DNA from: a virus
DNA length: 64,000 nucleotides
Reading direction: 5' to 3' (one strand)
IMG/VR virus record: IMGVR_UViG_3300025085_000007
The stretch's first letter is position 1, and each line of letters starts with the position of its first letter. The notes under the pieces were generated by a model that was not told the origin of the DNA, made no database searches, and worked only from the letters and a program-made list of their open reading frames with translations. Both the position numbers and the translations under genes were made by a program. Positions 1-64,000 of the stretch are shown in pieces.

Positions 1-115
1 CAAACTGTAGTTGAAATGATATATCTGTGTTTATTATTTTTGGTACAACAATCTTTTTAGTTGTTGAATCACCTTTCTTTTCGTAAAATATTACTTGCTG
101 TATATGTACTCCCAT
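1..115 (-). CDS. Hypothetical protein, partial (runs off the left edge)
   Basis: Read by hand: ATG at 115 overlaps the upstream stop (TAATG) and is open to position 1 (MGVHIQQVIFYEKKG...). Not in the ORF track. Confidence 0.5.
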   Translation of the reverse strand, partial: MGVHIQQVIFYEKKGDSTTKKIVVPKIINTDISFQLQF

Positions 116-324
116 TAATTTAAAAATTCATCATCGTCTCTATTGTACTTATAAGCATCTAAAGGATTTATATCTTGTTCATCGTAGACAAATATTAATT
201 CAGGTATTTCTTTACCAGTCAACCAATCGTCGCATTTGTTATATAATCTTTCGACCAATATTTGTTCTGCGTTTTCTTTTTCTGATTCTCTTTTGGTTAG
301 TTCTACCTCAATTAATAGTTTCAT
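115..324 (-). CDS. Small hypothetical protein
   Basis: 69-aa ORF, coupled to both neighbours by overlapping start/stop codons. Confidence 0.6.
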   Translation of the reverse strand: MKLLIEVELTKRESEKENAEQILVERLYNKCDDWLTGKEIPELIFVYDEQDINPLDAYKYNRDDDEFLN

Positions 325-506
325 TACAAATCTTCTTTTAAAATGTTATATATTTTAGGATCTAAATCTTTTATTTCTTTATAAAGTTTTCTAGCCTCTC
401 TTTTAGCTTCATCCATTTTGTATTTAGGTACATCTACTCCTGTAGCTTCATTTATTAAAAGATGTGCTTTATACAATAGTTTACTTGTTTTCTTCTTCAT
501 CAACAC
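324..506 (-). CDS. Small hypothetical protein
   Basis: 60-aa ORF in a tightly packed minus-strand operon. Confidence 0.6.
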   Translation of the reverse strand: MLMKKKTSKLLYKAHLLINEATGVDVPKYKMDEAKREARKLYKEIKDLDPKIYNILKEDL

Positions 507-777
507 TTTTACTGTCTTTAATTGCTATTTTCAAAAGTACGAAATATCCTATTAAATCGTCAACAGTATCTAAAGTATTTTTATCAATACCTCTGTTTTT
601 AATTCTAGCAAGCTTATCGTCTATCCTAGCACACAGGCTTTGTACAGCGTTTCCTTTACTAAAAATGTTTAATGGTTTGGTTGCTGAATCGCCGTAACTT
701 TTATTTTTTGCTACTAAAAACTCTTTTATAGAGTCGCATGTTTTTCTGATTTTGAATGTTGTTTCGTCTACTTTCAT
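481..777 (-). CDS. DUF1599/Nmad1-like (nucleotide-modification-associated, all-alpha NTP pyrophosphatase-like) protein
   Basis: Pattern KNKSYGDS...RIDDKLARI...DTVDDLIGYFVLL matches my recollection of the family. Confidence 0.65.
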   Translation of the reverse strand: MKVDETTFKIRKTCDSIKEFLVAKNKSYGDSATKPLNIFSKGNAVQSLCARIDDKLARIKNRGIDKNTLDTVDDLIGYFVLLKIAIKDSKSVDEEENK

Positions 778-779
778 GA

Positions 780-1031
780 TTAAAATTTAATTGATTCATA
801 GTCAACTTGTATTATTTTATTGTTGACTTTTTCTTTAGTTCTTACTCTGTTAGTTATTACTTCTCTATCCATAGCGGGTAAACTTTCTATGTATCTGTGC
901 AGCCAATAGTAAACATCAGCTGTTTCAAATATAACTTGATCGTATAAGTTTTTTGATTTGTTTCTTTCTTGAACTATTGTAGTAGAAAGCTCTAACAGTT
1001 CTTCTAGTAATTTTGATTTTTCTTCTTTCAT
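780..1031 (-). CDS. MazG-like nucleotide pyrophosphohydrolase
   Basis: EELLEL...ETADV resembles the EExxE/ExxD metal-binding helices; 83 aa. Confidence 0.5.
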   Translation of the reverse strand: MKEEKSKLLEELLELSTTIVQERNKSKNLYDQVIFETADVYYWLHRYIESLPAMDREVITNRVRTKEKVNNKIIQVDYESIKF

Positions 1032-1035
1032 TGTT

Positions 1036-1890
1036 TTAAAATATATATCTAATTTTATTCCACGGTATTATTTGGTCATGTAATTTAGTAAATTCTTTGA
1101 TAAAATGTGATTTTAAATTTACTTTATACCGTAAGTTTTCACCACCATATTGTGAATTTTTAGTTTCTTGTATATCAGGCCTCCATAAATGTGACTCTAC
1201 ATCTACAATTCTTTTTAAATTTTCAATATGCTTATTTTTGTTGTGAGTTAAAAATATAACCTCAGCTTTGACAATTTCTTTGTATTCCACATTATTGTTT
1301 AACATAGTAAACAAGTGCTTGTAGTCTTCTAGCCATCCATCATAAACTATAACAGGGCTAAAGTTTACATGTACATCATAACCAGCCTCAATAAAAGCGT
1401 CAATAGCTTTAATGCGATTAATTATTTTAGATGTATTAGGCTCGTGTATGTCAGCCATATGTTGTGGCATCAAGCTAAATCTTATACGTATTTTACCTTC
1501 AGGATCATACGTAGCAAAATCGGGATTTACATATTTAGTTGCAAAACTACCCATAGCTAATGGATGTTCTTTGAAAAAATCAAATATATATGTCCAATCG
1601 TGATATTTAGCGTGTAATGCAAAGTCCTCGTTACAGCTTATGTCATAAGTTATGAACTCAGGGTGTGTTTGATTAGGCTTGTCTACGTCAGCAAAATAAA
1701 CATGGTTATTTATACTAGTTAATATATCGTTAGGGTTTTGAGCGATACTTAATCCTGTAGGCTTATGACGTTTCATATAACAATAACTACAATCATATAA
1801 GCAGCCGTGACCAAAGCTAGGACTAATGTAGTCAGTAGACCTACCAGAATACCTAATTTTAAAAGTCTTTCTAGTATCCTTAGTAATCAT
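1036..1890 (-). CDS. splB: Spore photoproduct lyase family radical-SAM protein
   Basis: CLYDCSYCY (CxxxCxxC plus Tyr). YDISCNEDF aligns with B. subtilis FEAACTSDI (Cys141). ATKY, IRFSL and EPNTS..NRI..AGY motifs also present. Confidence 0.85.
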   Translation of the reverse strand: MITKDTRKTFKIRYSGRSTDYISPSFGHGCLYDCSYCYMKRHKPTGLSIAQNPNDILTSINNHVYFADVDKPNQTHPEFITYDISCNEDFALHAKYHDWTYIFDFFKEHPLAMGSFATKYVNPDFATYDPEGKIRIRFSLMPQHMADIHEPNTSKIINRIKAIDAFIEAGYDVHVNFSPVIVYDGWLEDYKHLFTMLNNNVEYKEIVKAEVIFLTHNKNKHIENLKRIVDVESHLWRPDIQETKNSQYGGENLRYKVNLKSHFIKEFTKLHDQIIPWNKIRYIF

Positions 1891-2054
1891 TTTTTTAAAT
1901 ATTGGTATATTCTGCTCTCAGATAATTCAAATCTAAATGCAATTTCTTTTACACTAACACCTAGCTTGTATAATAATTTGGCGTAAAAAGCTCTTAATAC
2001 AATATTGATGTTTTTAATTTTAGTGTATTTTTTTGTAATACTGTTGTAATTCAT
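1887..2054 (-). CDS. Small helix-turn-helix DNA-binding protein (55 aa, below the ORF-track cut-off)
   Basis: Translated by hand: MNYNSITKK...LGVSVKEIAFRFELSESRIYQYLKK. ATGA overlaps at both ends fill the gap exactly. Confidence 0.65.
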   Translation of the reverse strand: MNYNSITKKYTKIKNINIVLRAFYAKLLYKLGVSVKEIAFRFELSESRIYQYLKK

Positions 2055-2443
2055 CCTAATTTAGTTTTAAAGTGGTTAATTAATTCGTTCATTTTACGTT
2101 TGTAGAATAAATCAAAATCTACATACTCTGTTATACCTTCTGAGTTTTTGTCTTTAGGTGATGTTTGTTCCCATATTCTGTATAGAACATTACGCAATCT
2201 TTGTGCTGGTGTTTTTGTATCAAACTCCATATCAATACTTGCAGATTCTACTGCATCTATTTGCTTTTGCGTTATAGGTTGTGTTGATAATACTACAAAT
2301 CCAGGTTGTTTTAATACGCTATATAAATCACCTACAGTTTGTGGTGATAGTTCTGGTGTACCTAAAGATACTCTTAGGCTGTTGTCTGCTAAGGTGCGTA
2401 TATTGTCTACGCCTCCCTCAAATACTATTGTTGTTTTACTCAT
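2051..2443 (-). CDS. Conserved-looking phage hypothetical protein
   Basis: 130-aa ORF with KTPAQRLRNVLY..W..Q...FY...M..I.H.K pattern. Confidence 0.75.
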   Translation of the reverse strand: MSKTTIVFEGGVDNIRTLADNSLRVSLGTPELSPQTVGDLYSVLKQPGFVVLSTQPITQKQIDAVESASIDMEFDTKTPAQRLRNVLYRIWEQTSPKDKNSEGITEYVDFDLFYKRKMNELINHFKTKLG

Positions 2444-2444
2444 T

Positions 2445-2687
2445 TTAAATTTCTTTTTTAGCTTCTATTAATAAGTCCATAAATTGATCGTAGATTTCTT
2501 CTACTTCTTTTGAGTTTTCTACCCATTTATTTATGTCCCTTTCGTATTGTCTTGCGACCTTTACTAATCTATTGAATTTTTGTTTTGTAACTTTACTATG
2601 CTTGCCCTTCATGCTGTATAGCATTTCGTGAAAAGCTTTAAATAAGATAATTATAAATATAATATCTACTTGCTCATCTCTTTTCAT
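2445..2687 (-). CDS. Hypothetical protein
   Basis: 80-aa ORF in operon; ATGA overlap with the upstream gene. Confidence 0.6.
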   Translation of the reverse strand: MKRDEQVDIIFIIILFKAFHEMLYSMKGKHSKVTKQKFNRLVKVARQYERDINKWVENSKEVEEIYDQFMDLLIEAKKEI

Positions 2688-2938
2688 ATTAAAGTATTTA
2701 GATAAAGCATTTTTAATAACTGATCCTTAGGATCTCTGGGTATGTGATCAAACCACAGTTTGTTTAATAAAATGTCTGCTTCGTTTTTTGTAGATGGTTT
2801 ATTATTTATTATATCATCAACCATCCATTGTGGGTATGGACAAAGTTCTATAATTTGATCTATTTTGTCTTCTTGCCACCATTCTATAGGTTGTTCTATA
2901 GGTTCTTTGTTGTCTGAAAAAATGTCGTCTAGCTCCAT
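2684..2938 (-). CDS. Hypothetical protein
   Basis: 84-aa ORF preceded by a structured leader. Confidence 0.6.
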   Translation of the reverse strand: MELDDIFSDNKEPIEQPIEWWQEDKIDQIIELCPYPQWMVDDIINNKPSTKNEADILLNKLWFDHIPRDPKDQLLKMLYLNTLI

Positions 2939-3036
2939 AATAGTATACGCCCAAGGCCTGCTTTAACAAGCCCTGGGAACAACCAATCAAAAAAACAATG
3001 AAATCTGAACATGGAAAGTTCAGTCAGAAAGATGTA

Positions 3037-3044
3037 CAAAGATA
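3037..3044 (-). promoter_or_regulatory. Bacteroidota sigma-A -7 promoter box (TATCTTTG)
   Basis: Matches TAnnTTTG, directly after the stop of the upstream gene at the head of a 106-nt intergenic gap. Confidence 0.55.
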
Positions 3045-3359
3045 CTAATTAATGTCTGTATCTTCTACAACCTCTAAATTATTTTCTTGTTTAGCATCTT
3101 GTTCTTTAAAATGCTCTATCATTTCTTTGATTTCTGGTATACTTTCGTTAATAAAACTAGCTATTTCGTGATCAATAGACTTATCACTATTCTCATCATA
3201 ACTTTTGTACATCCATAATGCTAGTACGTGATTATAATAATGTATAGACTTTCTTTGATCCTCTAGTAGTCTTTTAACCAATAATGGTATTGTAATTTTT
3301 ACTCCGTCAATAGTTACTTCTACTGTTCCTTCATCTGTTTTTTTCTTGTTTTTTGCCAT
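3045..3359 (-). CDS. Hypothetical protein
   Basis: 104-aa ORF in operon. Confidence 0.65.
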   Translation of the reverse strand: MAKNKKKTDEGTVEVTIDGVKITIPLLVKRLLEDQRKSIHYYNHVLALWMYKSYDENSDKSIDHEIASFINESIPEIKEMIEHFKEQDAKQENNLEVVEDTDIN

Positions 3360-3360
3360 A

Positions 3361-3813
3361 TTAATGTGTTTTAATTTGAGATTTTAAAATTAAGTAATTT
3401 CTTTTTAAAGTTTTGTGTTCTTCAACAATATTTTTTAATTTTTTAGTTTTATCAATTAATTTCTTTCTAAGCGTTTTATTAGAATACATAAATGTATTTA
3501 CTAATTCTAGAGAATCGTTACTTTTTGGATTATTATCTATCATATTATAAATACTTATACCTGCGTAATAAAGCTTTTCTATTTCAGGTATATAAGATAA
3601 AGTATCGTAATTTTTATTATGATGTATAACACTTGCGTGATCTCTGTTTATAGCTTTACCAATCTCAGAATATGTATATGGACCGTTCTTTCTAAGTACA
3701 GTACATATTATCATTCTGTGATCAACTAAGTCTCTAGTCCTTTTGCTAGACATAAACAAATCTTTATCCATATTATAATGGTCTAGATAAGTATCAATAA
3801 ATTCTTTTATCAT
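3361..3813 (-). CDS. DnaA C-terminal (domain IV)-like HTH protein with coiled-coil tail
   Basis: SSKRTRDLVDHRMII...YTYSEIGKAINRDHASVIH resembles the DnaA domain IV signature (R..I...RQ.....S...IG..F.RDH.TV.H). Confidence 0.7.
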   Translation of the reverse strand: MIKEFIDTYLDHYNMDKDLFMSSKRTRDLVDHRMIICTVLRKNGPYTYSEIGKAINRDHASVIHHNKNYDTLSYIPEIEKLYYAGISIYNMIDNNPKSNDSLELVNTFMYSNKTLRKKLIDKTKKLKNIVEEHKTLKRNYLILKSQIKTH

Positions 3814-4172
3814 ATAATTTTTATTATAACACCAGGGTTTTCTTTGTCATAACTGTATTGCTCAAAATGCGGTATAATAAACTCTGCGTTATCGTCTTCT
3901 ATCCAATGATTTTTAACCATTAAATCTTGTACGGTTTGTGCTGGATTTATATAATCAAACTTATGTCGACTACCTCTTATAAACGTAAATGATACAGTTA
4001 CAGGAAATTTCTTGTTTTCTATCATTTTTTTAAACTTAGGTTTATTTATAAGATAGTCTGCTTGTGTTTTCTTTATATAATTCATAACAGTTTTTGAATT
4101 GATTAGCATTTTACCTGTCCATCTTTTTGAGTTTTTAGATGAAGGTACATTACCTGGTATGAATATTTCCAT
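3810..4172 (-). CDS. rusA: RusA-like Holliday junction resolvase
   Basis: IPGNVPSSKNS N-terminus; acidic FDYIN...VQDLM...IEDDN motif; YDKENPGVII C-terminus. Confidence 0.7.
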   Translation of the reverse strand: MEIFIPGNVPSSKNSKRWTGKMLINSKTVMNYIKKTQADYLINKPKFKKMIENKKFPVTVSFTFIRGSRHKFDYINPAQTVQDLMVKNHWIEDDNAEFIIPHFEQYSYDKENPGVIIKII

Positions 4173-4205
4173 ATATTTAGGGATGTTGAGTCCCCAAATA
4201 TACGG
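4169..4205 (-). promoter_or_regulatory. 15-bp hairpin occluding the rusA start codon, with an embedded -7 promoter box (TATATTTG, 4195-4202)
   Basis: Minus strand CCGTATATTTGGGGA-CTCAACA-TCCCTAAATATATGG: 13 Watson-Crick pairs and 2 G-U pairs, including the whole ATG. Confidence 0.65.
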
Positions 4206-4212
4206 TTTTTAA

Positions 4213-4794
4213 TTAAAACGGTAAGTTGTCGTCGTCTTCTACAGTTGTTTTTGTTTCAGACCACAATTTATGCAACTCATTGTATTGCATAGTTTGCTCA
4301 GGACTTAACGTTCTGTTGTATTTAGCATCATACTTTATAGTTTCTCCTACTTTTTTAGAGAATTTATATTGTAGTGATGTTCTTACAACAGGCTCGTTAG
4401 TTTCTCTATCTGTACCAATGTACTCTTGTGTAGTAAAACAAACTTGCAGCCTTTTACCAATTACTTGATCTAACGCATCAGACATATTTGTAAAGTCTTT
4501 TACACCACAGTTAATCATAAACTCTTTTAGTAGTTTACGTTTAAAATCTGCAGTTTTTGGTGCGTCAGTTTCTTTTGGTGTCCAAAATCTAGCTTTAGTT
4601 TTTTTACCATCTGATGTGTACAAAATAAAGTCTAAAAATGGTGACCCTGTATAGCCTTCCATTTCTTTTTCAGAGAGTTGTCCATTTACTGTACATGTGT
4701 ACGATCCAGGAGTTCTTAAGTAATCTACTTTTTTGTACTCTTTTTTTTCTGTTTTTTGTGAGGTGCTTACCTCGTTTAAATTCCAATTTGACAT
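4213..4794 (-). CDS. Putative single-stranded DNA-binding protein (DUF669/OB-fold-like)
   Basis: Acidic C-terminal tail ending EDDDNLPF; located between the annealase and the resolvase. Confidence 0.65.
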   Translation of the reverse strand: MSNWNLNEVSTSQKTEKKEYKKVDYLRTPGSYTCTVNGQLSEKEMEGYTGSPFLDFILYTSDGKKTKARFWTPKETDAPKTADFKRKLLKEFMINCGVKDFTNMSDALDQVIGKRLQVCFTTQEYIGTDRETNEPVVRTSLQYKFSKKVGETIKYDAKYNRTLSPEQTMQYNELHKLWSETKTTVEDDDNLPF

Positions 4795-4795
4795 A

Positions 4796-5017
4796 TTAAT
4801 TTTTGTTTAAAGTGTTTTTGATTTTATTGTTATGTAATGTGATCATCATCCATATTTGACTATAAATAACGTCATCTTTATCAGAGTTTTGATTTATATC
4901 TAATTTATGTCTTAGATAGTCCATAATCTCGTTTGTTAACTCGTCGGTATAATTTTGATTAGTGTAGGCATATGTAGCTTCTAAAGCCGCTATGTCTAAT
5001 AGTGTTTTACTTTCCAT
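4796..5017 (-). CDS. Hypothetical protein
   Basis: 73-aa ORF in operon. Confidence 0.6.
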   Translation of the reverse strand: MESKTLLDIAALEATYAYTNQNYTDELTNEIMDYLRHKLDINQNSDKDDVIYSQIWMMITLHNNKIKNTLNKN

Positions 5018-5489
5018 TTTTTACTTTCCAATTTATATATTTAGTTAGTGTGTCACCATCAAAAATAATTTTATCTTTTTCAGGTGCATAAGGATATTCT
5101 TTACCCTTATAATCTTTGGTTTGTAATGTTTGTATGTCCAGTCTGTATAAGAATCTACCTATACCCCAGGATACACAAGCACGTTTAAATGCATCAGATG
5201 CATGTCCTTTGTCTTTTTCTACATTGGATTCAGAGCCTGTGTCTGATTTCCATACCCAATGTCCATTGACAAGTATACCTACTCTACACATTAAAAGTCC
5301 GTTAGCGTCGTAGTATTCTGTAGACCAATTGCCTGGCCCTACTACATCATCCAACAAATCTTGTGCGTCACGTGCATCTATATATGCTACGCAGTTCGCT
5401 TTACCATATCTAGAAGATTGTACTCTCCATTTGTACGGCAGTTCTTTTTGCAAATCTTTTAAATTAATTGCTTCTTGTTTCATAATCAT
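5007..5489 (-). CDS. Sak/Rad52-family single-strand annealing protein
   Basis: AYIDARDAQDLLDDVVGPGNW...KGHASDAFKRACVSWGIGRFLY is the characteristic Rad52/Rad22-family signature. Confidence 0.85.
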   Translation of the reverse strand: MIMKQEAINLKDLQKELPYKWRVQSSRYGKANCVAYIDARDAQDLLDDVVGPGNWSTEYYDANGLLMCRVGILVNGHWVWKSDTGSESNVEKDKGHASDAFKRACVSWGIGRFLYRLDIQTLQTKDYKGKEYPYAPEKDKIIFDGDTLTKYINWKVKNGK

Positions 5490-5694
5490 TATAATTTTTT
5501 TGGGTTGATTTTGTCTGTCGTGATGCTTTTACAATTTTTATATATTTACGTATCATCACAGGTGTGTTTTGTATTAAACTTGCACCTATTTTTACAAACA
5601 AACTTTTTATTACATTTTGTACTACAGACTTTTTTATGCCTGTGTCATATGCAATTTCTTCATATATTTTATCTAATTTTGACTTGTTTTTCAT
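5464..5694 (-). CDS. HU/IHF-like DNA-binding protein
   Basis: IYEEIAYDTGIKKSVVQNVIKSLF...L....V.I helix-helix-strand pattern; basic. Confidence 0.55.
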   Translation of the reverse strand: MKNKSKLDKIYEEIAYDTGIKKSVVQNVIKSLFVKIGASLIQNTPVMIRKYIKIVKASRQTKSTQKNYNDYETRSN

Positions 5695-5724
5695 TGTAAA
5701 ATAGTATTTAAAAATACGAAATTT

Positions 5725-5865
5725 TTACCAATTTAACAAAATTTTTGCAGTTTTATATACTACATATCCTACTAGACACATACCTAAAATAGGAAATAAA
5801 AATACCAAGGTTGTTGTTGTTATTACGCCTATAACGCAATACAATAAAATGCTAAATATTTTCAT
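5725..5865 (-). CDS. Small membrane protein (46 aa, below the track cut-off)
   Basis: Translated by hand: MKIFSILLYCVIGVITTTTLVFLFPILGMCLVGYVVYKTAKILLNW; fills the gap after dnaB. Confidence 0.5.
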   Translation of the reverse strand: MKIFSILLYCVIGVITTTTLVFLFPILGMCLVGYVVYKTAKILLNW

Positions 5866-7135
5866 AATCTTCAAATTTAGTTTGTTCAGCTACAAATCTT
5901 AGATTTATTTCTCCTACACCAATGTTACGTCCTTTAGCAAATATTACTTTTGCAAGTCCTTTTGTTGGGTTACCTGTCTCATCTTCGTGCAAACCATAAT
6001 ATTCAGGCCTGTATATTAAAGCTACAATATCTGCAGCTTGTTCTATCTCGCCTGACTCACGTAGATCTGACATTGTAGGTTTAGAATCTGCTCTAAAGCT
6101 TACGCCACGATTAAGTTGTGACAATGCTATAATAGCTATATCTAATTCTTTAGCTAGATTTTTTAATGCACGTGCTACTGCACTAACCTCTTGCTCACGA
6201 CTTGACCTTTTGCAGGTAACTAATTGTAAGTAATCTACAAGTACAAGTTTGATTTTGTTAGTGTGCACGTACTGTTTTATTTTTGATAATAAATAGCTTA
6301 AATCTGTATTATTACAGTCATCTATTATTAACGGTAAATTTTCTATGTAACCGACAGCTTTATTAACTTTTTTAATTTCTTGTTCATCTAATGCGCCTTT
6401 TCTAAGCCAATGACTACTTACGCCAGACTGAATGCTAACCATTCTTTGTAGTAGTTGTATAGATGACATTTCGTAACTAAATATTGCAATAGGATTTTTA
6501 GCTCTAGCTGCATTAAATGCAGTTGTTACAGCAAAACTCGTTTTACCCATAGATGACGCACCACCGACTATAATTAAGTCAGTGGGTTGCCATCCATTCG
6601 TAAAATCATCAAGAGATTTAAAGCCTGTGGTAATTCCTGTTATACCTTCTGTATTAATTTTAACAGCAAGGTCTTCAGTAAATTCTACCAATTGTTTTAT
6701 AAGAGTTTTATCTTTATCCTCGTGGTTATCAACTAACCTGTTTTGTAAATCATTAATCTTGTCGCTAATAACAGCTATGTCAGATTGATTTTGTACATGG
6801 TTATTGATTTCTTGTAAATATTCATTTACTATTTTTCTTTTAGACGATTCAACCAAACTTTGTAATGCTGAGTCAAACTCTCTTGGCATAAGTGTAGATG
6901 TACTAGTCAATTGTACAACTTTTACTGATAATTTACTTTTAGTACCTAATTCTTTGCCTATGTTTACAATGTCTGGTTCTTTGCCTTTTTTTATAATTTT
7001 TGTAAACGCTTTGTATATCAATATATTGCTTGGATCATCAAACATGTGTATATTGAACAACTGTGCGTTTTGGTGATACAATTTAGTGTCTACTATTATA
7101 TTACCTAATATTATGTTTTCTAGCTCATAATACAT
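5852..7135 (-). CDS. dnaB: Replicative DNA helicase DnaB
   Basis: GITTGF, Walker A GGASSMGKT, FSYEM, VDYLQL, ALSQLNR, DLRESGEIEQAADIV, KGRN. Confidence 0.97.
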   Translation of the reverse strand: MYYELENIILGNIIVDTKLYHQNAQLFNIHMFDDPSNILIYKAFTKIIKKGKEPDIVNIGKELGTKSKLSVKVVQLTSTSTLMPREFDSALQSLVESSKRKIVNEYLQEINNHVQNQSDIAVISDKINDLQNRLVDNHEDKDKTLIKQLVEFTEDLAVKINTEGITGITTGFKSLDDFTNGWQPTDLIIVGGASSMGKTSFAVTTAFNAARAKNPIAIFSYEMSSIQLLQRMVSIQSGVSSHWLRKGALDEQEIKKVNKAVGYIENLPLIIDDCNNTDLSYLLSKIKQYVHTNKIKLVLVDYLQLVTCKRSSREQEVSAVARALKNLAKELDIAIIALSQLNRGVSFRADSKPTMSDLRESGEIEQAADIVALIYRPEYYGLHEDETGNPTKGLAKVIFAKGRNIGVGEINLRFVAEQTKFEDYENI

Positions 7136-7140
7136 AAATT

Positions 7141-8547
7141 TTATATTTTTTGATTGTGAATACTATTTAATTCATTCATTTTTACTTCGTAGGTTTCTTC
7201 ATTTAATCCATATACATGTCCTACAGAGCCGTGTGTATTTTGACATACTTTGTTGCCGCCTAGATTTTTATGAGTTGTTAGATAACCCTTGTCAAAATCT
7301 GCATATTTAAACGTATCTAGCCAAGGAACATATGGTACACTCATATCTTCTCTGTTTTCAAGATTTTTTGGATCAAATTTTACATAACATGCGCCTATAC
7401 CGCCTTTACCGTTAGGTTGTATTAATGCATTGTTTCTGTAAGAGTTTAGTTTTTTGCGAATATAACCATTTTCTTTAGCATATACATGGAAAAATATTTC
7501 TAAAGCATTGTATTCTGTATACACACGATCCATAACTACAAAATGTGTTTTACGCCTTCTGTTATAACATTTATTCCATAACAAAGCCCTGCCTATTATT
7601 AAATCGTCATTGTTATATAACACTAAACATTGTACTACATCTTTACCTAATGATTTGTAAAAATCTAATAACCTTTGATTTTCTTCGTGACGCATACACG
7701 ATTGACCTAAAGTGCCATTACCATTTGATTCATTATAGTTATCACTATCGTAAGCATGATGTATGTCACTTGTAATTTCAAAATAACCTATTTTGTCTAG
7801 ATTATGTATTAGAAACAAAGACTCAAATTCTTCTAGTTGCCTGGCTGTATAGGTGCCATAATGAAATAATTTGTTAAATACTCTACCAAAAGTAGACATT
7901 ATAGCTTTTTTCTTACGAAGCTCAGGATTTCTTAAATTTTCTGTAAGGGTTAAATTTCTATCAAAATATGTGGTGTAACCATCATCATCGCTTTTTAATA
8001 GGTTTTTAATCTTTCTTATAGTCCAATACGAAATTTTACTTTTATCATCTATTGCAATATCAATCATTACAGGCCAATCTTTTTCGTTTCTGTCTAAATT
8101 GTCCATTATACCTTTTTCAAAATCATTTAACATAACGTGTACGTTATTGTGTGGTATAGATTTAATTTTGTCTTTTAGATTTTGAGATAATTTAAATAGA
8201 TTTTTGAAATTATATATTTCGTATAGACCATATGGAACTTCAATTTCTTCAACTTTATCAAACATTTCTTCTGGTATTATACAAGACGATCTATTTGTAT
8301 GTATAAAATAAAGATGTTTTGTTGTGTAATTTACAGGTAGCAATATAAATCCATCTATAGTATATTCTATGATGTAGAATAAATTTTCAGATGAATAATA
8401 CAATTCTTGCATTGTTCTCACATGTGACAACTTGGAAAAATGTATATTAGGATTATATGTTGCTTCGTGCAATTTTTGCACATCAATATACTTATTAGAT
8501 GTGTCTTCTTGTATATACTCGTCTTTTATTTTAACTATTTGTATCAT
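7141..8547 (-). CDS. Uncharacterised enzyme-like protein (SCM...GRALLW...MDRVY family)
   Basis: 468-aa ORF with enzyme-like motifs GQSCMR, IIGRALLW, VMDRVY, PWLDTF; function unknown. Confidence 0.75.
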   Translation of the reverse strand: MIQIVKIKDEYIQEDTSNKYIDVQKLHEATYNPNIHFSKLSHVRTMQELYYSSENLFYIIEYTIDGFILLPVNYTTKHLYFIHTNRSSCIIPEEMFDKVEEIEVPYGLYEIYNFKNLFKLSQNLKDKIKSIPHNNVHVMLNDFEKGIMDNLDRNEKDWPVMIDIAIDDKSKISYWTIRKIKNLLKSDDDGYTTYFDRNLTLTENLRNPELRKKKAIMSTFGRVFNKLFHYGTYTARQLEEFESLFLIHNLDKIGYFEITSDIHHAYDSDNYNESNGNGTLGQSCMRHEENQRLLDFYKSLGKDVVQCLVLYNNDDLIIGRALLWNKCYNRRRKTHFVVMDRVYTEYNALEIFFHVYAKENGYIRKKLNSYRNNALIQPNGKGGIGACYVKFDPKNLENREDMSVPYVPWLDTFKYADFDKGYLTTHKNLGGNKVCQNTHGSVGHVYGLNEETYEVKMNELNSIHNQKI

Positions 8548-8559
8548 GTTGTTTAATTA

Positions 8560-9843
8560 TTAAAATGGTACTTTTGAGTCTAAATAATCATCTAGACTTT
8601 TTAAATCTTCTGAATCTTTCTGTTTTTTTGTGTCTACAATTTTAAATGGTTTTGTGTACAAGCTTTTGTTTACGTCGTTATAATAGGCTATAGGATTTTC
8701 TTCTAACAAATTATATATTTCATAAACTTCTTTTTTATATACAGGGTATAGTATTGGTGCATCTTCATAATAAAATCCATCATCTATATAATTAGTATAT
8801 ACATTGCTTTTAGTACAATGCATATTTAAACATAGTTTGTGATTTTGGTATTTTGTTAACTCTTCACCACATTCTGAGCATTTAGAACTTGAATTTTGTT
8901 TGTCTGCCATATTTTTTGGATTTGCGTCCCTTGTAAAATTTCCACCCCACTTGTTGTAGCCTTGAACACCTGTGTAAGTGTTGTATCCGTTGTAAGTGTT
9001 GTAAGTTTTTTCATAAGTATGTTCTTGCTTTATTCCTCCAACATGTATTGCTATGTCGTACATTAAGTTTAATGTGTTTAATGCATCTTTATAGCTCACA
9101 TACTCGTCGTCTGTGTGTGGACTGTAATAGCCTGACGATATATTAGCCATAGCTACGTTTGGGCCTTTATCGCTTGATTTTAATTCTTTAACGTCTGTAA
9201 GTCCGCCGTTAGGTTGTAATTTAAATCCACGTTTAGTAAGCAAGTGTGCAATATTGTTTTGAAATTCATTGCCAGATAGTTCTACTAATCCAATTTTAGT
9301 TACAAAGTCATCGTTACCTTTTCTGTCTGTTTGCAATACAAATGCAGCGTCTTCAAAGAATGTCATATCTGCTACGCCACTACCTACTGTACCTACCTCC
9401 TCTGCAGCAAAGAATGCTACTTTAGCATAGTCTAGCTCGTTTAATAGATTTAGACAAGCCCACACGCCTACTTTGTCGTCGCCACCACAACCTGCTGTTT
9501 CTGTAATATCGCATCCTAGTTTGTGGTGTTTGTATTTTGTCATACCATAAAACAATGTGTCGTCTTCAGTTTTAGTTTTACATATTTTAAAATTATCTAA
9601 TATGTTATGTACTGTGTCTGTGTGTGAAACAAAGCAAGGATAGTGTAATGCAACGCCGCTTGGCATTTGTTTTGTTGCATAAATATTTTGTATAGTATTT
9701 TTACCAACTTTAACGCTTTCTGTGACAAAACTTACATTAGGCATAGATTTTAATACGCTTTGTATGTATTCTATCATTTGATCTTCTTGGTAACTTACAC
9801 TTTGTACTGCTAGTACATCTTCTAATTTAATTTTTACTTCCAT
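8560..9843 (-). CDS. M28/M20-clan zinc metallopeptidase
   Basis: HTDTVH, GGDDKVG, AAEEVG, QTDRKG, LTDV and NISSGYYSPHT metal-ligand motifs; C-terminal CxxC...C..HC zinc finger. Confidence 0.85.
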   Translation of the reverse strand: MEVKIKLEDVLAVQSVSYQEDQMIEYIQSVLKSMPNVSFVTESVKVGKNTIQNIYATKQMPSGVALHYPCFVSHTDTVHNILDNFKICKTKTEDDTLFYGMTKYKHHKLGCDITETAGCGGDDKVGVWACLNLLNELDYAKVAFFAAEEVGTVGSGVADMTFFEDAAFVLQTDRKGNDDFVTKIGLVELSGNEFQNNIAHLLTKRGFKLQPNGGLTDVKELKSSDKGPNVAMANISSGYYSPHTDDEYVSYKDALNTLNLMYDIAIHVGGIKQEHTYEKTYNTYNGYNTYTGVQGYNKWGGNFTRDANPKNMADKQNSSSKCSECGEELTKYQNHKLCLNMHCTKSNVYTNYIDDGFYYEDAPILYPVYKKEVYEIYNLLEENPIAYYNDVNKSLYTKPFKIVDTKKQKDSEDLKSLDDYLDSKVPF

Positions 9844-10157
9844 TATACTAATCTTGGTATTTCATTAATTTTTGCTTGTTCAGCTTTCTGTTGTCTTTTA
9901 ACCCAGTTACTACCTCGTAGTCCTGGATATTTTTCTTGCAATAATCTGCTACATCTTTCTATTGATTTAGGTTTAGGATGTTTTTTGTGTATGAACATGT
10001 CTTGCAACAGCTCTTTAGCTGTTATATCTTTTTTGTGCATAGATTCCCATATTATACGAGCTACCAATCTTTGATCGTCGTCTCTATAAACAGGATCTTC
10101 AAGCAAAATGTTCATTACTTTTATTTTTAAGCTAGTTTTTTTTTTATTACTATTCAT
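9843..10157 (-). CDS. Hypothetical protein
   Basis: 104-aa basic ORF (RDDDQRL...SIERCSR.LQE.YP.LRG). Confidence 0.65.
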   Translation of the reverse strand: MNSNKKKTSLKIKVMNILLEDPVYRDDDQRLVARIIWESMHKKDITAKELLQDMFIHKKHPKPKSIERCSRLLQEKYPGLRGSNWVKRQQKAEQAKINEIPRLV

Positions 10158-10515
10158 ATTTAATTATAACTTCTGAAACATAAATTGAATCTATTATAGT
10201 AGGAACAAAATGATAGATATGAATGTTATTGTTAGTATGTACCATGTTTTTATAATGTTCGCCATCTTTTCTATACCACTCTAATACTCTGTATGTTTTT
10301 ACTGTATCACCATAAAACCCATGGTCACCAATAATTAAAACAGTTTTAATATCTGGTGGTAATTCATAACTTAAATGTTTTGTGTTAAACCATTTTGTGA
10401 CTCTAATATCATTAACAAAAGCAGGATTCCTATCTCCACCCACTACAATGGATTGTTCTTGTGCATATAGCTGTGTTGTTATTAAAAATAATAAACTAAG
10501 AAATTTTGTTTTCAT
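10150..10515 (-). CDS. Putative exported protein
   Basis: N-terminal signal-peptide-like MKTKFLSLLFLITTQLYAQ. Confidence 0.55.
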   Translation of the reverse strand: MKTKFLSLLFLITTQLYAQEQSIVVGGDRNPAFVNDIRVTKWFNTKHLSYELPPDIKTVLIIGDHGFYGDTVKTYRVLEWYRKDGEHYKNMVHTNNNIHIYHFVPTIIDSIYVSEVIIKYE

Positions 10516-10798
10516 GTTTTCTGTTTTCTAATTCGTAATCTTCTACGTCGTTTACATTAACTTTTTTAACTACACCTTTTTTGTTAGGCGCAGAAGACAT
10601 AGTTATCTTTTTTAATTTTGTAAAGTTTACAAGATTTTTAACAGTCTTATAGACATTGTTTGTTAATTCTTCTGTAACTTTTGATTCGTCATCACTTTCT
10701 TGTACTTCTACAACTTTAGTAATGTTCCATTTTACGTTTTCAAAATTACCAGTATTGACTGATTCTGAGTAGCTTACGCTGATTTCTTTAATTTTCAT
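10496..10798 (-). CDS. Hypothetical protein
   Basis: Track ORF 10496..10852; the start at MKIKEISV (10798) is preferred because it minimises overlap with the upstream gene. Confidence 0.6.
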   Translation of the reverse strand: MKIKEISVSYSESVNTGNFENVKWNITKVVEVQESDDESKVTEELTNNVYKTVKNLVNFTKLKKITMSSAPNKKGVVKKVNVNDVEDYELENRKHENKIS

Positions 10799-11078
10799 CT
10801 TTGTTATATTCTTGTGCATCATCTTTTCTGCGTTCATTGTATTCGTATTCACTAATCATTTCATATTGTGAATCGTCTTCTTCGCATTCTGTGCATATCA
10901 TATATTCGTCTGCGTGTTCTTTGCAATTGCCACAAATATCTGTATGTCCCCAGAATCTAGCGTCACAGCAATTACTTGCTCCGCTTCCTATCTGTTCTGC
11001 ACCACAACAGCTTGTAACCTCATCGGAGGTATATCCGTCGTCTTGCGGGTTAGATAGTTTCCACTTATCATAAGTCAT
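10788..11078 (-). CDS. Cys-rich putative zinc-binding protein
   Basis: SCCGA, SNCCDA, CGNCKEH and CTEC clusters. Confidence 0.65.
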   Translation of the reverse strand: MTYDKWKLSNPQDDGYTSDEVTSCCGAEQIGSGASNCCDARFWGHTDICGNCKEHADEYMICTECEEDDSQYEMISEYEYNERRKDDAQEYNKDEN

Positions 11079-11084
11079 AGCTTA

Positions 11085-11246
11085 TTAACTTTTAATTGTT
11101 ACCATATTTGTTAACCAATCTACTAAATATTCAGCATATTTGACATTAAATATTTCACCTTGAAATTTAAATTCTTTTTTGTTTTTTGATTTAGCTTTTT
11201 CTAAAGCTTCTTTTAATAATTCTACGTTTTTTGTTGTTATATACAT
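11085..11246 (-). CDS. Small hypothetical protein (53 aa, below the track cut-off)
   Basis: Translated by hand: MYITTKNVELLKEALEKAK...FKFQGEIFNVKYAEYLVDWLTNMVTIKS; fills the gap. Confidence 0.55.
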   Translation of the reverse strand: MYITTKNVELLKEALEKAKSKNKKEFKFQGEIFNVKYAEYLVDWLTNMVTIKS

Positions 11247-11248
11247 AA

Positions 11249-11854
11249 TTAATAAATTGTAAATCCACCTGATTGTTCACAAAACTCTGCAAATTCTTTT
11301 ACATTTTTTTCGTCAAATGGATAGTTGCCTTCCCATTTTTTTTTGGCTTGTAAGTTATCCCAATCAGTTTTATGTGGTTCGGGATAATCTCTTGGCACTA
11401 TATCGCCATGTTGTTCTTTGACTCTTTCTTTTAATGTGTCAATTAAAATTTCTATCTTTTTGTTATGATCAACAGCTTTTTGTCTTTTCTCTTCATAATG
11501 TGCAGCATATATTTTTACATCTAAATCCTTTATTAGCTTTCTTAATCTAGCAGCAATCTTTTTAGATTTAGTTTTAGATATTTTATGCCCATCATTGTAT
11601 GTGCCTTTTGTCATATCTTTTTCTGTTAATATATCTTGACAAGAACTGCATACATACGTCCATAGTGGTCGCCACCACCAAACATTATTTCTAAAGTATA
11701 CGCCTGGGTTTTCTAACTCCCATTCTTCGTATGCATTATACCATTCTTTTTGTATGGCTTCATCTTCTATTGGCCACCCAGATTGATGTTTAATTAGTAT
11801 CTCTGGTTTTTTTGTGTTTTCTTGAGGTTTTAAACCGTGCAAATCAAATCCCAT
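11249..11854 (-). CDS. Conserved-looking phage hypothetical protein
   Basis: MGFDL...YFRNNVWWWRPLW...FAEFCEQSGGF pattern. Confidence 0.75.
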   Translation of the reverse strand: MGFDLHGLKPQENTKKPEILIKHQSGWPIEDEAIQKEWYNAYEEWELENPGVYFRNNVWWWRPLWTYVCSSCQDILTEKDMTKGTYNDGHKISKTKSKKIAARLRKLIKDLDVKIYAAHYEEKRQKAVDHNKKIEILIDTLKERVKEQHGDIVPRDYPEPHKTDWDNLQAKKKWEGNYPFDEKNVKEFAEFCEQSGGFTIY

Positions 11855-11856
11855 AA

Positions 11857-12165
11857 TTAATTATTATAATATTGTTCTAAAGCACGCTCTCTGCGTGTCT
11901 TTCTTTTTTTATTTGGTTCTTTCTTTTCTTTTTTTAATCCTCTTTTACTTAATACTTTACGTCTATAAGTAGAGAATATAAATCCTGCTATAAAGCCGCT
12001 GCTCATCATAAATTGTGATGCACTAGTTATAATTGGCAAAATTATTGTTAAGCTTATGTCCCAATAGACACCATACTTACGTATTTTATCCCAATCATTA
12101 CCATATATGTCACACAATGTATAGATGTAAACACCAGCAATACAAAAAGCTAGTATTAAAGTCAT
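11857..12165 (-). CDS. Membrane protein
   Basis: Two or three hydrophobic segments and a basic C-terminus. Confidence 0.6.
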   Translation of the reverse strand: MTLILAFCIAGVYIYTLCDIYGNDWDKIRKYGVYWDISLTIILPIITSASQFMMSSGFIAGFIFSTYRRKVLSKRGLKKEKKEPNKKRKTRRERALEQYYNN

Positions 12166-12326
12166 TCTTTTTTTGTTTTAATTAACAAATCCATTTCTAT
12201 AGGATCTATGTTAGCATACAACTCTTCAAACAATTTATCTTCTTTTTGTTTTAGTTTATTTATTGTTTGATTTTTTGGACTTTTTACTTTTTTAATTATG
12301 CTCTGTAGTTTCTTTATCTTTATCAT
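12162..12326 (-). CDS. Small hypothetical protein
   Basis: Track ORF 12162..12401; the internal start MIKIKKLQ (12326) is more plausible. Confidence 0.45.
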   Translation of the reverse strand: MIKIKKLQSIIKKVKSPKNQTINKLKQKEDKLFEELYANIDPIEMDLLIKTKKE

Positions 12327-12579
12327 CACTATAAATTTTTGCAAAACTGTCAAATAAATCTTGCATTTGTGTTTCATTAGAGTTACTAGTTTGACAATCA
12401 TCTTTTTCTTCTACATTATAAGATGCATTTACGTACTCGTTTATTTGTTGCAGCACTTCTTTGAATGTTTGGTGCATTTCCACCATTTCTTCTATTGAGT
12501 ACTCTACTTCTAGTTTACCTAGTTCGAACTGTGCTTCTTCTGCTACGTTTACTTTGATGTTTTCTAATTTAAATTTCAT
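12292..12579 (-). CDS. Hypothetical protein
   Basis: 95-aa acidic ORF. Confidence 0.6.
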   Translation of the reverse strand: MKFKLENIKVNVAEEAQFELGKLEVEYSIEEMVEMHQTFKEVLQQINEYVNASYNVEEKDDCQTSNSNETQMQDLFDSFAKIYSDDKDKETTEHN

Positions 12580-12580
12580 A

Positions 12581-12976
12581 CTATTTTAATTTACCGATTC
12601 TAAAATTATTGTTGTTAAATTTTTGTTTTGTTAAGTATTTAACTATCTCATTTTTCTTGTTAGATTTTTTATTGAAATAGTTTTCTATTGTACCAAAACT
12701 GTATTCTAAATGTGTATCCCATAGTTGTTTTTCTATAGCATACTCTTCGTATGTTTTAAAATACTTTTCTAGTATCATGCAGTTAAGCTCCAGGTTTTTA
12801 AATCTGTAACTTACTTTTTTCATTTTATAACCTTCGGGCGCTTGTTCTACAACCTTGCCGTTAGGTATAATGATTACTAAATTTTGTTCTTTTCTGTAGT
12901 GTGGTATGCACTTGTTCATGTTGTGTGCTAATACTGCATCTGCTACAAAATTCTTGTTTGAAATTACTAATGCCAT
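12581..12976 (-). CDS. Hypothetical early protein
   Basis: 131-aa ORF with A-rich TIR (AATAAAAATAAAACAATG). Confidence 0.65.
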   Translation of the reverse strand: MALVISNKNFVADAVLAHNMNKCIPHYRKEQNLVIIIPNGKVVEQAPEGYKMKKVSYRFKNLELNCMILEKYFKTYEEYAIEKQLWDTHLEYSFGTIENYFNKKSNKKNEIVKYLTKQKFNNNNFRIGKLK

Positions 12977-12999
12977 TGTTTTATTTTTATTGGCGTTTC

Positions 13000-13022
13000 G
13001 GTAAATGAATACCTAACGAAAT
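13000..13022 (-). promoter_or_regulatory. Conserved hairpin motif, copy A (ATTTCGTTA-GGTA-TTCATT-TACC)
   Basis: Near-identical to 15060-15083; stem ends 24 nt before the ATG at 12976. Confidence 0.55.
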
Positions 13023-13056
13023 CAGTCGCTAGCTGTTGCTTTGAAGTGTGTGCTCA

Positions 13057-13434
13057 CTAATAATAATGATAGGGATCATGTGGATCATCCCATTCCTCAA
13101 ATTGTATTTCTGAAAAGCCATGACCACCAACCTCTTTACAAATTGAATTGTAATCAATGAATCCTACACCTCTTTTATTGTACTCCACAATGTATGATAG
13201 TAAATTAACGCGCCTAAGTGTTGCTACTGCATCAAATCTTAATTTCCAAACACCACAACAGGTATTACCTTTACCATCTTCACCGTGTGTAAATCCTTGA
13301 CTTGTTCCACCTCGTGCATTTCTTTTCCAATACATAATTATATTGTACAAGTGATCTGTTTTAAGGTCAGTAATCTTGACTTTTACTTTACCATTTATTA
13401 AATGATATTCTTTTAAATCAGGAATATGTTTCAT
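13057..13434 (-). CDS. Hypothetical protein
   Basis: 125-aa ORF; ATGA overlap with the upstream gene. Confidence 0.6.
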   Translation of the reverse strand: MKHIPDLKEYHLINGKVKVKITDLKTDHLYNIIMYWKRNARGGTSQGFTHGEDGKGNTCCGVWKLRFDAVATLRRVNLLSYIVEYNKRGVGFIDYNSICKEVGGHGFSEIQFEEWDDPHDPYHYY

Positions 13435-13775
13435 GACTTATCTCTTTTTGGTAATGGTGGTCTTTTGTGTAAGTCCCACCATTCACTACCATCGTACTCA
13501 CCTCTTGTCATCCATAGTCCATTCTTTAACCATATGGTTCCATATAGTTTTTGACCACCATAACCAGCGTAGTAATCATACTCATTCATTTTTGATAACC
13601 ATTTATCAAGCTCTAAATCAGTGTGTCCAGGATATAATATATACCACACCCAGTCTTCTTCTCTATATGTATCTGGAAAAGATACTTCAGCAGCCTGAAT
13701 ATCTCTTAGTGGTATATTCGCATTAGTTAATAGTTTTACTATTTCTGCTCTTGCATTTCTATTAAACATATCCAT
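13431..13775 (-). CDS. Conserved-looking phage hypothetical protein
   Basis: Y.AGYGGQ.LYGTIW...W..RGEYDGSEWW motif. Confidence 0.7.
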   Translation of the reverse strand: MDMFNRNARAEIVKLLTNANIPLRDIQAAEVSFPDTYREEDWVWYILYPGHTDLELDKWLSKMNEYDYYAGYGGQKLYGTIWLKNGLWMTRGEYDGSEWWDLHKRPPLPKRDKS

Positions 13776-13776
13776 A

Positions 13777-14250
13777 CTAATATTTAAATTGATTTAAAGA
13801 TAAAAGTTGTCGCTCAAGCTTACTTCTTTGATAAGATAAAGCACTTTCTATTATTTTTGGATCTGTTAGCTGTGTAGCTAAAGATTCAGTTTCTTTAATA
13901 GCATAAGAAGCGTCATCATTTATTCCTGATTCATCATCATCGTTTTTATTTAAATCAAATCCTACTGTAAGATTACCGTATTCATCACGTTTACTAAAGG
14001 TTATTCCTCCGTGAACTTTTACATAGTCGTCAATAGAATCATTGTCTAAATCATTTTGCATATATATATGTACAAAAGGATGATTACTTTTTAAAGTAAC
14101 ATAACCACAATGCCATATATATTCTTCAGTATAATACATTCCTCCTGCTTGTCTTTGGTAGCGTATAACATGCGCACCTAATACTTTTCTGTCACCCCAT
14201 TTATTTACAACAGGGATTTTTGTATTTGAATTGACTTTATTATTTTTCAT
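13777..14250 (-). CDS. Conserved-looking phage hypothetical protein
   Basis: WHCGYV...VHGGITF...GFD motif. Confidence 0.7.
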   Translation of the reverse strand: MKNNKVNSNTKIPVVNKWGDRKVLGAHVIRYQRQAGGMYYTEEYIWHCGYVTLKSNHPFVHIYMQNDLDNDSIDDYVKVHGGITFSKRDEYGNLTVGFDLNKNDDDESGINDDASYAIKETESLATQLTDPKIIESALSYQRSKLERQLLSLNQFKY

Positions 14251-14425
14251 ACTCTGGCTTTGTTTTAATAATAATATTTAAAGCAATTTTATCAATCATC
14301 TCCCAATCACGATCATGTGCTTTCCAAGCATCTTTAAGTTTATTGAACGCATCAATTCTAGACCAATACAATGCTTCATACCAATCTCTATCTTCTATTA
14401 ATTCTTTTTTTTCGTTTCTTTCCAC
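14240..14425 (-). CDS. Small hypothetical protein
   Basis: 61-aa ORF in operon. Confidence 0.5.
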   Translation of the reverse strand: MERNEKKELIEDRDWYEALYWSRIDAFNKLKDAWKAHDRDWEMIDKIALNIIIKTKPEYEK

Positions 14426-14434
14426 GTTATTATT

Positions 14435-14647
14435 TTATTTATTAGATTCAACTTTATTTATAAAAGACTTTATCTGCTCGTCTAATTCATCTATGGTTAA
14501 TTCCAGAGATATACATATTTCACGTAATTTTTCATTACGCAATTTAAGTTCAGAAATTTCTTCTTTTAGCTTAACTATATCTGCTGTTAACCAATCTACC
14601 TTTGCTAACGCATCGCGTAGCTCAAGGTTCTTATCTAATCTACTCAT
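14435..14647 (-). CDS. Small coiled-coil protein
   Basis: Heptad pattern over 70 aa. Confidence 0.55.
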   Translation of the reverse strand: MSRLDKNLELRDALAKVDWLTADIVKLKEEISELKLRNEKLREICISLELTIDELDEQIKSFINKVESNK

Positions 14648-15036
14648 TAGTATTTTAATATTACTTGGTTAGACATTACATTAACATAGTCAATAACATT
14701 CTTATCATTTAAATGGAATGTCATTGTTCTAGCACCAGGCTTATAGCTTTTGACAGCTATTATTTCTAATGCCTTCTTACAAGGTTTGATTACTGCTTTT
14801 TGTATTAATAGTTTAGTACGCTTAGTAACACCTGTTTCTACATTAGTTTCATACACTTTAAGATTAGTCATATTATTAATACGACTAGCAATATCTTTAA
14901 TCTTGTACTCCAACGTAGGTTTGAAACTCATCACATCATAACTTGTCTTAGGTTTGTCTAAGGCAGTTGTGTAATAGTTACTTGTACTTAAATCTGTTGT
15001 TGTTGCATATCTTGCAACGATTTTTAAATCTCTCAT
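14647..15036 (-). CDS. Hypothetical early protein
   Basis: Track start 15093 lies in a structured region; start at MRDLK (15036) after AAAAAAAAGAG is preferred. Confidence 0.6.
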   Translation of the reverse strand: MRDLKIVARYATTTDLSTSNYYTTALDKPKTSYDVMSFKPTLEYKIKDIASRINNMTNLKVYETNVETGVTKRTKLLIQKAVIKPCKKALEIIAVKSYKPGARTMTFHLNDKNVIDYVNVMSNQVILKY

Positions 15037-15059
15037 CTCTTTTTTTTTGAGAGTTTGCA

Positions 15060-15083
15060 GGCAAATGAATGCCCTACCGAAAT
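15060..15083 (-). promoter_or_regulatory. Conserved hairpin motif, copy B (ATTTCGGTAG-GGCA-TTCATT-TGCC)
   Basis: Compensatory T-A to C-G change relative to copy A; stem ends 24 nt before the ATG at 15036. Confidence 0.55.
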
Positions 15084-15117
15084 GTGTCGGCACACTTAAT
15101 TGAACAAAGTTTTAAAC

Positions 15118-15160
15118 ATGACTTGACTTTATCAAAATTATTGTATAACTTTGAAGTCAT
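15118..15160 (+). promoter_or_regulatory. Rightward (antisense to early arm) promoter TTGACT...TAACTTTG, bracketed by an ATGACTT/AAGTCAT inverted repeat
   Basis: TAACTTTG at 15146-15153; TTG about 20 nt upstream; 7-bp inverted repeat at 15118-15124 and 15154-15160. Confidence 0.45.
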
Positions 15161-15496
15161 AAATTAATCACTTAAATAAATGAAATTATAATAAAACATA
15201 CTTAAACCACATAATTCTACATAACTACTTGATTATCAATAACTTAAACATTTATAGTACTTAAAATAGTACTAAAACTATAGTTTATAGACTAGTAGAT
15301 ATTATATAACTCTTATGTAGTTAAACATAAAATCAATACGCAATAGTTATTTTTTTTTCTTTCTTACTACTTATTGTTGTTAAAACAACTAACTAATTAG
15401 CAAAACCCACCCACCCACCTATAGTTTTATACACAGAACAACTGTTTAACTATTAAAATAACATCAACGCAACGATTATTGTGGCAAATGTTTATA

Positions 15497-16060
15497 TTAT
15501 AAATTACTTAAATTATTAATATCATCTTCTCTTGATTTCAATGCATCGAGAGCATTAGCATATGATACCCAAACAGTAGTAGTAACATACTTACCGTTCT
15601 CGTACTTGCCTTTCTTTACGGCAAGGTTAGAGTCTGCAAACGCAGCGCCATCCACAATCTTGTAGTACACGCCATTGTCAGACTCCTTCTTGATCTTGTG
15701 TAGACCAAGCTTCTTCAGCTTGTTGAATACAGTAGACTGCTTAGCCTCAGCATTCTCAAGCATCTCTTTTAAATCAGCACCAGAGTATATCTCCATAAAC
15801 AGATCAGCTTTGATGTAGTAGTCTGTAGTAAACCACTCACCATCTTCAGCTTGAGTAGGAACACCAAGTATAATTGTGCTGATGTCACTTATCTTAGTAT
15901 TACCTGCCATGTATTGTGTCTTGTACTTAGTACGAGCATACACGGAGATCTTACCTTCCTCATGTAACTGAGCGATAGGTGTAGCAACGACTTGCTTACT
16001 TGTGTTACGAACTCTGTTGTTAAAGTTCTCTCTGATTTGATTTGCTGTCATATTTGACAT
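15497..16060 (-). CDS. Hypothetical early protein (GC-richer than the rest of the genome)
   Basis: Track start 16096; start at MSNMTANQ (16060) is preferred (shared GGCnnnnACTATTATG context). Confidence 0.7.
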   Translation of the reverse strand: MSNMTANQIRENFNNRVRNTSKQVVATPIAQLHEEGKISVYARTKYKTQYMAGNTKISDISTIILGVPTQAEDGEWFTTDYYIKADLFMEIYSGADLKEMLENAEAKQSTVFNKLKKLGLHKIKKESDNGVYYKIVDGAAFADSNLAVKKGKYENGKYVTTTVWVSYANALDALKSREDDINNLSNL

Positions 16061-16127
16061 AATAGTTCTCGCCTCATAACATAATAATGCGGACATCTAA
16101 CGAGTATGGTCCTGGTTAATCTTAATG

Positions 16128-16171
16128 AACCCTGAAGAGGAATCGAACCTCTCCATGTTCCAAACAGGGTT
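16128..16171 (-). ncRNA. Mini tRNA-like element (acceptor stem plus T-arm, no anticodon arm)
   Basis: AACCCTG-TTTGGAACATGG-AGAGG-TTCGATT-CCTCT-T-CAGGGTT: 7-bp outer stem, 5-bp stem with canonical G-TTCGATT-C T-loop. Confidence 0.55.
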
Positions 16172-16177
16172 GACTGA

Positions 16178-16405
16178 CTAGATTAGATCTGTGAAGTCAG
16201 TTGCCTCAAGAGTTAATAGAGCAATAGATGCTACTCGAGTGTCCTTACGTAGTTGTTGAACACCTTTAGTACCAGCGTATCGTTTAGATACATACTGATG
16301 AGCTGTTGCTACAGGATCTTGAAGTAGAGTTACTGTACTCTTCTTTGCTGATTTAGCAGCGTTAGTTACTTTCTTTACTCTTGATGTTTTAGCTTTAGTA
16401 GCCAT
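16178..16405 (-). CDS. Basic small protein, first gene of the leftward arm
   Basis: Track TTG start at 16420; ATG at 16405 (MATKAKTSR) is preferred; Lys/Ala-rich N-terminus. Confidence 0.65.
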   Translation of the reverse strand: MATKAKTSRVKKVTNAAKSAKKSTVTLLQDPVATAHQYVSKRYAGTKGVQQLRKDTRVASIALLTLEATDFTDLI

Positions 16406-16478
16406 AATAGTTCGTGCCAATAAACATACATTGATGCCAGCTACACACGTTCAGCTGTAGTGAATAGTTAAAAATAGA

Positions 16479-16561
16479 CCACGGTGTGTCAAAAATTTCG
16501 ATGACACGGGGCGTGGTATGTAATATGTATCCCTCTCTCACAACAAAAAAAATTTTTTTTT
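16479..16561. repeat. Inverted repeats at the arm junction (CCACG..GTGTCA/TGACAC..CGTGG; A8T9 palindrome)
   Basis: Imperfect inverted repeat at 16479-16516; A-run 16545-16552 followed by T-run 16553-16561. Confidence 0.6.
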
Positions 16562-16562
16562 C

Positions 16563-16570
16563 TACCTTTG
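16563..16570 (+). promoter_or_regulatory. -7 promoter box TACCTTTG
   Basis: TAnnTTTG ending 6 nt before the ATG at 16576. Confidence 0.65.
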
Positions 16571-16575
16571 CATAC

Positions 16576-17547
16576 ATGAATGATAAACAGATAGCACAGA
16601 TTGCATTAGAAACAGGTATAGATGCTGATATTTTAAGAAAGTATATTGACAACTTGATTAAAGAAGAAGGATTTGAAAAGGGTAGTGTTAAGAAAAGAGT
16701 AAGATCTGTAAGTAAGAGAGACTTTAGTTCTTTGCAGAATGTGGTTGAAGGTAATGTTTATTACGAAAATGAAAAAATTAACTCAGAGCCAATCAATAAG
16801 TATGTTGGTGATGATGTATTCTTTCCTTATATCACCAATGATAAGGGTAATTCTGGTTATGATATAGGCTATGGTGTTAAGTTAAAAGACAAAGAAGGTA
16901 ATTTTTTACTACCAGAAGTTGCTAATAGCGAAGAGGACATACAAAGACTTATGGAAAAGGGTATGGGGGAGAAGGAGTATAACTCTTTATTTGCTAAAGT
17001 GGTTAAAGATAAGATCCTTGGAACTAAGAACACTTATAATAAGTTTATAAAGAATGGTGAGTATAAGGGTGTGCAATTAAATGATGCTAGAGATTTTGAT
17101 AGTTTAGACGATTATGAGAAGTTACTTATGGTTGACACTCACTACAACGTTGGTTTAACTAAGTTTCCTAAAATGATGTCTGGTGTTAGTTCTAATGATA
17201 TGTCTATTATAGGAAAGGAGTACAGACACTTTTCTGGAGATAAGTTGTTGGGTAGTAGAAACGAAATGCGTAAATCTTTTCTTATAAAGAATATCGCTAT
17301 GAGAAAAAATATGTTTGGCAGCAGATTAGAAGAGTATATGAAAAGCGTTATTGATACAGGTCAGGGCATAAAGAGTAAGTTAAGTGATTTGTATGATAGT
17401 ACAATAGGTGACTCTTTATATGAAAGTGATCTGCCTTTTGTTGGCCAAGAAGCTATGCCTGATAGCACAGCAATGACTAATCAAGAATATACTGATTACT
17501 TTTTAGAAAACACAAACGAAGATAACCCTTACGGACCAAATCAATAA
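16576..17547 (+). CDS. Lysozyme/muramidase (T4-lysozyme/GH24-like)
   Basis: KEEGF...GYDIGYGVKL and DTHYNVGLTKFPKM...KEY...LGSRN motifs; track start 16486 trimmed to Met31. Confidence 0.7.
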   Translation: MNDKQIAQIALETGIDADILRKYIDNLIKEEGFEKGSVKKRVRSVSKRDFSSLQNVVEGNVYYENEKINSEPINKYVGDDVFFPYITNDKGNSGYDIGYGVKLKDKEGNFLLPEVANSEEDIQRLMEKGMGEKEYNSLFAKVVKDKILGTKNTYNKFIKNGEYKGVQLNDARDFDSLDDYEKLLMVDTHYNVGLTKFPKMMSGVSSNDMSIIGKEYRHFSGDKLLGSRNEMRKSFLIKNIAMRKNMFGSRLEEYMKSVIDTGQGIKSKLSDLYDSTIGDSLYESDLPFVGQEAMPDSTAMTNQEYTDYFLENTNEDNPYGPNQ

Positions 17548-17550
17548 CAT

Positions 17551-17778
17551 ATGGATTTTTTTGACAGCGCAGATGAAGGAACTATTATTAAGCATTACGA
17601 CGACGATAGTTACGATGTAATAGTAGCCTATAGAGGTTTAGACTTATTAATAAACCACGAGAATAGAATACTATACGATCTTAGCATAAACGACTTTATA
17701 GTTAAGAATATAAAGACTACTATAGACTCCGACAATATATGGAGAAACACATTCCACGTAGTTACTAAGAATTTTTAG
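17551..17778 (+). CDS. Hypothetical protein
   Basis: 75-aa ORF. Confidence 0.6.
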   Translation: MDFFDSADEGTIIKHYDDDSYDVIVAYRGLDLLINHENRILYDLSINDFIVKNIKTTIDSDNIWRNTFHVVTKNF

Positions 17779-17786
17779 TACTTTTG
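17779..17786 (+). promoter_or_regulatory. -7 promoter box TACTTTTG
   Basis: TAnnTTTG followed by CATAAGTG, the same TTTGCATA context as 16563. Confidence 0.55.
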
Positions 17787-17791
17787 CATAA

Positions 17792-18337
17792 GTGTATTTA
17801 GTTAATATAAATAGAGCAGGGGATATTTATAAAGACGACGACGGCGTTATACTTGTCCCAGAGTTTCAGGAAGTTTTAAACGGAGAGGAATTAGGTCAGG
17901 TTGCTATGAAGTGGGTAGCACTCGTGTGCGACTACGAAAGCCCTTATAGACACTTTACAGAAAGCGAAAGAAAAAAAGCTGTAAGTAAAGATCTATATAA
18001 TACTTATAAGTGGAAAGGTGAGAAATCACCTAAAGTGTTAGCCGCCTTAGATAAATACAAACAATTGCAGTTTGATCCTTTAGATGAGCAGCTAATAGCT
18101 TTTAATAAAAAGATAACGCAGTTTACTACATATATGAACAATATGCATATAGATGAAGATACTGCTGAAGGTTTGCAAAAGATTATGATAGGTATCGAAA
18201 AGATATATAAGACTAGGCAAACCTTAGTTGACTCAATTGAACGTAGAGGCGAAAGACAAAAGATTGCTGGGGATAAACAATTATCATTCCTAGAAAGAAG
18301 AAAAGAAATACAAGAACAAAGTCGAGATAGTGCGTAA
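17792..18337 (+). CDS. Conserved crAss-like protein upstream of TerL (candidate terminase small subunit)
   Basis: D..SPY...E.ER...AA..KY pattern, helical, typical size and position; GTG start. Function inferred from position only. Confidence 0.5.
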   Translation: MYLVNINRAGDIYKDDDGVILVPEFQEVLNGEELGQVAMKWVALVCDYESPYRHFTESERKKAVSKDLYNTYKWKGEKSPKVLAALDKYKQLQFDPLDEQLIAFNKKITQFTTYMNNMHIDEDTAEGLQKIMIGIEKIYKTRQTLVDSIERRGERQKIAGDKQLSFLERRKEIQEQSRDSA

Positions 18338-18590
18338 AAGACCAAGCGGATATAAAAAGAATAAAACAGATATATCTATAGATTATCTTAGGTATCGCTA
18401 CAACTATTTTTATAAGCGAGGCAAATATGCCGAAGCAAAAAAAGTGAGCGACAGGGCTGACGCCCTGTTTGGCAGGAATATCGACAACGAGTTTCATATG
18501 AAATTGAGTGAGAAGGAAAATATAAATGATCCATTTGGTATTGGCAAAACAAATAAAATAAAGTATGGCGGTAGGAAAAAAGGATTATAA
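18330..18590 (+). CDS. Basic hypothetical protein
   Basis: 86-aa ORF overlapping its neighbours. Confidence 0.5.
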   Translation: MRKRPSGYKKNKTDISIDYLRYRYNYFYKRGKYAEAKKVSDRADALFGRNIDNEFHMKLSEKENINDPFGIGKTNKIKYGGRKKGL

Positions 18591-21500
18591 AGATTCTCAG
18601 GTTAGGCTAAAGCATAAGCAAAAGGTACCTCCTCAAACATTAGTTAAGGTTGAGCCTTCTAATGATGATACTAGAACAAGGGCAGAGCTTTTAGACGCTA
18701 TAGAAGACTTGTTTCAAACTGTATACACTTCTACAGGCGCTAGTAGAGAGGTAGATCTAGAAGATTTGAGAGCTATACTAACTATGTTAGTCCTATCTGC
18801 AACTAATGCTGATGATGATGGTGTTGGTGCTACACAAACACAAGTAGATGCTATAAATTTAAATTCTACTAATATTTCTAGAAACGCAAGTGATTTAGCT
18901 ACTTTTATTAGCAATATATCAATTAGTAATAATAAAGTTGGTATTGGAACTACAAGTCCAGATTCTAAATTACACGTGTATGGGACTTCGAACCCTGTGT
19001 TTAAGGTTGAAGATGATGGTGGCGCTTGGGGATTTATGCAAGCCGCAGGGTCTAATCAAGTTTATGTTGGCTCTGGTCCTAGTGCAAATTTAAGTATTTA
19101 TGCTGGCTTGTCTAGCGCTATGACAATTTTAGCTTCTAACAGAAACGTCGGTATTGGAACTACTAGTCCTGGGTATAAGCTTGAGGTAAATGGTACTGGT
19201 AGTTTTTTTGGTAACATTAGAAGTGGAGGCGGGACATTATGGTCAGATTCAAATGGTGGAGTTCAGTTAGGATACGACTCAAGCGATGCGACAGGTTATT
19301 TAACAACATATTATGATACGACAAGTGTTGTTATTGGGGCAGGAATATCGCAAAAAACTGGTATTACTATTAATGGTCAATCAGCAAGCGCTGGAAATCA
19401 AATAACTTTTAGAGTAGGTAACGCTGAAAGAATGCGTATTGATGGTTCTGGCAACGTCGGTATTGGAACTACTAGTCCAACCGAACTACTTGAAGTTTAT
19501 AAAAACGGCGGTAATGCTGCTATAAAAGTACACGAAGACGCTGGTACTCACGAAGCAAAAATTCATTTAAGAAGAGGTGGTTCAGATTGGGAGATTATAA
19601 ACAATAACGACTTGGCTATTGAATCTGAAGACACTGAGCTTTTTAGAATAAAGACAAATGGCAGAGTTGGTATTGGTACTACTGCGCCTGACCATAAGTT
19701 TCACGTTGAGTTTACTAACGGAGACACAAGCTTTTCTGGCGGAGGTCTTGGAAACTGGGGAAGTGATGGTATTAGAATTGAAAATACTTACGGTGGAGTT
19801 AATACTATGGCTATGCTTCAGTTTAGAAATGGTGATGCAGATATTCATATAGCTGGAATTAGACAAGGCACTAATGATTCAGACTTAGGTTTCTTTTTTG
19901 AAGGCTCTGAAAAAATGCGTATTGACTCATCAGGTAACGTTGGTATTGGTACGACTAGTCCTGACTCACTGCTTGAAATATCATCTAGTAGTGCTACAGA
20001 CTTTTTAAAACTTACATCAACGACATCTAGTGCTAGTCCTATAAAACTTATATTTGAAAAATCAAGTTCAGAACAAAGTATAATAGAATACAATAGAAAC
20101 GGCGATTTAGAAATATACAATAACGATAGTGACGGTGGCGTAATGATAGATGGATCTGCTTCTGCAGGAGGAGATTTATATGTAAACAACGCTGGAAATG
20201 TTGGTATTGGTACAACTAGTCCTGGTGAGAAGTTAGATGTTAATGGAAATGTTTTAGTAGGAGGCGGAAACTTATCAAGATGGTTAAGGTTTAAAAGAAC
20301 TGATGGCTATCAATTAGGTTTTGGTGAAATTTTATCAAATAGTGAACTAAAAATAGGTGGAACTAATGTAGGTGTTATTTCTTTTCACAAGTCTGGTGCA
20401 GAAGTAATGAGAATTAATGATACCAACGTCGGTATTGGTACTACTAGTCCTAGTGCTAAGCTAGAAGTTTCAGCTGGAGGAACAACATCTCAAGAAATAG
20501 CTCATTTTGGAAACTCAAATGGTGTTGGTAAAATTAAAATGCAACTTGATGGAGTTGGTAGCTCAAAGCAAGTAATGCTTGATTCAGACAACAATGAAGA
20601 TATAGTTCTAAGCACTCAAGGAGATTCTTATTTTAATATTTCTCATGGCAACGTAGGTATTGGAACCACAAGTCCTACTAGAAAGTTAGATGTTGCAGGT
20701 GACATGAATTTAGCATTGAGCGCTGTTGCGTTAAGAGTTGGAGGAACTGCAGTTTTAGGAGTATTAAATAATTTAACAAGGGTTAATGGAACAGGAGGGG
20801 CTTCTGGAGGAATTCTTTTTACACCTAATGATGACAATAACGAGAAAGTCCGTATTACTAGCGACGGCAAAGTCGGTATTGGAACTGATAGTCCATCTGA
20901 AAAGCTAGAGGTATCAGGTAAGATATTAGCAACTGGAGGACAAATTAGAGCTGGGTCATATTTAGAAAGTTATCCGTCGTTTAGTTTTGCAGACGACATT
21001 GACACTGGTATGTTTAGCGATACCGCTAATCAACTAGAGTTTGTAACAGGTGGAAGTTCAAGAGTAACTATTAATTCCGTCGGTAACGTAGGAATTGGTA
21101 CAACAAGTCCAGTAAATAAACTAGATGTAGGTGGCGATTTGTCTGCGGCAAATATAAGGGTAGGAAGCTCAGCCTCAGGAGAAGGTATAATAAGACATAG
21201 CGCGGGTTCTGGTTATGGTATTGGTATTGTAACTGGCGCTATTAGCTCGTCATCAATAGGTTTGTTTGTTGACCATAGCACAAACAACAGAAACGTAGGT
21301 ATTGGCACAACATCACCTTCTGAAAAGCTAGAAGTTGCTGGTAACATATCTTTAACTGGTAGTGTGCAAAAACAAATATCTACTACGCATCATACGTTTA
21401 CTTTTGGGGCAGCTGGTTCTGCAAGTCAAGACTATTGGGTACCGTTTATTGGTAGTAGTGAACAAGCCGCACCTAACGTTACACATAGAACTATAGCTCC

Positions 21501-21804
21501 TTACGGTGGTATATTGAAAAAAGCTATCGTACATTCTACTGTAGCTTACGGTAGTTCTGCGCAGGTTAGATTCCATAGAATAGATAATGGTACTTCTAGC
21601 GTGTTTGTTAATGACAATAGTACAGACGATGTAACAACTAATGTTACAGCAGACATGTCCACAGCATATAGCTCTGTAGCATTTGACTTTACAACTGGTA
21701 ACACATTTTCAGCTGGAGACCAAATAGGTGTAAGCTTTGTAAGAAATAATACAGCGCAAGGAGATGTTGCTATAACTTTAGTATGGGAATATGAATTATT
21801 TTAA
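18565..21804 (+). CDS. Fibre protein with 11 xNVGIGTTSP repeat modules
   Basis: Eleven (G/N/R)xVGIGTxxP..KL(E/D/H)V motifs counted, separated by variable beta-rich segments; no C-terminal S74 chaperone recognised. Confidence 0.85.
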   Translation: MAVGKKDYKDSQVRLKHKQKVPPQTLVKVEPSNDDTRTRAELLDAIEDLFQTVYTSTGASREVDLEDLRAILTMLVLSATNADDDGVGATQTQVDAINLNSTNISRNASDLATFISNISISNNKVGIGTTSPDSKLHVYGTSNPVFKVEDDGGAWGFMQAAGSNQVYVGSGPSANLSIYAGLSSAMTILASNRNVGIGTTSPGYKLEVNGTGSFFGNIRSGGGTLWSDSNGGVQLGYDSSDATGYLTTYYDTTSVVIGAGISQKTGITINGQSASAGNQITFRVGNAERMRIDGSGNVGIGTTSPTELLEVYKNGGNAAIKVHEDAGTHEAKIHLRRGGSDWEIINNNDLAIESEDTELFRIKTNGRVGIGTTAPDHKFHVEFTNGDTSFSGGGLGNWGSDGIRIENTYGGVNTMAMLQFRNGDADIHIAGIRQGTNDSDLGFFFEGSEKMRIDSSGNVGIGTTSPDSLLEISSSSATDFLKLTSTTSSASPIKLIFEKSSSEQSIIEYNRNGDLEIYNNDSDGGVMIDGSASAGGDLYVNNAGNVGIGTTSPGEKLDVNGNVLVGGGNLSRWLRFKRTDGYQLGFGEILSNSELKIGGTNVGVISFHKSGAEVMRINDTNVGIGTTSPSAKLEVSAGGTTSQEIAHFGNSNGVGKIKMQLDGVGSSKQVMLDSDNNEDIVLSTQGDSYFNISHGNVGIGTTSPTRKLDVAGDMNLALSAVALRVGGTAVLGVLNNLTRVNGTGGASGGILFTPNDDNNEKVRITSDGKVGIGTDSPSEKLEVSGKILATGGQIRAGSYLESYPSFSFADDIDTGMFSDTANQLEFVTGGSSRVTINSVGNVGIGTTSPVNKLDVGGDLSAANIRVGSSASGEGIIRHSAGSGYGIGIVTGAISSSSIGLFVDHSTNNRNVGIGTTSPSEKLEVAGNISLTGSVQKQISTTHHTFTFGAAGSASQDYWVPFIGSSEQAAPNVTHRTIAPYGGILKKAIVHSTVAYGSSAQVRFHRIDNGTSSVFVNDNSTDDVTTNVTADMSTAYSSVAFDFTTGNTFSAGDQIGVSFVRNNTAQGDVAITLVWEYELF

Positions 21805-22030
21805 AAATATAGGAAAAGATAAATATAAACACGCTGCGGCAGGTATTATATTTGCATTAATATTTACTGAAATGGGTATGTCACAAACTGATGTTTTTCT
21901 ATCAGTATTAGCTGTTGGTATATCAAAAGAAGTATATGATTATTTAGATTACGGAATGTTTGATAAATGGGATGTATTAGCTACAATATTTCCATTAATA
22001 GTATATTACATATTAACTAGTTTAATATAA
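21791..22030 (+). CDS. Small membrane protein (DK..H...G...KE..D...F...D..AT pattern; VanZ/YfiM-like, possible holin)
   Basis: Two or three hydrophobic helices with conserved-looking polar residues. Confidence 0.5.
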   Translation: MNYFKNIGKDKYKHAAAGIIFALIFTEMGMSQTDVFLSVLAVGISKEVYDYLDYGMFDKWDVLATIFPLIVYYILTSLI

Positions 22031-23877
22031 TGGCAAAAGCTGATCCACAAAAATATAGACCAATAGCCAATAACGGCCATCCAGATCTAAACCCTGAATC
22101 TGTAGAATATCAAGAGTATTGGGATAGAGAAATGGATAGGTGTATAAATGGATACAAGCCTAAGGGAATGAAAAAGATTTCTGGCAAATATTATTTTTAT
22201 TTAAATTATTATAAAATACTTGGTAATGATGGTGAAAAAAATTCTAGAAAAACTTTAATAAGTCCGTGGTATAGAGAAATGGATCATGAGTATTTTGATT
22301 TATATCAAACCTGTAAAGATGAGGGTAAAGGAATGATTGTAATTAAAGCTAGGGATAAAGGTTTTAGTTATATGAACTCTGGTCTTATTGCACACGAATA
22401 TACATTTTTTCCTTACAATGATGTTGGTATAGCGGCAGGACTACAAGCTACAGCAGATGCATTCTTTGATAAAACAAAAAAAGGTCTAAACGGAATCCAT
22501 AGTAATTTTAAACACTCTGTATTAAAAGATACAGATGGTATATTACGCTCTGGATACAAGCAAAAAAATAAAGATGGTAAATGGGAAGTAGGTGGATTTC
22601 AAAGTACAGTTATATGTCGTACAATGGATAATCCAGAGGTATTTAAGGGTGAACGTGTGTCTTTAATGGTATTTGAAGAGGCGGGAGAGTTCAAGCACCT
22701 TAAAAATGCATACATGTCTTCTAAGGCTTGCTTCATGGATGGTAATGTTCAATTTGGCGTACCAGTCATAGGGGGTACTGGTGGTGACATTAGCAAAGCC
22801 TCTAAGGATTTTATGGACATGTACTATGAGTCAGAAGCCTACAACCTAATACCTATGTTTATACCTGCTTCTAGAGCTTACTATGGATATTTTAATACAG
22901 TTACAGGAGAGGAAGATGAAAAGGGCGCTAGAAAAGTTTTGCTTGAAGAAAGAGAAACTATTTCTAATTCAGGTGATAGAGAGGCTTTTAATCTTCATAT
23001 ACAAAACTATCCACTAGAAATACAGGAGGCGTTTCTAAATACTAAAACAGCTAGGTTTGACAATTCTAGATTAAATGCACAAAGATCAAGAATACTTTCT
23101 AGTAAAGACTACAGAAGTCAAATACAGACTGGATATTTAGATTGGGATTTTGCAGGAGGCGACGACTTTGTTGTAAAGTGGAGACCACATCCTGATGGAC
23201 CTTATAAAATACTACACCATCCAAATCCAGATTTTGCTGACTTGGATATAGGTGGCATTGACTCTTATGACCAAGACCAAGCTGGATCTACAACTTCATT
23301 AGGTTCTGCAATTATATATCGTAGATTTTTAAATACAGAAACTCCTGGAGATATGGTTATTGCTGACTATACTGAAAGACCAGAAAAAAAAGAAGATTTT
23401 TGGGATGGTTGTTTGAAATTAGCCGTATATTATAACGCTAAAATGTTAGTTGAATATACTAAGATAGGTATACTAGATTATTTTAAGCGTATGAATGCAT
23501 TGCAATACTTAAAAGAAAAACCTGAGTCAGCACATGCTCCAAACACAAAAACAAGAAACAGATATGGTGTACATATGAATAAGCAAGTCAAAGCGCTTAT
23601 GGAAGACCTTATAGATGATTACATTAGAGAAAGTGTAGAAGATATATGGTTTTTAGATTTGATAGAAGAGCTAACTTCATATGGAACAAAAAATACAGAC
23701 CGAGCTATGGCTTTTGGTATATGTTTAATACACAACATAGATAATTTTAGAAGACAGGCAAGGGAAAAAGATAAAGAAGTAAAAGACATTGGCTTTAGTA
23801 GGTATGTCCGTGGTCGTAACGGAGTTCCTGTAAAAGCTAATAATAATAATATTATAAAAGAAAATTACACGTTTTAA
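22030..23877 (+). CDS. terL: Terminase large subunit
   Basis: IKARDKGFSY (Walker A region), VFEEAGE (Walker B), GGTGG, GGIDSYDQD nuclease motif, DRAMA. Confidence 0.93.
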   Translation: MAKADPQKYRPIANNGHPDLNPESVEYQEYWDREMDRCINGYKPKGMKKISGKYYFYLNYYKILGNDGEKNSRKTLISPWYREMDHEYFDLYQTCKDEGKGMIVIKARDKGFSYMNSGLIAHEYTFFPYNDVGIAAGLQATADAFFDKTKKGLNGIHSNFKHSVLKDTDGILRSGYKQKNKDGKWEVGGFQSTVICRTMDNPEVFKGERVSLMVFEEAGEFKHLKNAYMSSKACFMDGNVQFGVPVIGGTGGDISKASKDFMDMYYESEAYNLIPMFIPASRAYYGYFNTVTGEEDEKGARKVLLEERETISNSGDREAFNLHIQNYPLEIQEAFLNTKTARFDNSRLNAQRSRILSSKDYRSQIQTGYLDWDFAGGDDFVVKWRPHPDGPYKILHHPNPDFADLDIGGIDSYDQDQAGSTTSLGSAIIYRRFLNTETPGDMVIADYTERPEKKEDFWDGCLKLAVYYNAKMLVEYTKIGILDYFKRMNALQYLKEKPESAHAPNTKTRNRYGVHMNKQVKALMEDLIDDYIRESVEDIWFLDLIEELTSYGTKNTDRAMAFGICLIHNIDNFRRQAREKDKEVKDIGFSRYVRGRNGVPVKANNNNIIKENYTF

Positions 23878-23879
23878 TT

Positions 23880-26126
23880 ATGCAAAGTAACTCATACAAA
23901 TTTCCATCACAGCTGCTTCCAGACTCACAAAAAGATGAGGCTTGGTGCGAACAAATGATAGATGCTATAGCAGGACACATTTACGAAGACAACAGTTTGT
24001 TTGAAAATAGTGTTTATGAAGACATACAGAATTACTCTATATACAATGGAGATTTTGAACATTCTGATTATGAATATTTAACAGAGCAATATGGATTTGC
24101 TCAGCCAGCCAGACTTGTTAATTATCCAATTATTCAGCCTAAAATAGATCTTTTGTTAGGCGAAGAATTACGTAGACCTATGGATATGAAGGTGGTAACT
24201 ACAAATAAAGATGCTACAATTCGTAAAGAGGATATGAAAATAAAACTTCAGTTAAAAAAGTTTACTGAAGAGATGAAGCAAGAGATGATTAACAAAATGG
24301 GTATTGAAGTTAAGACTATGTTAGACGAGTTGCCAATACCTGACGATATTAACAAATACATGGAGTATACCTACAAGGAAGCTGTAGAAGAGGTTGCTCA
24401 AGATGGTTTAGAGTATTTAAATAATAAGTATGGTTACAGGGAAATATTTAAAGCTGGATTTAGAGATTTACTTGTAACAGGAAATGAGTTTTACAAAATA
24501 CACGTCAAAAATGGAGATCCATTTATTAGAAGAGTAGATCCTAGAAGTATTGCATACGACACAAATACAGATAGTGACTTTTTAGATGATTGCCAATGGA
24601 TTGGAGAAGAAAGATTTCTAACTGCAAACGAAGTGTTAGATGAATTTAGAGATCAGTTATCTGAAGATGATGTTAAGTTCCTAAATGAAATGACGCAAAT
24701 ATCTTCTCATAATGACTACGCATCTTACAATACTTCTATAGATTGGATACAATGGCAACAAGGTGATGCTGCAAGATTAAGGGTAATACATTGTGAGTGG
24801 AAATCAATAAAAGCATTACGCTTTAAAATATCTCCTAATAAGTATGATCCAGAAAGACCTTTCTACAAACTTGTTCCAGACAACTATAAAGAAAAGAAAA
24901 AAGATGTAATAAGAACTAAGTATGTAGATGATATATGGACGGGTACTAAAATTGGAGGTCAAATACTTGTAGATTGTCGTAGAAGACCAAATCAAGTTAG
25001 GTCTGTTGATGATCCTGGTAGCGCGCACTTGTCATACGTAGGCTTAATAAAAAATAATACTACAGGTAAAAAGTCTTCTATGGTTAGTATGCTAAAGAAC
25101 ATACAAATGTTATACAATATTGTTATGTATCATATAGAACTAGCTATGGCTAGGTCTGGTGGTAAAGCAGTAATATACGATGTATCTCAACTACCTACTA
25201 ATCTTGGTATGGACATGCAAACTGTATTATACCACCTTAAAACAGATGGTATCATTCCAATTAACTCTAAAGATGAAGGTGGACAAATAGCAAACTTTAA
25301 TCAATTTAGTCAAGTAGACTTTACATTATCTAACTCTGTACAACAGTTAATTAATTTAAAGCTAATGTTAGAGGATACTGCAGGTCAGATTTCTGGTGTT
25401 ACAAAACAAAGAGAAGGTGCTGTTGGTCAATACGAATACGTAGGTAATGTACAGCGTAGCGTTGTGCAGTCAGCTACAATTACAGAAAGTTGGTTTCACG
25501 CGCACGGGCAGGTGAAAAAACAAGTATATCAAAGAGTATGCGAGTTAATGAAGATGGCCTGGAGTGAAGGTAAAAAAGCTTCTTTGATATTAGGCGATGG
25601 TGCTAGTAAAATATTAAGCGTTATGCCTGACATAGCACTAAATGATTATGCAATATTTGTGGGTGACTCTGGTAAAGATGACGCTATAAGACAATCTGTT
25701 ACAGAGCTGTCACAAGCGGCTTTACAAGCTGGTCAGGTTAATTTACTTGATGTTATTAGAGTTCTTAAAGCAGACACAGCTACAGAAGCTGAACGTGTGT
25801 TAGAGATGGGTATGGAAGAAGTTAAAAAGCAACAAGTTGAAATGCAAGAGCAACAACAACAAATGATGGCTGCTCAACAACAAGCTGAAGATGCTAAATT
25901 CCAAAGAGAAGCACAGCTCAAAAAATTAGACAACGACACTAAAATTAAAGTTGCTAATATACAGTCTGAAACAGATATTAAAGTTGCACAAATCAACGAC
26001 ATGAATAAGCGTGATATAGCTGACATGAAGGAGAAAGTAACTTTGTCTAAAGAGGGCGAAACAGGTGGTAATAATAAAACTGCATCTGAGTCTTTTGAAA
26101 AAGTCAAGGATAAGGTTAGTGAATAA
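23880..26126 (+). CDS. Portal protein (crAss-like)
   Basis: 748 aa after TerL; NYPIIQPKIDLLLGEE, W.GTKIG and GVTKQREG patterns; Gln-rich coiled-coil C-terminus. Confidence 0.88.
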   Translation: MQSNSYKFPSQLLPDSQKDEAWCEQMIDAIAGHIYEDNSLFENSVYEDIQNYSIYNGDFEHSDYEYLTEQYGFAQPARLVNYPIIQPKIDLLLGEELRRPMDMKVVTTNKDATIRKEDMKIKLQLKKFTEEMKQEMINKMGIEVKTMLDELPIPDDINKYMEYTYKEAVEEVAQDGLEYLNNKYGYREIFKAGFRDLLVTGNEFYKIHVKNGDPFIRRVDPRSIAYDTNTDSDFLDDCQWIGEERFLTANEVLDEFRDQLSEDDVKFLNEMTQISSHNDYASYNTSIDWIQWQQGDAARLRVIHCEWKSIKALRFKISPNKYDPERPFYKLVPDNYKEKKKDVIRTKYVDDIWTGTKIGGQILVDCRRRPNQVRSVDDPGSAHLSYVGLIKNNTTGKKSSMVSMLKNIQMLYNIVMYHIELAMARSGGKAVIYDVSQLPTNLGMDMQTVLYHLKTDGIIPINSKDEGGQIANFNQFSQVDFTLSNSVQQLINLKLMLEDTAGQISGVTKQREGAVGQYEYVGNVQRSVVQSATITESWFHAHGQVKKQVYQRVCELMKMAWSEGKKASLILGDGASKILSVMPDIALNDYAIFVGDSGKDDAIRQSVTELSQAALQAGQVNLLDVIRVLKADTATEAERVLEMGMEEVKKQQVEMQEQQQQMMAAQQQAEDAKFQREAQLKKLDNDTKIKVANIQSETDIKVAQINDMNKRDIADMKEKVTLSKEGETGGNNKTASESFEKVKDKVSE

Positions 26127-26131
26127 TTTAT

Positions 26132-26139
26132 TATATTTG
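26132..26139 (+). promoter_or_regulatory. -7 promoter box TATATTTG
   Basis: In the portal-scaffold gap, about 28 nt before the ATG. Confidence 0.6.
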
Positions 26140-26167
26140 CAAATAGTTAATAAATAAAATTTAACAT

Positions 26168-27232
26168 ATGTCAGAGAAAGAATCAAGTATTGTTGATGCT
26201 GCAGAAGGGCAGTCAACAGAAAATGAAGCGCAAGAAAGTACAGGGTTTGATATAAACGCATTCCTGAGTGAAGAAGAAGGTAAAGTAGATACTAACACAG
26301 ATGATCAGCCATATACAGAGGTTGATAACTCTAAATCGGGTGATGATGAAGACATTGATGGTTTTGCTTGGAGCGATATTGAATCGCCAACAAACGAAGA
26401 AGAAGAGTCTGAAGAAGAGCAAGAGGAAGAGGAAGATTGGGATGAAGTTGTCTTTAGAAAAAAAGAGAGTACTGAAGCCGAGTCTGATAAAGAAGATGAA
26501 GTTAGCGAAGAACCTGGAGAAATAGATTGGAAAGCAGTATCTGAATCTTTAGGTTTAAAAATTGATAGCAACTATAAAGAGCAGTTAGAAGCTATTGTTA
26601 GAAAGATGGATGCACAAGGTGTAGATCCAATTAAATCTGCTAAAGAAAATGAAATCATTGATAAAATGGAATCATTTTTAAAAATGTCTGATAGAGATTT
26701 ATTGTCAGAAGAAATGAAAAATGACGGAATGGAAGATGACGATATTGTTTCTGTTTTAGATTCTATGGAAGATGCTGGCACAATAAAAAGAGATGCATTT
26801 AGAATTAGAAAACAAATTAATCAATATCTAGAACAGGCTCGAGCAGAAAATGCAGAAAAAACACAAAAAGAGTCAAAAGCAAAAAAAGAAGCTATAGCTA
26901 ATAATAAAAAGGAGCTACAACGCCAATTAAAAGATATGAATACTTTTATGGGTGGTAAAGTTGGAAAGAAGGATATGCAAGAAGCATACAAGTATATCGT
27001 ATCTGGTGATATGCAAAAGGATATTTGGAACAGTCACGGCAATGCCGCGGAGGTTGCAATGTTTATGCTATACAAAGATAAGTTTGCTCAAATCTTGCGT
27101 AACCAAGGTAGAGAAGAAGGTAAAGCTGGTATCTTAGATATTATCTCGTCTCCTTCTCGTGGCGGTAAGAACAAATCTGATTATAAACCAAAATCTAAAG
27201 GATTTGATCCCGCAGCATTTATGAAGGAATAA
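26168..27232 (+). CDS. Putative capsid scaffolding protein
   Basis: Highly acidic N-terminal half and coiled coil; lies between portal and MCP. Confidence 0.7.
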   Translation: MSEKESSIVDAAEGQSTENEAQESTGFDINAFLSEEEGKVDTNTDDQPYTEVDNSKSGDDEDIDGFAWSDIESPTNEEEESEEEQEEEEDWDEVVFRKKESTEAESDKEDEVSEEPGEIDWKAVSESLGLKIDSNYKEQLEAIVRKMDAQGVDPIKSAKENEIIDKMESFLKMSDRDLLSEEMKNDGMEDDDIVSVLDSMEDAGTIKRDAFRIRKQINQYLEQARAENAEKTQKESKAKKEAIANNKKELQRQLKDMNTFMGGKVGKKDMQEAYKYIVSGDMQKDIWNSHGNAAEVAMFMLYKDKFAQILRNQGREEGKAGILDIISSPSRGGKNKSDYKPKSKGFDPAAFMKE

Positions 27233-27315
27233 TTAAACAAAGGCAAAGCTCATTGTAAAGATTATGACTAAGTAAATTTTAATTTAGTTTTTAATTTTTA
27301 AATAATAATAACGAA

Positions 27316-28755
27316 ATGGCAAAATTAACCTTTTCAAATGGTCAGTACGGCAACGGAACTACTCCAGAAAACGCATTAAACAACGCGTTACTACAGTATC
27401 CTGAAATTGCACGTACTTTAATTTCTCAATATCCGAGATACACACTAACTTTGCTTTTAGAAAAAGCAGGTTTATATGCTTCTGAGAGAGTCTTAGGAGA
27501 TAACTCATTCGAGTGGAAAGTAATGGGTAGATTGAATAAAAAGCAATTTGTTAAATCTGGTAACGGAACACATGCTGCTGGTGCTTCAGTCACAGTTACT
27601 TTTAGTGACACTTCAGGTGGCGCTGCTGTAAACTACTACAACAAATACGATCTTATTCGTTTTGAAGATGGTGGTACAGGTCTTGTAACAGCTATATCAT
27701 CTACAAACTATACTGTAGAAATGATTGACGCTTCTACATTTGGTGCAAACTCTGTAGCTGGTAGAATTGGTTCTGCTTTCCCTTACGGATCTAGCGGATC
27801 AGATGTTGGTGAGAATTGGGCTTACCCAGATACTCACAAGAACTGGTTAACAATTATGCGTAAAAAATGTACAGTAACAGGAAAAGATGCTACTGACGTT
27901 ACGTGGATTGAAAACAACGGTTCTCGTTTATGGTACTTTACTCGTGAGCAACAGCTTATGGATCAGTTTATGTACGAGCAAGAATTACAAAGATGGTATG
28001 GAAAAAAATCTGTAGCATCTATTGCTAACTCTTACGCTTCTACTAACACAGACATTTTCAATGAAGATGTATCTGACCAAGTTTTAGCTGATGGTACTGA
28101 TGGTCGTGTAATTATAGGAGATGGTCTTCTTGCACAAATTGACTCATCAAACCAAGGTACTTATACTGCAGGTTCTCTTACTGAGGACATCATTACAGAA
28201 TTTATCGCTAAGCTTTCTTTGAATGCTCAAGGTGCTGAAGGTAATGAGTGGTTAGTATACACAGGTACTGAAGGACGTTTAGCTTTCCATAAAGCTATGA
28301 AAGATTTATTAGTTGCTCCTTCTGGATCAATGACTGGTGGATCTATGTCTGGTGTAAGTGGTGACGTATCTTTAGGTGCTAACTTTACATCTTATCACGC
28401 ATTAGGTAACAAGATTACTGTTGCTTATTGTCCTGTATTTGATGACGCGCACATGCACGGTGCTACTTCAGGAACTAACGCATTTGGTGATAGCCGTCTA
28501 AAAGAATCTGCTAAAATGGTATTCTTAGATATGGGTAAAACAAATGGTGTTTCTAACGTAGAACTTATCACTAAAGGTGCTGAGGGAACTAACAGAAGCT
28601 TTGTTAAGAAGTACGTAACAGGTATGGTAAATCCTTACGATTCTAATTCTATGATGGCTGCTAACGCTGATGACAAATTTGAATGTCACGTTTTAGCTGA
28701 ATCAGGAATTGTTGTAAGAAATCCATTATCTTGCGGTATCTTATCAGTAGCGTAA
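27316..28755 (+). CDS. Major capsid protein (crAss-like HK97 fold)
   Basis: 479 aa; W..MG, NWLTIMRKKCTVTG, IGDGLLAQI, YTGTEG, C.VLAESGIVVRNP; strongly biased codons. Confidence 0.9.
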   Translation: MAKLTFSNGQYGNGTTPENALNNALLQYPEIARTLISQYPRYTLTLLLEKAGLYASERVLGDNSFEWKVMGRLNKKQFVKSGNGTHAAGASVTVTFSDTSGGAAVNYYNKYDLIRFEDGGTGLVTAISSTNYTVEMIDASTFGANSVAGRIGSAFPYGSSGSDVGENWAYPDTHKNWLTIMRKKCTVTGKDATDVTWIENNGSRLWYFTREQQLMDQFMYEQELQRWYGKKSVASIANSYASTNTDIFNEDVSDQVLADGTDGRVIIGDGLLAQIDSSNQGTYTAGSLTEDIITEFIAKLSLNAQGAEGNEWLVYTGTEGRLAFHKAMKDLLVAPSGSMTGGSMSGVSGDVSLGANFTSYHALGNKITVAYCPVFDDAHMHGATSGTNAFGDSRLKESAKMVFLDMGKTNGVSNVELITKGAEGTNRSFVKKYVTGMVNPYDSNSMMAANADDKFECHVLAESGIVVRNPLSCGILSVA

Positions 28756-28775
28756 TTAATTTATAATTTGACTGA

Positions 28776-28795
28776 GGGAGGGCTTCGGCTCTCCC
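28776..28795 (+). terminator. Stable hairpin GGGAGGGC-TTCG-GCTCTCCC after MCP (no U-tract; attenuator or stabiliser)
   Basis: 8-bp stem with a C-UUCG-G tetraloop. Confidence 0.55.
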
Positions 28796-28820
28796 AATAT
28801 GTCGCCTAAAAAAAAAGAAA

Positions 28821-29270
28821 ATGGCAAATTATTTAGATTTATCAAACAAATCCTCAGAAGCAGGGCAAGGAAGATTGCCTAAGTTTAGAGGTGAAATAAA
28901 AAATATTTCTGCAATTACGGCAGCTACTACTCTTTATGATTATGATAGTGGTCGTGTATTTACTATACAACAAGGCTCTGCCTTTACTATTACTTTACCT
29001 TTAGCTACAGTTAAAGCTGGTATTGAATTTACTTTCATACTTACTGCATCTGCTGCTCACGCTGTAAAGATTGATGGTGGCGCTTCTAATGCTATAAAAG
29101 GTGCTAGTATGGATGTATCATCAGCTATTAACAGTATTGATAATAACATGGTGCAATTTGTAGCAAGTGGTGTTGTAGGTAGTCGTATTCATTTAATTAG
29201 CGATGGTTCTAATTATTTAGTGCATGCTATTGACATGGGTACAAATAAAATTACAGGAACTAACTCTTAA
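28821..29270 (+). CDS. Putative capsid decoration/auxiliary protein, paralogue 1
   Basis: DSGRVFTI...TITLP...G..F pattern shared with the next gene; follows MCP. Confidence 0.55.
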   Translation: MANYLDLSNKSSEAGQGRLPKFRGEIKNISAITAATTLYDYDSGRVFTIQQGSAFTITLPLATVKAGIEFTFILTASAAHAVKIDGGASNAIKGASMDVSSAINSIDNNMVQFVASGVVGSRIHLISDGSNYLVHAIDMGTNKITGTNS

Positions 29271-29281
29271 TATTATTAAAT

Positions 29282-29746
29282 ATGTCTAATTATATAAATC
29301 CAGATAGAGGAGTAGTTATTGCAGGATTAGATCCTGTAGTAAAGTTTCATAGTTTTAAAATGCATTTCGAAGAAGTTACTGCTGACAGAGCGTTAGTAGA
29401 AAAAGATTCAGGAAAGCTATTAGGTCTAAACAAAAGTGATGGCCTAACCATAACTCTTCCATCTTTAGCACAAGCTAGTGATGGTTGGTATGTAGATATT
29501 TATGTTAAAGCTGCTAATGGATCAGGCAATTATGTTGTTTCTGAGCATTCAGATGACACAGATAAAATTGTAGCTTTTGGTCAAGAGATAGCTACAACAG
29601 GTGCTCAAATTTACAAAGCAGACACATCTACAATTACATTTCAAACAGGACCATCTTTAGGTGATTCTGTAAGAATATTTTGTGACGGATCTCAGTTTGT
29701 TGCAAAATGTTTGACACAAGATGATGCTGGTGTAGTCTTTGCGTAA
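29282..29746 (+). CDS. Putative capsid decoration/auxiliary protein, paralogue 2
   Basis: DSGKLLGL...TITLP...DGW..I; G..V.I.CDGS matches G..I.L.SDGS of paralogue 1. Confidence 0.55.
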   Translation: MSNYINPDRGVVIAGLDPVVKFHSFKMHFEEVTADRALVEKDSGKLLGLNKSDGLTITLPSLAQASDGWYVDIYVKAANGSGNYVVSEHSDDTDKIVAFGQEIATTGAQIYKADTSTITFQTGPSLGDSVRIFCDGSQFVAKCLTQDDAGVVFA

Positions 29747-29759
29747 AATTATATAATGA

Positions 29760-29782
29760 GGGAGGGGCTTTATGCCTCTCCT
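29760..29782 (+). terminator. Hairpin GGAGGGGC-TTTAT-GCCTCTCC (sister of 28776; no strong U-tract)
   Basis: Same GAGGGAGGG..C...GC.TCTCC stem sequence. Confidence 0.5.
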
Positions 29783-29796
29783 AAATTTATTTAAGA

Positions 29797-30003
29797 ATGG
29801 CAATATATAAATTAATAAATGGTAAATTAGTCGACGTTAACGACTTACCGCAAGAAGAAAAAAAGGACAAACACTTTAATTCTTCTATAAACCTAACTCC
29901 AGGGATTAAGTGGGGTAACAGAGGGTATCAGAAAAAATACATTTCTACTGACGAAAGAGGTAGAAGAAAAGTTTACTCTGAAACCAAAAACACAGGAGAG
30001 TAA
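29797..30003 (+). CDS. Small hypothetical protein
   Basis: 68-aa ORF. Confidence 0.55.
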   Translation: MAIYKLINGKLVDVNDLPQEEKKDKHFNSSINLTPGIKWGNRGYQKKYISTDERGRRKVYSETKNTGE

Positions 30004-30023
30004 TTAATTAAAAACCAAAAAAA

Positions 30024-30704
30024 ATGGCACATTTAGTTTACATTAAAGCGAAAGATCACAAAAAGTTTAACTACGCATCTTTTGCTGCTTACAAAAACAA
30101 AGAAGGAAAAACAGTAACATTGTTAGATCCAGATGGAAATCCTATGGAAAAGTGGGAGCTTAACAATGCAATGCAAGGTTTTGATTTAGAAAATGAACAC
30201 GACAAAAGAGTGTGGGATTACCTACAAGAACATCCAGCTGTAAAAAGAGGTGGATTTACTTTTGTTGATTCTAGAAAAGGTGAGCAAGAAAACGCTGCTA
30301 AAGCTATTGCATCTGCAGAAGCAGTAACAACAGCAACATCTATGACACCAGCAGAGTATGATGATATGGCAAGATTAATTGGTATATCACAAAACTTTGA
30401 TGACATTATTAGAAAAGCAAGAGTATTGCAGTATGCTAATACATATCCAGACAAGTTCTTAGCTCTTTATAACAACAAAGACAAGGACTATTATGTTTTC
30501 TTAAAGAAAGCTGCAGAGAAAGGCATTATAGCATATATTAATGATGTATGGAAATACGGATCTAATAGCATGGGTCTAACTGATGAGGCTGCTATAGAGT
30601 GGTTGAAAAACAACAAAGACATCTATGCTTTATTGCGTAATGAATTAAGAGGTAACAAAGAAGTTGTTGCAGAAAAAATTAAATCTACTAAAAAAAGTAA
30701 ATAA
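30024..30704 (+). CDS. Conserved structural-module protein downstream of MCP
   Basis: 226 aa; FL..Y.N.D...Y.F..KA...G.I......KYG...MG...AIEWL pattern typical of crAss head modules. Confidence 0.65.
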   Translation: MAHLVYIKAKDHKKFNYASFAAYKNKEGKTVTLLDPDGNPMEKWELNNAMQGFDLENEHDKRVWDYLQEHPAVKRGGFTFVDSRKGEQENAAKAIASAEAVTTATSMTPAEYDDMARLIGISQNFDDIIRKARVLQYANTYPDKFLALYNNKDKDYYVFLKKAAEKGIIAYINDVWKYGSNSMGLTDEAAIEWLKNNKDIYALLRNELRGNKEVVAEKIKSTKKSK

Positions 30705-31285
30705 TGCGTATAACAGATGCTTTAGCTACTATGGATTTGCTTTTAGATAAAGCAGAACAACCATATTATAGCTCTGAAGAAAAAATAGAATTTTTAAAAG
30801 AAGCTTTACATTCTTTTATTAATAAACATTATTCAGAGTATGATAAAAGCCAAGTGTCTAGAGACGCATTACAAGCTTTTGTTAAAACGGATACTAACGC
30901 ACAATTACCTAACGATTATTTGCATTTAATAAGTGTTTTAAATAATAGTAAAGAGTTAGAAATTGTTGGCATTAAACAATATGAGTCTAATGTACATAGT
31001 GGAGATCCTTTTAATAAAAATAGTATTGCAACAGTAAAAAATGGTTCAATAGAAGTTAATGACGATTCGCCTAGCTTAAATTATACATATTTATCTAGTC
31101 CTAAGATTACATCTATATTTGACACTATAGATTTAAGTGGATCTGAACCTTCTGTTGTAAAAACAGTTCCTGAAATTTATCTAAGCGAAATTATAAATTT
31201 AGCTGTAAGAAAAATGATGGTAAATACAGAGAGCGACAGCGTGTTAGTAAGTAGTGCAGAGATAGAGCAAAGCAGACCGAAATAA
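30704..31285 (+). CDS. Neck/tail ring protein (head-tail adaptor-like)
   Basis: DLLLDK....Y..EE...FL.EA...FI N-terminus; LP..YL; EI..LAV C-terminus. Confidence 0.6.
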   Translation: MRITDALATMDLLLDKAEQPYYSSEEKIEFLKEALHSFINKHYSEYDKSQVSRDALQAFVKTDTNAQLPNDYLHLISVLNNSKELEIVGIKQYESNVHSGDPFNKNSIATVKNGSIEVNDDSPSLNYTYLSSPKITSIFDTIDLSGSEPSVVKTVPEIYLSEIINLAVRKMMVNTESDSVLVSSAEIEQSRPK

Positions 31286-31311
31286 AGAGCTTTTTTGCTC
31301 TCTGCTCAATG

Positions 31312-31360
31312 ATAGGTCTAAGTACTAATTTATTTAGTGCAAGGGCCTATTGTTGTTTCT
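31312..31360 (+). terminator. Long hairpin followed by a U-rich tract
   Basis: ATAGGTCT..GTACTAA-TTTAT-TTAGTGC..GGGCCTAT, then TGTTGTTTCT. Confidence 0.6.
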
Positions 31361-31372
31361 AGTAATTTTAAG

Positions 31373-31380
31373 TATTTTTG
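31373..31380 (+). promoter_or_regulatory. -7 promoter box TATTTTTG
   Basis: Directly after the terminator and 8 nt before the ATG at 31389. Confidence 0.6.
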
Positions 31381-31388
31381 TAAAACAT

Positions 31389-32399
31389 ATGGCAACATTA
31401 AATGAAATAGCATACAACATCAAAAGATTAGCTTATGGTGGTAAAAGTAATTCTGAGCAAAATGTAAATATTGAGCAGATTAAATTTTGGATACATTATC
31501 ATAGAGCTATGATGTTAAAAGAAATATCTGCCGAAGGAAAAGAATTAAACTATAGTAATTTTCAATCTATTCTTTTTGATCAATCTAACGATGCTTTTGC
31601 GACAAGAGGTCAATGGGCAAATTACATAAATACTACAGCAGACGACACTATAATAACTGAAGCTATAGAAGATGATCCTGTAACAGAAGAAGATGAAACA
31701 GCAGCAGCTGTTACAGCAGATCCTACAGCTACAACTAATAGCTCTATCCAGTTAATAGCTTATTCTAATAGAACAGCTAGTTTAGCTGGGATAACACCTA
31801 ACTCGCAATTAACTATAAACGAAAGTTTTTACGGATCAAATCATTACGATAATAATTTTAAAAGAAGACATGATGATTATGGTATTTTTGTATTAAATAT
31901 GCCAAATGTTATTAATATTGATGGTAGTGGTATTAAAAATTTGAGGTATAGAAAGACTCAAGATAATTTATATCAAAATCATGGATCTGTAGATATTCCT
32001 ATATTATCTCGCAATGAATGGGAAAACAAACAATACAATAGATTTTCTAAACATAGCGTTTCAGCTTTTGTAAGTAGACCTAGAAGCAATAATAATATAG
32101 ATCAATTGAATATAGGTTATGTTAAGTCTGTTTTTAAAAGTGATACAAATGGATATGAAGATCCAATAAGATATTTAATTTATGCTGATTTATTATTGTC
32201 TGATCCTACAAAAATGTCTGGATGGAATGATGATCAAACATATCCATTACAACAATCATTAGTAAATGTTCTTATAGAAAGAATATTGCAAAAAGAATTG
32301 AATTTTACATTAAGAGTACCAACCGATACAATAAGTGATAACTCAGATACAACAAAGATTGTTCAGCCGCAAGTACAAAGACAAGTACGTAACAGTTAG
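31389..32399 (+). CDS. Tail ring protein (crAss-like)
   Basis: MATLNEIAYNI...QIKFWIHYHRA motif; YPL.......I...IL.KE C-terminus; track start 31350 trimmed to Met14. Confidence 0.65.
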   Translation: MATLNEIAYNIKRLAYGGKSNSEQNVNIEQIKFWIHYHRAMMLKEISAEGKELNYSNFQSILFDQSNDAFATRGQWANYINTTADDTIITEAIEDDPVTEEDETAAAVTADPTATTNSSIQLIAYSNRTASLAGITPNSQLTINESFYGSNHYDNNFKRRHDDYGIFVLNMPNVINIDGSGIKNLRYRKTQDNLYQNHGSVDIPILSRNEWENKQYNRFSKHSVSAFVSRPRSNNNIDQLNIGYVKSVFKSDTNGYEDPIRYLIYADLLLSDPTKMSGWNDDQTYPLQQSLVNVLIERILQKELNFTLRVPTDTISDNSDTTKIVQPQVQRQVRNS

Positions 32400-32742
32400 A
32401 AAGATATATAATGATAGTGATATAGATTTACCTTACAGTAAGTATTACGCTATCGTTAAAAGGTTTTTTGAAATATTATTTAGAGATGTAGTAACAAGAT
32501 TAGAGCTTGTACATCTACCAAATAAGATGGGGTATATTTATTTAGACAAAAAAGAACATAAAAGAGCTTTTCATTATAGAATTGATTTGAATGAGTCTAA
32601 TAAAAAAGGAGAAAAGGTAATATATAAGGTTCCTATATTGGATGATTATTATTATAAGATAATATGGGTAAGACCACATAAATATAAAAATTGCAAAATA
32701 ATGCCTTTAACAAAGGTTAAAAATTTAATTAAAGAATTATAA
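32335..32742 (+). CDS. IHF/HU-like protein of the crAss tail module
   Basis: Y..IV..FF..L...V......LP..MG.I...K pattern; exact start uncertain. Confidence 0.5.
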   Translation: MITQIQQRLFSRKYKDKYVTVRKIYNDSDIDLPYSKYYAIVKRFFEILFRDVVTRLELVHLPNKMGYIYLDKKEHKRAFHYRIDLNESNKKGEKVIYKVPILDDYYYKIIWVRPHKYKNCKIMPLTKVKNLIKEL

Positions 32743-32743
32743 A

Positions 32744-33205
32744 ATGGCAACTAAATTAACAGGATCAGCATTAACAGTTACTATAACTGAATCGCTAAAT
32801 GTAGCTAACAGTACTGCTGCTGATAGCTTAGACTTTGCGCAAACTACTACAATGAGTTTTGCAGATATAGTTAATGTAGACAAAAGGATTGTTAAATTAG
32901 CTAATACTAACGTTACAACAATAGCTAATTTTGATACAACAGAATCTGCAGGTACTTACAAATTAGGTGATGTAAAATATATTAGAGTTACAAATTTAGA
33001 TTCAGCACAAAATTTACAAGTTGGATTTGAGGATAGTGGTTCAGATGCAGCATATACTTCAGTAGCTCCAGGTTGTTCTGTAGTTTATACAACTACAAAA
33101 GTTGAAGGAACAGTAGGTGGATCAACTTTTGATAATGTCGCTACATTAAAAGTTAAAGCTGGACACAACAATCAAAATGTAGAATTGTTTGTAGCGTCAG
33201 AATAA
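32744..33205 (+). CDS. Putative virion structural protein
   Basis: Thr/Ala/Val-rich beta protein (LTVTITESL...KYIRVTNLD...VELFVAS). Confidence 0.6.
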   Translation: MATKLTGSALTVTITESLNVANSTAADSLDFAQTTTMSFADIVNVDKRIVKLANTNVTTIANFDTTESAGTYKLGDVKYIRVTNLDSAQNLQVGFEDSGSDAAYTSVAPGCSVVYTTTKVEGTVGGSTFDNVATLKVKAGHNNQNVELFVASE

Positions 33206-33215
33206 ATTATAAAAT

Positions 33216-34181
33216 ATGTTTGTACCTGTACACAGAGTTTTTAATAATGTATCTAGAAATCTAGGTTTAGAAAATTATACTAACAATATAGATGCTTGGG
33301 CAGAGTGGGCTTTTGAAGCAGAGCAATATATTGGAAGTAATAAAACATTTTTACAAAAAGAGATAGTTTATTCTAGTACTCCAGAAGCAGCTGTTGGATC
33401 TATAGAGATTGCAACAAATCCTACAGATATGTCATACATAGACATAAACGGAACTAGATTCTTTTTTGTAAGTAGCACTATAGTAGGTGATGATTTTTAC
33501 ATTGATATAAAGTCTACTGTATACTTAACTTTACAAGAAGCGGTAGATGTTATAAACAAATCATTGTATGATAATATCCAAGGCTTAAAGGCTAGTACAA
33601 GTGGTTTTGTATTAACACTAACTTGTCAAGAAAATGGTGATTGGGGTAATCACTTGACACTAGATTCTGATATAGGCAAAGTAACTGCTTTTGCAGGAGG
33701 TAAAGAGATGTATCACAATAACCAAGTTAGATTGCCTGATAATATGGTTAAAATGTTGTCAGTTAAAGCTGGAGGCACTATTATATTTCCTACAAGCTCA
33801 CAATTTAGATCTTCTGTATCAGAAAACAGTAACAAATATTATGTTAACGGTAATAGATTAAATTTGACTAATACATATACAAAAGATGTTACAGTAAGTT
33901 ATTTAGCTGTTCCTATGTCAGAAGAAGGTTATCCAATGGTAAAACAAGGGCACGAAGAAGCTGTTGCATCTTATATTATGTGGAAGCATAAATTAATTAC
34001 GTATTATTCTGGCGAAACACCACAATATATTATTAAAGATTTAGAAAGAAGATGGTATCAGTTGTGTGGTAAAGTTCGTGGAGATGATAATATGCCAAAT
34101 TCATCTGAATTATTAAAAATAGGTAAGGTTTGGAACTCTAAAACTAGACCTAGATTGTATGACGGTTTAAATAACTATTAA
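33216..34181 (+). CDS. Tail tubular/ring protein
   Basis: D..A.W..EA...IG N-terminus; YLA.P...GYPMV...H..A...YI.WK C-terminus. Confidence 0.65.
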   Translation: MFVPVHRVFNNVSRNLGLENYTNNIDAWAEWAFEAEQYIGSNKTFLQKEIVYSSTPEAAVGSIEIATNPTDMSYIDINGTRFFFVSSTIVGDDFYIDIKSTVYLTLQEAVDVINKSLYDNIQGLKASTSGFVLTLTCQENGDWGNHLTLDSDIGKVTAFAGGKEMYHNNQVRLPDNMVKMLSVKAGGTIIFPTSSQFRSSVSENSNKYYVNGNRLNLTNTYTKDVTVSYLAVPMSEEGYPMVKQGHEEAVASYIMWKHKLITYYSGETPQYIIKDLERRWYQLCGKVRGDDNMPNSSELLKIGKVWNSKTRPRLYDGLNNY

Positions 34182-37100
34182 TGGCTACCAATAAGCAAGA
34201 TAATAAAAAACAAAAAAGGAAAAATCAAATAACTAAACCTTCAGGTTTTTATGGAGGTATGGTTTCTGATCCTGATCCTAGGTTGCAGCCTAAAACAACT
34301 TACAGGTACGCTCGTAACATTAGTTTAATAAATTTAGACGGCACTTCATTAACTGTAGAAAATGCAAATGGAAACAGAAAGATTGTAGATTTATTAGAAT
34401 ATTTTGGTAAAGATAAACAAGGCAATTTTGGATTTTATAATTACAATACAAGTAGTATAGAATATTATGGCCCTCAAGAAGACAATACAGATACAAACCT
34501 AAATCAACAAGATTTTGCTGGTAATATTGTAGGTCATTATTCTTTTAAAAATCAATTGTTTTTAATTGTTTGTGGTATTACTAAATTTAGTGAAAACGAA
34601 TCTGATTTCAGAACACAATTTTTGTTGTTAGATTTTGACAATAACGGCGAGGTTTTAACAGTTAAAGATTTAAGAGTAAGTTTTAATGCTAATGGTGGCG
34701 CTGAGCTGCCTAATATAAACATGGACCCAACTATATTGTGTAGAGTTGAAGGTCTAGTAGAAAATGAATGCTTGACAAGAGTTTATTGGACAGACAATAA
34801 AAATCCACTAAGAACTTTATCTTTAAAAAGCTCTACTTTAACAACATTAGATCCTAATGAGTTAGATGTAAAGCCACAAGCTTCTTTTAATCAGCCTTTA
34901 GTTGATAAAACGATACCTGGATCATTATTGTCAGGTGTTTATGCATATGCTTTTAAATACAAAACAGATGATGGAGCAGTTTCAGGCATATCACCAATTA
35001 GCGATATATATCATGTTTCTAATAAGTCATTAGCTGGATCTGCTACTTATTATGGATCTAATTCTGGATTACCCACTAGTTATGGTTTACAAATAAAAGT
35101 AGGTGAGTTAGACGAAAGATATGATTCTGTAGAATTTTATTCTATTTATTATCAAGATTTAGATAATGCGCCTGTTGTTTCTAAGATAGGAGAAAAATCT
35201 ATTACAGGTAGTAGCATGGTGTTTACACATAGCTCTATGAAGCCTGAAATACCTTTAGGCTTAACTGAGGTTTTAATACCTTCTAATACCTGGGATCTTT
35301 GTAAGGATATTGCTGTAAAAGATAATATTTTATTTGCTGCAAATTTAAGAAGTATACAAAATGTAGTTAGTGAAAAAGAATGGAATGTTAGAGTTAGAAG
35401 ATGTTCTTTACACAATCTTAGTACAGGTAGCAGTTCTGTAGTTGGTGTTTTAACAACAACAGACACAGAAGTAAAAGATTATACACTAGATAGCTCTGGT
35501 AATCCATTTGAATTATATCAAGCGGGTTCTTACAAAAAATGGGATTTTAGTAATTCTTATAAAGCTTGTAGTCAATCACATAGATATATGCCTGAGATTA
35601 CAGATAAGCCTGTTTTAGGAGCGATGTCATATGGTTTTTTAGATACAGATAGTGCATATGCTCTAAAAAATGGATTAGGGGGATGTAGAGTATCTTTTTA
35701 TAATTTAAGAAAACTTTCAGAAAATAAAAACAACAAAGGAAAGAGTAATGATTTAACTTACGGGTCATATTCTTCTGAAGCTACAAATTTATATACTGAC
35801 TCATACACAGATATTAATAGTAGCAATAATAGCAATAACTATAAATTAAGCTTATCTAATATTGGTGGTGCTAAAGATATGGTTAGTGCAGGAAGTAGAA
35901 GAGGGTTCCAAAGAGGAGAAACATATAGATTTGGAGTGTTGGTATATGATAAAGCTGGAAATCCAGGTAATGTTTTGTGGATAGGCGATATACAAATGCC
36001 ATATCACTCTGACAGATATTACAGAAGAAAAATTGATAATTATACATGGGATAGTGTATTAAGAGATGATTTATATGAAGATGATACATATTCTATTGAT
36101 TATAGAATGTCTTCTAGCTCTGCTATGCAAGTTCCTGGATACGTAAATAAACATAATAAATTTGATCAAACTTTTTCTGATAACGGATCAACGGGTGCAT
36201 CTAGTTCTTTTGAAAAAAATAATATGTTTTTTAGTCCTCCTGGCGTAACAAATCATTACACTTATGATTTAGGACTTGTATTTGAATTTAAAATACCTCA
36301 AGAGGTAAGAAATAAAATATCTGGCTTTAAAGTAGTTAGAGCAGAAAGAACTGAAAACGATAGAAGCGTTCTACAACAAGGAGCATTAGCACAAACTGTA
36401 TATTATTCTAGAAAACCAGCAAGAAATCAATATTCATTTAAATATTCGCCATCAACAAGTTTAACAAACTTAGGTTCAGAAACAGATGAAACAAATCCAT
36501 TATGGCCTGAATACGAAACATTATTAGGTGGATATATTGGATTAAATTATTACCAAAACAATTTAGATGGTAGCGGTGGAGATGGAACTGCTGCTAATGA
36601 ATATATAGATACTTCTAATGCAGCAACATCTGTGTTGTTAAGAAAAGATCAAGATGGATTTTATTCTAGTGCAGGAGGAGCAGACACTAATTACACTACT
36701 TCTAGATATTTTGGATATGATGCATGGGGGACTTATAAAAGGTCTGGAACCACAGGAAATACAAGGCATATATGCTTAAATACTTGGGTAATGTATTCTC
36801 CTGACAGCGCTTTTGGTGTAAGGCCTTATCAACATGTTAATGGTAATAGACTAAGTATAATATCTACATTAAAAGCTGTAGATAAAATTAGAGTTAAATC
36901 AGATCCAGAAATAGAAGCTACTAATGAATACGGTAATGCTACAGGAGTTACTAGAACTTTTAATACTTCTGATTATCCTTCTATAGATACATCAATAAAT
37001 GAGGTTAGTGTAGGGTTTCAATACGGAGGATGGAATGCTGGTTCTGATAAAGGCGATTATTTTACAACAAAAAAAGTAGCAGAATCTGATCAAAGAGCAA

Positions 37101-40100
37101 CAGCTCATAGTGCAGTTTTTGCTGTATATGACACACAATTACACCAACATTTAAGTGATTTAGCTACAGGAGATGCTTCTAATAGTTATTTTAATAGTAA
37201 TGGTAAAGTCCAATATGTTACTAAAACTGATAACTCTATGATGAATGTGCCTAGTAACACACATACATTAGGATCTGCTACAGGAAATAGACCAAGCGGT
37301 GCTGGAATACAAGGAACAAGTGGTGATTACGGGGCAGGACAAAACGATCCTTTTTCAACAGAATATTTAGGATCTGGAATAACTGACTATTACGCTAATT
37401 GTAAAAACTTAGGTAATTATTTTGAATTAGGAAACTCTAAAGAAATTACAGATGGTGAAATTATAGGTAAAGAATTTTTTGAAGATTCTAAAGCTACCTC
37501 TTTTCCAACAGGTTTTAATACGTCAGGTTTTTCAAATCACACTTTAGGATTTGCGTGGATGTCTAGTGGAAGTGCAAGTTGGAATACGGATGGCACAAAA
37601 AATGCTGGTAATATAGATGGTACTAATTTTTCATGTACTGTACAAAGCAAAGATTATACTGGTGGATTTACAAATGGTTTAATGCCAGGACAAGCTCATA
37701 GAGATTTAGATATAAATCAATATAGCACAGATACAGTTTCTCAGTTAATGAGAGGAACAAGAGGTATTATTTTAAATATTGCAAAAACAACTCCAACAAG
37801 CTTATCAAGTTTATATAGTAGTAGATCTACATCTTATAATAGATTTTCAGGAACTATAGATATTGCTAGAGTAATAAGCGAACAAAATTGGTGGGCTAGT
37901 AATGGTAGTAAAAAAGGAATGAATTATGCAAAAAATAAAAAAATACCATATATAGTTTCAGCTAACATAGTAAGAGAGCTAGTTGACCAATACGGCGGAA
38001 ATACAAAACAAAGTATAGAAGAAACTGTTTACAATTCTTGCGGACATTATCATCCTATAAATGTAGATACAGAAGGTCACACTTCTATAGTTTTTGGTGG
38101 AGATACTTTTGTTACAATGTATTCACACCAAGTAACTACATCTCCATATCCAGCAAACTCAGCTACAAAATTTTTAATATTTCCTGTAGAATCTTTTGTA
38201 AATACACAAATGAGGTCAGGATTACATTTAGGTAATGGAGATCACGAAGAGGGTTTTGATCAAGACAATTTGCCTGTTAGTAATGATTGGTTATATAATC
38301 CTGTGTATTCTCAAGAAAAGAATTTAAAACGATTTGTTTCTGTCAAAGAATCAGATTGTGATATAAAAAATCTACCTTACGAAATAGCATACTCTCAAAC
38401 TAAATTAACAGGAGAGCCAACTGATGCATTTAGATCTTTTCCTTATTTAAATTTTCACGATGTAGAGGGTACATTTGGTGAAATAACAGGGTTAATAAAT
38501 CATAACAATGAGATATATTTTACACAAGAAAAAGCTTTTGGTAAATTAGTAATTAATCCTAGAACTTTTGTTAAGGATGATGCTACAGGTGATTCTATTT
38601 TTACAGGGCAAGGAAATATATTAGAAACAGAAATGTATATATCTAATGTATACGGAACAAGACATATTAATAGTATAGTTAATAGTGATAAAGCTTTATA
38701 TTTCTTTGACGTAGACAATGAAAAAATATTACAGTTTATTGAAGGTAAGGGTTTGCGTGTTCTTAGCGATGAAAAAGGTATCAAAAATAAATTAAACAAA
38801 TATTTAAATTTAGGTAGATTAAAAGTATATCAAAAATATAAAAACGAAAAAGTGTATGGTACTGGTCATATTGAAGATCGAATTTATCATAATGATATGC
38901 CGTTGCGTTTTATTGGTATACACGGAACGTTTGATAAAAAGAAAAGAAATTTAATTTACACTATATTAGATGGGGCTAGAATTGATAAGCAAGACAGAGT
39001 TGATAACGAGGCTAAACATGATTTAAGCGTTAGAAAAACATTATCAAGCTATAAAGACAACGTTTTTAAAGATGAAAGTTCAGGATCATTACAAACAAGA
39101 GCCTTTAATCCTTGGATTAATGATAATGCTAATATAGGATATGCTGATAGACTTAGATTCAATAACACATTAATATATAATGAAGAGTTAGACACGTTTG
39201 TTACTTGGTCTGACTATACTCCTTCGCAATGGATAAATCATAATGGATATGTATATTCTACAGCTAACAGGCAAGTATTTACAGAGTGGAATGTAAGTAT
39301 AACTGCATATCCAACATCTTTAGCAGGTACAACTATTGCTAATTATAGTCATGAAGATTCTATGGATTATAAAGACATTTATAGATACGGATCTAATAGA
39401 TTAAAACAAGGGTCTGTGCAGCTTTGGATGTTAAATGGTAGTGAAGAAAAAAATATTCTTTACAATGAAGATGCCAATTTAATGCAAATTAATGATTCAG
39501 ATGCAGCTTGGGTTCATTCAGCAAGCGATTTTACATCACCTAATCCATTATTTGTTTTTGACGGTTATGATAATATATTTACAGAATATCCTAAATCATA
39601 TACATCTACTGGACATGATATTGATGGATATCAGTATAATACCTATCAGTATTATATAGAAAAAGGATTTTCTAGACATCATTTAAAAAGAATTTATCCT
39701 GTTATATTTGAGGCTTCTATTAATGATTTTTCTACTGTAAATAAAAAATACGACAATGTTAATATACATGTTACTGCAGATAATGTAATAAATAATGGTA
39801 TTTATAATTCTATAGATAGAAATGGATATATTGTTTACGGTGAAGATAGCACACTTTCTGGAGTTAGAGAAGTTTATAAATTAAATAGATTAGATAACAC
39901 AATAACAGATCAAGTAAATTTATCTTGGTATTATAATACAAATTCTGTTAAAAATATAATGCCTGCATTGCAGTCTAATTCTGATGCTTATTATTCTTAT
40001 GAATTGACACAGTATGAACAAGGAGCGTATACACAAGTAGAAAATACGTCTTTTTCATCATTGTTTGATAAGATAACCTACAGTACTGATGTATTTAACA

Positions 40101-40486
40101 ATAACACTACTTATAAATTTTATGATAAGCTTGAGTTGTTAAATAAATTAGGAGATAATGAAGGTAATACAACAACAGAAGATATACAATATTTTTCAGA
40201 CAAATTAGATGTTTATACAAGTCAACTATTAAATCATAAATATAGAGAAGGTGTTTTGAATGTTCCTGTTTCTGAAAACAAAATAAATGATAATTTATTT
40301 AATATGGATTATGATTCTGATACTGAATATAACATCGATTATATTAATAGTTTAACTGAAAAAACTAACAAGTTAATTTCTAGCAGAATAGTAGGTAGTT
40401 ATTTAAATGTTAAACTAGTGTCAAGAACACACAAAAAATTTAATATCTTTGCAATAACTGCAAAATTTAGAAAATCTTTTAATTAA
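34181..40486 (+). CDS. Tail stabilisation/muzzle protein (2101 aa)
   Basis: GGM..D.DP, YA.NI, YAYAFKY..G..S..SP.S, F.RGETYRFG, FGGDTFV, YN.VYSQ, G.I and Y.FD motifs of crAss-type stabilisation proteins. Confidence 0.8.
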   Translation: MATNKQDNKKQKRKNQITKPSGFYGGMVSDPDPRLQPKTTYRYARNISLINLDGTSLTVENANGNRKIVDLLEYFGKDKQGNFGFYNYNTSSIEYYGPQEDNTDTNLNQQDFAGNIVGHYSFKNQLFLIVCGITKFSENESDFRTQFLLLDFDNNGEVLTVKDLRVSFNANGGAELPNINMDPTILCRVEGLVENECLTRVYWTDNKNPLRTLSLKSSTLTTLDPNELDVKPQASFNQPLVDKTIPGSLLSGVYAYAFKYKTDDGAVSGISPISDIYHVSNKSLAGSATYYGSNSGLPTSYGLQIKVGELDERYDSVEFYSIYYQDLDNAPVVSKIGEKSITGSSMVFTHSSMKPEIPLGLTEVLIPSNTWDLCKDIAVKDNILFAANLRSIQNVVSEKEWNVRVRRCSLHNLSTGSSSVVGVLTTTDTEVKDYTLDSSGNPFELYQAGSYKKWDFSNSYKACSQSHRYMPEITDKPVLGAMSYGFLDTDSAYALKNGLGGCRVSFYNLRKLSENKNNKGKSNDLTYGSYSSEATNLYTDSYTDINSSNNSNNYKLSLSNIGGAKDMVSAGSRRGFQRGETYRFGVLVYDKAGNPGNVLWIGDIQMPYHSDRYYRRKIDNYTWDSVLRDDLYEDDTYSIDYRMSSSSAMQVPGYVNKHNKFDQTFSDNGSTGASSSFEKNNMFFSPPGVTNHYTYDLGLVFEFKIPQEVRNKISGFKVVRAERTENDRSVLQQGALAQTVYYSRKPARNQYSFKYSPSTSLTNLGSETDETNPLWPEYETLLGGYIGLNYYQNNLDGSGGDGTAANEYIDTSNAATSVLLRKDQDGFYSSAGGADTNYTTSRYFGYDAWGTYKRSGTTGNTRHICLNTWVMYSPDSAFGVRPYQHVNGNRLSIISTLKAVDKIRVKSDPEIEATNEYGNATGVTRTFNTSDYPSIDTSINEVSVGFQYGGWNAGSDKGDYFTTKKVAESDQRATAHSAVFAVYDTQLHQHLSDLATGDASNSYFNSNGKVQYVTKTDNSMMNVPSNTHTLGSATGNRPSGAGIQGTSGDYGAGQNDPFSTEYLGSGITDYYANCKNLGNYFELGNSKEITDGEIIGKEFFEDSKATSFPTGFNTSGFSNHTLGFAWMSSGSASWNTDGTKNAGNIDGTNFSCTVQSKDYTGGFTNGLMPGQAHRDLDINQYSTDTVSQLMRGTRGIILNIAKTTPTSLSSLYSSRSTSYNRFSGTIDIARVISEQNWWASNGSKKGMNYAKNKKIPYIVSANIVRELVDQYGGNTKQSIEETVYNSCGHYHPINVDTEGHTSIVFGGDTFVTMYSHQVTTSPYPANSATKFLIFPVESFVNTQMRSGLHLGNGDHEEGFDQDNLPVSNDWLYNPVYSQEKNLKRFVSVKESDCDIKNLPYEIAYSQTKLTGEPTDAFRSFPYLNFHDVEGTFGEITGLINHNNEIYFTQEKAFGKLVINPRTFVKDDATGDSIFTGQGNILETEMYISNVYGTRHINSIVNSDKALYFFDVDNEKILQFIEGKGLRVLSDEKGIKNKLNKYLNLGRLKVYQKYKNEKVYGTGHIEDRIYHNDMPLRFIGIHGTFDKKKRNLIYTILDGARIDKQDRVDNEAKHDLSVRKTLSSYKDNVFKDESSGSLQTRAFNPWINDNANIGYADRLRFNNTLIYNEELDTFVTWSDYTPSQWINHNGYVYSTANRQVFTEWNVSITAYPTSLAGTTIANYSHEDSMDYKDIYRYGSNRLKQGSVQLWMLNGSEEKNILYNEDANLMQINDSDAAWVHSASDFTSPNPLFVFDGYDNIFTEYPKSYTSTGHDIDGYQYNTYQYYIEKGFSRHHLKRIYPVIFEASINDFSTVNKKYDNVNIHVTADNVINNGIYNSIDRNGYIVYGEDSTLSGVREVYKLNRLDNTITDQVNLSWYYNTNSVKNIMPALQSNSDAYYSYELTQYEQGAYTQVENTSFSSLFDKITYSTDVFNNNTTYKFYDKLELLNKLGDNEGNTTTEDIQYFSDKLDVYTSQLLNHKYREGVLNVPVSENKINDNLFNMDYDSDTEYNIDYINSLTEKTNKLISSRIVGSYLNVKLVSRTHKKFNIFAITAKFRKSFN

Positions 40487-41253
40487 TGGCAAATAGATAT
40501 TACGAAAATTTATATTCTGATATGTCTAATGAATTAGGCTTAGATGAGAATGTTAATAATGAAAGCAACAAACGTAAATCACCTATTTACACAGAGCAGT
40601 TACAATTTGAAGATCCACAAAGTATTGTTAATAGAGAAGTAGATCCTATACAATATGGTATGAGCGCACAAGAAATAGCTGAGACTGGCGCAGCTGTATA
40701 TAAAACTGCAGATACAGCATATAAATTTTTTGAAGGCAAAGATGCTTCTTTGTATTCTGATATTGCAGATAAAATACAACCTATGTTTTATAAGGAGGCT
40801 GACACTTTACAATCTATATACGGTGAAAATTATGTAGAGGGTGTAGGTCCAACTGGTGGAGAGGCAACAATAAAGCCAGGAACAGGATTAGCTTTAAAAG
40901 TTGGTGGAGAGGCTTTAAAATACTTTGCAGACGATGATGATCCAACAACAATGAATGTTGGTGAAACTGTCGGTACAGCTGCCTCAGGAGCTGGTACAGG
41001 TGTTATGCTTGCTAGTTTGTTGTCTGCGCCTGTCTTGCCTGTAGCTGTAGCGGCTGCTGTATTTTCATTATTAAGAGGTAAAAAAAGAAGAGATAAAGCT
41101 AGGGAATTGCAAAAACAAAAAGAAGCGCAAGATGCAATAGTACAAAACTATAGAGACACTCTTGCTGAATACAGAGAAAACAGAGATCAATTTCTTTCTA
41201 ATTACGAATACGAACAACAAACAGAAGGTTTGGTAGATAAATATATGAGTTAA
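40486..41253 (+). CDS. Putative ejection/cargo protein
   Basis: Gly/Ala zipper transmembrane segment (GTAASGAGTGVMLASLL...AVFSLL) plus coiled coil. Confidence 0.55.
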   Translation: MANRYYENLYSDMSNELGLDENVNNESNKRKSPIYTEQLQFEDPQSIVNREVDPIQYGMSAQEIAETGAAVYKTADTAYKFFEGKDASLYSDIADKIQPMFYKEADTLQSIYGENYVEGVGPTGGEATIKPGTGLALKVGGEALKYFADDDDPTTMNVGETVGTAASGAGTGVMLASLLSAPVLPVAVAAAVFSLLRGKKRRDKARELQKQKEAQDAIVQNYRDTLAEYRENRDQFLSNYEYEQQTEGLVDKYMS

Positions 41254-43850
41254 TGGCAGCTATTGATAGAAAAAATTTAGAAGATAAGATTAGAGAAGTG
41301 TATCCTGGTATTTCTGATGAAGCAGTCAGATCTATGATGATTAACATGCATGTTGAAACTGGATTAGATGATGGTAGTTTAAGAGAAAAAGCTTTTAAAT
41401 TTGATCAACTAAGACAAAATAAATATGCTAGCGATGGAACACCTTATTTAATTAGTGCAAATAATAATCTAGATAAATGGTTAAAAGGCCCTCCACCTAA
41501 AACAAAAGAAGATTATGATGCTTTAACAAATGAACAAAGATTAGGAGTGCAATATGCTGCAGATGAAAATGAAAAGTTTGCTGGAGGTTTTGGTTTATTG
41601 CAATTAACACCAGGAGTTAAAACTAATGGTAAAACTTTGGGCGCACTAAAACCAAAACAAGCTAGAAGAAGGTTCAAAGCTTTAGCTAGAGAAATGGGTT
41701 ATGATAGCGCAGAAGATTTGTTAGAAGCAGTTAAAACAGATGGTGATGTAGCTGCTGAGTTTAATTTAAGATATTACAAGAAATATGAAAATTGGACTGC
41801 AGAAGAGCTGAATGAAAATAGTGATGAAAAAAAAATGCGAAAAAAGTATTTTAATCCTAATGAGCCAGATTCTGTTATGGACCCAAAGTTAGCAGCATCT
41901 GCAGCAAATTATGATGAAGAGTTTATTAAATATCAACAATCAAATACTTTACAAGACTATAAAGATTATTATGATACAGACAACGTTACAATTGATGGAG
42001 ATGAAGTTGTTGTAGATTTTGGTGATGGTAACATTTTAAGAGAGCCTATTACAAAAGTTGATGATGCTATTAATGCTGAAAGACAAATAGAGTCTGAAGG
42101 GGGTACAGTAGGTGTTTCAGATCAAACAGAATCTGGACAAGACGTTCCTGTTTCACAGCCGCCTGTATTTACTCCTGATGAAGATGTTGTGCCACAACCA
42201 GAAACTGATACAGAAATTGATGGCATGTCAAATGAAATAGCAACGCCACAAGATGTTGAAGAAAGTGATTATGTAGTAGATCAAACAGAAGCTCAACGTG
42301 TATTTGGTCCAACAGCAAGACTACAAAACATAAACGGTAAAGATGTAATATTATATACAGATAATGAAGGGGTTGAGCAGCAAGTAGACGCAGATACTGT
42401 TACACAACAAACTCCTGATTATGTTACTCCATCACCTGTTCCGCCTCCAGCTCCTCCAATAGTAACAGAAGTACAAGAAGAAGTGCCAGACGCTACTAGA
42501 ACTCCAGAAATACCTGAAGTAGAATTACAGGAAGATTCTGAAAGAGAGATACCTGAAACTGAAGAAGAGTTAAGGCGTCGTAATATGGAAAGACAGCAAG
42601 AGTTAGAAGAAGAAACGCAGGTAGAAGATCCTCAGATAGAAGTAGCCACTAATACACAAGAAGATACTGAAACACAAGAAGATACTGAAACACAAGAAGA
42701 TACTGATACAGAAGAAGATGCTGATACAGAAGTAGTTACTGAGACAGAAGAAGGTACTGATACACAAGAACAGGTTTCTACATCTTCGTTATCATTAGAA
42801 GAAGTACAAGAAATTTACGGTCCTAATGCAACTATAGGCAATGTAAATGGTGAAGAAGTAATAATAGTTACTGGAGCTGCTGAAGATGGATCGGAAGATC
42901 AGCAATACCTTATGTCTGACGCTATAGCTCAGAGAGATGAAAGAATAGCTGCAGAAAATGAGTTAATAGAACAAAACAATTCAGATGTATTAGGCATGAG
43001 AAGACGTGACTTCAGAAATATGACTGAAGAAGAATTAAATCAACGTTTAGAAGAAACTAATTTGTCTGATGAAGAAAAAGATAATATTAGAACTAATTGG
43101 ACAAGTGCTAACGAAGATAGTATATTAGAAAATTTATTTAAGTCTTTTAGCAAAGGTGATGGTAATGCTTTAGAAAAAGCTTCTAAACTATTAAAAGCTT
43201 CTGGTGGTATATCATCTTTAGTAGCTGGTTTTGTTGGAGCTAAAGCCGCTAAAAAAGGTATGGAAACAGTAGAGGTTCCAGAAATAGAAGGATTAAGCAC
43301 AGCTTTTAAACAATACTCACAGCAGCAAAAAGCTTTATCTGAAACTGGATTGTCTTACGCTGAAACGCAAACTATAAAACAAGGTATTGATGAGGCTTAT
43401 AAATTAGGTATTGATAATTTAGTTAGAGGTACAGGTGGTGATAGAGCTAAATTTTTAGCTGGTACAGGAGCGTTAGATTCTAACAGACAAACTTCATTAT
43501 TAAAATTAGCTGCATTAGAAGATGAAGCTAGAAGACAAAATAGAGAAGCTTACGGAAAGGTTTTAAGTTTTGAAGCTAATTATAATAAGGAAAAAGATAT
43601 ATTTACAAAGTCTAGAGAATACAATCAAAAGTTAGCTGACAAAGCTATGTTTCAAAATACGGCATCATCTGCTTTTCAGCATGTTTTTGATAACATAAGA
43701 TTTGGTCAGGATTATGCACCAATATTAGATCAAATGCAAAAAACAGTAAATCAGTTAGGTAATGTTTCTAATTTATTAGGTTCTTTTAATGTTGAAACTA
43801 ATAATGATACAGAGCAAGGTGATCCTAATGATCCTAATAATTCACAATAA
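41253..43850 (+). CDS. Ejection protein with N-terminal lysozyme-like domain and acidic linker
   Basis: AV..MM.NMHVETG...GFGLLQLTP resembles phage tail lysozyme; Glu/Thr/Asp-rich middle; helical C-terminus. Confidence 0.6.
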   Translation: MAAIDRKNLEDKIREVYPGISDEAVRSMMINMHVETGLDDGSLREKAFKFDQLRQNKYASDGTPYLISANNNLDKWLKGPPPKTKEDYDALTNEQRLGVQYAADENEKFAGGFGLLQLTPGVKTNGKTLGALKPKQARRRFKALAREMGYDSAEDLLEAVKTDGDVAAEFNLRYYKKYENWTAEELNENSDEKKMRKKYFNPNEPDSVMDPKLAASAANYDEEFIKYQQSNTLQDYKDYYDTDNVTIDGDEVVVDFGDGNILREPITKVDDAINAERQIESEGGTVGVSDQTESGQDVPVSQPPVFTPDEDVVPQPETDTEIDGMSNEIATPQDVEESDYVVDQTEAQRVFGPTARLQNINGKDVILYTDNEGVEQQVDADTVTQQTPDYVTPSPVPPPAPPIVTEVQEEVPDATRTPEIPEVELQEDSEREIPETEEELRRRNMERQQELEEETQVEDPQIEVATNTQEDTETQEDTETQEDTDTEEDADTEVVTETEEGTDTQEQVSTSSLSLEEVQEIYGPNATIGNVNGEEVIIVTGAAEDGSEDQQYLMSDAIAQRDERIAAENELIEQNNSDVLGMRRRDFRNMTEEELNQRLEETNLSDEEKDNIRTNWTSANEDSILENLFKSFSKGDGNALEKASKLLKASGGISSLVAGFVGAKAAKKGMETVEVPEIEGLSTAFKQYSQQQKALSETGLSYAETQTIKQGIDEAYKLGIDNLVRGTGGDRAKFLAGTGALDSNRQTSLLKLAALEDEARRQNREAYGKVLSFEANYNKEKDIFTKSREYNQKLADKAMFQNTASSAFQHVFDNIRFGQDYAPILDQMQKTVNQLGNVSNLLGSFNVETNNDTEQGDPNDPNNSQ
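42654..42725 (+). repeat. In-frame 18-nt tandem repeat (ACACAAGAAGATACTGAA, TQEDTE) x4, degenerate
   Basis: Two exact units, one with 1 mismatch, one with 3 mismatches. Confidence 0.85.
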
Positions 43851-43856
43851 TAGATT

Positions 43857-46088
43857 ATGGCAGAACAACAAGACGCAGCTTTAAATATGCTAGGACAGTC
43901 ACTATTTTCAGGTGACGCTTACAGCCAAAGACAGCAAAGATTTAACTTAGCGACTCAAGCAATACAAATGCAAAGTCAAAAAGTGCAGGCTAATAATCAA
44001 ATACAGTCTGCTGTAAGAGAAAACTATGAAAATTCTATGGCAATTGCTAAAGATGCTAGCGTTAGACCATATGATAGAAAAAGATTAGAAACTATATTAG
44101 GAGGCGGATATGGGTCTGTTATAGAAGAAATTAAAAATGATTTTAATGGAGATTTTATAATGTACTCTAATAATGTGGATGCTAGTGGAGTTAGTGGAGC
44201 AGATAAAATTAGAAATATATTTTTCAATAAAGATTTGCAGGATTTATATGAAGAAATGAATCATAATAAAACACAGTTTACAAAAATTATTGAAGTTTCT
44301 AAAGAAAATCCTGAGTTAGTACCAGCTGCTTATAAACAAGCTTTAGAAGAATGGCAACAAACTAATCCTACTGATCCTACACCAAAACTTTCTAGACTAC
44401 CTATTTTTGAGCCATTAGTAGACGTTAAAGCAGACCTAGAAGATTATTACAAAAATGTTGGTGGTAATTATGGTGCAAATCATATGGATATAATGACTTT
44501 AGCTCCTCATAAGGTTTTGCACAACATGCGTGTAGAAGGTTATAGTGAGTCTGAATTAGAAGAAGTTATAGCTAATTTTAATAAGCCAGGAACTAGAGGT
44601 TATAGTTTAGTTAAAGACTTTTTAGAAAATAATCATAGCACTAGTGGATTGTTAAATCCAGAAAGTCCTAATTATGTTACGGGAAAACTTGAATATAGTA
44701 AGGGGGATATAATGTCTCAAATAGCTGATAACTTAAATAGAGAGTCATATGTTATTGCTAATAATGATGATTACAAATCTATTGTTAATAATTTAAATCA
44801 AATAACTAGTCAATACATAAATGAAGTGCAAGAAATAAGCACAACAAAGCAAAGCTTTTTACCATATGAACATTTAGGACCTTTAAGAGGAAAAGGTAAA
44901 AGAGTTGTTACGGGTGGAGTTATGTATGATAATAATACTGATATGCAAAAATTATTAGAATCAACATTGCCTGGTTACGAAGTGAAGATGGGCAATTCTT
45001 TTGGTTTTAATAATGGTAAATTAGTGTTAAAAAATTACAATGTAATGAAGCATGCAAATGTTTATCACGCTGAAAATGGAACTGTAGTTGGTTATGATGA
45101 ATTATTTGATTTAGGTTCTGGATTAACATATGCTGCTGGTACTTCTATGGCAGGTGCAGTTGTGGGTGCTTTTACTGGTCCAGGAGCAGCTGTAACTGCT
45201 GCAGGTGGATTTGTATTAGGTGGTGCAGGATATGCTTCTACAACAGAATTAGATCAATACAAAGATTTAACTATAGATAAAGTTGTATTAGGTTATAAAT
45301 TAAATTTAGGAAACGGCGAACATGAATTATTATTAGACTTTGAAGATAAAACTAATAGTGATTGGAAAGCATATACAGATAAAATAGATTTTTCTGATTC
45401 ATCTGATCCTATGGCTGGAACAATAGAGCCAGTACATCTAGCTTATGGTAGAGATCAAGATTTAACATTTAGTGATGGTTATTTGATTGAATTGAATTTT
45501 AATGATTCTTCTATTTCTAATTTACAATCTAAGTATAAAGATACAAGAGAGGATTTTACAAGATCTATAGCAGAAGGAAAAGCAGGGGCACAAAATTATG
45601 AGCAAAGTATAGAATCAGCTAAACTATCGTCTCAAAGAAAAGTAGCTGCTATTGAAAAAGCACAAGATTATATTACTAAATCTTTTTCTAATAATAACGA
45701 TCCTAATGTATATAACAATATAATACAAACATTTGGAACTCCTGTAGAGTCTTATGGTAAATCTGTTGGTATACCTGAATCAGGAAATCAAATGAATCAA
45801 AGTTTATTATTAGCTGAAATTCTTGTATCTTCGCAATACTATAAAGATAAGAGTACTGGAGAGTACAAAAAATTAAAAGATAGTGAAGGAACAAAAGTTG
45901 CTACAGACGCTTTTAATAAAGTAAATAATCTTACATCTGTAATGGGATTGAATAAATCTAAATTAGCAGCATATAAAACAATGACAACATTAGATTTGCT
46001 TGAAGGTTTTAGATCTTTTTATTCGACAGATATGATTAATGATATGAAAAGATTAACTTTGTCATTGAGAGATTTAAAGAATTTATAA
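43857..46088 (+). CDS. Putative ejection/cargo protein
   Basis: Gln-rich N-terminus; glycine-zipper segment AGAVVGAFTGPGAAVTAAGGFVLGGAG; precedes the RNAP gene. Confidence 0.55.
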   Translation: MAEQQDAALNMLGQSLFSGDAYSQRQQRFNLATQAIQMQSQKVQANNQIQSAVRENYENSMAIAKDASVRPYDRKRLETILGGGYGSVIEEIKNDFNGDFIMYSNNVDASGVSGADKIRNIFFNKDLQDLYEEMNHNKTQFTKIIEVSKENPELVPAAYKQALEEWQQTNPTDPTPKLSRLPIFEPLVDVKADLEDYYKNVGGNYGANHMDIMTLAPHKVLHNMRVEGYSESELEEVIANFNKPGTRGYSLVKDFLENNHSTSGLLNPESPNYVTGKLEYSKGDIMSQIADNLNRESYVIANNDDYKSIVNNLNQITSQYINEVQEISTTKQSFLPYEHLGPLRGKGKRVVTGGVMYDNNTDMQKLLESTLPGYEVKMGNSFGFNNGKLVLKNYNVMKHANVYHAENGTVVGYDELFDLGSGLTYAAGTSMAGAVVGAFTGPGAAVTAAGGFVLGGAGYASTTELDQYKDLTIDKVVLGYKLNLGNGEHELLLDFEDKTNSDWKAYTDKIDFSDSSDPMAGTIEPVHLAYGRDQDLTFSDGYLIELNFNDSSISNLQSKYKDTREDFTRSIAEGKAGAQNYEQSIESAKLSSQRKVAAIEKAQDYITKSFSNNNDPNVYNNIIQTFGTPVESYGKSVGIPESGNQMNQSLLLAEILVSSQYYKDKSTGEYKKLKDSEGTKVATDAFNKVNNLTSVMGLNKSKLAAYKTMTTLDLLEGFRSFYSTDMINDMKRLTLSLRDLKNL

Positions 46089-46089
46089 T

Positions 46090-49000
46090 ATGGGTTTTAA
46101 TTTAGACGATTGGTTTCAATCTAAAGTTCAAGAAAATAGAGGTGGTTATCAAACTGCACAAAAAGATTTAAAAGGACAAATAGAAAATTATGATCAAGGA
46201 GGCCCATTAGAAGATAATCAATCTGAAGGTTTTAATATGTCACAAGGCGACATATCTAGTTTGGCTCAAAATCAACGTACATCATTTAGAAATACAGGTA
46301 GAGGTGCTGGATTTCAAACGCCTCAAACAATATTACCAGGAGACCCTTTAGTAAAAGGCGCTATAGATCAAGATAGATTTATAAAGCAATCTATGATGCA
46401 AACTGAAGACATAGCTAGGTCTGAAGTACAGAGATTGCAAAGATCGTTATTAGCTGGTAGTGGACAAGTAGTAAGTATGGTAGGTGACGTGTTTAACTTT
46501 TTACACGCTATAACGCCAGACACAGGAGAAACGTTTGAGCCATTTGAAACAATAGGTGATTTTATTACAAAGCATGGCGATAAAGCTATGAATAAAATGA
46601 AAAACACTTACATTCCAAAAGAGTTGGAAACTATTGGATTAGAAGATATGTTTAATCCAACTTTCTGGACGGGTGATGTAGCTCAGCAAATCCCTAACTT
46701 TTTAGCAATGTTAACGCCAGGTGCTGTAGGAACAAAACTTGCTAGTAAAGGTTTATTAAAATATTTACCAAAATACACAAAAGCATCAAGAGGATTTTTA
46801 GATGATACGGTAGGTGTTGTTACAAGAACAAAAGGCAGAGGGTTAGGACGATCTATTATTAATGTTGGTATAGAAGGTGCTGATGATTTTATACTTTCAA
46901 CAAGAGGCAAATCTATATCAGCTTTTCTTGGTGGTGGTATTGGTACTACATTAGTAGACGGAGCTACAATAGCAGGACAAACATACAGAAATGGATTAGA
47001 TTTAGGTTTAACTGAAGAAGAGTCTTCTGTAGCAGCTTCTAATGTATTTGGTAATAATTTTGCTTGGGCAGCAATAAATGGTTTGTCTTGGGCAATTACT
47101 TTTGGTAATGCTAGAGTAGCGCCAGTAAGTAGTATGTTGAAAAAATTGCCAAAAAATAATTTTGGTAAAACTATAGCTGGTATTACTCAAAATAGAATAA
47201 CAAGTTTTATTGGTAAGGCTGGTTTAGAATCATATGAAGAGTCTTGGCAAGAATCATATCAAGATTGGGTGCAAAAAAGAGCAATAGCAAAAGTGCAAGG
47301 CATACCATTTAAATATGATGGTGACTATTTATTTGTTAGCCAAGGCTTTAGAGATTATTATGATAGCCCTGAAAATAACAGAACAAAATGGGTTGCAGGT
47401 GCCACAGGTTTGTTAGGTGGTGGTTTTTCTTCTGTAATAAATGATTCAGCAAAACAACAGTTAGCTTTAGATCGTCAAAGAGAAATATTAGAGCAAAATA
47501 TAGATTTACTTAATGATGGTAGTAGAGAATCAAGATTAGCAGTTATAGATAATGTAGTAAAACATTCTGTAGAAGCAAGAGAAACAGATGAACTAAAAGC
47601 TTATGTACAGCAACAATTAGATAAGGGTATTATAGATGAAAAGCTATACGATTTTTATAATAATATAATAGATTCTTATGAAGATCTTTACAATAGAATA
47701 CCAGACTATATAGAAGAAACTGAAGGCTTTGGTAAAGAACAATACTTTTCTAATTTATCTTTAATAGAAAGAAATAAAAATGCTTTAAAATATGCAGAAG
47801 ATGAGTTAAAATCTTGGCAAGAAGAAAATAAAGATTCTATTGGCACAGAAAAATACGAACAGGTATTAAAAGAAAAGCAAGACCAATTAGACAATTTAAA
47901 AGTAGAGTTAGAAGAAGCTAGTGCTAAAGCTAGAGATGTTAATTTAGGGATAGAGCAAGAAATACTTACAGAAAACGATAGGTATAAAAAAGGTGTTGGT
48001 TTAACAACAGATGGTAAATTAACTACTAAAGATGGTAAAAAGATTGGAGGAAGATTTGCTCCACAAAGTAAATTAGATCAAGAGCAAAAAGAAAGCATAT
48101 TAACTAAAGAGGCTGAAGCAAAAAAGGCTAGAGAAGAGGCTGAAAAACCTGAAGAACAAGAAGATGCTACTGAAGAAAAGCCGTCTATAGTTAAAAGAGC
48201 TGTAGATACTGCAGGTCAAGTAGCTCGTAAAACAGGCGAAAAATTAGGTATAGTTAAGCCCAAAGAAGAAACCGAAAAACCAGCTGAAACAGATGTAAAA
48301 GCTGAGTCAGAAGCTGAAACTAAAGCAGAGCCTAAGCAAGAAGAAGATCCTTCTGTATCTAAAGTAGCTTCTAAATTAGAAACAGGTACTATAACTCCTG
48401 AAAATGTTAGGCCACAAGATCAAGCTGATGTTGATGCAGCAATTAATTCTGTAGCAGAAAAATTAAACGCTGGTACAAAAGTTGCTGAATTAACAAATAA
48501 TGAAAAAACAATTGCTATTGAGTTCCAGGAAGAGGTATCTCAAGCACGTAAAAAAAAAGATAATTCGGTAGACGTAGAAGTTGGTCGTAAAGTAGACGCT
48601 AGTACAGCTAGAGAAAAATTAGATAAAAAACAAAAAACTAAGACAAGTCAAAAAAAGCCAGCTAAACCAAGAGATAAGAAAGGCAAAAAGTCTAACTACA
48701 AATCTGCTAATCAAAACGTAGCAAAGAATATAAACTTTAGACGTAGAAACGCTAGAATAGCTAATACTATGTTTATACAGGACAAGTTAAATGTGCCTGT
48801 AGGTATTATAGATTCATCCTTTAATCATTTTGGTACATCACCTGCATATGAAGTTGCTGGTGCTATTTTTGTAGATCCTAATAAACTATACCAAGAGTTA
48901 TTTGTACACGAGTTCACGGGTCATATTTATTTTAGGGTAAATATGGATAAGCCATTAATTAAAAACTTTATTAAAGAATTTTCTAAATCTAATGAGTATG

Positions 49001-52000
49001 CTGCTTTAAAAGGTAGATACCCAGAATTAGAAATGTTTAATTACAATGGTGTAGATTATACTTTAGCAGAAATTTCACAAGACTTACACGAAAGATCGTT
49101 TAATAAAAATGATGAGTTTTTCTATTCTAATTTAACTCCTGAATTACAGGCTTTAATAGATATAGTAGATGAAATAGCAGCTAACGAGAATGCAGGAGCA
49201 TATGAAGGCACAGGTGTTACTAAACAAATAGAAGACTATTCAACATTAAAAAATATGTTAAACGAAAACAACCTTGTTAAAGAGGTTGCTTCTGAAAAAC
49301 AATTAGCTTTAATGGAAGAGGGTTGGGCCACATATATATCTGATCCTGACAATCCTAATACAAGAGAAGACGCTAAAAAAATATTTGATGGTATATTAGA
49401 AAGTCCACAAGAAAATAAAAAGCGTAAGTCTAGAATAAAACGTTTTTGGAATTTAGTAAGTAAGCAAGGAAAGTCTATTGAAAAAGAATCTAAAGCTATC
49501 TTACAAAGTGATAACGACTTTGATGGAATGAGTTTAGAAGAGATGCGTAGTAAGATTACTGCTGACATGCTTAAAATGACTCCTGAAGAAGTTAGACAAG
49601 GCAGGGCTACTAATTCTAGAAGAATGAATTATAAGCCTAACAGAAATTTAACTGATACATCTGTTTTTGAAAATGAATTAGCTAACAATGTATATAGAGC
49701 TGTTAGTAATGATAAAAAGTTAATAAAAGAGTTTGCTACTAAATACTCTGACGATCCTTCTAAACTATTAGAGGATGATGAGTTTATAAACATTATAGTA
49801 GAAAACATGGCTCAGCTATCATACGAATATGGTATTCATAATAGATTTGCAGAGGCTATAATATACAATACTAAAAAACTATCTAAATTAAATCGTGAAG
49901 TTGCTGATTTACAAAAGAAAATTGATGCAGCTAAAAATTTAGATTCTAGAAGAGAGTTTGTAAAACAAATTAAATTTAAAAAAGCACAACTTAGAAAAGC
50001 AGCATCTAAAGTACAGCCAAAAGATATAGACACTACTACTATACAAATGGGTGAAACTAGTATGAGTGTAAGGTCTTTTGCACAGGCTATAGCTTTTAAA
50101 GTTATGAATCGTAAAGGCATAAACTCTGCTTTTGATAGATTTACTAGAGAGGTAAAAAAATTATCTAGTGATGTAACAAAATCAGAGTTAGAAAATTTAT
50201 TTAATAATGCTTTAGAAAAAGAAGGTCTTAATGATTTACAAATAGAATCGCTTGTAAGCGATCAATTGCGTGTAGTAATAGATGAGTATGAAAAAGTATT
50301 TGGTATTAACTACCACGGCTTAGACGCTATTACAGACATCAATGAATTAGTAGACTATAGTGATAATGTTTTAAATATATATAATAAAGACAAAGACGAA
50401 CTATTGTCTAGTATGTCTACTTTAATGCAAGACTTCACTAGAGTATATATGCAAACGCCAGAAGCTCAGTCTAAAAAGAAATCTGTAAGACAGCCATATG
50501 TAAAGAACAAGGCTTTAGGTGCTATGGCAATAATTTTGCAAACAGCACAACAGCATAGAGGTGATATACAGGGTTTTATAGGATCTATTAGGTCTAATAA
50601 AAATAGTTCTGTAGTTGCTTTTGTAAAATACTTAGAAGATAAGTTAATAGTAGAAGGAGCTAAATATAGAAAGCCATTACAAATACTTAGGAACAAAGAC
50701 ACTAAGAATGTACAAAAAAGTATGGCTGATTATTTATTATCATCTATATGGATAAACTTTAGCAATAGAACTAACGAACAAATATTTAGTACAGTAGAAA
50801 AAAATAATGACTCAACACAAATTAACTCATTAGATTTATTTAATGAAGAAACTACAGCTAATGAAGAAAGAGCGTTAGTGTCAAGAGTTATTAAAGAAGC
50901 TGGTTATATATTTAACAAAGGTAGAGAGGGTAACAGAAGACGTAGAGATATAGAGTTTTCTAAAAAAATTATATCAGCTATCAAAGGATTAAATGCTGAT
51001 TCTACCACTACATATGAAGACGCTGAATCTGTATTAATGGAAATGTTTGATGTATATGGTGGTAATTATTTTTATTGGAGTACTTTAGAACAAACAGGTG
51101 TACAGGACGGCAGAAATAGAATTAGTTTAAACGATTGGCTTAAAAAGAACGAAAGCAAAATAATAAAGTCATTAAAAGATTCTAGAATAGATGTAAGTGT
51201 ATTTGAGCCTGTATTGCAACAAGCTGCTTTGAATAGTAGAGTATTCTATTACTTTACTATGATAAAGAATGCAGAAGGCAATCCATCAAACACAATGAAT
51301 AGTCGTAGCTTTATTATAAATCAGAACGAAAGACTAAATGAGTTTTTTGCTAGAAAAGAAGAAGAAACTGATCAAGAATATTACGACAGGGTTTATGATA
51401 GGGCAGAATCATTGACAAATATATACGGTAACAATGCTTACCTTCCGTTTGAATTTAAAGTTGTTGATGGTGTTGAAACAATTGAGCCTAGAATGAACGT
51501 TTTAAAGTTCAGAGGTGGTCTTATATCACAATTAAACAATAGAGGCTTAAACTACGTTAGATTAACTCCACAAGAGCTTATGGTTAGTGAGATGTCTGAC
51601 TTTATGAGTGCGCTAGGCAGACGTAGACAAAAAGATAGTGAAGGCAATATAGTTGACACTACATACATGCAGCAAGTTGGCGTCTTTGCAGAAAAGACTA
51701 GAATGTATTATGTAGAAACTAAATTACTTAAAGATTCACAAATTAAAGAAGAGATAGATTTTAGATTGTCTGACTATATTGGACAAACATATTTAGATGG
51801 AAATCTTGTATTGCCATTTATAAAACAAAAAGGTAAAAAGGCTGTTATAGATGAGTCTTATGTCAGAAAGCAAGTAGCTTTGTTAGAAAAGCACATGATG
51901 AATAATTTACATTTATACAAAACAAATGTAGATTTTGAGCAAATGTTTGATGGCAACAAGTTAAATACTGCAGGTAAAAAAGCATTACGTACATATATAT

Positions 52001-55000
52001 TAAACTTTGGTATTAATAGATTCCAGGCACAAAGAATGTTTATAGGTGATCATAAACAATTTAAAAGTGAAGAAGATTTTGTAAAGCGTAGCGCTGGATC
52101 TATAGCAAGACAAATGCCTACTGATATAAATCAATCTGTAGATGTTCTTATATTAAAAGATCAAGAAATTGATGGTTTCTCAGAAATGGATGCGCAAGGC
52201 TATATGCTTAGCGAAGATGCTGACAACGTAGGATCGCAGTACGGATTAAATTTTATGCGTAATGATAGTGAAACTGCTAGACACTTTAAATATGTTTACT
52301 ATGGTCAAGACTTGCGTGAAGATGGTTTAATTAATAATGTTTTTCAATCAAACAGTTCTTTTTACGCTAAAGCTAATGTTATGTCTATTACTCCTGAAAT
52401 GGAAAAGAAAAATCCATATTTAGCTAGTGTAGCAGAATTATTAAGAATTCGTAAAGCAGATTTACAAAAAGATAACAAAGAACTAAACTACCAAGTAGTA
52501 GCATATCAGGAGTCTGCTATTAAAACGGCACCTTTTAAATTAGATCAATACAGTATAGACTTAAAAGGTATTAATGCTGATATAGTTGGTACAGCATATG
52601 AATTAGAAATAAAACAACCTTATAATGATTTATATTCTAATGATTTAGGTTACGTTGGTTTAGATGGGCAAAACTTTGGTGTACAGTTAATACTTGATAA
52701 AGAAAAGTATACATCACCAATGGCATCACAGTCATACTCACAACACCTAACTAATACTACGCCTGAAACAAAATTGTTAGCGCAAGGAGCACATAGAGCT
52801 ATAGCTAGAGCTATGTCTTATCAATTACAAGAATCAGGAGTTAAAAAGTATTATAATGTAGATGAGTATACAGAAGCAAAACAAATATCTTTAAATAGAT
52901 CCTTGTTAGATAAAATTAATTCATCTTGGGCTGGTAATCCTACTGGCAATATGAAAGATTATGCAAGTGCATTTTTCCCAAAGCTTAATGTATCTAGAAA
53001 CTCTATACTTAATAAATTACTTATAGAGGTTGGTACAAAGGTTATTACTCCAGGAACTATAGCATTCCAGGTAACTCCATATGGTTACAATTTAAAATCG
53101 TTTACAACTTTAAAATCTATAAAAGATACTACAAGCGATCCTGCTAAAATTAACAAGTTAATAGATAAATATGGTGAAGATTTAATTGTTTCTGAAGCTA
53201 TACTACCATATAATATGTCTAAAGATTATAATGTAGGTGATATAGTATTAGGTAGTCGTATACCTTCACACGCAAAAGCAACACAGCCTGTATTAATTGT
53301 TAAAGATTTCTTTGATAGAGATGCTGGTAGTATTATAGCTGTAGCAACAGGTGTTTCTAAATCTATGGGTTCTGACCTTGATGGTGATGCTATATTTGTA
53401 AACAGCAAATATGTTAAGAAAAATTTAAAGTTATCAGAAACAGCGTACAATAGAGCTTTTGACAACATTGTTAAATTAAATGGTAATCAAGCACACATAG
53501 ATGAAATAACTACACCAATTGATTTTGAAAATGATGTTAAAGAGGCTTTAGAATTTGCAGAAGAAAAGTTAGGTAGACGTACTGATGATTTTTCTACAGC
53601 ATCAAATCAAATAATGCCTATAGGTATGTTAAATGCTTTTAACGAAAATGTGCCTGCGGGTGGAATGATTGGTATTGCCGCTACAATGCAAAGAGATATG
53701 AATTACTTTGCACACCATAATGCAGAAATAGATTTTTCTGTAAGAATAGAAGGTGTAGAAAGAAATAAAATATCAGATGATGGTAAAACTAATTATTTAC
53801 AAACTGCTAAAGTTTTAAATATTATATTAGATAATCCAAAGTACCAGTATGCACGTAAGCTAGGATTTACTTATGAAACAATAAAACCAGCAATGTTGTT
53901 GCTTAGAATGGGCTTTAATTTTAAGCAGGTAGCAACTATACTAAATAGCCAAGGTGCATTAAAATATAATAAGTATGTATCTGAAAGGACTGTTATAAAT
54001 GTTAATGACATGTCTTATTATACTCCTGGACAAAAGGCAATGCTTGAGTACTATGAATCAGAATACAATAACAAAGAAGTTACTGATTCAATACAATTCT
54101 TATCTAAGAAGCAATCACCATCTATGTATGTTAGAAAAAATGTTGATCCATTGTTAGATGTTAAAAAAGGCGATACAATAAATTTAGACTTTAGCAATGT
54201 TAATGACAATATGTTTAATATGCAGGTTGTTAAATTGCTAGACTCTATGAATAAGGTTGGTACTGAAGTATTTGACGTAGGTAGAGTTATTGGTTCTTAT
54301 GGTCTTACATTACAAAATGGATTCCAAGTTGACAAACTTTTGTCTGATTTTGAAAATGTAGGTAATAAAGATTCTAGGTTTGTTGAAGGTCCAATGAAAG
54401 CTTTAAAAGCTGATCCTATTATACAGCACAACGTAGACGTTCTTAATAAAATAAAAGAATTAGATAGAGAAATTAATACGCAGTACAGTAATGAAGCTTT
54501 ACAAGTACAAAAATCTATAAATAAAATAGTTGATAGTAGTCAACAAAATGCATTTGAAAATCATCCTGTTGCTGTTAGACAGTATCAGTTATTTAGAATG
54601 CAGCAAGACTTATCTGTATTACAAGATATGCCGTCGCAAGACGTGTTATTTGCAAGCATAGAGCAGTTAGTGTATGAAAATTCTAAACTGCCGTATGATT
54701 TGCAAAATAGATATTTAGCTGACGGTATTATATTAAATTATGATAGTAAAACTGTATCACTAAATAGCAGGTTTGTTGACGCTAACATACCTGAGTCTGA
54801 TATTAATATATTGCAAAGACATTTTGATTTGTTAGATCAAAACAGAGGTATTAATAAATTTGATATAGCTCCAGGTACACCAAGAATAGAGGTAGACAAA
54901 ATTGATGATATAGAAATGGGATACACGCCTATTTATATGGACTTTAATACAGACCAAAGAAAGCTGTTTATACAAATGGACTTTTTGCAAAACGGATGGA

Positions 55001-58000
55001 TTGGTTCTTCTTCTACTTCTGTATTATGGAGCCCTAACTCTTTTGGTAAAGATTTTAAAATTAATCAAGAGTTAAACAATTTAATATTAGACAATAAAAG
55101 AAATGTTTCTAGTCAAGAGGCAGATAATTTAGCTATAGAGTTTTTAAAACAATACTCTTATAACGCTCCTTCAGTTACAATGATTGAAAGCGAAGTGTCT
55201 GAAGATGGTACTGTTTATGCTATTAAAAATTATCCACCTCCTGTAATAGATAAGTTACAACAATCTAACACGCCTCATGTTGTAAAATCGTGGGATAATG
55301 TAGATAGATCGTATAGAACTTTTGAATATAAAGATGGTAAATATTATCTAATAGGAGATTCTAAATTTAATCCTAAACAAGAAGAACAACATAGGTCTAC
55401 TAATACTAGCAAAACATTTAAGCAAGTAGTACGTAAAGTTGTTGACAGGAAAAAATTTGGAAACAGATCTAACAAAAGTAGATACAAAGGATCTTATGAC
55501 ATTTCTGATGTTCAAGTTAATAGAGCTGAACAAGCTGGTATACCTACAAAGGCTATGTCTAAAGATGCATATTTCCAATTAAAAGGACTATCTACAAGAA
55601 ATAGAACTATGTCTGCTGGTACTGAACAGTACTATAATAAAATGTATGAAGACTACAAAGAACAGCATAATGATTTATATCAGTCATTGTATTTAACAGA
55701 CATAAAAACTGACAACTATAAAACTTTAACTGAAGCTGAGTTAGTTGATATATCTATTAAGTTAAGTAATTTTGATAAAGTATTATACAATCAGTATATA
55801 GAATATATTGGTGTAGAGCTTACTGAAAGAATGGAAAAAAAGCAAATAGCTAACATAGCTGAAGTTGCTAACAAAAATAAAATTTCATTAGTTGGTAAAG
55901 ATTTAGGTGCTTGGGAATCTTGGTTAATTTCTAATAACTTAAAACAAACAAATCCAGAAGTGCAATCTATCATTAGAGATTTACAAAATGGATACATGAA
56001 GTTTGTTAAAGATTATAGAAGAATATCTAATCGTATAGGTAAGTTAGAAAAATCTATAAAAGAAGAAAGGTTATCTAAGTTAACAAATGCACAGATCACA
56101 GGTTTGTTTTTAAGAGGTAAACTAAACGATTACATATACAAAAACTTATTTAAAGTTAATGTAAATAAAGATGGGCGTGAGTTTATATCTTTAAGAAAAG
56201 TAGAAGAATTAAAAAATTCAGGAGCTACACAAAATGAAATAGCTTTTTATAATTTGTTTATAGATCAAATACAAAAATATAGTCCTGGTAAAGATTTAAC
56301 ATCTATACCTTATAAGGCTATGAGTGGTTTGCCTTCTCTAGGTAGACACGGTTTATTAGGTTTATACAAATCACAAATAGGTAGTACGTCTGATTTAAAC
56401 AATATAAAAGTACAGGGTGAATTGTTGGACGGCACCACTGATATTAGAACGTTTGCAGAATGGAAAACTTTATACGAAGCTAAAACAAAAGATTCTTTTT
56501 TAAATAAATCTAAAAATTTAATAAGATTAGAAAAAGTTAGAAAACGTGCTGTAGCAGCAGCTAAACGTGGTATGAACGATGACAAAACTCCTATCTTATT
56601 AAACAAAGTAGAAAGAGCTGCTATGACTGATAGCGATGTATTTTATAACATGATAGATAATAAAAATGTTAGTATATCAGAAATAGGCAGTAGAGACTTA
56701 GGAGATGTGTTAAAATCATTTATACATAGCAATATGTTTAAACACGGAACGCAAGAATATAGATTAGATTATTTAAATGAAGTTAAAGTTTTATCAGACA
56801 AAGATGGCAATAAATTTTTTGAAGAAACTTATCAGCAATGGGCTGTTAGAAATGAAAAACCTGATTTCTTGGGTATGCAAACATATTTACCTCTTATTGA
56901 TGGTGCTATAGCATTAAACAAGCTTAAAGGAAATGACAATATGGTAAAATATCTTCAAGAGGTTTGGAGAGACAATGTTATTGGTGGTAAAAAACAAAAA
57001 GCATTTGGTGGTATTTGGGACTGGTCTATTAACAAGCTTGTAGATATTACAACTTTAGGTTATATAGGTTTAGACTCATCTGTTGTTTTAGGTAATACTA
57101 TTATGGGTAAATATACAAGCCTTAGGTCTAAAGGCGGAAAAGAGTTTGTGAAGGGTGAAAAAAGATTTTGGCAAGGATTTTTAGGAGGTCAAGCTTCTGT
57201 AAAGTCATACAAAGAAAGAGCAAAAAATTTACAATTTGGAGCTACTAATAAAACTACTGCAATGCTTAATGAGTTGTTTAAGTTTGAATACTATGAGTAT
57301 GAAGATATATCAGCAGTACATAAACAAAATCCTATTTTTAGATTAGCATTGTGGCCAATGGAACAATCAGAAAAGTGGATACAAGGTGTTATGTTTTTTG
57401 GTCAAATGACTGAAAAGCAATGGGGCTCATATGATGCAGATACAGAAGGTAATTTATTGGTAAAAGCTGTTGATGGTAAATTTTATAAATATACAGATTT
57501 GCCTTTAGATCAGATAAGCTCTGATGCACTAAATATAGATGAGGTAAATAAAATAGTATTTGATGTAAAGAAACAGCAAGGGTTTGGTTATTCTCCTTTA
57601 GACCAACGTAGACTTTCTATGTATAGTTGGACAAGAGCTTTAGGGCAGTTTAAAAAATACTTTTGGACATTTGGTAGAGAAAGAATAGGTGAAGAAAATA
57701 TTGATATGTATGGTAATGCTGACATAGGTACATATAGAGCTTCTTTTGAATTTACAAAAGATATGTATCAGGGTAAGAAAACATTAAAAGATTTTCAAAA
57801 ACTTCCTGAACATAGAAAAGATGCTATTATTAGATATGTGCGTGGTGTTGCTATGACTATGGCTGCTATGTTAGCATATGGATTGTCATCTGATGATGAT
57901 GATAGTGTAGTTTCACAAAGTATAAATAGAGCAGCATATGCTAGAATACAAGAGCAAAACGTACTCTTTAATCCAGATAGATTAAAGTTTATGGCAGTAC

Positions 58001-58041
58001 CTCCTAGCGTCAATTATGTGTCAGATAGATTAGGGATTTAA
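46090..58041 (+). CDS. Giant virion-packaged two-barrel RNA polymerase (3983 aa)
   Basis: GSRIP (R2390) followed 39 aa later by GSDLDGDAIF (D2429); upstream MDAQG, YAK and ESAIK motifs; zincin-like VHEFTGH (H940). Confidence 0.88.
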   Translation: MGFNLDDWFQSKVQENRGGYQTAQKDLKGQIENYDQGGPLEDNQSEGFNMSQGDISSLAQNQRTSFRNTGRGAGFQTPQTILPGDPLVKGAIDQDRFIKQSMMQTEDIARSEVQRLQRSLLAGSGQVVSMVGDVFNFLHAITPDTGETFEPFETIGDFITKHGDKAMNKMKNTYIPKELETIGLEDMFNPTFWTGDVAQQIPNFLAMLTPGAVGTKLASKGLLKYLPKYTKASRGFLDDTVGVVTRTKGRGLGRSIINVGIEGADDFILSTRGKSISAFLGGGIGTTLVDGATIAGQTYRNGLDLGLTEEESSVAASNVFGNNFAWAAINGLSWAITFGNARVAPVSSMLKKLPKNNFGKTIAGITQNRITSFIGKAGLESYEESWQESYQDWVQKRAIAKVQGIPFKYDGDYLFVSQGFRDYYDSPENNRTKWVAGATGLLGGGFSSVINDSAKQQLALDRQREILEQNIDLLNDGSRESRLAVIDNVVKHSVEARETDELKAYVQQQLDKGIIDEKLYDFYNNIIDSYEDLYNRIPDYIEETEGFGKEQYFSNLSLIERNKNALKYAEDELKSWQEENKDSIGTEKYEQVLKEKQDQLDNLKVELEEASAKARDVNLGIEQEILTENDRYKKGVGLTTDGKLTTKDGKKIGGRFAPQSKLDQEQKESILTKEAEAKKAREEAEKPEEQEDATEEKPSIVKRAVDTAGQVARKTGEKLGIVKPKEETEKPAETDVKAESEAETKAEPKQEEDPSVSKVASKLETGTITPENVRPQDQADVDAAINSVAEKLNAGTKVAELTNNEKTIAIEFQEEVSQARKKKDNSVDVEVGRKVDASTAREKLDKKQKTKTSQKKPAKPRDKKGKKSNYKSANQNVAKNINFRRRNARIANTMFIQDKLNVPVGIIDSSFNHFGTSPAYEVAGAIFVDPNKLYQELFVHEFTGHIYFRVNMDKPLIKNFIKEFSKSNEYAALKGRYPELEMFNYNGVDYTLAEISQDLHERSFNKNDEFFYSNLTPELQALIDIVDEIAANENAGAYEGTGVTKQIEDYSTLKNMLNENNLVKEVASEKQLALMEEGWATYISDPDNPNTREDAKKIFDGILESPQENKKRKSRIKRFWNLVSKQGKSIEKESKAILQSDNDFDGMSLEEMRSKITADMLKMTPEEVRQGRATNSRRMNYKPNRNLTDTSVFENELANNVYRAVSNDKKLIKEFATKYSDDPSKLLEDDEFINIIVENMAQLSYEYGIHNRFAEAIIYNTKKLSKLNREVADLQKKIDAAKNLDSRREFVKQIKFKKAQLRKAASKVQPKDIDTTTIQMGETSMSVRSFAQAIAFKVMNRKGINSAFDRFTREVKKLSSDVTKSELENLFNNALEKEGLNDLQIESLVSDQLRVVIDEYEKVFGINYHGLDAITDINELVDYSDNVLNIYNKDKDELLSSMSTLMQDFTRVYMQTPEAQSKKKSVRQPYVKNKALGAMAIILQTAQQHRGDIQGFIGSIRSNKNSSVVAFVKYLEDKLIVEGAKYRKPLQILRNKDTKNVQKSMADYLLSSIWINFSNRTNEQIFSTVEKNNDSTQINSLDLFNEETTANEERALVSRVIKEAGYIFNKGREGNRRRRDIEFSKKIISAIKGLNADSTTTYEDAESVLMEMFDVYGGNYFYWSTLEQTGVQDGRNRISLNDWLKKNESKIIKSLKDSRIDVSVFEPVLQQAALNSRVFYYFTMIKNAEGNPSNTMNSRSFIINQNERLNEFFARKEEETDQEYYDRVYDRAESLTNIYGNNAYLPFEFKVVDGVETIEPRMNVLKFRGGLISQLNNRGLNYVRLTPQELMVSEMSDFMSALGRRRQKDSEGNIVDTTYMQQVGVFAEKTRMYYVETKLLKDSQIKEEIDFRLSDYIGQTYLDGNLVLPFIKQKGKKAVIDESYVRKQVALLEKHMMNNLHLYKTNVDFEQMFDGNKLNTAGKKALRTYILNFGINRFQAQRMFIGDHKQFKSEEDFVKRSAGSIARQMPTDINQSVDVLILKDQEIDGFSEMDAQGYMLSEDADNVGSQYGLNFMRNDSETARHFKYVYYGQDLREDGLINNVFQSNSSFYAKANVMSITPEMEKKNPYLASVAELLRIRKADLQKDNKELNYQVVAYQESAIKTAPFKLDQYSIDLKGINADIVGTAYELEIKQPYNDLYSNDLGYVGLDGQNFGVQLILDKEKYTSPMASQSYSQHLTNTTPETKLLAQGAHRAIARAMSYQLQESGVKKYYNVDEYTEAKQISLNRSLLDKINSSWAGNPTGNMKDYASAFFPKLNVSRNSILNKLLIEVGTKVITPGTIAFQVTPYGYNLKSFTTLKSIKDTTSDPAKINKLIDKYGEDLIVSEAILPYNMSKDYNVGDIVLGSRIPSHAKATQPVLIVKDFFDRDAGSIIAVATGVSKSMGSDLDGDAIFVNSKYVKKNLKLSETAYNRAFDNIVKLNGNQAHIDEITTPIDFENDVKEALEFAEEKLGRRTDDFSTASNQIMPIGMLNAFNENVPAGGMIGIAATMQRDMNYFAHHNAEIDFSVRIEGVERNKISDDGKTNYLQTAKVLNIILDNPKYQYARKLGFTYETIKPAMLLLRMGFNFKQVATILNSQGALKYNKYVSERTVINVNDMSYYTPGQKAMLEYYESEYNNKEVTDSIQFLSKKQSPSMYVRKNVDPLLDVKKGDTINLDFSNVNDNMFNMQVVKLLDSMNKVGTEVFDVGRVIGSYGLTLQNGFQVDKLLSDFENVGNKDSRFVEGPMKALKADPIIQHNVDVLNKIKELDREINTQYSNEALQVQKSINKIVDSSQQNAFENHPVAVRQYQLFRMQQDLSVLQDMPSQDVLFASIEQLVYENSKLPYDLQNRYLADGIILNYDSKTVSLNSRFVDANIPESDINILQRHFDLLDQNRGINKFDIAPGTPRIEVDKIDDIEMGYTPIYMDFNTDQRKLFIQMDFLQNGWIGSSSTSVLWSPNSFGKDFKINQELNNLILDNKRNVSSQEADNLAIEFLKQYSYNAPSVTMIESEVSEDGTVYAIKNYPPPVIDKLQQSNTPHVVKSWDNVDRSYRTFEYKDGKYYLIGDSKFNPKQEEQHRSTNTSKTFKQVVRKVVDRKKFGNRSNKSRYKGSYDISDVQVNRAEQAGIPTKAMSKDAYFQLKGLSTRNRTMSAGTEQYYNKMYEDYKEQHNDLYQSLYLTDIKTDNYKTLTEAELVDISIKLSNFDKVLYNQYIEYIGVELTERMEKKQIANIAEVANKNKISLVGKDLGAWESWLISNNLKQTNPEVQSIIRDLQNGYMKFVKDYRRISNRIGKLEKSIKEERLSKLTNAQITGLFLRGKLNDYIYKNLFKVNVNKDGREFISLRKVEELKNSGATQNEIAFYNLFIDQIQKYSPGKDLTSIPYKAMSGLPSLGRHGLLGLYKSQIGSTSDLNNIKVQGELLDGTTDIRTFAEWKTLYEAKTKDSFLNKSKNLIRLEKVRKRAVAAAKRGMNDDKTPILLNKVERAAMTDSDVFYNMIDNKNVSISEIGSRDLGDVLKSFIHSNMFKHGTQEYRLDYLNEVKVLSDKDGNKFFEETYQQWAVRNEKPDFLGMQTYLPLIDGAIALNKLKGNDNMVKYLQEVWRDNVIGGKKQKAFGGIWDWSINKLVDITTLGYIGLDSSVVLGNTIMGKYTSLRSKGGKEFVKGEKRFWQGFLGGQASVKSYKERAKNLQFGATNKTTAMLNELFKFEYYEYEDISAVHKQNPIFRLALWPMEQSEKWIQGVMFFGQMTEKQWGSYDADTEGNLLVKAVDGKFYKYTDLPLDQISSDALNIDEVNKIVFDVKKQQGFGYSPLDQRRLSMYSWTRALGQFKKYFWTFGRERIGEENIDMYGNADIGTYRASFEFTKDMYQGKKTLKDFQKLPEHRKDAIIRYVRGVAMTMAAMLAYGLSSDDDDSVVSQSINRAAYARIQEQNVLFNPDRLKFMAVPPSVNYVSDRLGI

Positions 58042-58045
58042 TTAC

Positions 58046-58053
58046 TATATTTG
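58046..58053 (+). promoter_or_regulatory. -7 promoter box TATATTTG
   Basis: Directly after the RNAP stop and 15 nt before the ATG at 58069. Confidence 0.6.
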
Positions 58054-58068
58054 TAAAAAAAAATAATA

Positions 58069-58332
58069 ATGGCTAATATAAACGATCATTTTAATAAATC
58101 ATTTAGTATACACGGTAGTAAAATTGTTACAGGAACAACAGCTATAACAGCTTCTTCTGGTACATATTTTGCTGTACAATTTATTACAGATTGTACACCT
58201 ACAACGTTTACGCTAGCTAATGGCGAAGGCACATATAGCGGCATACAATACGGTGAAGGAACTGTTATCTATGGTGATATAACAGCAATTACAGCTGGAG
58301 CATCAGAAACATATATTTTATTTAAAAAATAA
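58069..58332 (+). CDS. Small beta-rich structural/adaptor protein
   Basis: FAVQFITDCT...GTVIYGDIT pattern; paralogue at 63246; TAATG-coupled to the fibre gene. Confidence 0.55.
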   Translation: MANINDHFNKSFSIHGSKIVTGTTAITASSGTYFAVQFITDCTPTTFTLANGEGTYSGIQYGEGTVIYGDITAITAGASETYILFKK

Positions 58333-60965
58333 TGTTAGGATTAGGATTAGGTAAGTTTGGCAAAGGCGTTAAGTCTGGCATTGCAAAACTATTAAATAGT
58401 TTAAAAAGACGTGCGGAGTATTTTGAAAATAAAAATGACTCTAAGTCTGAAATAAAAGTTTTAAAAGACTACGAGCTTTTAGACAAAGCATCTATACTAC
58501 TTACTCCTACTGCAACAAGTGATGCAAGGGTACACTCTGTAAAGACTTATACAGGTGATGAACTTGTAACTAATGGAGGTTTCGATACAGATAGCGATTG
58601 GTCTAAGTCAGAAGGTTGGACTATCGTTAATGGAAAAGCTACACACGATGGTTTAAGTTCATACAAAAAAATATCACAACTAATAACAACAGTAGTAGGC
58701 AACACTTATAGATACGAAGTGACTGTTTCTGATTTGACTACTCATCAAGTGTATTTAATGGCTCGTCAAAACAATGAGTTTGGCACATATTATTTTAATA
58801 ATATAAAAACAGAAAACGGCACTTATGTTTTTTATTTTACTGCATTAACAACATTAACTGCAATAGTATTTCAAAATGGCAACAGTAATGAAGTATCTAT
58901 TGATAATTCATCAGTAGTAGATGTATCATCAGACTTTGACTTCGATAGAGCAAGTAGTGCTACAAGAATAAACTCTGATGGTTTAGTACAAGATATGCAG
59001 AGTATTACTGACCCTGAATTAGTACTTAATGGTGATTTTGAGGAGTTGGGTGATAATGTTTTATTAGGTAACAATTTTACGTTTGATAGCGGTGTTGGTG
59101 ATTGGGAGGTTTATACTAACGCTACTCTTGCCCACGACACAGATAAGTTAGAGGTAACTTTAGCATCAGGAGGTGGAGCGAAAATAAATACAAACTCTCT
59201 TTTTACAGGTGGTCAAGCAGGAAAAATACTTAAAATAAGAGCGAGAATTTGGCAAGGCACTACAACACATTCTAGTATAGCTATTTATGTTGGCAGCGCT
59301 CAAGAAACTGTAAGTATATCATCTACTCCTACGTATTTTGAAGTATATTTAAAACCAACAAGTACAGGTTATTTAACGATATATACATCTAGTGGTGATG
59401 GTACATTTTTTATTGATAACATATCAGTACAACAAGTAGACCCTAACGATAGGTGGAGTTTAGTGGGAGATTTTGAAATTGATGATACAAAAGGATTTAT
59501 AACAAGTGCTAGTCAATATAGTCAAATAACATCACAACAAGGGGTTAATTTTTTAGATAATGGTAAAACTTATAAATTAGAAGCAGATATAACAACATCA
59601 ATTGATAATGCTCTTGCATATAGAGTTACAGGTGGTGCAGTTACACCAATATCTTTTTCTGACATAGTAGATGGTAAATATGTTAGCTATTTTACTATGT
59701 CGCAAGATGGGTATTTTTGGTTTCAAACAACAGGTTCTTATACAGGTTTAAATGCTACTATTGACAACGTATCAGTAAAAGACATTACATTTAGTACAGA
59801 TGTAGATTTAGCTAGAATAAACTATGATAGTAATGGGGATAATGGTCATATATTGTTAGAGCCTACTTCTACTAATCTTATTACTTATAGTGAGGATTTT
59901 ACCGATAGTAGTTGGGATTTAGATTTTTCTGCTCCATATATAACAAGAACACCTGACGCAGCTACATCTCCAAGTGGAGAAAACAATGCAACTAAATTAA
60001 TAGGTAATGACGTAAGTAGAGACCCTACAAATTCTTATATAGGAGCATCTACAAGTGCATCAGCACCATATACTGCTAGTATTTTTGCTAAAAAAGGCGA
60101 GTATGATTATTTAGCATTAGGCGTTGGCAGTTATGCAGGTGGATATTACGCAATATTTAATTTATCTAACGGAACTATTAGCACATCACCAACAGCATCA
60201 GGAACTACAGCAAGTATAGAAGATTATGGTAATGGTTGGTTTAGGTGTATAATAACAACTACCAATACATCAGGAAGTGAAATTTTATTTACCACTCCTT
60301 CAGTAGATGGTACTTTAACAACAGACTATACAAGTACTACTAACGGCGTATACGTTTGGGGCGCACAACTAGAAAATTTATCACATAGTACTTCTTACAT
60401 ACCAAATCACGGAACAGCGGCAGGTGTTACAAGAGCAGCAGAAACACTAAATGGTAGTGGTAATAGTACATTGATAAACACTACGAAAGGTACTTTATAT
60501 TTAGAGTCTAAACTTGGCGGCTTAACAGGAACTAAGGTTTTTTCTATTGGTGGTGGTACAAATAATGCTGACCCTGCTATTGTGATGGGTTATTCTAATC
60601 AAAATATGTATATAGACATACAAGATGGAGGTTCTTTAATATCTACATCATCTGACAAAACTATAAGCGGAATTAATACTAGTTCATATAATAAAATGGC
60701 AATAAAGTACACTACAACTAATGTTACGGTTTACTTAAATGGTGTTAAAAAACATACGGAAACTATTGATTTTACTCCTGCTACAAATGTAATTAAATCG
60801 TTATATGGTGGTTATTCAGCTGGAAGTAAGTTTGAAGGCGCGGTCAAAGCACTAGCAGTATTTAATGAGGCTCTTGAAGATGACGAACTAGAATTACTAA
60901 CAGGTGTAACTAACTATGGTTCATTTAGTGAACTAGCATCAGCTAACGGATATACAATAATATAA
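58332..60965 (+). CDS. Modular fibre/receptor-binding protein with three CBM-like domains and a LamG-like C-terminus
   Basis: MLGLGL start; NG.F...W...IDNxSV repeats; GHILLEPTSTNL; TSYIP..G..VTR. Confidence 0.75.
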   Translation: MLGLGLGKFGKGVKSGIAKLLNSLKRRAEYFENKNDSKSEIKVLKDYELLDKASILLTPTATSDARVHSVKTYTGDELVTNGGFDTDSDWSKSEGWTIVNGKATHDGLSSYKKISQLITTVVGNTYRYEVTVSDLTTHQVYLMARQNNEFGTYYFNNIKTENGTYVFYFTALTTLTAIVFQNGNSNEVSIDNSSVVDVSSDFDFDRASSATRINSDGLVQDMQSITDPELVLNGDFEELGDNVLLGNNFTFDSGVGDWEVYTNATLAHDTDKLEVTLASGGGAKINTNSLFTGGQAGKILKIRARIWQGTTTHSSIAIYVGSAQETVSISSTPTYFEVYLKPTSTGYLTIYTSSGDGTFFIDNISVQQVDPNDRWSLVGDFEIDDTKGFITSASQYSQITSQQGVNFLDNGKTYKLEADITTSIDNALAYRVTGGAVTPISFSDIVDGKYVSYFTMSQDGYFWFQTTGSYTGLNATIDNVSVKDITFSTDVDLARINYDSNGDNGHILLEPTSTNLITYSEDFTDSSWDLDFSAPYITRTPDAATSPSGENNATKLIGNDVSRDPTNSYIGASTSASAPYTASIFAKKGEYDYLALGVGSYAGGYYAIFNLSNGTISTSPTASGTTASIEDYGNGWFRCIITTTNTSGSEILFTTPSVDGTLTTDYTSTTNGVYVWGAQLENLSHSTSYIPNHGTAAGVTRAAETLNGSGNSTLINTTKGTLYLESKLGGLTGTKVFSIGGGTNNADPAIVMGYSNQNMYIDIQDGGSLISTSSDKTISGINTSSYNKMAIKYTTTNVTVYLNGVKKHTETIDFTPATNVIKSLYGGYSAGSKFEGAVKALAVFNEALEDDELELLTGVTNYGSFSELASANGYTII
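59032..59063 (+). repeat. 32-nt exact direct repeat, copy 1 (GTGATTTTGAGGAGTTGGGTGATAATGTTTTA)
   Basis: Identical to 61161-61192. Confidence 0.9.
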
Positions 60966-62878
60966 TGGGAAAAGGTATAGTAAAATTAGGAGAAGGTAAT
61001 TGGGCAGTTAAAGATGGTAATCTACTAGCTGCTAAAGAAACTAATGGTAGATTTAAGAATGCAGAGTTTACTGTTACTAGAGGTACTAGAGCTACTTATG
61101 TAGGTAGAGATGGTTTAATTAAAGAAAGTAACTTACAAGACACTAATTTAGTTCAAAACAGTGATTTTGAGGAGTTGGGTGATAATGTTTTAACATCTAC
61201 TTGGGTTCCAGGTGCAGGATGGAGTGTTATTACTGATGGTGTATCTTGTGATGGTTCAAATGGAAATGTAAGACAGAATATAGAAATGACCGACTACAAT
61301 GGAAAGACATTTTTATTAACTTACACTTTATCAAACGTAACTGATAGCACGACACTTAATGCTAAATTTGGTGGTGGTGGTAATGTAGCTCTGACATCAA
61401 CAGAAGGCACTCATACTGTATATTTAACAAACGATGCTACTGTTGATAATTTTCAATTTACATCAGGTGGTAATTGGGCAGGTGATATAACTAATATATC
61501 ACTAAAACAAGTAGACCCTAATGATAGGTGGCTTTTAGGTACAGGTTGGAGTATAGAAGATGGTAAGGCAACACAAGATGGAAGTGGTAGTGGTTCAAGT
61601 TTACAACATTCCAATGCACTTGTGGTTGGTAATACATACAAAATTGTATTTGATATTGTTGAAAGAACACAAGGCTCTATTGAAGTTTTTGCAGGATACC
61701 CTAATTCAAATGTTCCAATTAAAAACACAGTTGGCACTCATACATTATATTTGCAAGCAGAAGGAAATACTCACTTATATTTTAAACCATCCAACTTCAT
61801 AGGTTCAATAGACAACGTATCAGTACAAGAAGTAAAAACAGATACACCTCGTATAGACTTTACAGATAATACTGATGGTCATTTATTACTAGAACCTGAG
61901 AGTAGAAATCTTATAGATTATAGTGAAAACTTAAAAGATGGTTATTCTACAACTGAATCTAGCGTAGATTTAAACGATGCTGTTTCACCTGATGGAACAA
62001 CAACTGCTAATAAATTTAACTCTACGGCAACTCCTTCAAGTATTTCTAAAACACACGCTAACTCATCTGCTTTATTTCATACTGTATCACTATTTTTAAA
62101 AAAAGGAACTATTGACATAGTAACTTTATCCGTAAATGGTGGTACTCCTGCTATATCGGCATCTACTACAGTAAATTTGACAAGTGGAACTATAACTGCT
62201 AGTAGTGGTAATGGAAGTATAACGCCTACAATAACTAACTACGGCAATGATTGGTATAGAATTACTGCTAGTAGCACTTCAAATGGCAATATAGCAACCC
62301 CAACAGTATTAATAGTAAATTCATCTACTACTGCTAATGGCTACTTCTATATGTGGGGTTTACAATTTGAAGGATTACCCTACGCAACTTCTTACATACC
62401 TACTAACGGTTCAACAGTAACTAGAGATGGTGAAACTTGCACAGGTGCAGGTGAAGCTGCTGACTTCAATAGTGAAGAAGGAGTACTGTACGCAGAGATA
62501 GCTGCTTTGGCAGAAGTAAATCAAGGTATAGCTATAAGTAATGGCACATATGATAATAGAATTTTATTTTATTTTGATACTGATGGAAATATCAGAGGTT
62601 ATATATTTGTTAGTGGCAATCAATTCCAAGAAACTACAAGTGGCATAGATTATAAGTCATTAACAAAAATGGCTATAAAATACTCAGCTACATCAACAAA
62701 GTTTTATGTAAATGGAAATTTAATAGGAACAGAAGATACTAGCAGCACTATGCCAAGCGTTTTAAATCAATTAAGTTTACACGATGGTGGTGGTGGTAAT
62801 AAATTTTACGGAAGGATCAAAGCAATAAAAGTATATAAAGAAACAGACGGCATAGATTTAGCAACTTTAACAAGTTAA
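60965..62878 (+). CDS. Paralogous modular fibre/receptor-binding protein
   Basis: Same DFEELGDNVL, QVDPNDRW, IDNVSV, GHLLLEP and TSYIPT...VTR landmarks. Confidence 0.75.
   Translation: MGKGIVKLGEGNWAVKDGNLLAAKETNGRFKNAEFTVTRGTRATYVGRDGLIKESNLQDTNLVQNSDFEELGDNVLTSTWVPGAGWSVITDGVSCDGSNGNVRQNIEMTDYNGKTFLLTYTLSNVTDSTTLNAKFGGGGNVALTSTEGTHTVYLTNDATVDNFQFTSGGNWAGDITNISLKQVDPNDRWLLGTGWSIEDGKATQDGSGSGSSLQHSNALVVGNTYKIVFDIVERTQGSIEVFAGYPNSNVPIKNTVGTHTLYLQAEGNTHLYFKPSNFIGSIDNVSVQEVKTDTPRIDFTDNTDGHLLLEPESRNLIDYSENLKDGYSTTESSVDLNDAVSPDGTTTANKFNSTATPSSISKTHANSSALFHTVSLFLKKGTIDIVTLSVNGGTPAISASTTVNLTSGTITASSGNGSITPTITNYGNDWYRITASSTSNGNIATPTVLIVNSSTTANGYFYMWGLQFEGLPYATSYIPTNGSTVTRDGETCTGAGEAADFNSEEGVLYAEIAALAEVNQGIAISNGTYDNRILFYFDTDGNIRGYIFVSGNQFQETTSGIDYKSLTKMAIKYSATSTKFYVNGNLIGTEDTSSTMPSVLNQLSLHDGGGGNKFYGRIKAIKVYKETDGIDLATLTS
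61161..61192 (+). repeat. 32-nt exact direct repeat, copy 2
   Basis: Identical to 59032-59063. Confidence 0.9.
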
Positions 62879-62880
62879 TT

Positions 62881-63246
62881 ATGAATAAAATAGGAAAATA
62901 CGAATTTAATAGTTCAGTACAGGCAGATGATATGATAGCTGCTTTGGGAACAACAACAACAGAATTAGGTGATGTAGTGCCTTCGCACAATCATTGTGTA
63001 GTTAGACTTGGCTATATTGTTTTAGAGCAAGGTAAGTATAACGAAAGTGGTGAGCAAACAAAAGCACCTGTACTATCTGATAAATACCACGTAGATGTAT
63101 TATGGAAAGGCTTAGAGCCTGTTGATGCAGAAGCAGAGGTTTTATCTTATGTAGAGCCTCATGGCTGGTCAGACTTTAAAATAGACTTAGAAGGCAATGG
63201 TGTGCATTCGTTTTTAGGTCTTGACTATATAAATTATAAATTCTAA
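62881..63246 (+). CDS. Conserved-looking hypothetical protein (possible fibre assembly factor)
   Basis: KYEF...H..V.LG.I...P..SDKYHVDVLW...W......G.H.F.G pattern. Confidence 0.6.
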   Translation: MNKIGKYEFNSSVQADDMIAALGTTTTELGDVVPSHNHCVVRLGYIVLEQGKYNESGEQTKAPVLSDKYHVDVLWKGLEPVDAEAEVLSYVEPHGWSDFKIDLEGNGVHSFLGLDYINYKF

Positions 63247-63617
63247 TGGCTAATACAAATGACTTATACAATGCAGCGTTAGGTCAATATGGATCTGCAT
63301 ATTTACTTGCGTCTTCAGGAGTGTATGATGCAACTCCTAACGATTGCACAGTATATGTTATTTCTATAACCATGTTTGAAGATACAACATTTGCAGCTTT
63401 ACATAACTTACATGGCAATATAGGTTCTATATCTACAAGAAGCGATGAGTTAGCGCATGACACAGAGTTTGGTACAGCAGTACCAGCAAATCAAATAACA
63501 CCATCATATGTATTTCCTAAAGGTGTTACTATTTATGGTAAATGGGATTATGTAAGAGTAGCAACAGGATCATGTGTATGTTACATAGCTCCACAACCAA
63601 CAAAACTAATAATATGA
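63246..63617 (+). CDS. Small beta-rich structural/adaptor protein, paralogue of 58069
   Basis: SITMFEDTTF...FPKGVTIYGKW...G.C.CY. Confidence 0.55.
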   Translation: MANTNDLYNAALGQYGSAYLLASSGVYDATPNDCTVYVISITMFEDTTFAALHNLHGNIGSISTRSDELAHDTEFGTAVPANQITPSYVFPKGVTIYGKWDYVRVATGSCVCYIAPQPTKLII

Positions 63618-64000
63618 TGGGCGTTGTAAACACATTATTAACGCCTGACTATGTAGTTGAAGACATAGTATACATTGACCCATTAACTGTGTCTGGATTA
63701 CTTACATGGCACGAAAGGGATAATCAAGTTGTATCTGGTTCTGATGTAAGAAGTTGGCCAAATCATAGCTCATTGTCTGCTTCTTACGATTTGTCTTCTC
63801 CGTCAGCTAGCACACAGCCACAAAAAATTGGAAACAAAGTATATTTTGACGGCACTCACATATTGCAAATGGCTACAATAAATTTGCAAAAGTTTACTAT
63901 GTTTTTAGTAATAGATCCTGATGAGTCAAAAACATTGTCTAATGACGGTGTAATTGGTAGGGCTTTAAATGACTTAATAAAAGTATATAGAGGATCAAGT
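63614..64000 (+). CDS. LamG/concanavalin-like virion protein, partial (runs off the right edge)
   Basis: Translated by hand from the ATGA overlap: MMGVVNTLL...GLLTWH...V.SW.N...Q.....YFDG...FTMFLV; open to 64000. Confidence 0.6.
   Translation, partial: MMGVVNTLLTPDYVVEDIVYIDPLTVSGLLTWHERDNQVVSGSDVRSWPNHSSLSASYDLSSPSASTQPQKIGNKVYFDGTHILQMATINLQKFTMFLVIDPDESKTLSNDGVIGRALNDLIKVYRGSS

Follow-up and report, generated by a model that had tools for sequence, protein, structure and literature searches.

Two early genes of a crAss-like phage are headed by a real, previously undescribed control element. It is a conserved cassette of ~65–90 nt with three small helices: two abutting hairpins and a third helix that pairs the leader with the start codon of the following gene. 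Judged from sequence, the two copies would act in the transcript. We hold at about even confidence that the element is a structured 5′ or intercistronic leader, transcribed and used on the sense strand, and we consider this more likely than a hairpin promoter. The phage is an uncultured marine one (IMG/VR record IMGVR_UViG_3300025085_000007), and "the window" denotes the whole 64-kb stretch of its DNA that was analysed.

An earlier note on this DNA had drawn attention to two motifs on the minus strand, ATTTCGGTAG-GGCA-TTCATT-TGCC at 15083–15060 (site A) and ATTTCGTTA-GGTA-TTCATT-TACC at 13022–13000 (site B). Both are present there, with the same TTCATT loop and with stems that differ by a compensatory change from C-G to T-A, as described. 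Reading of the sequence likewise confirms that each stem ends 24 nt 5′ of an ATG, at 15036 for site A and at 12976 for site B. These ATGs are the real starts, homologues beginning at the same Met, and the leaders before them vary by 1–3 nt in length among relatives and thus are not coding. Only two copies had been reported. A covariance model of the double hairpin, built from both sites and their relatives and run over the 64 kb with filters off, agrees: the sites score 62.5 and 59.0 bits, and no other match exceeds 11 bits. Among 80-nt upstream regions of the window, the site A/site B pair ranks 2nd of 1770 pairs, and its similarity score was reached by none of 5000 mononucleotide shuffles; judged from the window alone, this similarity is unexceptional. 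The significance of the element derives from relatives, in which the hairpin is conserved and the covariation is genuine.

The hairpin of the earlier note, here HP2, is one of the three helices, all of which lie on the minus strand. At site A, HP2 occupies 15059–15074 (arms (G)GGCA and TGCC(T), loop TTCATT); at site B it occupies 13000–13013 (arms GGTA and TACC, loop TTCATT) and is invariant across 13 distinct genomic contexts. Directly 5′ of HP2, an upstream box shared by the two sites, CGA..TCG, forms the second hairpin, HP1. At site A, HP1 (15075–15092) pairs TGCCGA with TCGGTA around the loop CACATT in both RNAfold and RNAalifold, and includes the CGAC..ATTTCG box that is common to site B. 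At site B, HP1 (13014–13031) pairs TAGCGA with TCGTTA, with one G-U pair, around the loop CTGATT. The same three helices were obtained with RNAfold on five variants and, independently, with RNAalifold on the site A alignment. The stems of the two hairpins have 4–6 bp, each weak alone, and the loops have 6 nt, that of HP2 reading TTCANT with T, A or G at the fifth position in relatives. This variation is incompatible with a T-loop, and a T-loop or tRNA-like element was rejected. ARAGORN found no tRNA, and an Rfam 15 cmscan of 12000–17000 at E up to 1 returned only a weak, irrelevant plastid match elsewhere. We also discarded an outer stem, TTTC/GAAA, enclosing HP2 of site B, GAAA being neither conserved nor covarying.

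The arms of both hairpins change together. From site A to site B, HP1 exchanges a C-G pair for G-U and a G-U pair for A-U. In relatives the HP2 stem occurs as GGCA/TGCC, GGTA/TACC or GACA/TGTC, and a mismatch was never seen; the close relatives L142 and L026 carry GGGCA..TGCCC where L146 carries GGGTA..TACCC. Over HP1 and HP2, 98.3% of cells are paired, compared with 25–52% with a slid partner; three pairs have changed on both sides, a score reached by none of 500 shuffles. The variants compared are related sequences, so these changes represent few independent events. At three positions, G-U pairs occur, where the opposite strand would have A-C mismatches. Since these positions pair on the sense strand only, they favor action on the sense strand, an argument based on three events.

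Joint change of the arms also bears on a very improbable alternative, a double-stranded DNA operator. A phage repressor, for instance the HTH protein of the ORF at 15497–16096, would bind the inverted repeat G-N-N-A (N6) T-N-N-C. Such a repeat does stand ahead of early genes, and the HTH-like gene (PHROG match, E = 1e-4) lies just upstream. However, the half-sites GGCA, GGTA and GACA change jointly with their exact complements, and mixed pairs were not found; this is expected of base pairing and not of a protein reading fixed half-sites. The loop, moreover, is better conserved than the arms, and an operator would leave HP1 and HP3 unexplained.

In HP3, which begins 5–6 nt past HP2, part of the leader pairs with the UG of the start codon and with the 2–4 nt that follow. 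At site A (15030–15053; RNAfold and RNAalifold), CTCTCA pairs with TGAGAG, which comprises the UG of the AUG at 15036 plus 4 nt, across a 12-nt A-rich loop. Where site A stands ahead of a different gene, the helix reads CAGTCA/TGACTG (relative L011) or CAGTCA/TGGCTG with a U-G pair (L157). HP3 is 100% paired, with two double changes between the gene families (CTCTCA/TGAGAG versus CAGTCA/TGACTG) and the one U-G variant, and a 6-nt match of this kind between leader and start occurs at 1 of 60 window genes. Site B HP3 is backed less well. There (12972–12994; RNAfold), GCCA pairs with TGGC, the UG of the AUG at 12976 plus GC, across a 15-nt A-rich loop. This helix has only 4–5 bp, its 4-nt match is found at 7 of 60 window genes, and it shows no covariation because ATGGCA is invariant. 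Its (T/C)GCC is the sole invariant block of an otherwise variable site B leader.

Because HP3 covaries with the following gene, it accounts for the fixed distance from HP2 to the ATG, which stays at 23–26 nt in relatives while the leader sequence changes. A helix that takes in the start codon can matter in mRNA only. Thus, HP3 and the sense-strand-only G-U pairs both point to a transcribed 5′ leader. In such a leader, the abutting HP1 and HP2, with their conserved loops, would form a sequence-specific recognition module for a putative factor, either a protein or an RNA polymerase. Since HP3 pairs the leader with the start codon, access to the AUG would depend on the state of the leader, which could gate translation or processing. 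A promoter in or just upstream of HP1–HP2 may be compatible with this arrangement.

Phages are known to use leaders of a related kind. The T4 gene 43 operator, the MS2/R17 coat protein operator and the hairpins of T4 e, soc and 49 are translational operators or leaders that sequester the start codon. Like these, the element described here combines a small hairpin, with conserved loop and covarying stem, at a fixed distance from the AUG with a helix in which the start codon is buried. Unlike them, its conserved hairpins end 23–26 nt before the AUG, beyond the usual ribosome footprint, and no repressor is known. The host group is probably Bacteroidota, to judge from the TAnnTTTG boxes of the phage. 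Bacteroidota do not rely on Shine-Dalgarno pairing.

Conservation extends beyond the helices. At site B, 42 nt are invariant across the 13 contexts, with the downstream protein down to ~28% identity. The ~27 nt that separate HP1 from the preceding stop codon (13032–13058, minus strand) are conserved as well, starting at the stop codon of whatever gene comes before. Variation there is limited to a spot of 3–4 nt, L147 has a 3-nt insertion, and site A has no clear counterpart. Upstream of site A, the conserved spacer contains no ORF and does not fold stably as plus-strand RNA (z = −1.0). None of the site B 11-mers, whether direct or complementary as in an antisense partner, recurs at a conserved position in the window or in G002, a complete 67-kb relative. 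G002 keeps the sequence at site B only and has a different hairpin at site A. In such class II variants of site A (the G002 type, L147 and L157), HP2 and HP3 persist but the sequence does not. These variants, together with the three-helix structure, the covariation of HP3 with coding sequence and the lack of a host-type promoter box, favor a leader. Against it, the 42 invariant nt and the upstream stretch exceed what a small RNA structure needs and would also suit a DNA signal of a conserved polymerase. We also count against it the weak 4–6-bp stems, the G-U argument with its three events, the site B HP3 that does not covary and the relatedness of the variants.

Further searches for the element and its surroundings gave little. 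A blastn of 12500–16500 against the phage collection found no match, single-protein locus searches returned near-identical relatives only, and a scan anchored on the block of the divergent promoter near site A yielded two further matches, both unrelated. An 18-base pattern run over 185,579 species genomes for host copies gave 15 matches, at or below a rough chance estimate, none with the HP2 complement or a Bacteroidota context. The Logan contigs L153 and L156 start at the same nucleotide inside HP1. This was rejected as a 5′ end: the start is set by a run of exactly 30 shared nt and the first base that differs between strains, and so marks a k=31 unitig break. RNA reads on positions 1–20000, from one metatranscriptome (X24), comprised four single-read 151-nt contigs (12547–12697, 12760–12910, 16168–16318 and 16305–16455), with no ends near the motifs. 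Runs X1–X10 are from marine samples that are rich in the phage.

The earlier note preferred to see in the hairpin the recognition element of a 3983-aa RNA polymerase and offered an RNA processing or translation element as its alternative. Part of the former stands: the hairpin exists and does covary, and the 3983-aa ORF (46090–58041, plus strand) has a gp66-type two-barrel RNAP domain with DLDGD at aa 2429, the RNAP region covering about aa 1100–3250. Its RIP...GSDxDGD was aligned with the phi14:2 catalytic motif, and a profile of 20 homologues matches PDB 6vr4 (E = 4e-8); none of 50,697 phage records was matched in a tblastn with 2970 aa of the giant ORF. The evidence as a whole favors the note's alternative. 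If the element is a promoter, the 3983-aa ORF is the candidate reader. We regard such a promoter as possible but doubtful. HP1–HP2 would form in opened or single-stranded DNA, the injected gp66-type polymerase would start a few nucleotides after HP2, and HP3 would be the 5′-terminal stem of the transcript.

Apart from the presence of the gp66-type domain, the argument for a promoter draws on phi14:2. There, the replicative module forms the early class and is transcribed by the virion RNAP of gp66 type, an enzyme with a preference for single-stranded DNA; early promoter motifs are not known from this phage. The present motifs head the replicative module, in scarce non-coding gaps without TAnnTTTG, and the structural genes carry perfect TAnnTTTG boxes. 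On the other strand, a host-type promoter that is conserved and has a perfect box (15123–15153) adjoins site A back to back, so p2, the gene after site A, may need its own start signal. In addition, conservation peaks in and ahead of the hairpins and falls directly after HP2. Other evidence speaks against a promoter. The G-U pairs favor the sense strand, whereas the virion RNAP of phage N4 reads a template-strand hairpin, one that arises in supercoiled DNA, is required for initiation and precedes the start by a fixed few nucleotides. The stems have 4–5 bp and close AT-rich loops of 6 nt. As DNA, the hairpins have a folding energy (z about −1 on either strand) that indicates a stability no greater than that of shuffles. 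The early 5′ ends of phi14:2 showed no common motif. Finally, the hairpin at site A of G002 differs, so that one enzyme could not read both sites by sequence.

It is useful to compare the element with promoters known to be read by virion polymerases. The three early promoters of N4, P1–P3, are read by a T7-like single-subunit virion RNAP and form template-strand hairpins in which a stem of 5–7 bp closes a loop of 3 nt, the GC-rich heptamer being centred at −11; the loop is conserved and the stem needs only to pair (PMC4496689). The element shares with them its few copies, its location where the early region begins in a phage that injects a giant RNAP, and a small hairpin with conserved loop bases, pairing-only stem positions and conserved flanks. 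It departs from them in its two-barrel gp66-type enzyme, its two hairpins, 4- to 6-bp stems and 6-nt AT-rich loops, its sense-strand G-U pairs and its third helix reaching the start codon. Slightly less probable still, in our view, is the idea that HP1–HP2 is the long-sought promoter of a crAss-type two-barrel virion RNAP, recognised as a DNA hairpin and convergent with that of N4's unrelated polymerase, with HP3 as the 5′-terminal stem of the early mRNA. Two-barrel virion RNAPs can use sequence-specific promoters: that of the Thermus phage P23-45, gp96, which is related to gp66, uses a DNA motif that is conserved and specific to the phage and that precedes pre-early genes (10.1101/2022.12.01.518664). 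Those promoters differ from the element in having ~14 copies of a linear AT-rich motif, with no hairpin reported, in a different phage group.

Promoters of host type were tried as well. A Bacteroidota primary-sigma promoter (TAnnTTTG with TTG ~20 nt upstream) was rejected, no box lying in or overlapping either element, and the absence of TAnnTTTG claimed in the earlier note holds within the motif itself. The nearest matches, TTCATTTG and TGATTTCG, have 1–2 mismatches, including A at position 2. A perfect TAATTTTG occurs on the strand of the 15083 copy, ~50 nt 5′ of it (15140–15133), and is not kept in relatives. A sigma-54 promoter (GG-N10-GC, with GG at −24 and GC at −12) fits site A of the window but not site B (TTTACC) or the site A variants of L011 (TTGTCC) and L146 (TTACCC), in which stem covariation removes the GC, and was rejected. 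A sigma-70 scan found no excess, with 34 sites versus 30.4 in shuffles.

Site B always precedes p1 (12581–12976, minus strand; 131 aa), and p1 homologues with 27–53% identity all have it. In this phage, site A is followed first by p2 (14647–15036, minus strand; 129 aa); in the L011, L147 and L157 lineages it is followed by another gene. Five small genes on the minus strand (13057–14647) lie between p2 and site B and belong to a cassette whose content depends on the relative. Between the sites there are six genes in the window, four in L147, three in L011 and two in G002; L157 (one called gene) and L158 have a single gene there. Neither p1 nor p2 belongs to a known family, and comparison of both and of the cassette genes with PHROGs and Pfam found no function. 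Non-coding gaps are few where the replicative module begins, and the sites lie in two of them, at the start of a long gap-free operon of ~13–15 kb. The two copies bracket a swappable block of small early genes, and a structured leader here would head two independently started units atop this early module.

Such an arrangement recalls the PeSL cassettes of T4-type phages, which join a strong sigma-70-type promoter to a proven terminator stem-loop in many copies (PMC2839356). As in PeSL, short repeated regulatory cassettes lie beside small early genes, there non-essential, that vary between close relatives; sites A and B share ~35 nt in direct orientation and bracket a gene block that is gained, lost or swapped. 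In contrast to PeSL, there are one or two copies, no host-type promoter box and a doubtful terminator character. That HP1 and the T-rich 5′ half of HP2 form a weak intrinsic terminator or attenuator between cassettes is highly unlikely, even though the PeSL precedent exists and a terminator scan flags site B HP1, a weak stem, with its T-rich tail GTATTCATTT. Site A was not flagged, the tail has no U run, and the stems are short and AT-rich. Moreover, the distance is fixed to the next ATG and not to the preceding stop, and site A has no close upstream gene.

Processive antitermination also depends on structures in nascent RNA. Lambda nut consists of a linear conserved box and a small hairpin, and HK022 put of two stem-loops. 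A signal of this type, modifying the polymerase that transcribes the early operon, is improbable here. The element does resemble nut and put in occurring once or twice per genome, close to where a long gap-free early operon begins, and put in its two adjoining hairpins, whose loops are conserved and whose stems covary. Yet it has no sequence resemblance to either and no boxA/boxB consensus. No N-like protein is recognisable, as p1 and p2 have no family match and, by reading of their sequences, N termini that are not arginine-rich. The scan found no downstream terminators that would need override, and a link between HP3 and the start codon is foreign to nut or put.

How crAss-like phages start their early genes is not known; in phi14:2, an injected polymerase makes the early transcripts. 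The element described here is short, exceptionally conserved and marked by compensatory changes, and it is located where an early signal is expected. Its ~65 nt provide a substrate that can be tested with the recombinant polymerase domain, and the leader can be tested in reporter fusions, neither of which needs the phage in culture. Should the element prove to be an RNA leader, it would add a new cis-regulatory RNA motif to the phages of Bacteroidota and would illustrate how a start codon can be gated in hosts without Shine-Dalgarno pairing. On either reading, leader or promoter, it marks the borders of swappable early-gene cassettes and thereby aids the reading of mosaicism in this marine phage lineage.

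The hairpin upstream of two early genes of this phage is real, is under selection for pairing, and forms part of a three-helix leader cassette. Both copies are present exactly as the earlier note had described them, and they are the only two in the window: a covariance model run with its filters off scored them at 62.5 and 59.0 bits, with the next best hit at 11 bits. Site A (15059–15092, minus strand) precedes p2, a gene for 129 aa whose ATG lies at 15036, and site B (13000–13031, minus strand) precedes p1, a gene for 131 aa whose ATG lies at 12976; neither gene has a known family. Each site comprises the hairpin already noticed (HP2) and a second helix, HP1, which adjoins HP2 on the 5′ side, is built from a box common to both sites, and has the core CGA..TCG, extended to 6 bp. 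RNAfold predictions for five variants make HP2 the middle of three helices, and RNAalifold returns the same three from the site A alignment. In the third, HP3, a leader segment beginning 5–6 nt past HP2 pairs with the UG of the start codon and 2–4 nt beyond it, closing an A-rich loop of 12–15 nt. Because HP3 pairs the leader with the start codon, the distance to the ATG is constant, at 23–26 nt.

The motif is conserved in relatives, which were gathered by IMG/VR pattern scans, by a single metagenome scan that used an unrelated conserved block as its anchor, and, using p1 homologues, by a profile-based locus search and by a profile protein search followed by contig look-ups. All p1 homologues found have site B in front, down to ∼28% protein identity. 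At site B, 42 nt, from AAAGCAACAGC via HP1 and HP2 to TACC, are invariant across 13 distinct contexts in which the leader is variable and the first 150 coding nucleotides have a mean ungapped identity of ∼50%. Conservation there starts at the upstream gene's stop codon, whichever gene that is. Site A is preceded by a ∼460-nt spacer and followed by the unit, and it occurs in two classes. Class I (the window, L026/L142, L146, and L011/L013) is similar to site B, and class II (the type of the complete 67-kb relative G002, L147, and L157) retains a hairpin in the same position, where the loop has 4 nt and the 5′ flank differs. The covariance model finds one copy in G002.

The proposal that the hairpin covaries is borne out. 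Its stems (GGCA/TGCC, GGTA/TACC, and GACA/TGTC) are always complementary, with no mismatch in any variant, and a double compensatory change in the HP2 stem distinguishes the otherwise near-identical sequences of L142 and L146. Among 11 class I rows, 98.3% of cells are paired, versus 25–52% with the partners slid; double-sided changes occur at three pairs, and none of 500 shuffles attains the covariation score. HP3 pairing is 100% in seven site A rows, changes from CTCTCA/TGAGAG to CAGTCA/TGACTG where another gene follows site A, and includes a U-G pair in L157. Among 60 window genes, a 6-nt match of the HP3 type is found at the site A gene only, and 4-nt matches, as at site B, at 7.

Several other identities were considered for the element. 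Because both arms always change together, the element is unlikely to be an operator for a dimeric DNA-binding protein. A sigma-54 promoter is rejected since covariation removes the GC at −12. No tRNA or Rfam family matches the element, host genomes hold no copies of it, and it has no antisense partner within the phage genome. Nor is it a Bacteroidota primary-sigma promoter: as the earlier note had stated, no TAnnTTTG box lies inside it. Perfect boxes of this type stand instead ∼15–35 nt upstream of plus-strand genes (e.g., at 26132, 46054, and 58046), including the giant RNA polymerase gene, and indicate that middle and late genes are probably transcribed by the polymerase of a Bacteroidota host. 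One Bacteroidota-type promoter (TTG-N20-TAACTTTG, 15123–15153, plus strand) is back to back with site A and points away from it, into a conserved ∼340-nt spacer in which we found no ORF and no stable fold. Every relative, L011, L147, and L157 among them, retains this promoter's boxes and 20-nt spacing; the sequence of the spacer is variable. This promoter may drive a plus-strand non-coding RNA.

The genes between the two sites number six in the window, two in G002, three in L011, four in L147, and one in L158. The small-gene block at 13057–15036 (minus strand) is hypervariable among relatives, and its middle is replaced even in the 97%-identical G001. Sites A and B have ∼35 nt in common in direct orientation and bracket this block, an arrangement reminiscent of PeSL-mediated shuffling in T4-type phages (PMC2839356). 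Nearby, a G-quadruplex-like run, GGTGGGTGGGTGGG (15406–15419, minus strand), is invariant in most relatives and, used as a scan anchor, recovered relatives specifically from metagenomes. The first small gene and the HTH gene flank a tRNA-like minihelix (16128–16171, minus strand) with a 7-bp acceptor-type stem and a canonical T arm (GGTTCGATTCC) and without an anticodon arm; ARAGORN did not call it, and L158 keeps it with one loop change. It adjoins a mostly non-coding stretch at 16168–16455. In one metatranscriptome, near-identical contigs within 1–20000 occurred only at the p1 gene and at 16168–16455, the latter at a depth of 2–3, too shallow for interpretation.

The premise that the 3983-aa ORF (46090–58041, plus strand) carries a gp66-type RNA polymerase domain is upheld. 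Its homologues are giants of ∼3700–4200 aa in which R-I-P and G-S-D-x-D-G-D are invariant, and a profile from 20 of them matches the phi14:2 gp66 structure 6vr4 (E = 4e-8) with the catalytic motif aligned; the match covers the polymerase core only, with ∼1800 N-terminal and ∼900 C-terminal residues outside. The portal protein is ∼33% identical to Crassvirales portals, the ORF at 34181–40486 encodes a crassvirus muzzle protein (PF25731, E = 1e-129), and the source runs are metagenomes from the sea and from estuaries. These matches and sources place the window in a distant crAss-like phage, marine and uncultured, that carries a gp66-type polymerase domain. Its G+C content, within which the G-rich run stands, is 32%; the plus strand carries the structural genes, and the minus strand (115–16652) a block of small genes and replication genes, a DnaB-type helicase among them. 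In phi14:2, the early class is the replicative module, transcribed by the injected polymerase, and early 5′ ends are reported to show no common upstream motif.

The earlier note had put first a hairpin promoter read by this polymerase and second an RNA processing or translation element. We favor the latter, at roughly even confidence, as an RNA-level leader with start-codon gating and a conserved double hairpin offered to a putative factor; the promoter is possible but has lesser support, and we consider it rather unlikely. That the element heads the early module and that conservation falls sharply directly past HP2 would fit a promoter, and a further point against the leader is that the invariance of site B, together with a conserved upstream stretch that has no site A counterpart, exceeds the needs of a small RNA fold. 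However, HP3 contains the start codon and must therefore act in mRNA. Three HP1/HP2 positions show G-U pairs in some rows where the opposite strand would have A-C mismatches; with three events behind it, this support for a sense-strand structure is modest. Folded as single-stranded DNA, the double hairpin is marginal (−5.1 kcal/mol at site A and −2.8 kcal/mol at site B), shuffled sequences fold equally well, and HP2 of site B is absent from the predicted fold. Class II sites keep the structure and not the sequence. Together, these four lines favor a transcribed, structured leader, which would gate the start codon via HP3 and present HP1–HP2 to the putative factor. A start site either upstream of HP1 or between HP2 and HP3 would reconcile leader and promoter.
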